NCBI GenBank assembly: GCA_900767645.1
Contig: CAAFZY010000040.1
Location: forward strand, 2,661 to 66,660
Direction of reading: 5' to 3'
DNA from: Alphaproteobacteria bacterium
GTDB taxonomy: Bacteria; Pseudomonadota; Alphaproteobacteria; RF32; CAG-239
Length of the DNA: 64,000 nucleotides
Part shown: in pieces, positions 1-64,000 of the stretch
Layout of the letters: each line of letters begins with the position of its first letter
How positions within the stretch are numbered: position 1 is the stretch's first letter
Notes under the pieces: model-generated
Told to the model about the DNA's origin: nothing
The model's database searches: none
The model's input: the letters and a program-made list of their open reading frames with translations, nothing else
Made by a program: the position numbers and the translations under genes

Positions 1-1089
1 GGCTTTGATGTTGATCTGGCAACCGACCTAACTCCCGATGAATTAGTTGAAGCCTGTCAGGACGCCGGATTAAAAACTGTTCCAATCGGTATAAAATTCG
101 CCACTACCGGCGTTATTATCAACAACAAAGTTATTGCCGTTTCATCGCTTTACAAGGAGCGCACCGGTTATAAACTCAATTCTGACTTTGCTTTTACCGA
201 CGACTGGAATGCCGACGCTTCTAAACGCGACTTGACCATTAATGCGGTTTATGCCGACGAACACGGCAACGTTTTTGATTATTACAACGGTATTGCCGAC
301 CTCGAAAACGGAATTATTCGCTTTATCGGCAATGCCGAACAGCAAATAAAAGAACAACCGATACGCATTATGCGCTTTTTCAGATTTTATTCCATTTTCG
401 GCAAAGGAAGCCCTGACTTAAAGTCTTTAAAGGCTTGTGTTGAAAATCGCGATTTATTGAAAACTGTTGCCATTGAGCAAGTACGCGATGAACTTGCTAA
501 AATTTTACTTACCCCGAATGTGGTAAACACTTTGCAAATTATGTTCGAAAATGATATTTTAAGCTATATTTTACCGGTTTCAAAAAATTTAAGCACTTTG
601 CAAAACTTATCAGACATTATAATTAAAAACAACTTAGAAGCATCGGCTTTACGGCGTTTATACGTAATGTATTTTCCCGATGAAACACTGGCTGAAAATC
701 TGGCCATGCGGTTACATATGTCTAAAGAAAATAAAAACCGTTTGATAAACTGGGCAAAATTCAATATCAACGGCGACTTGTTGACCGATGACGGCTATTT
801 GCAAAAAATTATATATCTGTATGGTAAGGAATTTTGCAAAGATAAAATTTTGTTTTATGCCGCTAAAAATAATTTACCGAATTTGCCTGTTAACGAACTT
901 TTTGCAAAAATAGAAAAAGCTGAAACTCCTGAATTTCCGGTAAGCGGCGCAGATTTGATTGGTTTGGGCATTGAAGATAATGCCAAAATCGGAGCAACCC
1001 TTGCCTTATTAAAACAAAAATGGATTCAGAGCGGATTTGACTTAACCGAAACAGAATTAACCGATATGGCGAAAAAACTTGCTTGTTAA
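1..1089 (+). CDS. tRNA nucleotidyltransferase / poly(A) polymerase family protein, 5'-truncated by the window edge
   Basis: Frame 1 is open from base 1 and runs without a stop into the ORF that the track starts at 232. It contains the 'RDLTINA' head-domain motif of the CCA-adding enzyme / PcnB family. Confidence 0.7.
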   Translation, partial: GFDVDLATDLTPDELVEACQDAGLKTVPIGIKFATTGVIINNKVIAVSSLYKERTGYKLNSDFAFTDDWNADASKRDLTINAVYADEHGNVFDYYNGIADLENGIIRFIGNAEQQIKEQPIRIMRFFRFYSIFGKGSPDLKSLKACVENRDLLKTVAIEQVRDELAKILLTPNVVNTLQIMFENDILSYILPVSKNLSTLQNLSDIIIKNNLEASALRRLYVMYFPDETLAENLAMRLHMSKENKNRLINWAKFNINGDLLTDDGYLQKIIYLYGKEFCKDKILFYAAKNNLPNLPVNELFAKIEKAETPEFPVSGADLIGLGIEDNAKIGATLALLKQKWIQSGFDLTETELTDMAKKLAC

Positions 1090-1137
1090 ACTAAAATCCG
1101 CTTAGATTTTTAAGCGGATTTTTTATCGTGATTTTTA

Positions 1138-2028
1138 TCAACTTTCAAATTTTTCAAGCAAAGATTCGAGCTCGGTTATATTATTATATGAAAGCACAAT
1201 TTTTCCCTTGCCGTTTTTTGAATTATTGATTTGAACCTTAACTCCAAAACGGGAACTTAACCCTTTTTCAATTTCAACCAACTCAGAATCTTTAATTTTT
1301 TGGGCTTTTGGCTTTAAAGGCGTTTTTTTCGGTTCTGGAGAAGAATCCTTCAGCTTAGCGGCCAACTCCTCAACTTGACGCACATTTAAGCCCTCAGCGA
1401 CGATTTTTTGAGCAAGCTCCTCCGCACCGTCTAAACCAATTAAAGCACGAGCGTGTCCCGCTGATAAATTTCCGTTATTTAACAACAACTTAACCCCTTC
1501 AGGAAGCGACAAAAGACGTAAAGTGTTAGCAATATAACTGCGCGATTTACCAACCACGGAAGACAGTTTTTCCTGAGTATAGTTAAAATCTTTAATAAGC
1601 TTATCAAATCCGGCGGCTTCTTCCAGAGCCGTTAAATTTTGACGAACAATATTTTCAACTAAAGCAACTTCAAGCACCTCATTGTCGGCCAGATTTTTTT
1701 CAATAACCGGAACTTCGGTTAATCCAGCTTTTTGAGCGGCACGAAAACGTCTTTCACCGGCAATAATTTCGTACTTGTCGTTTTTTTTACGAACCAAAAT
1801 CGGCTGCAAAATACCTTTTTCTTTTACCGACTGCGTTAAGGCATTGATAGCTTCATCATCAAAAGTTTGGCGCGGTTGAAATTTTCCGGCCTCAAGCTGA
1901 TTAATCGGCAAAGTTTTCACCGCCTGCTTCTGTTCGGCTGAAAAATCATCAATATTTAAATCAAGAGAATCATCTCCAAGCAAAGCGCCTAAACCGCGCC
2001 CTAAACCATGTTTATTATTTATGGCCAT
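1138..2028 (-). CDS. parB: Chromosome partitioning protein ParB
   Basis: N-terminal 'GLGRGLGALL' box and a ParB/Spo0J HTH region. It lies immediately downstream of parA in the conserved mnmE-mnmG-rsmG-parAB block. Confidence 0.9.
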   Translation of the reverse strand: MAINNKHGLGRGLGALLGDDSLDLNIDDFSAEQKQAVKTLPINQLEAGKFQPRQTFDDEAINALTQSVKEKGILQPILVRKKNDKYEIIAGERRFRAAQKAGLTEVPVIEKNLADNEVLEVALVENIVRQNLTALEEAAGFDKLIKDFNYTQEKLSSVVGKSRSYIANTLRLLSLPEGVKLLLNNGNLSAGHARALIGLDGAEELAQKIVAEGLNVRQVEELAAKLKDSSPEPKKTPLKPKAQKIKDSELVEIEKGLSSRFGVKVQINNSKNGKGKIVLSYNNITELESLLEKFES

Positions 2029-2030
2029 AA

Positions 2031-2798
2031 CTATATCTCCTTTTCACGCTTTAAAACTTCTTTGGCTAAATTGATATACGCTTGCGCGCCCACGCTCTTA
2101 AAATCATAAATAAGTATCGGTTTACCGTGCGACGGCGCTTCGGAAATACGCACGCTTCGCGGAATAACGGTTTGGTACACCAGTTCGCCAAAATATTGGC
2201 GCACATCTTTTTCAACCATTGAGCTTAAATTATTGCGGCGGTCAAACATAGTTAAAACAATTCCCTGTACTTTAAGTCCGGGATTAAACACTTTTTTTAT
2301 CTGATTGATATTTTTAACCAAATCAGTCAAACCCTCAAGCGCCAAAAACTCACATTGCAACGGAATGATTACCGAATTTGCGGCAACCAACGCATTGATG
2401 GTAATTAAATTTAATGATGGCGGACAATCAATCAAAACATAATCATATTTACCGGTTAGAGTCATTAAAGCGCGGCGCAATACAAATTCGCGCTTTTCAA
2501 CATCTATAAGTTCAATTTCAGCGCCGGCAAGCTCCGGTTTAGACGGTAAAATATAAAAATCAGGAATTTCACAAGTTTTAACGGCAAGTTCCGGATTGAT
2601 ATTATTGATTAAAACATCATACGACGAATACTCGCATTTACGCTTATCCACACCCATTGAGGTGGTTGCGTTGCCCTGCGGATCCAAATCAAGCACCAAA
2701 ACTTTTTTACCGATAGCAGCCATCGCTGTGGCAATATTAATCGCCGTGGTGGTTTTACCGACACCACCTTTTCGGTTTGCAACCGCAATTACTTTCAT
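2031..2798 (-). CDS. parA: Chromosome partitioning ATPase ParA
   Basis: Deviant Walker A 'KGGVGKTTTAINIA'. The stop is 2 bp from the parB start, and the start overlaps the rsmG stop by 4 bp. Confidence 0.9.
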   Translation of the reverse strand: MKVIAVANRKGGVGKTTTAINIATAMAAIGKKVLVLDLDPQGNATTSMGVDKRKCEYSSYDVLINNINPELAVKTCEIPDFYILPSKPELAGAEIELIDVEKREFVLRRALMTLTGKYDYVLIDCPPSLNLITINALVAANSVIIPLQCEFLALEGLTDLVKNINQIKKVFNPGLKVQGIVLTMFDRRNNLSSMVEKDVRQYFGELVYQTVIPRSVRISEAPSHGKPILIYDFKSVGAQAYINLAKEVLKREKEI

Positions 2799-3445
2799 TT
2801 TGATTTTCTCCTTAAATTTTCAAGCAACAAAACAACACCATCTGCTGAAGTTTCATTTTTACAAACTTCAAGCTTAAAATTCCACAATTTAGCGGCAGCT
2901 TCAAGTTCATCGCGGTAACTTTTGCCTTTAGGAAAAATAAGTTTGGTTTGACGGTTTGTAAATTTAAAAACATAGCCCAAAAGTTTATCTAATGAAGCAA
3001 CTGCGCGTGCTGTTATCACATCGGCGGGCGGCAACAAAACATCTTCGGTTCTTTTATTTAAGACAGTTACATTGCTTAAATTGAGCACTGTTTTAACTTC
3101 ATTTAAATACAGTGTTTTTTTACCTATACTTTCAATTAATGTAAACTTTAAGCGCGGATATTGTTCTTGTGCCATAACAGCAAGCACCAAAGCCGGAAAT
3201 CCGGCCCCGCTCCCCACATCATAAACAGAATCAACTTGATTATTTAAATATTTGAAAAGTTGAGCAGAATCCGCAATATGTCTTTGCCAAACATCAGGCA
3301 AAGAATTATTGCTTACCAAATTAAACTTAGCCTGCCACTCGTTTAAAAGAGCTACAAGTTGTTCAAGCTTTTGGTATGTTTCACGTGAAACACTGTATGT
3401 ATCAATAAAATTTTTCATAGATTTTTTATATAACGTCAACAACAA
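2795..3445 (-). CDS. rsmG: 16S rRNA (guanine527-N7)-methyltransferase RsmG (GidB)
   Basis: SAM-methyltransferase motif 'DVGSGAGFPALVLA'. It sits between mnmG and parA, as in the canonical gid operon. Confidence 0.85.
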   Translation of the reverse strand: MLLTLYKKSMKNFIDTYSVSRETYQKLEQLVALLNEWQAKFNLVSNNSLPDVWQRHIADSAQLFKYLNNQVDSVYDVGSGAGFPALVLAVMAQEQYPRLKFTLIESIGKKTLYLNEVKTVLNLSNVTVLNKRTEDVLLPPADVITARAVASLDKLLGYVFKFTNRQTKLIFPKGKSYRDELEAAAKLWNFKLEVCKNETSADGVVLLLENLRRKSK

Positions 3446-3476
3446 GAGATAAACCCCTATTGTAAGTTATAAACAT

Positions 3477-4319
3477 CTATTTTAAATTAAATCGGTTGGT
3501 ATAGTGCAGCTCAGACAGCGTGTTTTCAGCTTTATCAAACAAATAGCCGACTTCTTTACACCTGTGAGCATCGTCACTTATAACAAGCGGAATATTTTTA
3601 TTGATAATCCTCAGCAAAAGATTGTGACAAGGAAAAAAATCATCAGATTTTCGCAGTCCTTTTGTGCTTAATTCAGTCGCCGTATTATTTAAAGCAAGAG
3701 ATTTTATAATCTCATCATAATCATTATCATACAGTGATTGATTATAGTTTTTAACCTTACGCACGTAATCAATATGTGCCAAAAAATTAAACAATCGGCT
3801 GTCAACGGCACGTTTTACCGTTTGCAAATGACGATGTACGTATGTTTCCACCGGCTCCGGCTTTTCATTATCAGGCAAAGAATTGTAACAGCTTATATCA
3901 AGCAGATATTCGCCATCTTCACTCAAGAAAAAATGATTTCCGGTCAACATATAATCATAATCAAGATCGTGGCAAAATTTTTCAAACTCGGTTTGCCAAC
4001 CGTCATAAGTAAAATAATCGACCTCATAGCCGACATATACCTTCAAAGACGGATATTTTTTCGCCAAAGAACGCACCTCTTCAGCGTGACGGTTAAACAC
4101 AGACAACGCTTCATCAAAATCATCGTAAGCAATATTGGTTTGATTATTAGCTTTCAAAAACTCATAATAAGGAACTTTTTTAATGTTTTTATGTATAATC
4201 ATATGGTCAGAAATACCAATTTCAGACCAACCGAGATTAACCGCCTCAGCAAGCATTTCATCAACCGTATTAACACCGTCAGAAAAAACCGTATGCGTAT
4301 GATAACTGAAACTTTGCAT
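3477..4319 (-). CDS. PHP-domain phosphoesterase, histidinol-phosphatase HisJ/YtvP family
   Basis: N-terminal 'SYHTHTVFSDG' metal-binding motif of PHP/HisJ phosphatases, with conserved His/Asp later in the protein. Its ATG abuts the mnmG stop codon with a 0-bp spacer. Confidence 0.65.
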   Translation of the reverse strand: MQSFSYHTHTVFSDGVNTVDEMLAEAVNLGWSEIGISDHMIIHKNIKKVPYYEFLKANNQTNIAYDDFDEALSVFNRHAEEVRSLAKKYPSLKVYVGYEVDYFTYDGWQTEFEKFCHDLDYDYMLTGNHFFLSEDGEYLLDISCYNSLPDNEKPEPVETYVHRHLQTVKRAVDSRLFNFLAHIDYVRKVKNYNQSLYDNDYDEIIKSLALNNTATELSTKGLRKSDDFFPCHNLLLRIINKNIPLVISDDAHRCKEVGYLFDKAENTLSELHYTNRFNLK

Positions 4320-6182
4320 TTATTTACTCTTCAAATACCCTAAAATTGCCGTTATCGCCGCCGGAGTTACGCCGGTAATTCTTGATGCTTCCCCGATAGT
4401 TGCCGGACGAATTTTACTTAATCTGTCTACCATCTCGCGCGACAGACCGCCAATTTGATGATAATCTATATCATCACGCAAGCGCAAATTTTCATCCTTT
4501 TTAAAAACTTCAATATCTGCAAGTTGCCGTTTAATATAACCGGCATAGCGCGATTCAATTTCAACCTGCTCATAAATTTCAGAGTTATATTTACTGATTT
4601 CAGGAAACAACTTCAAAATTGATTCACGTGAAACATCATTATAACTCATTAAATGATAAGCAGTTCGCTTGGAACTGTCATGATTAACGGCAATTCCCGC
4701 TTTTTTTAATGAATCATAATCAACTTTTAACGTTTCAGAAAGCTTACGTAACTCATCAATCGCTTGTTTTTTTGCTTTAAATACACTGTATCTGTAATCA
4801 GAAACACATCCGACATCATAACCCTTTGCTGTTAATCGCATATCAGCATTATCAGCCCTGAGATATAAACGATATTCCGAACGTGAAGTAAACATTCGAT
4901 ACGGTTCATCAACGCCTTTGGTAATCAAATCATCAACCATAACGCCAATATAACCTTCACTGCGGTCAACAACAAAATCCCTGCCCTTATTTTCAGCTTT
5001 TAAGGCAGCATTAACACCGGCAAGCAAGCCTTGCGCAGCCGCCTCTTCATAACCGGTAGTTCCGTTGATTTGTCCGGCTAAAAACAAACCGGCAGCTTTT
5101 TTAACTTCTAAACAATGATTAAGTTCGCGCGGATCAACAAAATCATATTCAATAGCATATGCAGGACGTAAAATTTCAACATTTTCCAACCCCTCCATAG
5201 TATGAATAAACTGCTCTTGCACATCAGCAGGTAATGAAGTTGAAATTCCGTTAGGATAAACAACATCTGTATTTAACCCCTCCGGCTCTAAAAAAATTTG
5301 ATGACTGGTGCGGTCGGCAAATTTAACCAATTTATCTTCAATACTCGGACAATAACGAGGTCCGACACCGGTAATTAACCCTGAAAACAATGCGCACTTT
5401 GAAAAATTATCTCTGATTATCTTATGAGTTCGCTCATTGGTATGAGTAATATAACATTTAATTTGAGGATTAGTAATTTTATCGGTTAAATATGAAAACG
5501 GTTCCGGATTATCATCACCGCATTGTTCCGCTAAAATACTCCAATTGATAGTTTTACCGTTAAGTCGCGCCGGTGTTCCGGTTTTCAAACGGCCGGTTTT
5601 TAATCCCAATTGATTTAAATACGGTGTTATACCATTACAAGACACATCGTTCACGCGTCCGCCGACAGATGTTTTATGTCCGACAAACATTATTCCGTTT
5701 AAAAAAGTTCCGGTAGTTAAAACCACCGCTTTGGCAACAATTTCAGTATCATCAGCAAGCTTTACACCTTTTACTTCAAATTTATTATTTTCAGAATCAA
5801 GTAACAACCCTTCAACTGAGGCCTCAACAATTTCTAAATTATTCTGCTCTTGCAAAGCACTCAACATATACTTTTTATATAAATCACGGTCAGCCTGAGC
5901 ACGCGGTCCGCGCACAGCCGGTCCCTTAGAAGAATTAAGCATTCTGAACTGAATACCGGCTTTATCAATAACTTTTCCCATTAAACCGTCAAGCGCATCA
6001 ACTTCTCTGACCAAATGTCCTTTACCAAGTCCGCCGATTGCCGGATTACATGACATTTCTCCGATAGTTGATATTTTATGGGTAATCAAAACCGTATCGG
6101 CACCCATTCTAGCCGATGCGGCCGCAGCTTCACAGCCGGCATGACCACCGCCGACCACAATCACATCATAAACTTTTTTCAT
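4320..6182 (-). CDS. mnmG: tRNA uridine 5-carboxymethylaminomethyl modification enzyme MnmG (GidA)
   Basis: FAD-binding '[16 protein letters not shown]' N-terminus. The 620-aa length is typical of GidA. Confidence 0.95.
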
Positions 6183-6277
6183 TGATATACTTCCTTTGAA
6201 AATTTGCTGTCATAATACGCTAAAATTATGAGATTTCAACACAAAAACACACAAATTTATATTATAAGGATACAAAA

Positions 6278-7621
6278 TTATTTTCCGATACAAAACGACC
6301 CGAAAATTTTATCCAAAATTTCATCGACCTCTATACGACCGGTAATTTTACCCAATGCTCGAGCAGCAAGTCTTATATCCTCTGCCGACAATTCAATTTC
6401 TTTATCAAAATTAAAGCGACGCAAATTTTCAACACATTCATTTAACGCCTCGCGATAACGAGCTCGTGTAATCAAGACATTGGAATCTGAAGTAAAATTT
6501 TGCGCAATTTTATTACCTATATAATTAATAAGCTCTTCAATTCCTTTATTTTGCTTAACCGAAATCAAAAAACAACCTTCATCTTTTAATTTTGAACATT
6601 GTTCAAATGTTAATTTATCACTTTTATTTGCAACAAATAACAACTTGTTTTCAGAATCTTTTTTAATTTTATTAAATATATCAGGTGTATCCTGCGAGCC
6701 ATCAAATAAAGCAACAACCAAATCAGCATCTTTAATTTTATCAAAAGCTATTTCAATTCCCTGTTGCTCAATAACATCAGAAGCATCGCGAATACCTGCC
6801 GTATCGGTAAATATTACAGGATAACCTTTTATATTTAAATTAACGTCAACCGCATCACGAGTAGTGCCGGCAATATCCGAAACAATCGCAGCCTTGCGTT
6901 TAACAATAGCATTAAGCAAGCTTGATTTGCCGGCATTAGCCGGACCGGCAATAACAACTCTGAACCCCTCGCGCATTCTTTCACCATAATTAGCGTTACA
7001 TAAATGTTCATCTATTTCTTTAATTAATTTAAATACAGTGTTCAAATTAGACTCTTTTATGGCTTCAGGTATATCTTCGTCAGGAAAATCTATATAAGCC
7101 TCTAAATAAGCATAAACCTTTAACAACTCTTCACGCCATCCGTCATATAAATTTTTAAGTCCGCCTTCCATTTGACGAATAGCATATTTTTGTTGTTCGG
7201 AAGTTTCGGCGTCAATCAAATCAGCCAAACCTTCAGCTTCGGTTAAATCCATTTTATTATTGTAAAACGCTCGGCGAGAAAATTCACCTGCTTCGGCAAG
7301 ACGAAAACCGGCAATTTCAGATAACGAAGCAAGAACAGAACTTAAAACAGCATGAGAACCGTGACACTGAATTTCAATAACATCTTCACCGGTAAAAGAG
7401 TGAGGAGCCTTAAAATACAAAAGCAACGCTTTATCCAATGTTTCATGTGAAACGGAATCTTTTATATCAGTAAAATAAGCATAACGAGGTTTAATTTCCG
7501 ATATTTTTATATCAGTCATCAAACCAATAACATCAGAAGCGTGTTCGCCTGAAATTCTGATTACGGCGACGCCTGATTTACCAAAAACCGTTGAAAGCGC
7601 ATATATTGTTTTATTATCCAT
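6278..7621 (-). CDS. mnmE: tRNA modification GTPase MnmE (TrmE)
   Basis: G-domain motifs 'GPANAGKSSLLN' and 'DTAGIR', and the C-terminal 'CIGK' end characteristic of MnmE. Confidence 0.9.
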   Translation of the reverse strand: MDNKTIYALSTVFGKSGVAVIRISGEHASDVIGLMTDIKISEIKPRYAYFTDIKDSVSHETLDKALLLYFKAPHSFTGEDVIEIQCHGSHAVLSSVLASLSEIAGFRLAEAGEFSRRAFYNNKMDLTEAEGLADLIDAETSEQQKYAIRQMEGGLKNLYDGWREELLKVYAYLEAYIDFPDEDIPEAIKESNLNTVFKLIKEIDEHLCNANYGERMREGFRVVIAGPANAGKSSLLNAIVKRKAAIVSDIAGTTRDAVDVNLNIKGYPVIFTDTAGIRDASDVIEQQGIEIAFDKIKDADLVVALFDGSQDTPDIFNKIKKDSENKLLFVANKSDKLTFEQCSKLKDEGCFLISVKQNKGIEELINYIGNKIAQNFTSDSNVLITRARYREALNECVENLRRFNFDKEIELSAEDIRLAARALGKITGRIEVDEILDKIFGSFCIGK

Positions 7622-7794
7622 TTTAACCTCGTTGTTATTTTGATAAACTAAATAATATTTATTAATATTTATATAAATTTTTGATTTTAAGCCCCTCAGA
7701 GCGATTTTTAGATTTTTTTAACAGTTATATTATAGCTTGTGTTAAAATGCGCTCTACGGGCTTTATACGAGTTCAAATTTTTTAAGGATTAAAA

Positions 7795-8463
7795 ATGAAA
7801 AAGAAGCTTATAATTTGGGATTTTGACGGCGTAATCGCCGATACTGAAAAACTTTGGCTTAAAAACAGACAAATTTTAATGAAAGAAGCCTTAGGCATAG
7901 ATTGGGATTGGCAAACCATAAATCATTACTTGCGCGGAACCGGCGACCGAACTAAACGTATGGTGCTTGATAATTTAGGTATAACCACAGATGACGACTT
8001 CTGGAATAAAAGTATTGAAATGGATATTAACACCATGCACAGCGAAGGTTTTGAATTAACCGACGGCATTGAAGATATATTCAAGTTGCCTGTTAAACAA
8101 TGTATTGCCACCGGAGGAGTCAAGGATAAAACCGCTGAAAAAATCAAAATAACCGGTATTAAAAATTACTTTCCGGACGATAAAGTTTTTACTATTGATA
8201 TGGTAAAAAACGGAAAACCGGAACCTGATTTATTTTTACTCGCAGCCGAAAAAATGGGTGAAAAACCTGAAGATTCCGTTGTTATTGAAGATTCAATCGC
8301 CGGTCTTACCGCCGCTGTTAAAGCCGGCTGTTTGCCGATTGCTTTTTTGGCAGGTGATATTGAAAACGACCAAATTCACCTTGAAAAGGTTAAAAAGCTT
8401 GGAATTAAATACATTTTTCACAATATGAAAGACGTAAAAAATTTAATTAACGAACTATTTTAA
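7795..8463 (+). CDS. HAD-IA family hydrolase (beta-phosphoglucomutase / phosphatase-like)
   Basis: HAD motif I 'IWDFDGVIADTE' plus the downstream HAD motifs. It is divergent from mnmE. Confidence 0.7.
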   Translation: MKKKLIIWDFDGVIADTEKLWLKNRQILMKEALGIDWDWQTINHYLRGTGDRTKRMVLDNLGITTDDDFWNKSIEMDINTMHSEGFELTDGIEDIFKLPVKQCIATGGVKDKTAEKIKITGIKNYFPDDKVFTIDMVKNGKPEPDLFLLAAEKMGEKPEDSVVIEDSIAGLTAAVKAGCLPIAFLAGDIENDQIHLEKVKKLGIKYIFHNMKDVKNLINELF

Positions 8464-9141
8464 CCAAATTGCATCAGTAATTTTATCGGTCAAAAATTTT
8501 TCATGTTCTTGCAACTCTTGTTCAGAAAGCGGAAAATTTCGAGCTTGCCGGTAAACACGACTGGTTTGTCCATGCTCGGCTTTACGCTCGGAAACAACCT
8601 CGGCATCAAGCTTCATGGTTGGTTCGGCTCCGCCTAAAAGCTCTAAATAAACCTCAGATAAAAGTTCCGCATCAAGCAAAGCGCCATGCTTGGTACGGGC
8701 AGAGTTATCAATATTAAAACGGCGGCATAAAGCGTCAAGATTATTACGGGCTCCCGGAAATTTTTCACGAGCTATTTCCAGAGTATCAATCACTCGACTT
8801 TGCGGATAGGTCGGAAACCCCTTATGCTTAAACTCGTAGTTAATAAAATTAATATCAAATGAGGCATTATGAGCAACCAAAATGCCGTCATCACCTACAA
8901 AATCGATAAAATCTTGTGCAATTTCATGCAGTTTCGGATAATTTTTTAAAAAATCATACGTCAACCCATGCACTTTTACAACCTCTTCAGGAACATCACG
9001 CTCCGGATTGATATATTGGTGATAAGTACGGCCGGTCGGCATATGATTAATCAATTCAACCGCCCCTATTTCAACCAATTTATCGCCTTCTTGCGGGCTT
9101 AAACCGGTTGTTTCGGTATCAAAAACAATTTCTCTTAACAT
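8455..9141 (-). CDS. dnaQ: DNA polymerase III epsilon subunit (3'-5' exonuclease)
   Basis: Exo I motif 'VFDTETTGL' and DEDDh motifs ('HNASFD'). It overlaps the coaE stop by 7 bp, matching the coaE-dnaQ pairing typical of alphaproteobacteria. Confidence 0.85.
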   Translation of the reverse strand: MLREIVFDTETTGLSPQEGDKLVEIGAVELINHMPTGRTYHQYINPERDVPEEVVKVHGLTYDFLKNYPKLHEIAQDFIDFVGDDGILVAHNASFDINFINYEFKHKGFPTYPQSRVIDTLEIAREKFPGARNNLDALCRRFNIDNSARTKHGALLDAELLSEVYLELLGGAEPTMKLDAEVVSERKAEHGQTSRVYRQARNFPLSEQELQEHEKFLTDKITDAIWLK

Positions 9142-9725
9142 TTTACACCAATTTCCTCAATTAACATTGCAAGCTCAGCTTTAAGTATTCCGATAGATTT
9201 GTCGGTATCAACCGCATAATCTGATAAAAATATTCTGTCATTATTACTCATTTGCACCGCATTAATTTTTTCAAACTCGGCCTCTGAAATATTATCGCGC
9301 AGCATAACTCGTTGTTTTTGCACATTATAAGGAGCATCAGCAACTATTATGTCCGTGCAATACTTTTCCCAACCCATTTCAAACAACAGCGCAACATCAA
9401 CAAATATAACATCTTCACCACAAGATGCTGCTTTACGGATTACCGACAAAAACTTTTGTTTCAAAAACGGGTGAGTTAAAGTTTCAAGCTTTTTAAGTTT
9501 AACATTATCATCAAACACAAGCGTACGTAATTTTCGCTTATTAAAAACGCCATTTTGCCAACTTTCCGGAAAGTTTTGATAAATTACGCTTAAAAACCTA
9601 TCATCATAATAAAGTTGACGACACCATTTATCAATATCATAAACAACAAATCCCAACCGGCGGATAAGTCCGGCAATTGTCGTTTTACCACATCCGATTG
9701 AGCCGGTTATTGCGATAATTCTCAT
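9135..9725 (-). CDS. coaE: Dephospho-CoA kinase
   Basis: P-loop 'IAITGSIGCGKTT'. The ~196-aa size is typical of CoaE. Confidence 0.85.
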   Translation of the reverse strand: MRIIAITGSIGCGKTTIAGLIRRLGFVVYDIDKWCRQLYYDDRFLSVIYQNFPESWQNGVFNKRKLRTLVFDDNVKLKKLETLTHPFLKQKFLSVIRKAASCGEDVIFVDVALLFEMGWEKYCTDIIVADAPYNVQKQRVMLRDNISEAEFEKINAVQMSNNDRIFLSDYAVDTDKSIGILKAELAMLIEEIGVKC

Positions 9726-9756
9726 ATTTTTTCCTTATTTTAGCAACTTAGCTCAG

Positions 9757-10099
9757 TTATGCACAATTAAGCAACAAACTGTGCATAACTTTGTAACATT
9801 GAGCGCATTATAACTATTTATGAAGATAATTAAAAACATTTCAGATACTTTATTAACATCTAAAATAATTTTAATCACAGCTGTTAATTTTGTGCAAAGC
9901 TCATTTTATTAACAAGTAGTTAATTTTTACTAAGTGATTGAATCCGAAAATCATTAATATTTTATTAATAAAGTTATTAACAGATTGTTAAACTTTAGTA
10001 TAAGTTTGTGGATAAAAACTTATCCCCAATAATCGCACAGATATACTATTAACTACTATAATTTTAAAATTTAAATTTGGGCGATAAGGGTGTGCATAA
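9757..10099. promoter_or_regulatory. Cluster of DnaA-box-like 9-mers (TTATNCACA) in the AT-rich intergenic region upstream of rho
   Basis: Read directly from the sequence: ttatgcaca at 9757-9765; tgtgcataa at 9780-9788; tgtggataa at 10007-10015, which is the reverse complement of the perfect box TTATCCACA; ttatcccca at 10020-10028; tgtgcataa at 10091-10099. The first two form a 9-bp inverted repeat. Confidence 0.5.
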
Positions 10100-10199
10100 A
10101 TCCGGCTAAAAAGCAATTGACTTTTTTTGAGCTGTTGCGTATATATATAGCTGTTACATTCGTAACTTTCCAGTTTAATTTTCAAACAAAAAGGTTCAT

Positions 10200-11453
10200 A
10201 TGCATTTAAAGGAATTAAAAGACAAATCTCCGCAAGAGTTGCTTACATGGGCGGAAGATTTAGGCGTTGAAGACGCATCATCAATGCGTGTTCAAGATTT
10301 GGTTTTTGCCATTATGAAAAAAGTTGCCTCGGAAGACAACGTTATATATGGCGACGGGGTTATTGAGGTTTTACAAGACGGATTTGGTTTTTTACGTTCT
10401 TCAAAATCTAATTATTTAGCAAGTCCTGACGATATTTATGTTTCACCGGCTCAAGTTAAAAAATTCGGTTTGAGAACCGGAGATACGGTGGAAGGCGAAA
10501 TCAGAGCACCTAAAGATAACGAACGTTACTTTGCCTTAACCAAAATTAACACTATCAACTATGAAAATCCCGAAAAATCAAAATTGAGAGTTAATTTTGA
10601 CAACTTAACTCCGTTGTATCCTACAAAAAAACTCAACTTTGATATTATTTGCGGCGAAAAAGATTACACAACCCGTGTTATAGATTTAATTGCACCGCAA
10701 GGTAAAGGGCAGCGAGGGTTGATTGTGGCTCCGCCGCGTACAGGTAAAACGGTTATGCTGCAAAATATTGCCCACGCCATTGCCGTTAATCATCCTGAGG
10801 TTTATTTAATAGTGCTTTTAATTGACGAACGTCCGGAAGAAGTTACCGATATGACGCGTTCGGTTAAAGGAGAGGTTGTTTCATCAACCTTTGATGAACC
10901 GGCAACCCGCCATGTTCAAGTGGCTGAATTAGTGATTGAAAAAGCCAAGCGTTTGGTGGAAACCAAAAAAGACGTAGTTATTTTACTTGATTCTATTACT
11001 CGTTTAGGGCGCGCATACAACGCCGTGGTGCCGTCATCAGGTAAGGTTTTAACCGGCGGTGTTGACGCAAATGCTTTACAACGTCCTAAAAGACTGCTCG
11101 GCGCTGCTCGTAATGTGGAAGAAGGCGGCTCGTTGACTATTATTGCCACCGCATTGATTGATACCGGATCGCGTATGGATGAAGTTATTTTTGAAGAGTT
11201 TAAAGGTACCGGAAATTCTGAAATTATTCTTGACCGCAAGCTTACGGATAAACGCTTATTCCCAACTATTGATATAACACGTTCCGGAACACGTAAAGAA
11301 GAGTTGTTGGTTGATAAAAACACTCTTTCAAAGATGTGGGTTCTGCGCCGTGTGTTAATGCAAATGGGTATGACCGACGGTATGGAATTTTTACTTGATA
11401 AACTCAGAATGTCGAAAGATAATCAAGATTTCTTTAACAATATGAACAGTTAA
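10200..11453 (+). CDS. rho: Transcription termination factor Rho
   Basis: Cold-shock-like N-terminal domain plus the RecA-type ATPase core with Walker A 'PPRTGKT'. 417 aa. Confidence 0.95.
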
Positions 11454-11552
11454 ATGTTTTCTTGCCTGCAACTTTTTCTCTTATATGCTTTTGTATACTA
11501 TGGGAAAAAGTTGCGGCGCATCATAATCAGTTTTTGCAAAATTTTTATAAAT

Positions 11553-12182
11553 TTAAATCAGCCCCATTTTTTGAGCCGTAATTACAGCTTGGGTTCGATT
11601 ATTAACGTTTAGTGAGCGTAGTAATGCATTAATGTGAAGTTTTACGGTTGCTTCCGATACGCCCATTTCATAAGCTATTTGCTTGTTTGATTTTCCTTCC
11701 GCAATTAAATCAAGCACTTGCGATTGTCGATTGGTTAAATTTTTGATTTTAACTTTGTAACGATGAATATCTGAAACTTCGGAGTTGCTTTTGTTTAAAG
11801 CCGTCGGAAAGTAAGTTCCTCCATTTAAAATATTTTTTAAGGCTTCTTTTACTGCTTTGGTGTCGGCGCGTTTGGGAATATAACCTTTTATTCCCAAGTC
11901 CAGAATTTTCATAATTTCACGAATGTCTTCACAGGCTGAAAGGGCAATAATTTTTACGTCAGGAGCTTTTTGTTTTAAAAATTTTATTCCTTCTTCCCAT
12001 TTAACATCAGACATATCCAAATCAAGCAAAATAAAATCAATTCCGCTTTCTTCATAAATTATTTTAACAGCTTGTGAAAAATTAGATGCTTGAATAATAA
12101 TAGTATCAGGAAATTGTTGTTCTAAATCAAGAGCTAAACGGTCACGGTACAAGGGATGTTCATCGGTAATCAAAATTTTCAT
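11553..12182 (-). CDS. Two-component response regulator, NarL/FixJ (LuxR-type HTH) family
   Basis: Receiver domain with 'LLDLDM' acidic-pocket residues. The C-terminal LuxR HTH reads 'NRQSQVLDLIAEGKSNKQIAYEMGVSEATVKLHINALLRSL'. Confidence 0.8.
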   Translation of the reverse strand: MKILITDEHPLYRDRLALDLEQQFPDTIIIQASNFSQAVKIIYEESGIDFILLDLDMSDVKWEEGIKFLKQKAPDVKIIALSACEDIREIMKILDLGIKGYIPKRADTKAVKEALKNILNGGTYFPTALNKSNSEVSDIHRYKVKIKNLTNRQSQVLDLIAEGKSNKQIAYEMGVSEATVKLHINALLRSLNVNNRTQAVITAQKMGLI

Positions 12183-12302
12183 GATAAATTTCTCCTTAAA
12201 TTTTGCTAATAAGCTGCTTTGACTGCAAATATAGTGATGCTTGCAGTCATTTAAAGTCCATTTATCTAAAAAATATGATAGTTGTATTTTCTAGAAAAGA
12301 TT

Positions 12303-12755
12303 CTAAAGTTCAATATATTCAATACCGGCTTCTTTGAACATTTGGGCGGAATATTCAAGTTTATCGCGCCATGTTCCTTTAGGTGAGTTTTCATCAATAA
12401 TAATTTTATTGGTGATAACCATTTTTATACCGGCTTGAATTATGGCTCGGGCACAATCGGTACACGGAGCATGAGTTGCGTATAATACACAGCCCTTTAA
12501 AGATGTTCCGGTTAAACATGCGTTATAAATAGCATTTCGCTCGGCGTGTTCAAAAAAATCGTATTTGGTAGGACGCTCCATGCGTTCGGAAATATTATCA
12601 TCAACCCCGCGTACCAGACCGTTATATCCGGTTGCTCTGATTTCACGGTCTGGGCCGACAACAACGGCTCCGGTTTTGGTTGACGGGTCTTTTGACCACG
12701 ATGCCACCAAAAAAGCAAGTTCCATAAAACGATGATGCCATTTATCCGAAAACAT
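12303..12755 (-). CDS. dCMP / cytidine deaminase family protein
   Basis: Zinc-binding 'HAERNAI' ... 'PCTDCARAI' (CDA fold: H-A-E and PCxxC). Confidence 0.75.
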   Translation of the reverse strand: MFSDKWHHRFMELAFLVASWSKDPSTKTGAVVVGPDREIRATGYNGLVRGVDDNISERMERPTKYDFFEHAERNAIYNACLTGTSLKGCVLYATHAPCTDCARAIIQAGIKMVITNKIIIDENSPKGTWRDKLEYSAQMFKEAGIEYIEL

Positions 12756-12901
12756 AAAACTTCTCCATTAAAACATATACATAATATTTTTATAATCTTA
12801 ATAAAAAACTAATTTTATGTCGAAATATTGTATTTTGAAACAGGTTGCTCTTGACAAAGGCTGAAAAATATCCCAATTTAGCAACAGTGTTTTTTATTTA
12901 A

Positions 12902-14194
<1,293 letters not shown>

Positions 14195-14219
14195 TTTTTT
14201 AAGAAGATTATATCAAAAT

Positions 14220-14257
14220 AATTATCCGGAGCATGATTGTTCCGGATAATTTTTTTA
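14220..14257 (+). terminator. Rho-independent terminator downstream of eno
   Basis: Hairpin ttatccgga-(gcatgattgt)-tccggataa with a 9-bp stem, followed by a T7 run. Confidence 0.7.
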
Positions 14258-14314
14258 AAAGTTAAGTATATCTGTTAAAAATAGGTTGAGAAAAACAAAA
14301 GATGTTTTTATACT

Positions 14315-17300
14315 TTGAGTAAATTCAAAAGGCCGGTGAAAATGCAAAATCCTAAATTTATACATCTGCGCGTACACACCGCGTATTCATTATCAGAAGG
14401 CGCTATTAAAATTGGCGACCTTATCCATTATTTGCATCAAAAAAACATTCCGGCGATTGCGGTTACCGACAGCGGTAATATGTTTGGCGGTAAGGCTTTT
14501 TCAAAATATGCCTCGGAAGAAGGGGTTAAACCGATTTTAGGATGCATATTTTTTATGCGCAATCCGGATTCGGATAATTTACTGCTTACCAAAGGTAAGG
14601 CGGTTGAGCGTGATAAACTCATTTTACTCGTGATGAACTCTACCGGCTATGAAAACATCATGAAATTAATGAAGTTGTTTTATTTGGATAATACCGCCAA
14701 CGGTGATGACCCGCAGCTTAAATATTCTGATTTGGAACAATATAATGAAGGTTTGATTGCTTTAACCGGCGGGGTTGACGGAGCAGTCGGAAGGTTGTTG
14801 CTTGAAAATCGCGCGGAAGAAGCCGAACAAATGCTGCAAACGTTGCAAAAAATTTTTAGCAATCGTTTATATATTGAAATTTCGCGAATCGGTTTGGAAA
14901 GTGAGCAAAAAACCGAACAAAGTTTTATTGATTTTGCTTATAAATATAATATTCCGTTAGTGGCAACCAATGAAGTTTTCTTTTTTGACCAAAGTATGTA
15001 TGAAGCGCACGATGCCTTGATTTGTATTGCAGCCGGTGAAGTTTTGGCCAACGATAAGCGAAAACATTTTTCACCAAATAATCGCTTGCGTTCTGAAGAT
15101 GAAATGGTTGAATTGTTTAAGGATTTGCCTGAAGCGGTGGAAAATACGGTTAAAATTGCGCAAAGGTGTAATTATCTTTCAACTAAAGTAAAACCTCTGT
15201 TGCCTATTTTTGAATGTCCGGACGGTAAAACGCAAGATGAATATATTACCGAAGAAGCTCATAAAGGTTTAGCCGAGCGTATGCAAAAGCATGTTTATTT
15301 TGAGGGTATGACTGATGAGCAGAAAGCTGAAATTGATAAAAAATATTATGACCGTTTGGAGTATGAATTAAGCGTTATTAAACGTATGGGGTTTCCGGGG
15401 TATTTTTTAATAGTGTCGGATTTTATCAGATGGTCAAAAACACACGGAGTTCCGGTAGGACCGGGGCGCGGTTCGGGCGCCGGTTCAATTGTGGCATGGT
15501 CGCTTAAAATTACCGAGCTTGACCCTATTAAACTTGAATTGCTGTTTGAAAGATTTTTAAATCCTGACCGTGTAAATATGCCTGATTTTGACGTTGACTT
15601 TTGTCAGGAAAATCGCTTTAAAACCATTGAGTATGTGCAAAATAAATATGGATTTGACCATGTGGCGCAAATTATTACTTATGGTAAGTTGCAGTCAAAA
15701 GCGGTTATCAGAGATGTGGCGCGCGTTTTGCAAATGCCGTATACACAGGCCGATAAAATTTCAAAAATGATACCGAATCCGGTACAGGGAAAAAATGTTT
15801 CATTGCAAGAGGCGCTTGATCAGGTGCCTGAACTTGAAGATATGCGCCAACATGACCCGCAGGTCAATAAACTTTTTGATATTGCCATGAAGCTTGAGGG
15901 GTTGTATCGCCATTCCGGCGTGCATGCCGCCGGCGTGGTTATCGGCGACCGCCCTCTTGATCAACTGGTTCCTCTTTATAAAGATCCGAAAGCCGATATG
16001 CCGGTTACGCAATACGATATGAAATATGTTGAAGAAACCGGCTTGATTAAATTTGACTTTTTAGGTTTGAAAACTTTAACCGTGATTAAAAAAGCGGTTG
16101 ATTGGGTGAAAAAAGTTAAAGGTATTGATTTGGATATGGATTCCATACCTTTAGATGATAAGCCGACTTATGAAATGATGCAGCGAGGCGATACGGCGGC
16201 GGTGTTTCAGTTTGAATCGGCCGGCATGAAAGATGTTCATAAACAAATAAAACCTGACCGTTTTGAAGATTTAATCGCAATTGTATCGCTTTATCGTCCG
16301 GGACCGATGGATAACATTCCGACCTACATTAAGCGTAAGCACGGTGAAGAAAAAATTACGTATTTGCACCCCAGTTTGGCTCCTATATTAGATGAAACAT
16401 ACGGAATTATGGTTTATCAGGAGCAGGTGATGAATATTGCTCGCGCGCTTGGCGGATATACCATGGGTGAGGCGGATAAACTTCGTAAAGTTATGGGTAA
16501 AAAACAACGCGAGGAAATTCCGAAGCAACGCGAAAAATTTACAAAAGGCGCTATTGCCAACGGTATCAGTGAAGATGTCGCCAAAAGTATTTTTGACCAA
16601 ATGGAAAAATTTGCTTCATACGGATTTAATAAATCGCACGCGGCGGCATATTCGCTCATTTCGTATCAAACCGCATATCTGAAGGCGCATTATCCAGTTG
16701 AATTTATGTGCGCGGTGATGGATTTAGATATTATCAATACTGATAAATTGGCGTTTTTTGTGGCGGAATGCCGTTCTACCGGAATGGAAATTTTGAAGCC
16801 TGATATTAATCTGTCAGACGCTGATTTTAGAGTTGAAGACAATAAAATCCGTTATGCGCTGGGTGCAATTAAAGGAGTAGGCTCTTCTTATATGCAGGGA
16901 ATTGTTGAAGAGCGCTATCGTAACGGTCCTTTTAAGAGTATTTCTGATTTTTGTAATCGGGTTGATATTAAAAATGTAAACCGTAAGCAAATGTATCAAT
17001 TGGTTAAGGCAGGAGCTTTTGATTGCCTTGAAAAGAACAGGGCAATGCTTTGCGAAAATGTTGATATAATGGTAAGCAATATTTTTGCCTCATCGGAAAC
17101 TAAGAAAAGCGAGCAACAGTCGTTATTCGGTTCAGAAGAGCTGTGCGGTAAAATTAAATTAAAGGAAATTCCGGATTGGTCAAATTTGGAAAAATTACGC
17201 CATGAGGCGGAGGCAATCGGTTTTTATTTATCGGCTCATCCGCTGGATATTTATGCCGAAAGCGCGAAAAAACTCGGAGTTAAAAGTTGCACGAGTGTTT

Positions 17301-17815
17301 TGCAAAACCTAAAGGCCGGAGATAATTTGAAAGCTAATATAGCCGTTTGTGTCGAAAGTTTTCATAAACGGTTAAGTAAATCAGGCAATAAATATGCTTT
17401 TGTAGGTTTTTCCGACGCATCAGGAACCATAGAGGCATTTTTGTTTGCTGACGGATTGGTAAAATATGAAAATGTTTTATCTTCGGATGATCCAGTTTTG
17501 GTTAAAATTACTGTTGATAAACAAACGGAAGAGGCCGCTCCGCGCGTGATGATAAATTCGGTTAAAAAACTTGATGATGCAATTGCCGAACAGGCTAAAG
17601 GATTAATTATCACCGTCGGAAGCGTCAGCGCGGTGAAGCAATTGAAAGAAATTTTACAAACCGATAAAAAAGGTACTAACAAAGTATATATTATACCAGA
17701 TATTCCCGATTGGGATTTAAGAATGGAACTTCCTGACGGTTATGCTTTTTATGATACCGGAATTATCGGTAAAATCAGAAACATTGCCGGCATTACCGAT
17801 GTTAAGGAGATATAA
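14315..17815 (+). CDS. dnaE: DNA polymerase III alpha subunit
   Basis: PHP N-terminus 'IHLRVHTAYSLSEG', the polymerase core, and the OB-fold C-terminus. 1166 aa. The true start may be the internal Met at 14342. Confidence 0.95.
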   Translation: MSKFKRPVKMQNPKFIHLRVHTAYSLSEGAIKIGDLIHYLHQKNIPAIAVTDSGNMFGGKAFSKYASEEGVKPILGCIFFMRNPDSDNLLLTKGKAVERDKLILLVMNSTGYENIMKLMKLFYLDNTANGDDPQLKYSDLEQYNEGLIALTGGVDGAVGRLLLENRAEEAEQMLQTLQKIFSNRLYIEISRIGLESEQKTEQSFIDFAYKYNIPLVATNEVFFFDQSMYEAHDALICIAAGEVLANDKRKHFSPNNRLRSEDEMVELFKDLPEAVENTVKIAQRCNYLSTKVKPLLPIFECPDGKTQDEYITEEAHKGLAERMQKHVYFEGMTDEQKAEIDKKYYDRLEYELSVIKRMGFPGYFLIVSDFIRWSKTHGVPVGPGRGSGAGSIVAWSLKITELDPIKLELLFERFLNPDRVNMPDFDVDFCQENRFKTIEYVQNKYGFDHVAQIITYGKLQSKAVIRDVARVLQMPYTQADKISKMIPNPVQGKNVSLQEALDQVPELEDMRQHDPQVNKLFDIAMKLEGLYRHSGVHAAGVVIGDRPLDQLVPLYKDPKADMPVTQYDMKYVEETGLIKFDFLGLKTLTVIKKAVDWVKKVKGIDLDMDSIPLDDKPTYEMMQRGDTAAVFQFESAGMKDVHKQIKPDRFEDLIAIVSLYRPGPMDNIPTYIKRKHGEEKITYLHPSLAPILDETYGIMVYQEQVMNIARALGGYTMGEADKLRKVMGKKQREEIPKQREKFTKGAIANGISEDVAKSIFDQMEKFASYGFNKSHAAAYSLISYQTAYLKAHYPVEFMCAVMDLDIINTDKLAFFVAECRSTGMEILKPDINLSDADFRVEDNKIRYALGAIKGVGSSYMQGIVEERYRNGPFKSISDFCNRVDIKNVNRKQMYQLVKAGAFDCLEKNRAMLCENVDIMVSNIFASSETKKSEQQSLFGSEELCGKIKLKEIPDWSNLEKLRHEAEAIGFYLSAHPLDIYAESAKKLGVKSCTSVLQNLKAGDNLKANIAVCVESFHKRLSKSGNKYAFVGFSDASGTIEAFLFADGLVKYENVLSSDDPVLVKITVDKQTEEAAPRVMINSVKKLDDAIAEQAKGLIITVGSVSAVKQLKEILQTDKKGTNKVYIIPDIPDWDLRMELPDGYAFYDTGIIGKIRNIAGITDVKEI

Positions 17816-17816
17816 A

Positions 17817-18581
17817 ATGGCTGATAATAAATATATTGCGCTTAAAGCGGTGGTAAATCCGCTATGGGTTATATCCGATAAAATGGTGATTTTTGCAAAA
17901 ACAGCCGGAGTTTTTGCCGTCTTTTTAACATTATTATCTTATATTTTCGGGCAAACTTACGCCTGTGTTTTTACAACAGAGCATACGGAGCCGTTATATT
18001 GTTTGGGAAACTCATTGCTGTATTTTCCGTATCTTATGATTAAAATGTTGATAATAAATATTTTTGTGCTGTATTGGCTTAAAAAAGTTATGTTTAATCA
18101 AACAATAAACAAAACGGCGGCGGCTAAAAGCGTCGGAGTGTTCTTTTTATTTATTGTTGCTAATTTGTTGCCGTTGGTTTCCGCTTTTTTGTTGTTGGTA
18201 CGTAAGCCTAATCCGGTTTGGCAAATTGAAATTGTTTATTTTACAATTGTATCATTAGGATTTTTGGCTCCGTTTGTTTTGATGCGCTTTTATGCCGTAT
18301 TGGCAGGCGTAATTAATGACAATGTTCCCGATATGTTAAAAACTGTTTGGAAAAATACCGGCGGATATACGGCTAAAATAGTTATTTCCGCCATATTGGT
18401 TTATTTAATTGTAATTTTAACGGTAATAAGCGTTAATTCGGTGATTTTACGATTGGCAGGAATTTTACCTTTGTATATTTATAATTTAACCGCTGAATAT
18501 GTTTTTAATTTTATGCTTTTGTTTGTTGTAACTTTAATTGTTAATTTTATAAATTATCAAAGACAGATGTTTTTGAAATAA
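17817..18581 (+). CDS. Hypothetical polytopic membrane protein
   Basis: The ATG lies 1 nt after the dnaE stop. The track ORF starting at 17742 would overlap dnaE. Several hydrophobic segments; no recognisable family. Confidence 0.45.
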   Translation: MADNKYIALKAVVNPLWVISDKMVIFAKTAGVFAVFLTLLSYIFGQTYACVFTTEHTEPLYCLGNSLLYFPYLMIKMLIINIFVLYWLKKVMFNQTINKTAAAKSVGVFFLFIVANLLPLVSAFLLLVRKPNPVWQIEIVYFTIVSLGFLAPFVLMRFYAVLAGVINDNVPDMLKTVWKNTGGYTAKIVISAILVYLIVILTVISVNSVILRLAGILPLYIYNLTAEYVFNFMLLFVVTLIVNFINYQRQMFLK

Positions 18582-18585
18582 AAAA

Positions 18586-18610
18586 AATTCCGGAATTATC
18601 CGGAATTTTT
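18586..18610. terminator. Bidirectional hairpin terminator
   Basis: aattccgga-atta-tccggaatt is a perfect 9-bp stem, flanked by an A-run upstream and a T-run downstream. Confidence 0.6.
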
Positions 18611-18871
18611 CTTTGCTTTCAGGGTGGCATTAAATTCTGTAATGCACCGGAAAGAGTGGCAAGTGCATAAATGGTTGTTAAGCTTGTTGCCGCAATAAGG
18701 GCAGTATTCAACAAAGCCATTTGCACGATAAACTTTGTGTACGGTAGGAAAACCGTTTTCGTACGGGATAAATATATATGCCGGACGACCGTCTAAAACT
18801 TTAATTTCCCTTAAATACAAAGGAATGTCGGCTGTTTTTATATACATAATTATAAAAAATAAAATAATCAA
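18596..18871 (-). CDS. Hypothetical small protein (doubtful)
   Basis: ORF only. It has a Cys cluster 'CPYCGN...CTCH' but no convincing RBS, and it overlaps the terminator hairpin. It may be spurious. Confidence 0.15.
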   Translation of the reverse strand: MIILFFIIMYIKTADIPLYLREIKVLDGRPAYIFIPYENGFPTVHKVYRANGFVEYCPYCGNKLNNHLCTCHSFRCITEFNATLKAKKNSG

Positions 18872-19028
18872 TAATCGCGGATAGTTTATTACTACAAAGT
18901 TTTAAGTAAAGATTTATTAAGCTATAAATCACAGTTTTCTGCTCTTTTATTAATTTTTGTGTTGTATTTATTTGTAAAATTGCTAATCTGTGACAGGTTT
19001 AAAAATAAAATTTCGTAGGACGGAAAAT

Positions 19029-20318
19029 ATGCTTGATATTAAATTTATCATTGAAAACACCGATTTGGTTAAAGAAGGAATTGCTAAAAAAGGCTATACC
19101 AAAGAAGATTTGGATATAGACGCTTTAATCGCTTTGTATAAAGATATTAACAAGCTTAAAACCTCATCACAGGCTTTGGCGGAAGAAAAAAACAAATTGA
19201 GTAATTCAATTAAAAGCGCTGCTCCAGAAGACAGAGCGGCAATTATTGCTAAAAGTAAGTCTATCGGTGAAGAATTTAAATCAGAACAAGAAAAATTGGC
19301 AACAGAGCAAGAAAAGTTTAATTTGATGATGCTTAAAATGCCGAATTTACCGTCACCGGAAAGTCCGGTTGGTCCTGATGACAGCGGTAATGTTGTACGT
19401 CGCCGCGTTGGGGAGCTTCCTCATTTTGATTTTACCCCGCGTGACCATATTGAGTTGATGGAGCTTAACGATTGGTCGGAAATGGAACGAATTGCCAAGG
19501 TTTCAGGTTCGCGCACTTATGCAATTAAGAACGATTTGGCAAAATTAGAGCTCGCCATGCACATGATGGTGCTTGATAAATTGCGTAACAACGGATTTAC
19601 AGTAATTACCGTTCCGTCGATTTCAAAAGAAAAACCGCTTTACGGACAAGGATATTTGCCGTTTTCAAGAGATGAAGTTTATTATTTGCAACAAGATGAT
19701 ATTTATTTATCGGGCACGGCAGAATTAATATTAAATTCTTTGCGCGCCGATGAAATTTTACAAGAAAACGAATTGCCGGTTTTATATGCCGGATTTTCGC
19801 CTTGTTTCCGCCGCGAGGCAGGGGCTGCCGGTAAAGATACCCGCGGATTGGTGCGTGTTCACCAGTTTATGAAAACCGAACAGTTTGTTATTTGTAAAAA
19901 CGATATTAAAGAAAGTGAAAAATGGCATCAAAAATTGTTGCAAATTTCAGAAGAGATTTTGCAAGATTTGGAACTTCCTTATCAGGTTTTGGAAGTATGC
20001 ACCGGCGATATGGGGGCGCCTAAATATCGTCAATATGATTTGGAAGCTTGGGTTCCGAGCCAAAATTGCTACCGTGAAACTCATTCTTGCTCAAATATTA
20101 CCGAATGGCAGGCTCGCCGCACCAATTTACGCTATCGCGATAATGCCGACGGCAAAGTTAAATTTGTTCATACTTTGAACAATACGGGGATTGCGACGCC
20201 GCGCGCATTGGTTCCTTTTATTGAAAACCATCAAAATGCCGACGGAAGCGTTAATATTCCGAAAAAATTACAGCCTTATATGGGCGGTAAAAAAGTTATC
20301 GGCAAAAATTGCAAATAG
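19029..20318 (+). CDS. serS: Seryl-tRNA synthetase
   Basis: Start chosen at 'MLDIKFIIEN', a typical SerS N-terminus. It has the coiled-coil arm plus class II motifs ('FRRE' motif 2 region). Confidence 0.9.
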   Translation: MLDIKFIIENTDLVKEGIAKKGYTKEDLDIDALIALYKDINKLKTSSQALAEEKNKLSNSIKSAAPEDRAAIIAKSKSIGEEFKSEQEKLATEQEKFNLMMLKMPNLPSPESPVGPDDSGNVVRRRVGELPHFDFTPRDHIELMELNDWSEMERIAKVSGSRTYAIKNDLAKLELAMHMMVLDKLRNNGFTVITVPSISKEKPLYGQGYLPFSRDEVYYLQQDDIYLSGTAELILNSLRADEILQENELPVLYAGFSPCFRREAGAAGKDTRGLVRVHQFMKTEQFVICKNDIKESEKWHQKLLQISEEILQDLELPYQVLEVCTGDMGAPKYRQYDLEAWVPSQNCYRETHSCSNITEWQARRTNLRYRDNADGKVKFVHTLNNTGIATPRALVPFIENHQNADGSVNIPKKLQPYMGGKKVIGKNCK

Positions 20319-20416
20319 TTAATAAACGGCGGTTTGAAAAATAAACCGCCGTTTTGGTAATATCTCCTTGAATTAAGCTATAAAGCGCTTAATTTTATGT
20401 TTACAGGATATGTTTT

Positions 20417-21094
20417 ATGGAAAAATTAAATTTACAAGAGCTTAAAGCGGCTGTTTTTGATTGGGATAATACGTTGGCGGAAAGTCGCACAGCGTTGGTT
20501 TTTTGCGTTAATAAGGTTTTGCAAGAATACCATCTTCCGCAATGGGAAGAGGTTAAGGGTAAAAGAGATAACAAGCTTTCGTTCAGAGATAATTTTCCGC
20601 GTATTTTTGGTGATAAAGCTGAAGAAGCATATGAAAAATATACCAAAATTTATTTACAAAATGTCGGAAAAATGATTACGGCTTTTCCTAAAACTCTTGA
20701 GGTGTTGCAATTGCTTAAATCGCAAGGTGTAAAGCTTATGGTAATGAGTAACAAAGATCGTAAATTGCTTAATTACGAGTTGCCGCTGCTTTTTAATCCG
20801 AATTTGTTTGATAATGTGGTGTGCGGGCATGAGGCTTCTAAAGATAAACCTTACGGCGAACATTTGTTTTGGACACTGAAAAATATGTTTACGCCGCAAC
20901 AAATCAACAGGCAAAACGTGTGGGTTATAGGCGATAGTCCGCAAGACAGCGAGTGTGCTAAAAATGCCGGAGCTTTGCCGATACGAATCGGCAAATCAAT
21001 ATGGGAAGATGAAACCATTGATACTTCAGGAATAGTGTTTTTTGATTCCTTTGTGGATTTTTATAAAACTCTGCTTTTATCTCAAAAAAAATAG
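20417..21094 (+). CDS. HAD-superfamily hydrolase (phosphoglycolate-phosphatase-like)
   Basis: Motif I 'AAVFDWDNTLAES'. Downstream are 'MSNK' (motif III Lys) and 'GDSPQD' (motif IV). Confidence 0.6.
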   Translation: MEKLNLQELKAAVFDWDNTLAESRTALVFCVNKVLQEYHLPQWEEVKGKRDNKLSFRDNFPRIFGDKAEEAYEKYTKIYLQNVGKMITAFPKTLEVLQLLKSQGVKLMVMSNKDRKLLNYELPLLFNPNLFDNVVCGHEASKDKPYGEHLFWTLKNMFTPQQINRQNVWVIGDSPQDSECAKNAGALPIRIGKSIWEDETIDTSGIVFFDSFVDFYKTLLLSQKK

Positions 21095-21118
21095 AGTAGA
21101 TTAAAAATAAACAACACT

Positions 21119-22285
21119 TTGATTATTGAAAATAAAATGGTTCGTGCTCATCATTACGGAATGTATTTTAAAAAAATAAATAAAGTGATAATCGCCGCTT
21201 TGTTGGTTTTTATCATTGTTTTTAACGTGTTTAAATTCAGCCGCTATGCCGAGAGTACCAATAATTTGATTGTGACCTACAATTCTCCGGTTGACATATT
21301 GAAAGATTTTCGCAATCCGCTATTGGCGGAAATGTATTTTACTGAAAATTATACCGCAGAAAAAGACTTAAAAATGATTGTGCTGCCGTTTGATAACCGA
21401 ATTTTCGGACAGCAGGCAATAAAAGCATTGATAAAAAAAATTAAACCGTATCAAAGCAAACCAATTATATTTGCGGTGGAAGCCGAATACAATGATTTTG
21501 CCGATAAGGTGGCTGAAAAATTAAATATTAATGCGCAAAAATCGGAAAACAATGAACTGGTTATATTGCAGAGGCTTAATAAAGACAATGCTTTGGTTTT
21601 TGTAATTGCGGATACGGATAATAATCAGGTGGTGAATATTGCCAAGCAATTAAATTTGCGTCCGCATGTTTTTGATTTAAATGCCAAATTTCCGGCATTA
21701 GATGACAAGCCAATCAAAACAGAAAAAGAAATACCGGATTTAGAACAGCAAGAGTATAATTTAAAGCAGTTTGTATCAGATTATAAAAACCAACTTAACG
21801 GTTTTTTATCCGCTGTTTCGGAAGGTAAAAACGATATGCCCGAATATTCGGCCGTTACAGAGCATATGTTTGATAAAGGAGCGACACAAGTGCTTGCTTT
21901 TGATGAAAATACCGACCAATACGGGCAGTTTGGCGATGTTTTTGCCGATACGGCTTTGGCTCGTTCTTTGATAAACGGTTTTTTGTTGGCAAAAAATGAA
22001 ATGCCGCAGGCAAAATATAAGTTTTTTGTGCTTACCAAAGCGGAAAAGAAAAACTACGCCGATGAGCAAATGTTTGCCGATGAACTGAAAATCGGAGTTG
22101 ACGGTGTTATGCTGGTGAGCGGTTATCGTCAGGCAATGTTTTTACCGTACTTTTGGAAACTGTATCCCGATAAAAAAGGTTTTATTAAAAATCTTAAAAT
22201 CAGTGCCGGTTTAAGCCCTGATTATTGGTCAAAAAAAATTAAAGTTTATTATTTCAGAGCAGTGGAGGTAAAATATGAAAATTAA
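21119..22285 (+). CDS. Membrane-anchored hypothetical protein with a weak AMMECR1-like C-terminal region
   Basis: N-terminal transmembrane segment. The C-terminal 'SGYRQAMFLPYFWKLYPDKKGFIKNLKISAGLSPDYW' loosely resembles the AMMECR1 'R-x-A-x-(Y/F)LP...(K)AGL' segment. The upstream CxG motif of that family was not found. Confidence 0.3.
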   Translation: MIIENKMVRAHHYGMYFKKINKVIIAALLVFIIVFNVFKFSRYAESTNNLIVTYNSPVDILKDFRNPLLAEMYFTENYTAEKDLKMIVLPFDNRIFGQQAIKALIKKIKPYQSKPIIFAVEAEYNDFADKVAEKLNINAQKSENNELVILQRLNKDNALVFVIADTDNNQVVNIAKQLNLRPHVFDLNAKFPALDDKPIKTEKEIPDLEQQEYNLKQFVSDYKNQLNGFLSAVSEGKNDMPEYSAVTEHMFDKGATQVLAFDENTDQYGQFGDVFADTALARSLINGFLLAKNEMPQAKYKFFVLTKAEKKNYADEQMFADELKIGVDGVMLVSGYRQAMFLPYFWKLYPDKKGFIKNLKISAGLSPDYWSKKIKVYYFRAVEVKYEN

Positions 22286-40336: not shown

Positions 40337-41407
40337 TTATTCCATTTCAGCCAAACGGCGAGCCTGATCTTCAGTAACCAAAGCCTCGATAATTTCGCCC
40401 AAAGCCTCTCCGGAAACAACTTCGTCAAGTTTATACAAAGTAAGGTTAATGCGGTGGTCGGTAACGCGCCCCTGCGGGTAGTTGTAGGTGCGGATGCGTT
40501 CACTGCGGTCGCCGCTGCCGACTTGAGTTTTGCGCTTTTCGGCATAGTTGGCGTCAATACTTTCTTTTTGCATATCATACAATTTGGCGCGCAGGTGATT
40601 CATGGCTTTTTCGCGATTTTTGAACTGTGAGCGGTCGTCTTGGCATTGTACCACTACGCCGGTCGGAATATGGGTGATGCGAACAGCTGATTCTGTTTTG
40701 TTTACGTGTTGTCCGCCGGCGCCTGATGAACGGTAAACATCAACTTTTAAATCAGCCGGATTAATATATAAGTCAACTTCTTCAATTTCAGGCAAAACGG
40801 CAACGGTAGCGGCAGAGGTATGAACACGGCCTTGTGACTCGGTTACCGGAACGCGCTGTACGCGGTGGGCGCCGGATTCAAATTTTAGCTTAGCAAACAC
40901 GTCTTTGCCGGTAATTTTGGCAGAGGCTTCTTTATAGCCGCCCAAACCGTTTTCATTGGCGTCCAAAACTTCAAACTTCCAACCTTGTTTTTGTGAATAG
41001 CGTTGATACATTTCAAATAAAACGGCAGCAAACAAAGCGGCCTCATCGCCGCCGGTGCCGGCGCGAACCTCCAAAATGGCGTTCTTTTCGTCATCTTCCG
41101 ATTTCGGCAACAGTAAAATTTTAATTTCATGCTCCATTTCGGGGAGTTTTTCTTTTAGCTCGTAATATTCGCTTTCAGCCATTTCGCGCATTTCTTTATC
41201 AAGCGACGAATCGTCCATCATCTGCTTGGCGTCGTTTAAATTGGCGGCGGTATGCTGATATTTTTTTATAGCCTCAACCACCGGTGTCAGCAATGAAAGC
41301 TCTTTGTTGAGTTTAACAAGCTCATCAGAAGATACGTTTCCGGTTAAGAGCGATTCAATTTCTTCATGGCGACGAACCACGCCGTCAAGTTTTTCTTCAA
41401 AATTCAT
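40337..41407 (-). CDS. prfA: Peptide chain release factor 1
   Basis: 'PxT' region plus the '[16 protein letters not shown]' GGQ motif. Confidence 0.95.
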
Positions 41408-41408
41408 T

Positions 41409-42641
41409 TTAAATTTCCTTCAATAAATTATTGATGGCAACAACTTTTTGTTCACCGCTGTCTAAATCTTTGATAGTAACATTGCCGTCGGCAAATTCGT
41501 CGGAGCCGATAATCACAGCCTTAAAAGCGTTGGCTTTGTTGGCTTTTATCATGCGTTTTTTGATGTTTCCGCTGTAACCGTGTTCAACTCGGAAGCCGGC
41601 TTTGCGTAAATCATAAGCAATTTTTAAGGCGGTTTCGGCCATGTCTTCGCCAACCGGAATTACGGCAATCGGACGGGCAGGCTCAATATCAGATTCAAGT
41701 AACATGGAAAGACGTTCAACCCCGCAAGCCCAACCGATACCGGCAACTTCACCGCCGCCCATTTGAGCAACCAAACCGTCATATCTGCCGCCGGCAAGCA
41801 CGGTGCCTTGCGCGCCGAGTTTGTCGGTGGTAAGTTCAAAAACGGTGTGAGAATAGTAGTCTAAGCCGCGAACCAAGCGGTTGTTTACACGATATTTAAT
41901 ATTTAATAAATCAAGACCTTGCAACACAGCCTTAAAGAAAGCCGCCGATTCATCATTTAAGCTGTCGGCATATAAAGGAGCGTCGGCAATAACCGCTTTA
42001 TCGCACTCTTCTTTAGAATCTAAAATACGCAGCGGATTTTTAGTCAGTCGATTTTTGCTGTCTTCCGATAATTCATCATAATGCTGTTGTAAATAATTTA
42101 CCAATTTTTCACGGTAAGCGTCACGGCTGGCGGCATCGCCAAGAGAGTTAATTTCGACCGTAACCGCGCCGGCAAGTCCGAGTCTTTCAAGAAATTCGTA
42201 AGCCATGGCAATAACTTCAATATCGGCTTGCGGCGTTGCAACACCCAACATCTCAACCCCAAATTGGGTAAATTGGCGCTGTCTGCCTTTTTGCGGACGC
42301 TCATAACGGAACATCGGTCCTTGATAATAAAGTTTAACCGGCAGATTTTGCTGCATGCCTTCAGAAATAAAAGAACGAACTACGCCGGCAGTGCCTTCGG
42401 GACGCAAAGTTAAACTTTCGCCGCCGCGGTCTTGAAAACAATACATTTCTTTGGTGACAATATCGGACGTGTCGCCTAAATTGCGCGAGAAAACCTCTGT
42501 AAATTCAAAAATAGGGGTTTCAATTTCTTCAAATCCGTATTTTTCTACCACTTCCGAAGCAGTTGAAATAACTTTTTTAACTTTTCTTTTGGCGGCTCCG
42601 TATAAATCATAAGTTCCGCGAACGTTTTGTAATTTTGCCAT
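41409..42641 (-). CDS. hisS: Histidyl-tRNA synthetase
   Basis: Class II motifs: '[16 protein letters not shown]' (motif 2) and 'GGRYDGL' (motif 3). Confidence 0.9.
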
Positions 42642-42715
42642 GTTCTTTTTCCTAATTTATTTAAACAAAGAAACGGCACAGAAAATCTGAGCCATTTCTT
42701 AAAATGACAGTAATG

Positions 42716-43597
42716 CTAATGGTTTAAAAATTTATCGAGCGCAATGCCGGTTTGTTTGCGCGGACCGGCAACTTTGGTTAACTGCCCGTCAATATATACA
42801 TCAACATTATAATAACGACCGACCGATAAAATTAAACCGGTTTTATCAGGAGCGTTATAAACGTACCCTTTAGGCTTAATACCGGTGTCATAAACTTTTT
42901 GAGAATCGCGGATTTCAAACCATGATTCTCCGTTAAATTTAATTACCACGCGGTTTTCGGAAGCATTTTGAGCTTCGGGTTCTGCGGCCGGTTCTTCAGT
43001 GTAACTTTCTTCCGATATAGTTATTTGATTATCGGTTGCAATATCTTTATTTTCGGGAGAGGTGATAATTTCATCAATCACAATCGGATTTTTATCAACA
43101 TCTTCGGAAACAGACTCGTCTTCAACAACAACCTGTTCATTGATGCCGTCAATCGGCGGAAGCTCCGTTGTTTTAGGGTGACAGCTGAGCAAAAGCCAGA
43201 TAAGATAAATCAGCAGTACCGCACAGACACCGATTAATATTTGACGTTTGTCGGGAATGGTTAATTTGGTGTGCTTATCAATAATGTTTTTGCTTTTAGG
43301 AGCAGAATCGGCGCTTTTTTGCGGCATGGCTTCGGCTTTATAGCATTGAACAATGCGGTCGGCATTAAGCCCTAAGTATTCGGCATATGAACGGACAAAA
43401 CCAATACCGTAAGGAACCGGAGAAAGTTCTTTGAAATCGCTTTCTTCAATGGCTTTAAGATAAATTTTGCGAATACACAAAGCCTTTGATACCGTTTCCA
43501 AAGATTTTTTTTGGTTCAAACGCGTGTATTTTAAAAACATACCGACAGTGGTTGCTTCTTCAGAAGAATCTGGTGTCTTTTCAGTTTGTTTTTCCAA
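42716..43597 (-). CDS. RodZ-like cytoskeleton protein (XRE-type HTH, TM, DUF4115-like C-terminus)
   Basis: N-terminal HTH ('LKYTRLNQKKSLETVSKAL'), a central transmembrane segment, and the C-terminal 'WFEIRD...G' beta domain. Confidence 0.55.
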   Translation of the reverse strand: MEKQTEKTPDSSEEATTVGMFLKYTRLNQKKSLETVSKALCIRKIYLKAIEESDFKELSPVPYGIGFVRSYAEYLGLNADRIVQCYKAEAMPQKSADSAPKSKNIIDKHTKLTIPDKRQILIGVCAVLLIYLIWLLLSCHPKTTELPPIDGINEQVVVEDESVSEDVDKNPIVIDEIITSPENKDIATDNQITISEESYTEEPAAEPEAQNASENRVVIKFNGESWFEIRDSQKVYDTGIKPKGYVYNAPDKTGLILSVGRYYNVDVYIDGQLTKVAGPRKQTGIALDKFLNH

Positions 43598-43646
43598 TTT
43601 TTCAGTATCCTTACATAAAATTTTTTATATTAAAACATACTTTTTA

Positions 43647-45893
43647 TCAGATTGCAATACCATGATCATGAGCATAAGCAGATAATTGCGGACGCAAAGT
43701 TCGTTTTGGCGATTTTAGCAAGGTTTGAACGTAGTCGGTAATATCTTGAACACGCAAAGTGCGAACCATTTTTTTAACATTGCCGAACGCTGAGCCTGCC
43801 ATTGATAACTTGCGGAATCCTAAGCCTATCAAGACCATGGCTTCTATCGGAGTGCCGGCCATTTCACCGCATACCGAACACGGAACGCCGGCTGCATCGG
43901 CCTTGTCGATGATTTGCTTTAAGGCGCGCAAAAACGGAGCCGATAAAACATCATAACGGTCGGTAATACGCGGATTGCCGCGATCGCATGCAAACATAAA
44001 CTGTGCCAAATCATTGGTGCCGATAGAAATAAAATCGGCATATTTTAACACGTCATCAAGCTGAAAAACAACTGACGGAACTTCAATCATCAACCCGACA
44101 TTAATTTTAGAAGGCATTGCCTCGCCTTTTTTTCGCTCTTTATCAACTTCAATCATTAAAGTTTCTTTTGCGTCTAAAAATTCTTCAAGACTTGAAATCA
44201 TCGGGAACATAATGTTGAGTTCTTTGCCGGCGGTCACCTTTAAAAATGATTTGAGCTGTTGGCGCAAAATGGCGCGGCGGTCAAGTGTAATACGAATTGA
44301 ACGCCAGCCGATTGCCGGATTGTTTTCTTTCATGTCGCCCCAATAAGGCAAAAGCTTGTCAGAGCCGACATCTAAACTGCGGAAGATAACTTTTTTATTA
44401 CCGGCTTTAGACATAAGCTTTTGATAAAAGTTTACCTGTTGGGCAACATCGGGCATAGTTTCAGATGACATAAACGGAATTTCGGTACGGTATAAACCAA
44501 TGCCGTCGCATTTGGTAGAATCGATATAATCAAAGTCAAAATCAAGTCCGACGTTAATGTTCAAGCTGATGCGTATGCCGTCAAGAGTTTTGCTTGAGAA
44601 TCGCCGTAATTGCTTCAATTGCTCAAGCAGTAAAGTCATATTTTTTTGTTTAGACTTAAATTTTTGCACAATATCATCGGAAGGATTAATGTAAACAAAC
44701 CCCTCTTCACCGTTAATGCCCAACAGTTCGCCGTCTTTAACGTCTTTGAAAATGCCGTTGATTTTAGCAACAACCGGAATGTTTAAGGCTTTGGCCACAA
44801 TGGCAACATGCATGGTCGGCGTGCCTTCTTCCAAAATCAGCCCGCGGATTTTTTTGTAGTCGTAATCCATTAAATCAGCCGGACCCATGGTTTGTGCCAC
44901 AATGATAATATCTTGCTCGTTATTTATTTGATTTAACTTTTTTTCGTTACCGCTTAAAAACATTCGCAAACGGTCGGCAACATCGCGTAAATCATGCAGT
45001 CGTTCTTTTAAGTAAATGTCACTGCTGCCCGAAAGGCGATTCCACATATCTTCATAGGCGCGTTCAACAGCCGCATCAGCGGTTAATCCGCCGGCAATGT
45101 TATCTGATATTTTACGGTACCAGCCTTTATCGCGCGCAAACATACGGTAGGTTTCCAAAATATCGGTATGCTCGCCGATACCGAGTTGCGCCGCGTTGAA
45201 TTTTTCATCAAGGCTTTTGTTCATTTTTTCTTTAGCGTCTTCAAGACGGGCAAGTTCTTTGTTAATATCTTCGGCAAAAATTTCAGTCACGGCCTGACGG
45301 CGGCGATGCACAACGGCGCTGCCGATACCGTAGCCTTTATTGAGCACAATACCTTTCAGGTGATCTTTCAGCCGCAAACCGCGTGATTTGATAAATTTCT
45401 TTTTATAAGCAATCATTTCTTCCGATGAAAGGGTCGCGGTTAAAAACATGGCAACCGTTTCAAGAGCCTCAATATCGGCTTGAGAGTAAGAGTATTCTTG
45501 TTTGTGCGCAATTATAACGGTTCCGTAAGTGCGACTCCAGCGCAAAAGCGGCGCGCCTAAGGCTGACTTAAACGGGCGTTCGTTTTTTTTGCCGTCAGCT
45601 TGCTCGGCAGAGTATGAGTATGATAATGTTTGGCGGGTGGCGGCAATTTCACCTATAAATCCTTCGCCATAACGAATATGATGTTTGTATTGCTTTTCAA
45701 CTAATCCGGAGCCACATAAAAATTCCAGATAATTGTCGTCAACCGTAACATAACAAACCGCTGCATCGGCATTAAAGCCGGCGGCCAGAATATGCATAAA
45801 TTTTTCAAGACGCTCCGACGGGTCTTGATTTTCAGGAATAGCCTGAATTTGTTTCAGAATTTCCATTGCGGTGTTTTCAATGTTTGTTTGCAT
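43647..45893 (-). CDS. ptsP: Phosphoenolpyruvate-protein phosphotransferase with N-terminal GAF domain (EI-Ntr, PtsP)
   Basis: GAF N-terminus; the PEP-utilising catalytic His region 'GGLTAHAA'-type; the C-terminal TIM barrel 'GTNDLAQF'. Confidence 0.9.
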   Translation of the reverse strand: MQTNIENTAMEILKQIQAIPENQDPSERLEKFMHILAAGFNADAAVCYVTVDDNYLEFLCGSGLVEKQYKHHIRYGEGFIGEIAATRQTLSYSYSAEQADGKKNERPFKSALGAPLLRWSRTYGTVIIAHKQEYSYSQADIEALETVAMFLTATLSSEEMIAYKKKFIKSRGLRLKDHLKGIVLNKGYGIGSAVVHRRRQAVTEIFAEDINKELARLEDAKEKMNKSLDEKFNAAQLGIGEHTDILETYRMFARDKGWYRKISDNIAGGLTADAAVERAYEDMWNRLSGSSDIYLKERLHDLRDVADRLRMFLSGNEKKLNQINNEQDIIIVAQTMGPADLMDYDYKKIRGLILEEGTPTMHVAIVAKALNIPVVAKINGIFKDVKDGELLGINGEEGFVYINPSDDIVQKFKSKQKNMTLLLEQLKQLRRFSSKTLDGIRISLNINVGLDFDFDYIDSTKCDGIGLYRTEIPFMSSETMPDVAQQVNFYQKLMSKAGNKKVIFRSLDVGSDKLLPYWGDMKENNPAIGWRSIRITLDRRAILRQQLKSFLKVTAGKELNIMFPMISSLEEFLDAKETLMIEVDKERKKGEAMPSKINVGLMIEVPSVVFQLDDVLKYADFISIGTNDLAQFMFACDRGNPRITDRYDVLSAPFLRALKQIIDKADAAGVPCSVCGEMAGTPIEAMVLIGLGFRKLSMAGSAFGNVKKMVRTLRVQDITDYVQTLLKSPKRTLRPQLSAYAHDHGIAI

Positions 45894-45989
45894 CTTGCCT
45901 CTGATAAAAGAAAAATTATGCTTGTGCTTTATTTATATTATTTATATTCTGTTTCAGCAAGCATAAATCTTAATTTATAAGGAGCAAAA

Positions 45990-46352
45990 ATGGCTAATAA
46001 TTATAAACGCGGCGATAAAGATACTCGTCCGTGGGGCACATGGGAAGTTTTGGATTGCGGCGAAACTTTTTGTGTTAAAAAAATTTGCGTTACTCCGCAT
46101 AACCAATTGTCGTTGCAATTGCATCACCATCGCGGCGAACATTGGATTATTGTAAAAGGCGAGGCTAAAGTTACTTTAGGCGAAGATATTTTGGTGCGTA
46201 AGCAAGACGAATCGGTTTACATTCCGGTAAACACCAAACACCGAATCCAAAACGACACCGAATCCAATGTTGAATTTATTGAAGTTCAGACCGGCGATAA
46301 GCTTGATGAAAACGATATCGTGCGCTTTGAAGACATTTACGGTCGTGTTTAG
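45990..46352 (+). CDS. Cupin-domain protein (mannose-6-phosphate isomerase type II C-terminal-like)
   Basis: 'HHHRGEHWIIVKGEA' cupin motif 1, then 'YIPVNTKHRIQN' motif 2. Confidence 0.7.
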   Translation: MANNYKRGDKDTRPWGTWEVLDCGETFCVKKICVTPHNQLSLQLHHHRGEHWIIVKGEAKVTLGEDILVRKQDESVYIPVNTKHRIQNDTESNVEFIEVQTGDKLDENDIVRFEDIYGRV

Positions 46353-46362
46353 CGATTTTTAA

Positions 46363-46389
46363 GCCGGAGAGTAAAATCTCCGGTTTTTT
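46363..46389 (+). terminator. Rho-independent terminator after the cupin gene
   Basis: ccggaga-gtaaaat-tctccgg, followed by T6. Confidence 0.7.
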
Positions 46390-46488
46390 GTTGTGCATAA
46401 GTTTGTTAAAAACTCATTTCGTGATTGCGAATCTGTAAAAGTTAAATAATAGTTAATACGAAAATTAACCTGACTTTAAGGATTTGAA

Positions 46489-46890
46489 ATGGATTTTGAA
46501 ACAGATTACGTAACCGCACAAACCGATAATATTGTTATTTCGGCTTGTCAGGCTTTTTTGGAAGAAGATGAGGAAAATGCCTGCGGTTATTATTTGCGGA
46601 TTGAAAATAATTCAGACGACCGAATCCAAATTTTAGGTAAAAATTTTAATATTACCGATGATCGCGGTAACAGCTATTATGATAATGCTCCGGGGTTTAA
46701 GGGCGAATTGCCGGAACTGGAACCCGGTGAGTATTTTGAATTTTCGACCAGTGCGCCGATGTTTGCGGCTCAGGCGGTTTTGTACGGCAGTTTTCAAATT
46801 ATGAGCGAGCGCCGAAACCAAATTAAAATCATTAAAATTCCGCCGGTATCATTAATCGGCAATGCGGAAGTGTTTACAACGCTCAACTAA
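46489..46890 (+). CDS. apaG: ApaG (DUF525) domain protein
   Basis: ~125-aa protein with the ApaG-type beta-sandwich pattern, including 'GELPELEPGEYFEFSTSAPM' ('PGE.F.Y.S'). Confidence 0.65.
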   Translation: MDFETDYVTAQTDNIVISACQAFLEEDEENACGYYLRIENNSDDRIQILGKNFNITDDRGNSYYDNAPGFKGELPELEPGEYFEFSTSAPMFAAQAVLYGSFQIMSERRNQIKIIKIPPVSLIGNAEVFTTLN

Positions 46891-47618
46891 AACAGTTCCT
46901 GTTGAACGTTTGTGTTTAAAATTTTCATGGCTTCTTTTACAATCGGAATTGATACGGCTCTTTTGCAGGCAAGCGAAACAGCATCAATTTCGTCCACCAA
47001 TTTTTGGGCGTAAGAAAATGAGCGCTGCATATTTTGTATAATATAATTAAGAACTTCCGGTGAAATAATTATCTGTCGGTCATTAAACAGTTTTACAATT
47101 AAAGCCGTAAGCATAGTGTCATCAGGTTCGCCGATGGCTATGCTTGGCACGGCGTTCAGGCGTGACCGTAAATCGGGTAATTTGAAATACATGCGGGCAG
47201 GCGCTTGTTCTGCCGTAAACAATATATAGCCCCCCTCGTTTTGATAGAGGTTAAATAAGTGAAACAATGCCTCATTATCAACTTTGGGGGTTAAATTTTC
47301 AACAACCAAACACGGATTGTCGCGATGGAGCCGTTCGACATTGCGTGAGTTTATGGCAGACGACTGAATGATTTGCACTGAAATAGGGGGTTCGCAACAT
47401 GCGGCAACGTGTTCGGCAAAAACATGTGCCAAATGTGATTTTCCGCAACCTTCCGGTCCATACAGCACAATGGCGAAGAATGGCCAATCGGGCCACATTT
47501 CAACCATATTTAAGGCTTCGATGTTACAATTTGCCGCCATAAAATCATCACGCCCGAAATCGGTACGCGGCTTAAATTTTAACGGGAACTGTTTTATTTT
47601 TAAATCTGCGGTGTTCAT
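46887..47618 (-). CDS. hdaA: DnaA-related protein HdaA (regulatory inactivation of DnaA)
   Basis: AAA+ 'LYGPEGCGKSHLAHVF'. The ~240-aa size and the 'QFPLKF' N-terminal pattern match alphaproteobacterial HdaA. Confidence 0.65.
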   Translation of the reverse strand: MNTADLKIKQFPLKFKPRTDFGRDDFMAANCNIEALNMVEMWPDWPFFAIVLYGPEGCGKSHLAHVFAEHVAACCEPPISVQIIQSSAINSRNVERLHRDNPCLVVENLTPKVDNEALFHLFNLYQNEGGYILFTAEQAPARMYFKLPDLRSRLNAVPSIAIGEPDDTMLTALIVKLFNDRQIIISPEVLNYIIQNMQRSFSYAQKLVDEIDAVSLACKRAVSIPIVKEAMKILNTNVQQELF

Positions 47619-47620
47619 TT

Positions 47621-50203
47621 TTAACTGTTTAACAACTCAAAAACTTTTTTGGTTAAATCGCCCAAACTATATGGTTTGGCAATAAATTCAAACTCTTCCG
47701 AACCGTTAAGCTCACGGCGGGCAATTTCTTCTGAATATCCGGAAGCTAAAATAATTTTTATATCCGGATACATTTTTTTCACCTCTTTGGCTAAATCCGC
47801 GCCGCTCATGCCGGGCATAACCATATCGGTAATCATCAGATTAAATTTTTCGCCTTTATTTAATAAATCTAGGGCATTTTCGGCGCAGTTGCAAGGGGTA
47901 ACTTCAAAGCCTTTGCGTTTTAAGGCTCTAAATCCGAATGCTCTGACCGAATCTTCATCTTCCACAAATAAAATTTTAACTTCTTGCGGGTTTATGTCGG
48001 TGTTGTGATTATGATCAAGCGCGGAAACATTAAGCCCGAATATGATTTTAGGAGCTTCGGCCGCTGACGATGTTAATACCGGTATTTGATTGTTTTCGGT
48101 CTGAACGACCGCGGGTTCGTTGTCTGAAGTGGCAAAACGCGGTAAATGTATTGAAAAAACAGTGCCTTGCCCGACAGTGCTTTTAACTTTAATAAATCCT
48201 TCGGTTTGACGCACAATGCCGTAAACCATGGCTAATCCTAAACCGGTGCCGGAACCGACTATGTTCTTTTTGGTAGAGAAAAACGGTTCAAAAATGCGAT
48301 TTAAATTTTCAGGCGGAATTCCGCAGCCTGTATCTGATACGTCAATAACCACAAAATCGCCGGCGGCGACAGTATCGGCGCCAAACACATAAGGTTCGCT
48401 TAAAGTTTCGGCGTGGGTGGAAATTTTTAACGATCCTTTGCCGTGCATGGCGTCGCGGGCATTAACCGCCAAATTGATAATTACCTGCGAAAGCTGTACG
48501 GGATCTACTTTAACATAACCTAAATCGGTGCCGTGATTAAATTCAAGTTTGATGTTTTCGCCGATTGTGCGCTTTAACATCGGGTGCAAATCGGTTAAGC
48601 TTTCCGTAATGTCGGTTTTTTTGGGTTTTAAGGGTTGCTTGCGCGAAAAAGCCAAAAGCTGACGCACTAAAGCGGTGGCTCGGTTGGCGTTTTGTTTAAT
48701 TTGCGAAAGGTCGGCAAAGGAAGGATCGCCGACGCCGTGGCGCTGCAGCAATAAATCACAGAAGCCTATCATGGCGGTAAGCAAATTGTTAAAGTCGTGC
48801 GCAATGCCGCCGGCAAGCTGTCCCATGGCTTGCATTTTTTGTGCTTGAGCGAATCGTTGCTCCAAATTTTTTTGCTCGGTGGTATCGGTAAGATATAAAA
48901 TTAAACCGTCAAGAGTTTCTTTTTCACATAAAATACGGCGCTGCGGAGCAATATAAATATGAATATTTTTGCCGGACTGCAGAGTTGTTTCGGTTTGCGT
49001 AAGCTCGCGGTTTTGCTGATTTTGGGCAAATTTAGCGTATTCTGTTTGCAAAAGCCGTATGGTTTCGGCAGGCAACAAGTCGGCAAGGTTTAAATTTTCC
49101 GTATGCTCGGTGGCGGTTTCCAAAATTTCAGCGGCTTTATTGTTGGCAAGAAACACCTGATTATCAGCGTTGCAGAATACCACTCCGCAAGGCGCCGAAT
49201 TGAACAACCAATCAACTTTGTCGGTAACATAGTTTAATTGTTCGCGTAAACTGGCATCGTTAGGCAGATTTTTTAAGGTGACACCTCTGATTTTGATTTT
49301 ATCATCATCTTTGAAATTGTTTTGCAGTACATAAATTTGTGAAGTTTCATCGTCGGCGGTTTTAAAAAGCCCGAACCCGACAAAAGACGGTTTGCGTGAA
49401 TTTAAAATACCGGTATCGTGTACTATTAAGTTTTTCAATGAAGTTCCAACCAAATTTTCTTTCGGTGATGAGAGTTGGAGGGCAAAAGTTTCATTAACAT
49501 ATTCAAGATTATAATCGGAATCGGCAATGTAAATACCGATAGGCATTTGATTAATGAAAGTATGGAGTTTTTTGCGTTCTGCCTCAAGAGTTTTTTCCAT
49601 GTTTTGATTGGCGGTAATATCTTTAAGCGACCAAAAAAAGTAGGTTTCTTTTTCAATTTTTTTAATAGAAAACTCTTCTTCAAAAATATCGGTCTTTTTT
49701 AAATAAATCGGCTTAACGGTTATTTTGTACCATTTTTCTTTGTTTTCCAAGAGCAGAGATAAAACAATACTTTCGGTTTTAAGGCTTTTAAGCGCCAACT
49801 GCAAACGTTGAAAGTTAAGCAGATTTTGTCGTTCATCAACCAAGTTGTTTTGCAGTTTTTCAATAACAGAATCGGTGCCGAAAAACTTGTTTGCCGGCTT
49901 GTTTTCAATAATTGTTTCGCCATTGCGGTTATCTATACGGTTAATAGTTTCGCGACTGCTTAAAATTTCATTGGCGAATCCGCCGTAAGTAATGGCCTCT
50001 TCGCTTGCTTTCATAATTTTGATGGATAGACAGATACAGCTTATGGTAATCAGTAAAATCAGCAAAATGATATATATCGAATATTGCGGGTAAATAAATA
50101 ACATCAACAGGCTGACAGCCAATGATACAATTGCGTATACCAAAGCGCTCAACGCTTTTTCAAGTTGGCGATCGGGACGGTTAATGTTGTTTTTACTGAG
50201 CAT
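47621..50203 (-). CDS. Hybrid sensor histidine kinase / response regulator (2 TM, PAS domains, HisKA, HATPase, REC); CckA-like
   Basis: H-box 'GGIAHDFNNLLTAMIGF'; N/G1/G2 boxes ('DTGCGIP', 'GSGTGLGL'); C-terminal receiver 'ILFVEDEDSVR...ITDMVMPGMSG'. Confidence 0.85.
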   Translation of the reverse strand: MLSKNNINRPDRQLEKALSALVYAIVSLAVSLLMLFIYPQYSIYIILLILLITISCICLSIKIMKASEEAITYGGFANEILSSRETINRIDNRNGETIIENKPANKFFGTDSVIEKLQNNLVDERQNLLNFQRLQLALKSLKTESIVLSLLLENKEKWYKITVKPIYLKKTDIFEEEFSIKKIEKETYFFWSLKDITANQNMEKTLEAERKKLHTFINQMPIGIYIADSDYNLEYVNETFALQLSSPKENLVGTSLKNLIVHDTGILNSRKPSFVGFGLFKTADDETSQIYVLQNNFKDDDKIKIRGVTLKNLPNDASLREQLNYVTDKVDWLFNSAPCGVVFCNADNQVFLANNKAAEILETATEHTENLNLADLLPAETIRLLQTEYAKFAQNQQNRELTQTETTLQSGKNIHIYIAPQRRILCEKETLDGLILYLTDTTEQKNLEQRFAQAQKMQAMGQLAGGIAHDFNNLLTAMIGFCDLLLQRHGVGDPSFADLSQIKQNANRATALVRQLLAFSRKQPLKPKKTDITESLTDLHPMLKRTIGENIKLEFNHGTDLGYVKVDPVQLSQVIINLAVNARDAMHGKGSLKISTHAETLSEPYVFGADTVAAGDFVVIDVSDTGCGIPPENLNRIFEPFFSTKKNIVGSGTGLGLAMVYGIVRQTEGFIKVKSTVGQGTVFSIHLPRFATSDNEPAVVQTENNQIPVLTSSAAEAPKIIFGLNVSALDHNHNTDINPQEVKILFVEDEDSVRAFGFRALKRKGFEVTPCNCAENALDLLNKGEKFNLMITDMVMPGMSGADLAKEVKKMYPDIKIILASGYSEEIARRELNGSEEFEFIAKPYSLGDLTKKVFELLNS

Positions 50204-50261
50204 TTACATACTTTCGAAATAATCGGGCAGGCGCAAATTAACCTGCCCGATACGCAGTTGA

Positions 50262-51881
50262 TTATGTTGTAACGTCAGCCTTGGTTTTGCCGGTACGCTT
50301 ACTGATTTCGGCAATATCAGAAGCAATTTGCGCAATCGGCTTTAACATTGCAAGCGGATCGGCATCAAGGTTTTGGGTTTCATAAGCTTCAAGATAAACA
50401 CGCAGAGTGGCGCCGTTGGTGCCGGTGCCGGATAAGCGGTAAACAATGCGCGAACCATCGGCAAAGCGTATGATTAAGCCGTTTTTAGTGGAACTGCCGT
50501 CAACGGGATCGTTATAAATGAACGGAGCAGCATCGGAAACCTTATAATTGCCGAAAGTTTTGCCGTTTAAGCTCGGTAATTTAGCTTCCAGATCAGCCAT
50601 AAGGTTATCGGCAACATTGGTGTCAATACCTTCATAGTCAAAGCGCAAATAATAACTGCGCCCGTATTTTTTCCAGAAATCGCGAGTTGTTTGCTCAACC
50701 GATTTTCCGGTGGTGGCAATAATGTTTAACCAGAACAACACTGCCCAAATGCCGTCTTTTTCACGGATATGGCTGGAGCCGGTGCCAAAACTTTCTTCAC
50801 CGCAGAAGGTAATGCGTTTGGAATCCATAAGGTTGCAAAAATATTTCCAACCGGTCGGAACTTCGTAATAACCGATATTTAAGGCTTTGGCCACACGCGA
50901 AACCGCCGTTGAAGTTGCGGCCGATTTGGCTACGCCGTAAATGCCGTCTTTGTAAGCCGGAATGTATTTATAATTATCGGTCAAAATAGCAAGGCTGTCG
51001 CTCGGAGTAACAAAAAATTTGCGACCTAAAATCATATTGCGGTCGCCGTCGCCGTCATTGGCGGCGCCAAAATCGGGGCCGTTGTCCGAATACATAAAAT
51101 CAACCAGATTTTTAGCATAAATTAAATTCGGATCAGGGTGCAGACCGCCGAAGTCAGGCTTAGGAATAAAGTTGCGCACAGAGCCTTTTGGCGCGCCTAA
51201 AACTTCTTCAAAAATTTTAATGGCATAAGGGCCGGTAACGGCGTTCATGGCGTCAAACACCATGGTAAAGCCGCCGGCGAAAAGTTTTTTAATGGCGGCA
51301 AAGTCAAAAATGTTTTCCATCATTTCAGTGTAAATGCCAATCGGATCAATAACCTCAATTTCCATATCGCCCAATTTTTGCGTGCCTAAATTTTGCAGAT
51401 TGACGTCAGGTGCGTCAAAAATTTTGAAAGCTGAAATTTCTTTAGTGCGGGCGTAAATGGCGTCGCTGATTTTGGAAGAGCATTGTCCGCCGCTTTTGGT
51501 GGCGTATTTAATACCGAAGTCGCCGTTTTCACCCCCGGGGTTGTGCGATGCGGACAGAACCAAACCGCCGTCAGCGTGATTTTTTAATAAAACTTCAGAT
51601 GAGGCCGGAGTTGAAATCATACCGTTTTGACCGATAATTAATTTTTTCATACCGTTAGCGGCGGCAAGTTTGATAATTTTTTGAATGGCAATGTCGTTAT
51701 AATAGCGTCCGTCGCCGCCTAAAACAAAGGTTTGTCCTTTTACGCCGCCGATGGCGTCAAACAAGCTTTGAATAAAGTTTTCAATATAATTGGGCTGGGA
51801 AACGATTTTAGATTTTTTACGAATACCGGCCGTTCCCATTTTTTGGTCGGTATAAGGCGTTGTCGCAATAGTTTTTATCAT
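50262..51881 (-). CDS. pgm: Phosphoglucomutase (alpha-D-glucose-phosphate-specific)
   Basis: 'GTAGIRKK' N-terminus, active-site 'SASHNPGGENG' phosphoserine loop, and Mg-binding 'DGDGDRN'. Confidence 0.9.
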   Translation of the reverse strand: MIKTIATTPYTDQKMGTAGIRKKSKIVSQPNYIENFIQSLFDAIGGVKGQTFVLGGDGRYYNDIAIQKIIKLAAANGMKKLIIGQNGMISTPASSEVLLKNHADGGLVLSASHNPGGENGDFGIKYATKSGGQCSSKISDAIYARTKEISAFKIFDAPDVNLQNLGTQKLGDMEIEVIDPIGIYTEMMENIFDFAAIKKLFAGGFTMVFDAMNAVTGPYAIKIFEEVLGAPKGSVRNFIPKPDFGGLHPDPNLIYAKNLVDFMYSDNGPDFGAANDGDGDRNMILGRKFFVTPSDSLAILTDNYKYIPAYKDGIYGVAKSAATSTAVSRVAKALNIGYYEVPTGWKYFCNLMDSKRITFCGEESFGTGSSHIREKDGIWAVLFWLNIIATTGKSVEQTTRDFWKKYGRSYYLRFDYEGIDTNVADNLMADLEAKLPSLNGKTFGNYKVSDAAPFIYNDPVDGSSTKNGLIIRFADGSRIVYRLSGTGTNGATLRVYLEAYETQNLDADPLAMLKPIAQIASDIAEISKRTGKTKADVTT

Positions 51882-51959
51882 ATTCCTATTCCTTTTAACG
51901 TTAATAATACCCTGATAGAAGATATAATGCCTTAAAAGATTTTACAGGTAAAGCAAAAT

Positions 51960-52631
51960 TTATTTGTTCTGCCATATAAAATCGGTAAGTTTTTTTAAAT
52001 TGCGGCGGGCGTATAAATCCGGTAAGTCAAACAAAGTTTTAAATTCAGGCAAATCTTTATCGGAAACAGTTACGCCTTGCAGAAAGCCTTTGCCGTATTC
52101 GTCGCGCCAATTAAGGTTGGGCGCAACGGAAAAGCCTGAAAATTTGCCGGCATTTTTAAGTTGTTGCAAGTTTTCAGGCGCGTAATCGTCGTTGGGGCAG
52201 ATAATCCAGCGAAAAGCATTTTGTCCGGCGGCGGCGCGCTTTTTTTTGGCTTCCCAAATCAGCGCGGCAAAAAGACTGTTTTGGGCGGTTAAATATTGCA
52301 ACGCATCTTTTCCGCGGAGCATAGTAAGCACAATATCCGCCGCTTGAAAATATTCGGCGTTCGGCGAATCTAAAATAATCGCGTCATACAGGCTGTTTAT
52401 TTCCGACAATATGCCTTTTTTTAAGGAATAATATTGCGGTATCGGCAAATTATAACGCTTGCTTAAATTAAGGGTATAGCGCTTGGCCACAAACATGGCA
52501 AGCGGGCTGTTATTAATATCGTCAAGCACGGCGGTTTTATAGTCTTTGGCCAGTATAACCGCCAGATGAGCCGATAGCATGGTTTTTCCGGTGCCGGTGT
52601 TGGGGCTGTTAATAACAATAACTTGTGCCAT
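51960..52631 (-). CDS. MipZ-like ParA/MinD-family protein with a degenerate Walker A
   Basis: 'SLFAALIWEAKKKRAAAGQNAFRWIICPN' and 'GFSVAPNLNWRDEYGKGFL' resemble the Caulobacter MipZ C-terminal half. The N-terminus has 'VINSPNTGTGKTM' in place of the deviant Walker A KGGxGKS/T. Confidence 0.5.
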   Translation of the reverse strand: MAQVIVINSPNTGTGKTMLSAHLAVILAKDYKTAVLDDINNSPLAMFVAKRYTLNLSKRYNLPIPQYYSLKKGILSEINSLYDAIILDSPNAEYFQAADIVLTMLRGKDALQYLTAQNSLFAALIWEAKKKRAAAGQNAFRWIICPNDDYAPENLQQLKNAGKFSGFSVAPNLNWRDEYGKGFLQGVTVSDKDLPEFKTLFDLPDLYARRNLKKLTDFIWQNK

Positions 52632-52633
52632 GA

Positions 52634-53809
52634 CTATTTTTGAGCGTAAGCAGAGTTAGGAGTATAAGAAGTTACCATACAAGCCTGATTACTGCGTTTT
52701 AAAACCGTGCAGGCGCGGGCGGCATCGGCTTTAGCCATGCCGATAAGCTTAGAGCGATAAACGGTTTTGCTTCCGGCGGCAACTTTTTCAATATGCAGTC
52801 CGCGAACGGCAAATTTGCCGGCAAGTTTGTTTTTTATTTTTTGACCATGAGCTTGCGCTTTGGCGTATGAGCCGAACGAGCCGATTTGAATTGCCCAATT
52901 TCCGCCTTTTGATGAGTTTGAGGCGTAAGATTTTGGAGCCGCTTTAGCTGTTTTGGTTTGCGGAGCGGCTTTATCGATTTCGGTATGCAGGCGGTTATAG
53001 TCAATTAAAGAAGAAAGCTCCATATTACCCAAAGCTTTATCCATCATGGCATAAACTTTTTTGTCGCGGTCGGCGGAAAAATCGTGTCCCATGGTAACGG
53101 CGATAACGCGATGATTTCCGCGGCGCGCCGAGGTTACAATATTGTAGCCTGAAGCGGCGGTGTAGCCGGTTTTAAGACCGTCGGCGCCGTCAAAATCTTT
53201 TAATAAGTCATTGTGAGATTTGTAGGTGCGGCCTTCATATTCAAACTGCGGAATGGAAAACCAAGAGTAATATTGCGGAAAGTGGTGATAAATGGCTGCC
53301 GCTAAAACGGCCATGTCGCGAGCAGTGGTTTTTTGCTGAGAATTCGGCAGTCCGGAGGCGTTTTTGAAAGTGGTATCTTTCATGCCGAGCTCATGAGCGG
53401 TTTTGGTCATTAAAACAGCAAAAGACCTTTCATCTTTGGCAAGCGACTCTCCTAAAACAGTGGCGCAATCGTTGGCGGATTTAATAATTGTGGCTAAAAT
53501 GGCGGTGCGCACATCAATGGTTTTACCGGCGATTAACCCGAGGCGGGAAGGTGAGCGATTAGCGGCATTGCGAGATACTTTTAAGTTGTCATCAAGGCTT
53601 AATGTGCCGTTTTCAAGCGCGTTGAAGGTTATGTATAATGTCATTAATTTGGTTAAAGAGGCGGGGTAACGCAGCGCATTGGCATTATCGGCGTATAAAA
53701 CGCTGCCGCTTTGGGCGTCAATCAAGATGGAAGAAGTTGTGGCATGGGTTTTAGCGGCGCAGAAACATAAAAGAGCCCAAACAACAAAAAATAACTTAAC
53801 GCATTTCAT
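52634..53809 (-). CDS. D-alanyl-D-alanine carboxypeptidase (PBP5/6 class) with C-terminal SPOR domain
   Basis: Signal peptide; 'SLTKLMT' (SxxK), 'SAN' region and 'KTGYT' (KTG). The C-terminal ~80 aa 'NWAIQIGSFGSYAKAQAH...' are SPOR-like. Confidence 0.8.
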   Translation of the reverse strand: MKCVKLFFVVWALLCFCAAKTHATTSSILIDAQSGSVLYADNANALRYPASLTKLMTLYITFNALENGTLSLDDNLKVSRNAANRSPSRLGLIAGKTIDVRTAILATIIKSANDCATVLGESLAKDERSFAVLMTKTAHELGMKDTTFKNASGLPNSQQKTTARDMAVLAAAIYHHFPQYYSWFSIPQFEYEGRTYKSHNDLLKDFDGADGLKTGYTAASGYNIVTSARRGNHRVIAVTMGHDFSADRDKKVYAMMDKALGNMELSSLIDYNRLHTEIDKAAPQTKTAKAAPKSYASNSSKGGNWAIQIGSFGSYAKAQAHGQKIKNKLAGKFAVRGLHIEKVAAGSKTVYRSKLIGMAKADAARACTVLKRSNQACMVTSYTPNSAYAQK

Positions 53810-53983
53810 AATTTTTTATCTCTTAACTTTAGTTGGTTGATTTGTTAGGTGTAAAATAAGGCTAAAAGTCAAACAAAGAGTTAATGAAAGTAATTTTTTA
53901 TAATGTTTTGATAAATTTTTGAAAGCGACAATAATTTTTATTGACTTTTGCGGTGAATGTTTGTAAAAGGAGCTAAAGTTTAT

Positions 53984-54060
53984 GGCGGACGTAGCTCAGT
54001 TGGTAGAGCCCCGGTTTGTGGTACCGGTTGTCGTCGGTTCGAGCCCGATCGTCCGCCCCA
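53984..54060 (+). tRNA. tRNA-His (anticodon GUG) with an encoded G-1
   Basis: Acceptor g-GCGGACG/CGTCCGC-C-CCA; D-arm AGCTCAGTTGGTAGAGC; anticodon arm CCGGT-TTGTGGT-ACCGG. The extra 5' G is the His identity element. Confidence 0.85.
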
Positions 54061-54068
54061 ATAACAAT

Positions 54069-54090
54069 CCGCCGCAAGGCGGTTTTTTTT
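54069..54090 (+). terminator. Terminator after tRNA-His
   Basis: ccgcc-gcaa-ggcgg hairpin followed by T8. Confidence 0.7.
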
Positions 54091-54287
54091 ATGCCAAAAG
54101 GTAGGAGCTTGAATTTTTTCTTGCAAGCAGGGTTAAAAAATGCTAGTTTAAGAATATAACCATCTAATTATGTCTATTATTCAAGCTTTCATATTTTTTT
54201 ATTCGGTTTTCCGGATAGAATTTTTATGTTTTGCTTAAATGTTTATTCATAAAGAAACCTGATGGAAAATAATTAAAAACTCACGAT

Positions 54288-54659
54288 ATGAAAGCAAAGA
54301 AGAAAAATCTCATCATCGGCATTATAGAAGCCGTTGCATCGTATGTGTTGGGGATGTTTGCGCTATGCGAGATATGGCAACAGAACATACCGGCATCAAA
54401 TTGGAAGTTTTTATTGCCGCTGGCGGTGGCGATTGTATTGATGTATATCGCCATCCAACGCATACCGCAATGGATTGCCCTGATAGGGTTCTCGGCGACG
54501 GCTTTGTTCTTGGTGTTCTCGGAAGGTGAGCCAGATAAAACGCCGGTTATGATTGCCGCCGTAATAGCGGTGTGTGCGTTTATAACCTATGCGCCGAATT
54601 ACAAAAAGTACGATGGTGAGGAAGAGGAAAAATCAGACCATGAAGATGAAAGCATTTAG
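54288..54659 (+). CDS. Hypothetical membrane protein (123 aa) with an acidic C-terminal tail
   Basis: Three to four transmembrane helices and a C-terminal 'DGEEEEKSDHEDESI'. The local G+C is visibly higher than its surroundings. It is followed by a strong terminator, ttcccttatgccgtttggtgtaagggaa plus a T-run, at 54676-54716. Confidence 0.4.
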   Translation: MKAKKKNLIIGIIEAVASYVLGMFALCEIWQQNIPASNWKFLLPLAVAIVLMYIAIQRIPQWIALIGFSATALFLVFSEGEPDKTPVMIAAVIAVCAFITYAPNYKKYDGEEEEKSDHEDESI

Positions 54660-55099
54660 GTCTGATAACAGAAAAAATTCCCTTATGCCGTTTGGTGTAA
54701 GGGAATTTTGTTTTTAAATAAAGCGTGAGTTTAAAAATAAAAAAGGGAGATACCTCACGGCAGCTCCCTTAAAAATTAAAACAATGGCGATCCACACGAA
54801 GTGCGATCGTAATGCAAAGATAAAGGAAATCAAATCCTTTCAAACAAGCTCGTTTCACAACGAACGTGTTCATCTTATATATATTATTATGGCAAAAGCT
54901 CCTTTAGACAAACAAACATGGGTTAATCTTGAAAAACAGCATGCAGGTTGCTAAGGAGATAAGTTATAAAGTAATTGCTTAAAAATTTGAAATTAAGCGG
55001 ACAATACGCCTGAAAAAACATTTTGTCAATAATTTTTTGTAAAAAATAGATTGAAAGAGCGTTTTAAACGCTTATCTAGCGGATATAAGGAGAAAAATT

Positions 55100-55702
55100 A
55101 TGCATAAATGTTTTTTACACGCGCTTGCCATGCGGCGCTCGATTTACGGCTTGGATAACAAAATTTCGCTTTCAGATAGCGAGTTGCGGGAAAATTTGGC
55201 AGAAGTTATTAAAAACACGCCGAGTGCTTACAATGCGCAATCAGCGCGAGTTGTGCTTTTGTTAAATGAACAGCACCAAAAATTATGGCAGATTGTACTT
55301 GAAAGTCTTTATCCGTTGGTGTTGCCGGAAAAACGAGCGGCGACCGAAAGCAAAATAAAAGATTCGTTTGCGGCGGGTTATGGCACAATTTTGTTTTTTG
55401 AAGATGCCAAAGCTTTGGAGTCGGTACAAAATAAGTTTCCGCTTTATAAAGATAATTTCAGCATTTGGGCAGAGCAGGCAAACGGTATGCTGCAATACGC
55501 GGTATGGATGATGTTGGCCGCGGCCGGAATCGGGGCGAGTTTGCAGCATTATAACCCGCTTATAGATGATAAAGTTAAACAAACATGGAATTTGCCGCTA
55601 TCTTGGCAGTTGAAGGCACAAATGCCGTTTGGAGGCATAAAAACTCCGCCGACTGATAAAACTTTTATGCCGATTGCGGAAAGATTGAAGGTTTTTGCCT
55701 GA
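55100..55702 (+). CDS. Nitroreductase-family protein (NAD(P)H-flavin oxidoreductase-like)
   Basis: N-terminal 'RRSIYGLDN' (the nitroreductase RRS motif) on a ~200-aa fold. Confidence 0.65.
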   Translation: MHKCFLHALAMRRSIYGLDNKISLSDSELRENLAEVIKNTPSAYNAQSARVVLLLNEQHQKLWQIVLESLYPLVLPEKRAATESKIKDSFAAGYGTILFFEDAKALESVQNKFPLYKDNFSIWAEQANGMLQYAVWMMLAAAGIGASLQHYNPLIDDKVKQTWNLPLSWQLKAQMPFGGIKTPPTDKTFMPIAERLKVFA

Positions 55703-55895
55703 AACAAGACAGAAAAATTTAAAAACTCCGGCAGTTTTTAATTAAATTTTTACTTCAGATGACTACAAATAAGCTTGATGTGTTGTATGTTACAGAAATG
55801 TGAACATTTTGCTATAATCGGCTGATTTGCTGGAACTTTTATGTTTTTTGTGCTACGATACAAAATATATTAAGCCAGTCTTGTGAGGTGAAATT

Positions 55896-56687
55896 ATGTA
55901 TTTATGGGTTGTATTAGCAACGTTTATTACGGTTTTGCTGTCATATAATTTGTCAGTAAGACCGGATATGGACAGAGCTTTTGCAGAAACAAAAGCAAGC
56001 GTTGTTATTGCCAAATTTAGGGCGTTGCATAACGGGGTTAAAGACTATTTAAATTCTCAAGCGCCTGAAAAAACAGGTCAGGCTCGTGTAACATATTATC
56101 CCGGTACCGGTGTAAATGTTTCAACACCGGAAGGTTCGCAAGCTTCATCTTTAACAGTTGATGACATCAGAAATTATTTGCCGGTCGGCTATATTAAGGC
56201 AGATGAAACCTTAGACGATATTGCCAACATTACCGGCGGCGGAAAAATTGTCAGTAAGGTTTTTTGCTTTGACGAGGGCGAAACCAATGTACAATGCACT
56301 TCCGGAGTTGACGGAAGCTGTTGCAGCAATGAATGTATTGCCGATGACGATTGTTCCAGTATATATGTTGTTTCGTTTACACAAATGCCCACAAGGTGGA
56401 TTAATAAAATTTCCAATATGCCGAATGCCGATATGATGGGCGCCCTAACCCATATGCGCGGTTATGGCAAAGATATCGGCTATACCGATATTAAAAACGG
56501 CAAAGTGATTTTGAGCGGCGGACAAGCCGTTCAGCATTATGACGAGTACGGCAATCCGGTTGGCGAACGAGCTTTTGAAAGTTTTGAAATTTTCGGAGCA
56601 ATTAAAAACGACGCTGATTTTCAGGATATGGGCTGTGACAAAGAAAATGTTCATTGCTTGTTTACAATACAACAAATTTACGGTTAG
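55896..56687 (+). CDS. Hypothetical Cys-rich protein with N-terminal membrane anchor, possibly pilin-like; first gene of a two-gene operon
   Basis: Good RBS gaggtg, and an in-frame stop 9 nt upstream fixes the start. The N-terminal ~20 hydrophobic residues are followed by an amphipathic helix resembling a pilin alpha1. The C-terminal region carries 12 Cys, including a 'CFDEGETNVQCTSGVDGSCCSNECIADDDCSS' cluster. Confidence 0.45.
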   Translation: MYLWVVLATFITVLLSYNLSVRPDMDRAFAETKASVVIAKFRALHNGVKDYLNSQAPEKTGQARVTYYPGTGVNVSTPEGSQASSLTVDDIRNYLPVGYIKADETLDDIANITGGGKIVSKVFCFDEGETNVQCTSGVDGSCCSNECIADDDCSSIYVVSFTQMPTRWINKISNMPNADMMGALTHMRGYGKDIGYTDIKNGKVILSGGQAVQHYDEYGNPVGERAFESFEIFGAIKNDADFQDMGCDKENVHCLFTIQQIYG

Positions 56688-56697
56688 GAGAAAACAA

Positions 56698-59600
56698 ATG
56701 AAAACGCAATATAAAAACTTTATCAGTAAAGTGAACCAGACCGGCAGCCTTATGATTGAGGCAATGGCAATGTTGGCGTTAATTTCATTAGTTACGCCTA
56801 CTTTGTATAAAAAGTCGGCTGAACGAACAACCGAATTGCAGGATATTAACACCGCAACGCATGTTCGCACCATTATGAAAGCGGTTGACAACTATGTTAC
56901 AGCCAACTATCAGAGCTTGCTTGAAGATCAGCTTCGTAACGACGGCGCCGTTTATGAAGTTGACCTTGAACACGGAGGAACAACCGGCGGCATTCATGAC
57001 TTTTTCCCATACGGCTATAAGTTTGATGATTTGAAAAACTTCGGTATGCCGAAAGTTATGTTAAAACGGCAAGGGTTATCAATTACCTCTTTTGTTCAGT
57101 TACCTAAAAAGTCAGATATCGGCGAAATGCGTGCCGCTCGTATTGCCTCAATGGTAGGCAGCAACGGCGGTTATGTTACCGACAGCAAAAACGCGCAAGG
57201 CGTGGGAGGTGTTTGGAGCTTAACGCAGGCCGATTTGGACGCCTTAGGGTTTGATACCAACAAGGGCTCGGTGGTTGTGGCGTCATCCGATGCTATTAAT
57301 TCGGCCTCTTCCGGCGCGCTTGAAAATGAAAAATATTTGCAAAGAACTCGTGTCGATTCGCAAGACCAGTTATGGCGCAACACAATGGTTACCGACCTTT
57401 ATATGGGCGGTGTTACCGGTGTTGACGATATGTATAAAATTTTGGGTGTCGATCAGTTGATTATGGGTAGCACCGACACGGTAAACAACACGGAAAGCTT
57501 AGTTTTAACCGAAGACGCGCAAGGCGGCGGATCGGCTTGGATGGCGGGCGCTTTGTCGGCCTTGAACAATGCCTTTAAGCTGGAAGGCGATGCCGATAAC
57601 CCGACACTTACATTTACCGGCAATTCCGGTACCATTATGTCGGCAGATACTGTATCTTTTGACTTATACCCGGGGTATAACGGCGCGGACGGAACCGTCG
57701 GGCTTGAAGTTGAGCCGTTCGGACAAACCGTTACCACTGATTATTCCACCACGGTAAAAAATGATTTAACCGCAACCGGCAATACGGCTGTGGCAACCGG
57801 CGGAGTTGCAAACACATTTAAAGCAGGTCCGGACGGTAGCTATATTACCGCTGAAAATGAAAAAGTTTCATTGCAGGGCGGACAATTGGAAGTTTTAGCC
57901 AATGGTGAAAACGGTGTTTCAACCACCAATATCAAAACCGCTAACACCAATTTAACCGGTAATGTTAAAGTTGGAGTGGGCGATGTGGCTCCGACCGTTG
58001 TTAATAATCCGCGGCTTAATGTTCAGGGCGATGCGTATGTTGCCAATAACTTAGAAGTGGGCAACACTTTATATACTCAAAAATTTAATGCCGCAGAGCT
58101 TCATGCCGGCGGTGACGCAGCCAACAGCGCCGATAATGAGCGTTGGTTGCATGCAACCCGTACCGGTGTTACGGTTACCAGTCCTGATACCAAAAACACT
58201 CGTTTAGTAATTTCAGCCGATGAAACCGGCTTATATAATCAGGACGGACGCGAAAGCACGGAAAGTTCGGCAGTGGTGTTAGGCGCAAGCGGCGCCAGCC
58301 TGCGGGCTAAACAAATGGCGGAAGTTTATACCACTGATACTGACGGTAATGTTAAATTGCAAGAAAACGCATTGATTATTGACGGTAAAACCACCGGCGA
58401 TAACAAAGCCGATATTACCGCCAACGCTAATGATATTAACTTTAACGCTGCTACCACTTCGGTAAATGACGGTATCTTTCAGGTTAGAGGGGCAACGGCG
58501 GATTCTAATCAGGAAAACAGCTTTTATGTAAATACGGAAAATAACGGCTTGGTTTTGGCGGAAGCCAACCGCACCACGATTAAACCGCGCGCTTTTCATA
58601 ATGGAGATAAACGTATCGGCGGTGCGTTTGATGTCCGCGACAGCGCCGATAGAAAGATTTTGAATGTTATGCCGAACGGTTTAGAAGGAGCAGTTGACGA
58701 AAACAAATATCCATACCCGATTGGTACGGTTGATATTGACAGCCAGTCATTCAGCTTATCGGATATGAGTGGTGTCGGACACCGCATTTTAGAAGTTGAT
58801 ATTGACAATTCTTTGTCACAAGCGACAGATGATAATAATTCTACCCGCGGGAGCGTTTATATCCGTCGCGGCGCGGTTGAATTAGAATCGCCGAGCGGCA
58901 CCGGATATGTGGCTGATGCCGGCGTTGGCTATATTGAAGCCGGACGTTTTGTGGCAAACACCAAGTTTGACGGCACGAAAATTGATGACCCGACAGATGC
59001 ATATTCAATAGACTACAATAACGATAGATGGGGAGTAGGTGCATCTGATGGTGCTTATGACCGCTATATGGTTAATCCTGCGTATACTTCGGTTATGCAT
59101 GATATTAAGCTCACCACCCGCGGCGGCGCGCGTTTGAGCGATATTTTGCCTGACTTTATCAATAAAGGTATTTATGTTGTAAATAATACTTACGTTGATA
59201 CCGGCTTTAGTTTGGATAGTATTGTTGCCACAGGAACTGAAGGGGGTAGAATTACGGTTTCAGCTAATGCCGAGGTTAAAGATATTGACACCATACAAGG
59301 CAGTATCGGCGGTAAAAACTTATGGGCTTCGCCGTTTATGGGCGTGGTTCCGGCGCCGATATGTCCTCCGGGGCATGCCCGCGTGATTACCATTACGCCG
59401 GCCGGCTTTTTAATGTCGCAAGCCGGACAAATGGTTAAAGAAGAACACTATGTCGGGGATAAGCGTTTTGTTGTTGATGAAACCAAAGAATTAAATAAGC
59501 TCGGTGATGTTAATTTGCCGGATAATGAAACCACAATTACCGGTGCGTATTCTACCAGCACATCAATCGCCGACGCTGCCGGCAACAGCCGCCAAATATA

Positions 59601-64000: not shown

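What the first reader, a model, noticed from the sequence alone, without database searches (positions are those of the whole stretch)
9726..10199. AT-rich 474-bp intergenic region upstream of rho carrying at least five DnaA-box-like 9-mers, including a perfect TTATCCACA
The boxes were read directly: ttatgcaca and tgtgcataa (an inverted pair 14 bp apart), tgtggataa (the reverse complement of the consensus), ttatcccca, and a second tgtgcataa. A cluster of TTATNCACA boxes in a long AT-rich spacer is the hallmark of oriC or of DnaA-titrating or DnaA-regulated loci (datA/DARS-like, dnaA or nrd promoters). The window also contains parAB, hdaA, a MipZ-like gene and a CckA-like kinase, so replication and cell-cycle functions are concentrated here. 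Either this is the replication origin in a non-canonical position relative to hemE/dnaA, or rho is DnaA-controlled. Both would be notable.
Basis: partly seen in the sequence, partly recalled or inferred. Interest (0 to 1): 0.55.

Follow-up and report, generated by a model that had tools for sequence, protein, structure and literature searches.

The report
Replication origin of a gut alphaproteobacterium
The AT-rich spacer upstream of rho is very probably the chromosome's replication origin, an ordinary Caulobacter-type origin in the usual alphaproteobacterial neighbourhood that looks misplaced only because the genes that normally flank it, hemE among them, have been lost.

Summary
Window 9726-10199 (474 bp, 26% GC) carries four exact TTATNCACA boxes and one TTATCCCCA, out of six exact boxes in 64 kb; 0 of 5000 local shuffles reach four.

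Three independent results point to the chromosomal origin.
1. Third-codon-position GC skew is negative for 10/10 genes to the left and positive for 38/43 to the right, whatever the coding strand. The best change-point lies between coaE and rho.
2. About 50 alphaproteobacterial loci have dnaQ-coaE-aroE-maf-DUF299 | ori | hemE-rho-mnmE-mnmG-rsmG-parA-parB. Here everything between coaE and rho is gone. A short inversion of the rho-ori-coaE-dnaQ segment explains the local gene order.
3. Across six gut species, 63/68 motif-specified bases are invariant, against 27% of the other bases. The N positions and the CtrA spacers vary.

A 40-bp AT tract (10039-10078) between inward-facing boxes is the likely unwinding site. 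The rho promoter lies inside the origin, so DnaA control of rho is possible but untested.

This is a new member of a known kind, of modest interest. Confirming it needs a whole-genome skew or coverage analysis.

The parts
9726..10199 (.). Whole coaE|rho intergenic region. Proposed oriC together with the divergent promoters of coaE-dnaQ and rho.
   Evidence: 474 bp, 26% GC. Richest of 16 intergenic regions in DnaA and CtrA motifs. The change-point in GC3 skew falls here.
9757..9765 (+). DnaA box 1, TTATGCACA
   Evidence: Present at the same place in six species as TTAT[G/A/C]CACA, with one mismatch in L093.
9780..9788 (-). DnaA box 2, TTATGCACA on the - strand. Inverted partner of box 1, 14 bp away.
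   Evidence: TGTG[C/T]ATAA is kept in all six species.
9831..9841 (.). Conserved block TAAAAACATTT with no assigned factor
   Evidence: Identical in five of six species; only its first part (TAAAA) is kept in L093, where the rest falls in an alignment gap.
9850..9867 (.). TTATTAACA followed by a degenerate CtrA-type site (TTAACATCTAAAATAA). The TTATTAACA 9-mer recurs at CtrA sites a and c.
   Evidence: It is a full TTAA-N7-TTAA in L001 (TTAACATGTTATTAA). TTATTAACA is found at three positions in the window and four of the five relatives, and at two in L093.
9909..9923 (.). CtrA-type site a, TTAACAAGTAGTTAA
   Evidence: Both TTAA halves are invariant in six species while the spacer varies.
9940..9944 (.). 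GANTC site (GAATC), the CcrM-type methylation motif
   Evidence: Conserved in six species, with N = A or G.
9954..9968 (.). CtrA-type site b, TTAATATTTTATTAA
9977..9991 (.). CtrA-type site c, TTAACAGATTGTTAA
10007..10015 (-). DnaA box 3, a perfect TTATCCACA on the - strand
   Evidence: TGTG[G/C]ATAA in five of six species.
10020..10028 (+). DnaA box 4, TTATCCCCA, facing the AT-rich tract
   Evidence: It is a perfect TTATCCACA in L093.
10039..10078 (.). Candidate DNA-unwinding element, a 40-bp AT-rich tract
   Evidence: Least stable 40-mer of the spacer and fourth least stable of the whole 64 kb (-37.1 against a mean of -51.4 kcal/mol, sd 4.8). Flanked by inward-facing boxes 4 and 5. Its role as the unwinding site is an inference.
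10079..10090 (.). G+C-rich 12-bp spacer between the AT tract and box 5
   Evidence: G+C-rich in all six species. It resembles the spacer between the unwinding element and box R1 in E. coli (own knowledge).
10091..10099 (-). DnaA box 5, TTATGCACA on the - strand, 17 bp upstream of the rho -35 element
   Evidence: TGTG[C/G]ATAA is kept in all six species.
10117..10145 (+). Likely rho promoter, TTGACT-N17-TATATA
   Evidence: Read from the sequence. TTGAC and TATATA are conserved in five species. The consensus scan did not flag it, because the scan requires T at the last -10 position.
10153..10166 (+). Hairpin in the rho 5' leader, GTTAC-ATTC-GTAAC
   Evidence: Consensus fold of five species; two pairs show compensatory changes.
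10200..11453 (+). rho, first gene of the right replichore
   Evidence: TIGR00767, 685 bits.
8455..9725 (-). coaE-dnaQ operon, first genes of the left replichore
   Evidence: TIGR00152 and NF004316.
3377..3392 (.). Perfect parS, TGTTTCACGTGAAACA. Weaker copies at 4620-4635 and 7439-7454.
   Evidence: three matches against 0.42 expected. These centromere sites lie 2.3-6.4 kb from the spacer.
1138..2798 (-). parA-parB partition operon

Best explanation
The coaE|rho spacer is the chromosomal replication origin (oriC) of an uncultured, low-G+C gut alphaproteobacterium, and it is built like Caulobacter Cori.

Proposed mechanism (inferred unless marked otherwise):
- DnaA binds five positionally conserved boxes: an inverted pair at the coaE end, a back-to-back pair (boxes 3 and 4), and box 5.
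- Boxes 4 and 5 face inwards across a 40-bp AT tract (10039-10078). DnaA oligomers probably open the duplex there.
- Three to four CtrA-type TTAA-N7-TTAA sites fill the centre of the origin, next to boxes 3 and 4. They would let phosphorylated CtrA, driven by the CckA-type kinase encoded in the window, block initiation as it does in Caulobacter.
- One conserved GANTC provides a CcrM-type methylation mark.
- Replication then runs outwards. coaE-dnaQ-mnmE-mnmG-rsmG-parAB are co-oriented on the left arm, and rho-eno-dnaE-serS on the right arm.
- The rho promoter, and necessarily the coaE-dnaQ promoter, lie inside the origin. The rho promoter occupies the place that the hemE promoter holds in Cori, so outward transcription and DnaA or CtrA occupancy could influence each other.

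Evolution: the origin sits in the ancestral slot, but hemE and the DUF299-maf-aroE genes between coaE and rho have been lost. In this genus the short rho-ori-coaE-dnaQ segment has also been inverted.

Shown here: the motifs, their conservation, the synteny and the local skew switch. Inferred: factor binding, the unwinding site, CtrA repression and any coupling to the promoters.
For: 1. Motif enrichment. Four exact TTATNCACA boxes lie in 474 bp against six in 64 kb, and 0 of 5000 local shuffles reach four. Three TTAA-N7-TTAA sites are reached by 13 of 5000 shuffles. No other of the 16 intergenic regions compares.

2. Leading-strand switch. GC3 skew on the window + strand is negative for 10/10 genes left of the spacer (mean -0.21), including the two + strand genes. 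It is positive for 38/43 genes to the right (mean +0.21), including 21/22 - strand genes. Fisher p = 5e-8, and the best change-point lies between coaE and rho. L087 extends the left arm to about 19 kb, with 16/17 genes showing the expected sign. The cumulative GC-skew minimum of the window is at 9-10 kb.

3. Synteny. About 50 alphaproteobacterial loci show dnaQ- coaE- ... rho+ mnmE+ mnmG+ rsmG+ parA+ parB+. In Brevundimonas the stretch between coaE and rho holds aroE-maf-DUF299 | intergenic region | hemE-hemH. In Bartonella it is DUF299 | intergenic region | rho, with no hemE. The hemE/DUF299 boundary is the mapped Caulobacter origin (PMC6393856, PMC1914354).

4. Gut relatives. L093 and L095 have rho | intergenic region | coaE directly adjacent, with the canonical arm order. 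L001 and L090-L092 share the window's order.

5. Phylogenetic footprint across six species (CoaE identity 58-98%). Invariant positions: 35/40 specified DnaA-box bases but 0/5 of the N positions; 24/24 CtrA half-site bases against 6/21 spacer bases; 4/4 GANTC bases. Only 77/290 of the other bases are invariant (p = 9e-25).

6. A 40-bp AT tract between boxes 4 and 5 is the fourth least stable 40-mer in 64 kb.

7. Origin-proximal context. parS sites and parAB lie 2-8 kb away. dnaQ, dnaE, hdaA, a CckA-like kinase and a MipZ-like gene are in the window.
Against: - No whole-chromosome skew, marker-frequency or functional data exist. The skew switch is seen over only about 73 kb.
- In the family-level relative L093 the rho-side arm has GC3 skew near 0 rather than negative. 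That is a step at the spacer, not a clean sign change, although TA3 skew is negative for 9/10 genes there. L092 is also noisy.
- There is no IHF consensus site in the window's spacer, and the sites seen in relatives are not positionally conserved.
- No convincing DnaA-trio array adjoins any box (read against the rules in PMC8287927).
- dnaA, ctrA and ccrM were not seen in the sequence available, so the presence of the proposed factors in this genome is assumed.
- The defining hemE/COG1806 boundary genes are absent.
Confidence: 0.85

Rival explanations
1. The spacer is only a regulatory region. DnaA (and CtrA) would control the divergent rho and coaE-dnaQ promoters, and the origin would lie elsewhere.
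For: Box 5 lies 17 bp upstream of the rho -35 element. Boxes 1 and 2 lie 32-63 bp upstream of the coaE start codon. DnaA and CtrA are both known transcription factors (PMC6393856). dnaQ is a replication gene for which DnaA control would make sense.
Against: Five boxes, three to four CtrA sites and an AT tract are far more than known DnaA-regulated promoters carry (own knowledge). The strand-composition switch falls exactly here. The position is the conserved alphaproteobacterial origin slot. The central CtrA and box 3/4 block is more than 100 bp from either likely promoter.
Confidence: 0.08
2. The spacer is a datA- or DARS-like site that titrates or recharges DnaA and is located near, but is not, the origin.
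For: It is a cluster of strong consensus boxes in non-coding DNA. An Hda-type system of regulatory inactivation of DnaA is present.
Against: datA and DARS sites are defined in enterobacteria, need IHF or Fis sites, and lie away from oriC (own knowledge). No IHF consensus is present here. CtrA sites and an AT-rich tract flanked by boxes are origin features. The skew change-point coincides with the spacer.
Confidence: 0.03
3. The boxes are a chance or compositional artefact of a long AT-rich spacer.
For: The spacer is 26% GC. One-mismatch hits such as TTATTAACA arise easily in AT-rich DNA.
Against: No local dinucleotide shuffle out of 5000 reaches four exact boxes. Other equally AT-rich spacers in the window have none. 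Motif-specified bases are 93% invariant across six species, against 27% for the rest.
Confidence: 0.01

Closest known systems
Caulobacter crescentus Cori, the hemE/duf299 origin. It was mapped experimentally and is the type example of alphaproteobacterial origins (PMC6393856; Brassinga et al., cited in PMC1914354).
   Same: It lies in the same chromosomal neighbourhood, with a coaE-dnaQ arm on one side and a rho-mnmE-mnmG-rsmG-parAB arm on the other. It combines DnaA boxes, several TTAA-N7-TTAA CtrA sites, GANTC and a roughly 40-bp AT-rich tract. An outward-reading promoter sits inside the origin (hemE in Cori, rho here). parS and parAB lie a few kb away.
   Different: hemE and duf299 are absent, so rho and coaE are the boundary genes. 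Four of the five boxes match the TTATNCACA consensus that serves as the E. coli high-affinity reference, whereas Cori has two moderate G-boxes and five weak W-boxes. It has three to four CtrA sites rather than five, and one GANTC rather than five. No IHF consensus was found. No CtrA full site overlaps a strong DnaA box; only the weak TTATTAACA 9-mers overlap CtrA half-sites.
Predicted origins of Rickettsiales: Rickettsia (hemE/COG1806) and Wolbachia, Ehrlichia and Anaplasma (COG1253/hemE) (Ioannidis et al. 2007, PMC1914354).
   Same: They are compact (about 380-620 bp), AT-rich intergenic origins. They were defined by TTATNCACA boxes plus TTAA-N7-TTAA sites in reduced, low-G+C genomes, and rearrangement has replaced one of their boundary genes.
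   Different: Those origins keep hemE as one boundary and usually have an IHF site. Here both canonical boundary genes are gone.
Bartonella DUF299|rho intergenic region
   Same: hemE is missing, so rho directly borders the AT-rich spacer presumed to be the origin. The spacer is 564 bp and 21% GC, and carries one exact TTATTCACA box, seven one-mismatch DnaA boxes, one CtrA site and one GANTC.
   Different: Bartonella keeps DUF299-maf-aroE on the other side and has only one exact DnaA box. I did not establish that this region is Bartonella's origin, and the literature search found no paper describing it.
E. coli oriC left half (unwinding element, then box R1)
   Same: An AT-rich tract is followed by a G+C-rich spacer of about 12 bp and then a box reading TGTGNATAA on the same strand. 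Here these are 10039-10078, 10079-10090 and 10091-10099 (own knowledge of the E. coli sequence).
   Different: There are no 13-mer repeats and no GATC cluster or SeqA-type logic. The CtrA sites belong to Alphaproteobacteria.

Membership tests
Alphaproteobacterial Cori-type chromosomal origin | Lies in the conserved origin gene cluster, bounded by hemE and/or COG1806 (DUF299) (criterion a of PMC1914354) | tested here: not met
   Neither gene is present between coaE and rho, nor anywhere in the 64-kb window. The next-outer markers of the same cluster do flank the spacer: coaE-dnaQ on one side and rho on the other. So the slot is conserved even though the literal boundary genes are not.
Alphaproteobacterial Cori-type chromosomal origin | Cluster of DnaA boxes (TTATNCACA) in an intergenic region | tested here: met
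   Four exact boxes and one with one mismatch. 0 of 5000 shuffles reach this. Conserved in six species.
Alphaproteobacterial Cori-type chromosomal origin | CtrA binding sites (TTAA-N7-TTAA) | tested here: met
   Three perfect sites and one degenerate site. The half-sites are 24/24 invariant while the spacers vary. Binding by CtrA itself was not tested.
Alphaproteobacterial Cori-type chromosomal origin | IHF binding site (WATCAANNNNTTR or WATCAN5WTR) | tested here: not met
   No match in the window's spacer. Matches in L001 and L091-L093 are not positionally conserved.
Alphaproteobacterial Cori-type chromosomal origin | A+T content above the genome average, with an AT-rich unwinding tract | tested here: met
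   The spacer is 26% GC against about 31-48% in 1-kb steps across the window. The 40-mer at 10039-10078 is among the four least stable in 64 kb.
Alphaproteobacterial Cori-type chromosomal origin | No other intergenic region has a comparable set of sites (criterion c of PMC1914354) | tested here: inconclusive
   True for the 16 intergenic regions of this window. The rest of the genome is not available.
Alphaproteobacterial Cori-type chromosomal origin | Coincides with the switch in strand compositional skew, with origin polarity | tested here: met
   The GC3-skew change-point lies between coaE and rho. Left: 10/10 genes negative; right: 38/43 positive. This is local evidence over about 73 kb. 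Relatives L091 and L095 agree; L093 shows a step without a sign change.
Alphaproteobacterial Cori-type chromosomal origin | Supports initiation in vivo (autonomous replication, marker-frequency peak) | not testable with these tools
   The organism is uncultured and no read-coverage data are available here.
Alphaproteobacterial Cori-type chromosomal origin | The genome encodes DnaA, CtrA, CckA and CcrM | tested here: inconclusive
   A CckA-like kinase aligns full-length to the CckA models at 546 bits, below the curated cut-off. HdaA is also present. dnaA, ctrA and ccrM are not in the 64 kb and could not be searched genome-wide.
DnaA-regulated promoter (dnaA or nrd type) | DnaA box(es) overlapping or next to the core promoter, with expression that responds to DnaA | tested here: inconclusive
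   Box 5 ends 17 bp upstream of the rho -35 element. The position is compatible, but the response cannot be tested.
datA / DARS DnaA-titrating or reactivating sites | DnaA-box cluster with IHF or Fis sites, located away from oriC | tested here: not met
   No IHF consensus. The locus coincides with the skew switch and with the conserved origin slot.
DnaA-box / DnaA-trio basal unwinding system (PMC8287927) | A box or tandem boxes, then a spacer of at most 16 bp, then at least three NAN trios on the correct strand | tested here: inconclusive
   Fourteen bp after box 4 the top strand reads ATA-CTA-TTA, which gives three trios on the complementary strand. The register then breaks by 1 nt, and the conserved A's are not 3-periodic. 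Such a pattern is expected by chance in AT-rich DNA.

The most novel reading that the evidence does not exclude
This would be a minimal 'promoter-embedded' origin. The genes for the transcription terminator Rho and for the proofreading subunit DnaQ would be transcribed outwards from inside oriC, and would be gated by the same DnaA and CtrA occupancy that times initiation. Strong consensus DnaA boxes facing inwards across the unwinding tract would replace Caulobacter's weak-box logic. That would imply a different balance between DnaA and CtrA in anaerobic gut Alphaproteobacteria.
Probability: 0.25. Interest if true: 0.45.

Novelty: new member of a known kind. Interest (0 to 1): 0.3.

Why it matters
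It gives a well-supported origin for a widespread but uncultured group of human-gut Alphaproteobacteria, whose MAGs are labelled 'Azospirillum sp. CAG' or 'uncultured Alphaproteobacteria'. That is useful for anchoring genome assemblies and for growth-rate estimates from metagenomic coverage (peak-to-trough ratio). It also shows that searching near hemE misses origins in lineages that have lost haem biosynthesis. The coaE-dnaQ | rho pair is a more robust landmark. The clean six-species footprint suggests that the Caulobacter-type CtrA and CcrM control logic extends to these gut anaerobes. It is not a new kind of element.

Tried and rejected
- IHF sites: neither the strict nor the loose consensus matches in the window's spacer.
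- DnaA-trios: I compared the sequence by eye with the published search rules. The result is equivocal and I make no claim.
- Rfam scan of 9500-10400: only two sub-threshold chance hits, so no known RNA explains the conservation.
- Sigma-70 consensus scan: 3 hits against 3.9 expected. It did not flag the TTGACT-N17-TATATA element because it requires T at the last -10 position. No convincing coaE promoter was found.
- Whole-sequence GC skew alone is confounded by gene orientation, so I replaced it with per-gene third-position skew.
- Extending the skew test to relatives gave mixed support. L091 and L095 agree, L092 is noisy, and L093 has a flat rho-side arm. I report this as a caveat and do not explain it away.
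- Exact TTATNCACA counts in 80 other alphaproteobacterial rho loci are mostly 0-2. The box density seen here is therefore not general, and those loci could not be used for a motif alignment.
- Literature searches for an origin next to rho in Bartonella, or in gut 'RF32' bacteria, found nothing relevant.
- I considered searching for a ctrA homologue. I dropped the idea because the protein databases cannot tie a hit to this particular genome.

Full report
**1. The observation**

The region 9726-10199 is the 474-bp spacer (25.9% GC) between coaE (9135-9725, - strand) and rho (10200-11453, + strand).

- TTATGCACA at 9757-9765 (+)
- its inverted partner TGTGCATAA at 9780-9788, 14 bp further on
- TGTGGATAA at 10007-10015, a perfect TTATCCACA on the - strand
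- TTATCCCCA at 10020-10028
- TGTGCATAA at 10091-10099

Four of the six exact TTATNCACA matches in the 64-kb window lie here. In 5000 dinucleotide-preserving shuffles of the spacer itself the mean count is 0.05, the maximum is 2, and none reaches 4. None of the other 15 intergenic regions of at least 100 bp has more than one exact box, although several are just as AT-rich.

There are three perfect CtrA-type sites TTAA-N7-TTAA at 9909, 9954 and 9977, which is 3 of the 11 in the window and is reached by 13 of 5000 local shuffles. There is also a single GANTC at 9940.

**2. Organism and surroundings**

The gene order is CCA-adding enzyme (+), then parB, parA, rsmG, a PHP phosphatase, mnmG and mnmE (all -), a HAD hydrolase (+), and dnaQ and coaE (-). 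The spacer follows. After it come rho (+), a LuxR-type response regulator (-), dCMP deaminase (-), and eno, dnaE, a hypothetical gene and serS (+).

Further right the window encodes HdaA, a hybrid kinase whose best full-length matches are the CckA models, and a MipZ-like ATPase.

A perfect parS (TGTTTCACGTGAAACA, 3377-3392) and two weaker copies lie 2.3-6.4 kb left of the spacer.

Identical Rho proteins occur on contigs from human-gut metagenomes, including Hadza samples. The nearest species representative is an 'uncultured Alphaproteobacteria bacterium' MAG. More distant CoaE relatives are named 'Azospirillum sp. CAG:260' or 'Azospirillum sp. 47_25' by their sources. From my own knowledge such bins belong to the gut order RF32; I did not test this.

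**3. The strand-composition switch**

Plain GC skew reaches its cumulative minimum at 9-10 kb, but it is confounded by gene orientation. I therefore computed GC skew at third codon positions for each gene and expressed it on the window + strand.
- All 10 genes left of the spacer are negative (mean -0.21). These include the two genes coded on the + strand (-0.22 and -0.30).
- On the right, 38 of 43 genes are positive (mean +0.21), including 21 of 22 genes coded on the - strand.
- Fisher p = 5e-8, and the best single change-point is between coaE and rho.
- A contig reached through parB extends the left arm to about 19 kb, and 16 of its 17 genes have the expected sign.

The polarity, with G exceeding C on the strand read away from the spacer on both sides, is that of an origin and not of a terminus. 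Gene orientation also diverges from the spacer.

**4. Synteny**

Among 80 alphaproteobacterial rho loci, about 50 show the same layout: dnaQ(-) coaE(-), then 2.6-6 kb, then rho(+) mnmE mnmG rsmG parA parB.

In Brevundimonas the stretch between coaE and rho holds aroE, maf and DUF299 (all -), then an intergenic region, then hemE and a hemH-like gene (+). That hemE/DUF299 spacer is where the Caulobacter origin was mapped, and it is used as a landmark for alphaproteobacterial origins (PMC6393856, PMC1914354).

In Bartonella hemE is missing and rho directly borders the AT-rich spacer. In a Pelagibacter-like genome the boundary is maf | rho.

In the window everything between coaE and rho has gone. 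The spacer therefore occupies the canonical slot, and it is the landmark genes that are missing.

Family-level gut relatives (L093, L094, L095; CoaE about 58% identical) also have rho | intergenic region | coaE directly adjacent, but they keep the canonical arm order parB-parA-gidB-mnmG-mnmE-HAD-rho | coaE-dnaQ. The window's closer relatives (L001, L090-L092) share the window's order. A single inversion of the short rho-ori-coaE-dnaQ segment turns one order into the other, and it preserves each gene's orientation relative to the origin. This inversion is an inference.

**5. Phylogenetic footprint**

I aligned the spacers of six species with CoaE identity from 58 to 98%. The following are kept in position: boxes 1, 2, 3, 4 and 5, the three CtrA-type sites, the GANTC, a TAAAAACATTT block, three copies of TTATTAACA, the AT tract, the G+C-rich spacer before box 5, and the rho promoter and leader.

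Invariant positions:

| Class of position | Invariant |
|---|---|
| DnaA-box specified bases | 35/40 |
| DnaA-box N positions | 0/5 |
| CtrA half-site bases | 24/24 |
| CtrA N7 spacer bases | 6/21 |
| GANTC specified bases (N varies A/G) | 4/4 |
| Remaining bases of 9726-10110 | 77/290 (27%) |

Motif-specified bases against the rest give p = 9e-25. CtrA half-sites against their own spacers give p = 2e-7. Constraint on exactly the specified bases, with free variation at the unspecified ones, is what protein-binding sites of these two classes predict.

**6. Anatomy and proposed mechanism**

From left to right the spacer contains:
- the coaE start
- the inverted pair box 1 and box 2 (9757-9788)
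- a conserved AT-rich stretch with TAAAAACATTT and a degenerate CtrA site (9831-9867)
- CtrA site a (9909)
- GANTC (9940)
- CtrA sites b and c (9954, 9977)
- the back-to-back boxes 3 and 4 (10007-10028)
- a 40-bp AT tract (10039-10078)
- a 12-bp G+C-rich spacer
- box 5 (10091-10099)
- the rho promoter TTGACT-N17-TATATA (10117-10145)
- a conserved leader hairpin (10153-10166)
- the Shine-Dalgarno sequence and the rho start codon

The AT tract is the least stable 40-mer of the spacer and the fourth least stable in 64 kb. Boxes 4 and 5 both point into it. The arrangement of AT tract, G+C-rich spacer and TGTGNATAA resembles the unwinding element and box R1 of E. coli (own knowledge).

I infer the following. 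DnaA bound at boxes 3-5 opens this tract. Phosphorylated CtrA bound at the central sites blocks orisome assembly, as in Caulobacter, where five CtrA sites compete with DnaA (PMC6393856). Outward transcription from the rho promoter may assist or respond to opening, as reported for one hemE promoter in Cori (PMC6393856). None of these steps was tested.

**7. Caveats**

- No IHF consensus is present.
- A DnaA-trio array cannot be asserted (and the sequence).
- In L093 the rho-side arm has GC3 skew near 0 instead of negative. There is a step at the spacer but not a sign change. TA3 skew is negative for 9 of 10 genes on that side.
- L092 is noisy, while L091 and L095 agree with the window.
- dnaA, ctrA and ccrM are not in the available sequence.
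- The skew evidence covers about 73 kb, not the whole chromosome.

**8. Rival explanations**

- A purely regulatory spacer, with DnaA and CtrA controlling rho and coaE-dnaQ, fits the positions of boxes 1, 2 and 5. It does not explain the skew change-point, the conserved origin slot, or the central block of CtrA sites, boxes 3 and 4 and the AT tract (confidence 0.08). Regulation may well coexist with origin function.
- A datA- or DARS-like site is unlikely, because there is no IHF site and the locus coincides with the skew switch (0.03).
- Chance is excluded.

**9. Comparison with known origins and verdict**

The element works like Caulobacter Cori and like the compact predicted origins of Rickettsiales. 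It meets their criteria for DnaA boxes, CtrA sites, AT-richness and skew. It fails the literal hemE/COG1806 boundary criterion and the IHF criterion.

It differs from Cori in several ways. Four of its five boxes match the TTATNCACA consensus, where Cori has weak G- and W-boxes. It has a single GANTC. Its boundary genes are rho and coaE.

I rate it a new member of a known kind, with 0.85 confidence that it is oriC and an interest score of about 0.3. Its practical value is as an origin landmark for hemE-less Alphaproteobacteria and for coverage-based growth estimates of these gut bacteria.

Noticed in passing
window 46353-46488: This 136-bp spacer upstream of apaG carries one TTATGCACA (46392-46400, - strand), two TTAA-N7-TTAA sites (46442, 46465) and one GANTC. 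It is the only other intergenic region of the window with both motif classes. hdaA and the CckA-like kinase gene lie just downstream, in convergent orientation. It may be a promoter co-regulated by DnaA and CtrA.
   Followed up: no
window 10153-10166: A conserved hairpin, GTTAC-ATTC-GTAAC, lies in the rho 5' leader. L001 shows a compensatory A-U to G-C change and L090 a G-U wobble. It could be a leader element for rho autoregulation or a palindromic protein-binding site.
   Followed up: partly
window 3377-3392, 4620-4635, 7439-7454: One perfect parS and two near-perfect copies lie inside or next to rsmG, mnmG and mnmE, 2.3-6.4 kb from the proposed origin (3 matches against 0.42 expected).
   Followed up: partly
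L093 1-9490: In the 'Azospirillum sp. CAG:260'-type relative, the rho-side arm next to the homologous spacer has GC3 skew near 0 instead of negative. The coaE side is +0.11 to +0.37. This is unexplained. A recent rearrangement or weak skew on that arm are possibilities.
   Followed up: partly
window 7795-8463 and the junctions at about 7622-7794 and 8455-8463: The HAD hydrolase gene sits between mnmE and dnaQ here, but between mnmE and rho in L093 and L095. This marks one breakpoint of the inferred inversion of the rho-ori-coaE-dnaQ segment. The dnaQ 3' end overlaps the HAD 3' end by 9 bp.
   Followed up: partly
window 26444-29868: A serine recombinase (resolvase) gene is followed by a low-G+C stretch (30-35% GC) that encodes a DUF6782 putative metallopeptidase and small proteins with no family match. 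It may be a small mobile island on the right replichore.
   Followed up: no
window 9850-9858, 9906-9914, 9974-9982: The 9-mer TTATTAACA occurs three times, at the same positions in the window and four of the five relatives, and at two of them in L093. Each copy overlaps the first TTAAC of a CtrA-type site and is one mismatch from a DnaA box. It could be an extended CtrA half-site or a point where weak DnaA binding and CtrA binding overlap.
   Followed up: partly
window 56539-60114, 22275-23993, 17742-18581: Large ORFs of 1191, 572 and 279 aa have no Pfam or NCBIfam match. The 1191-aa ORF also has atypical negative GC3 skew (-0.11) for its position.
   Followed up: no
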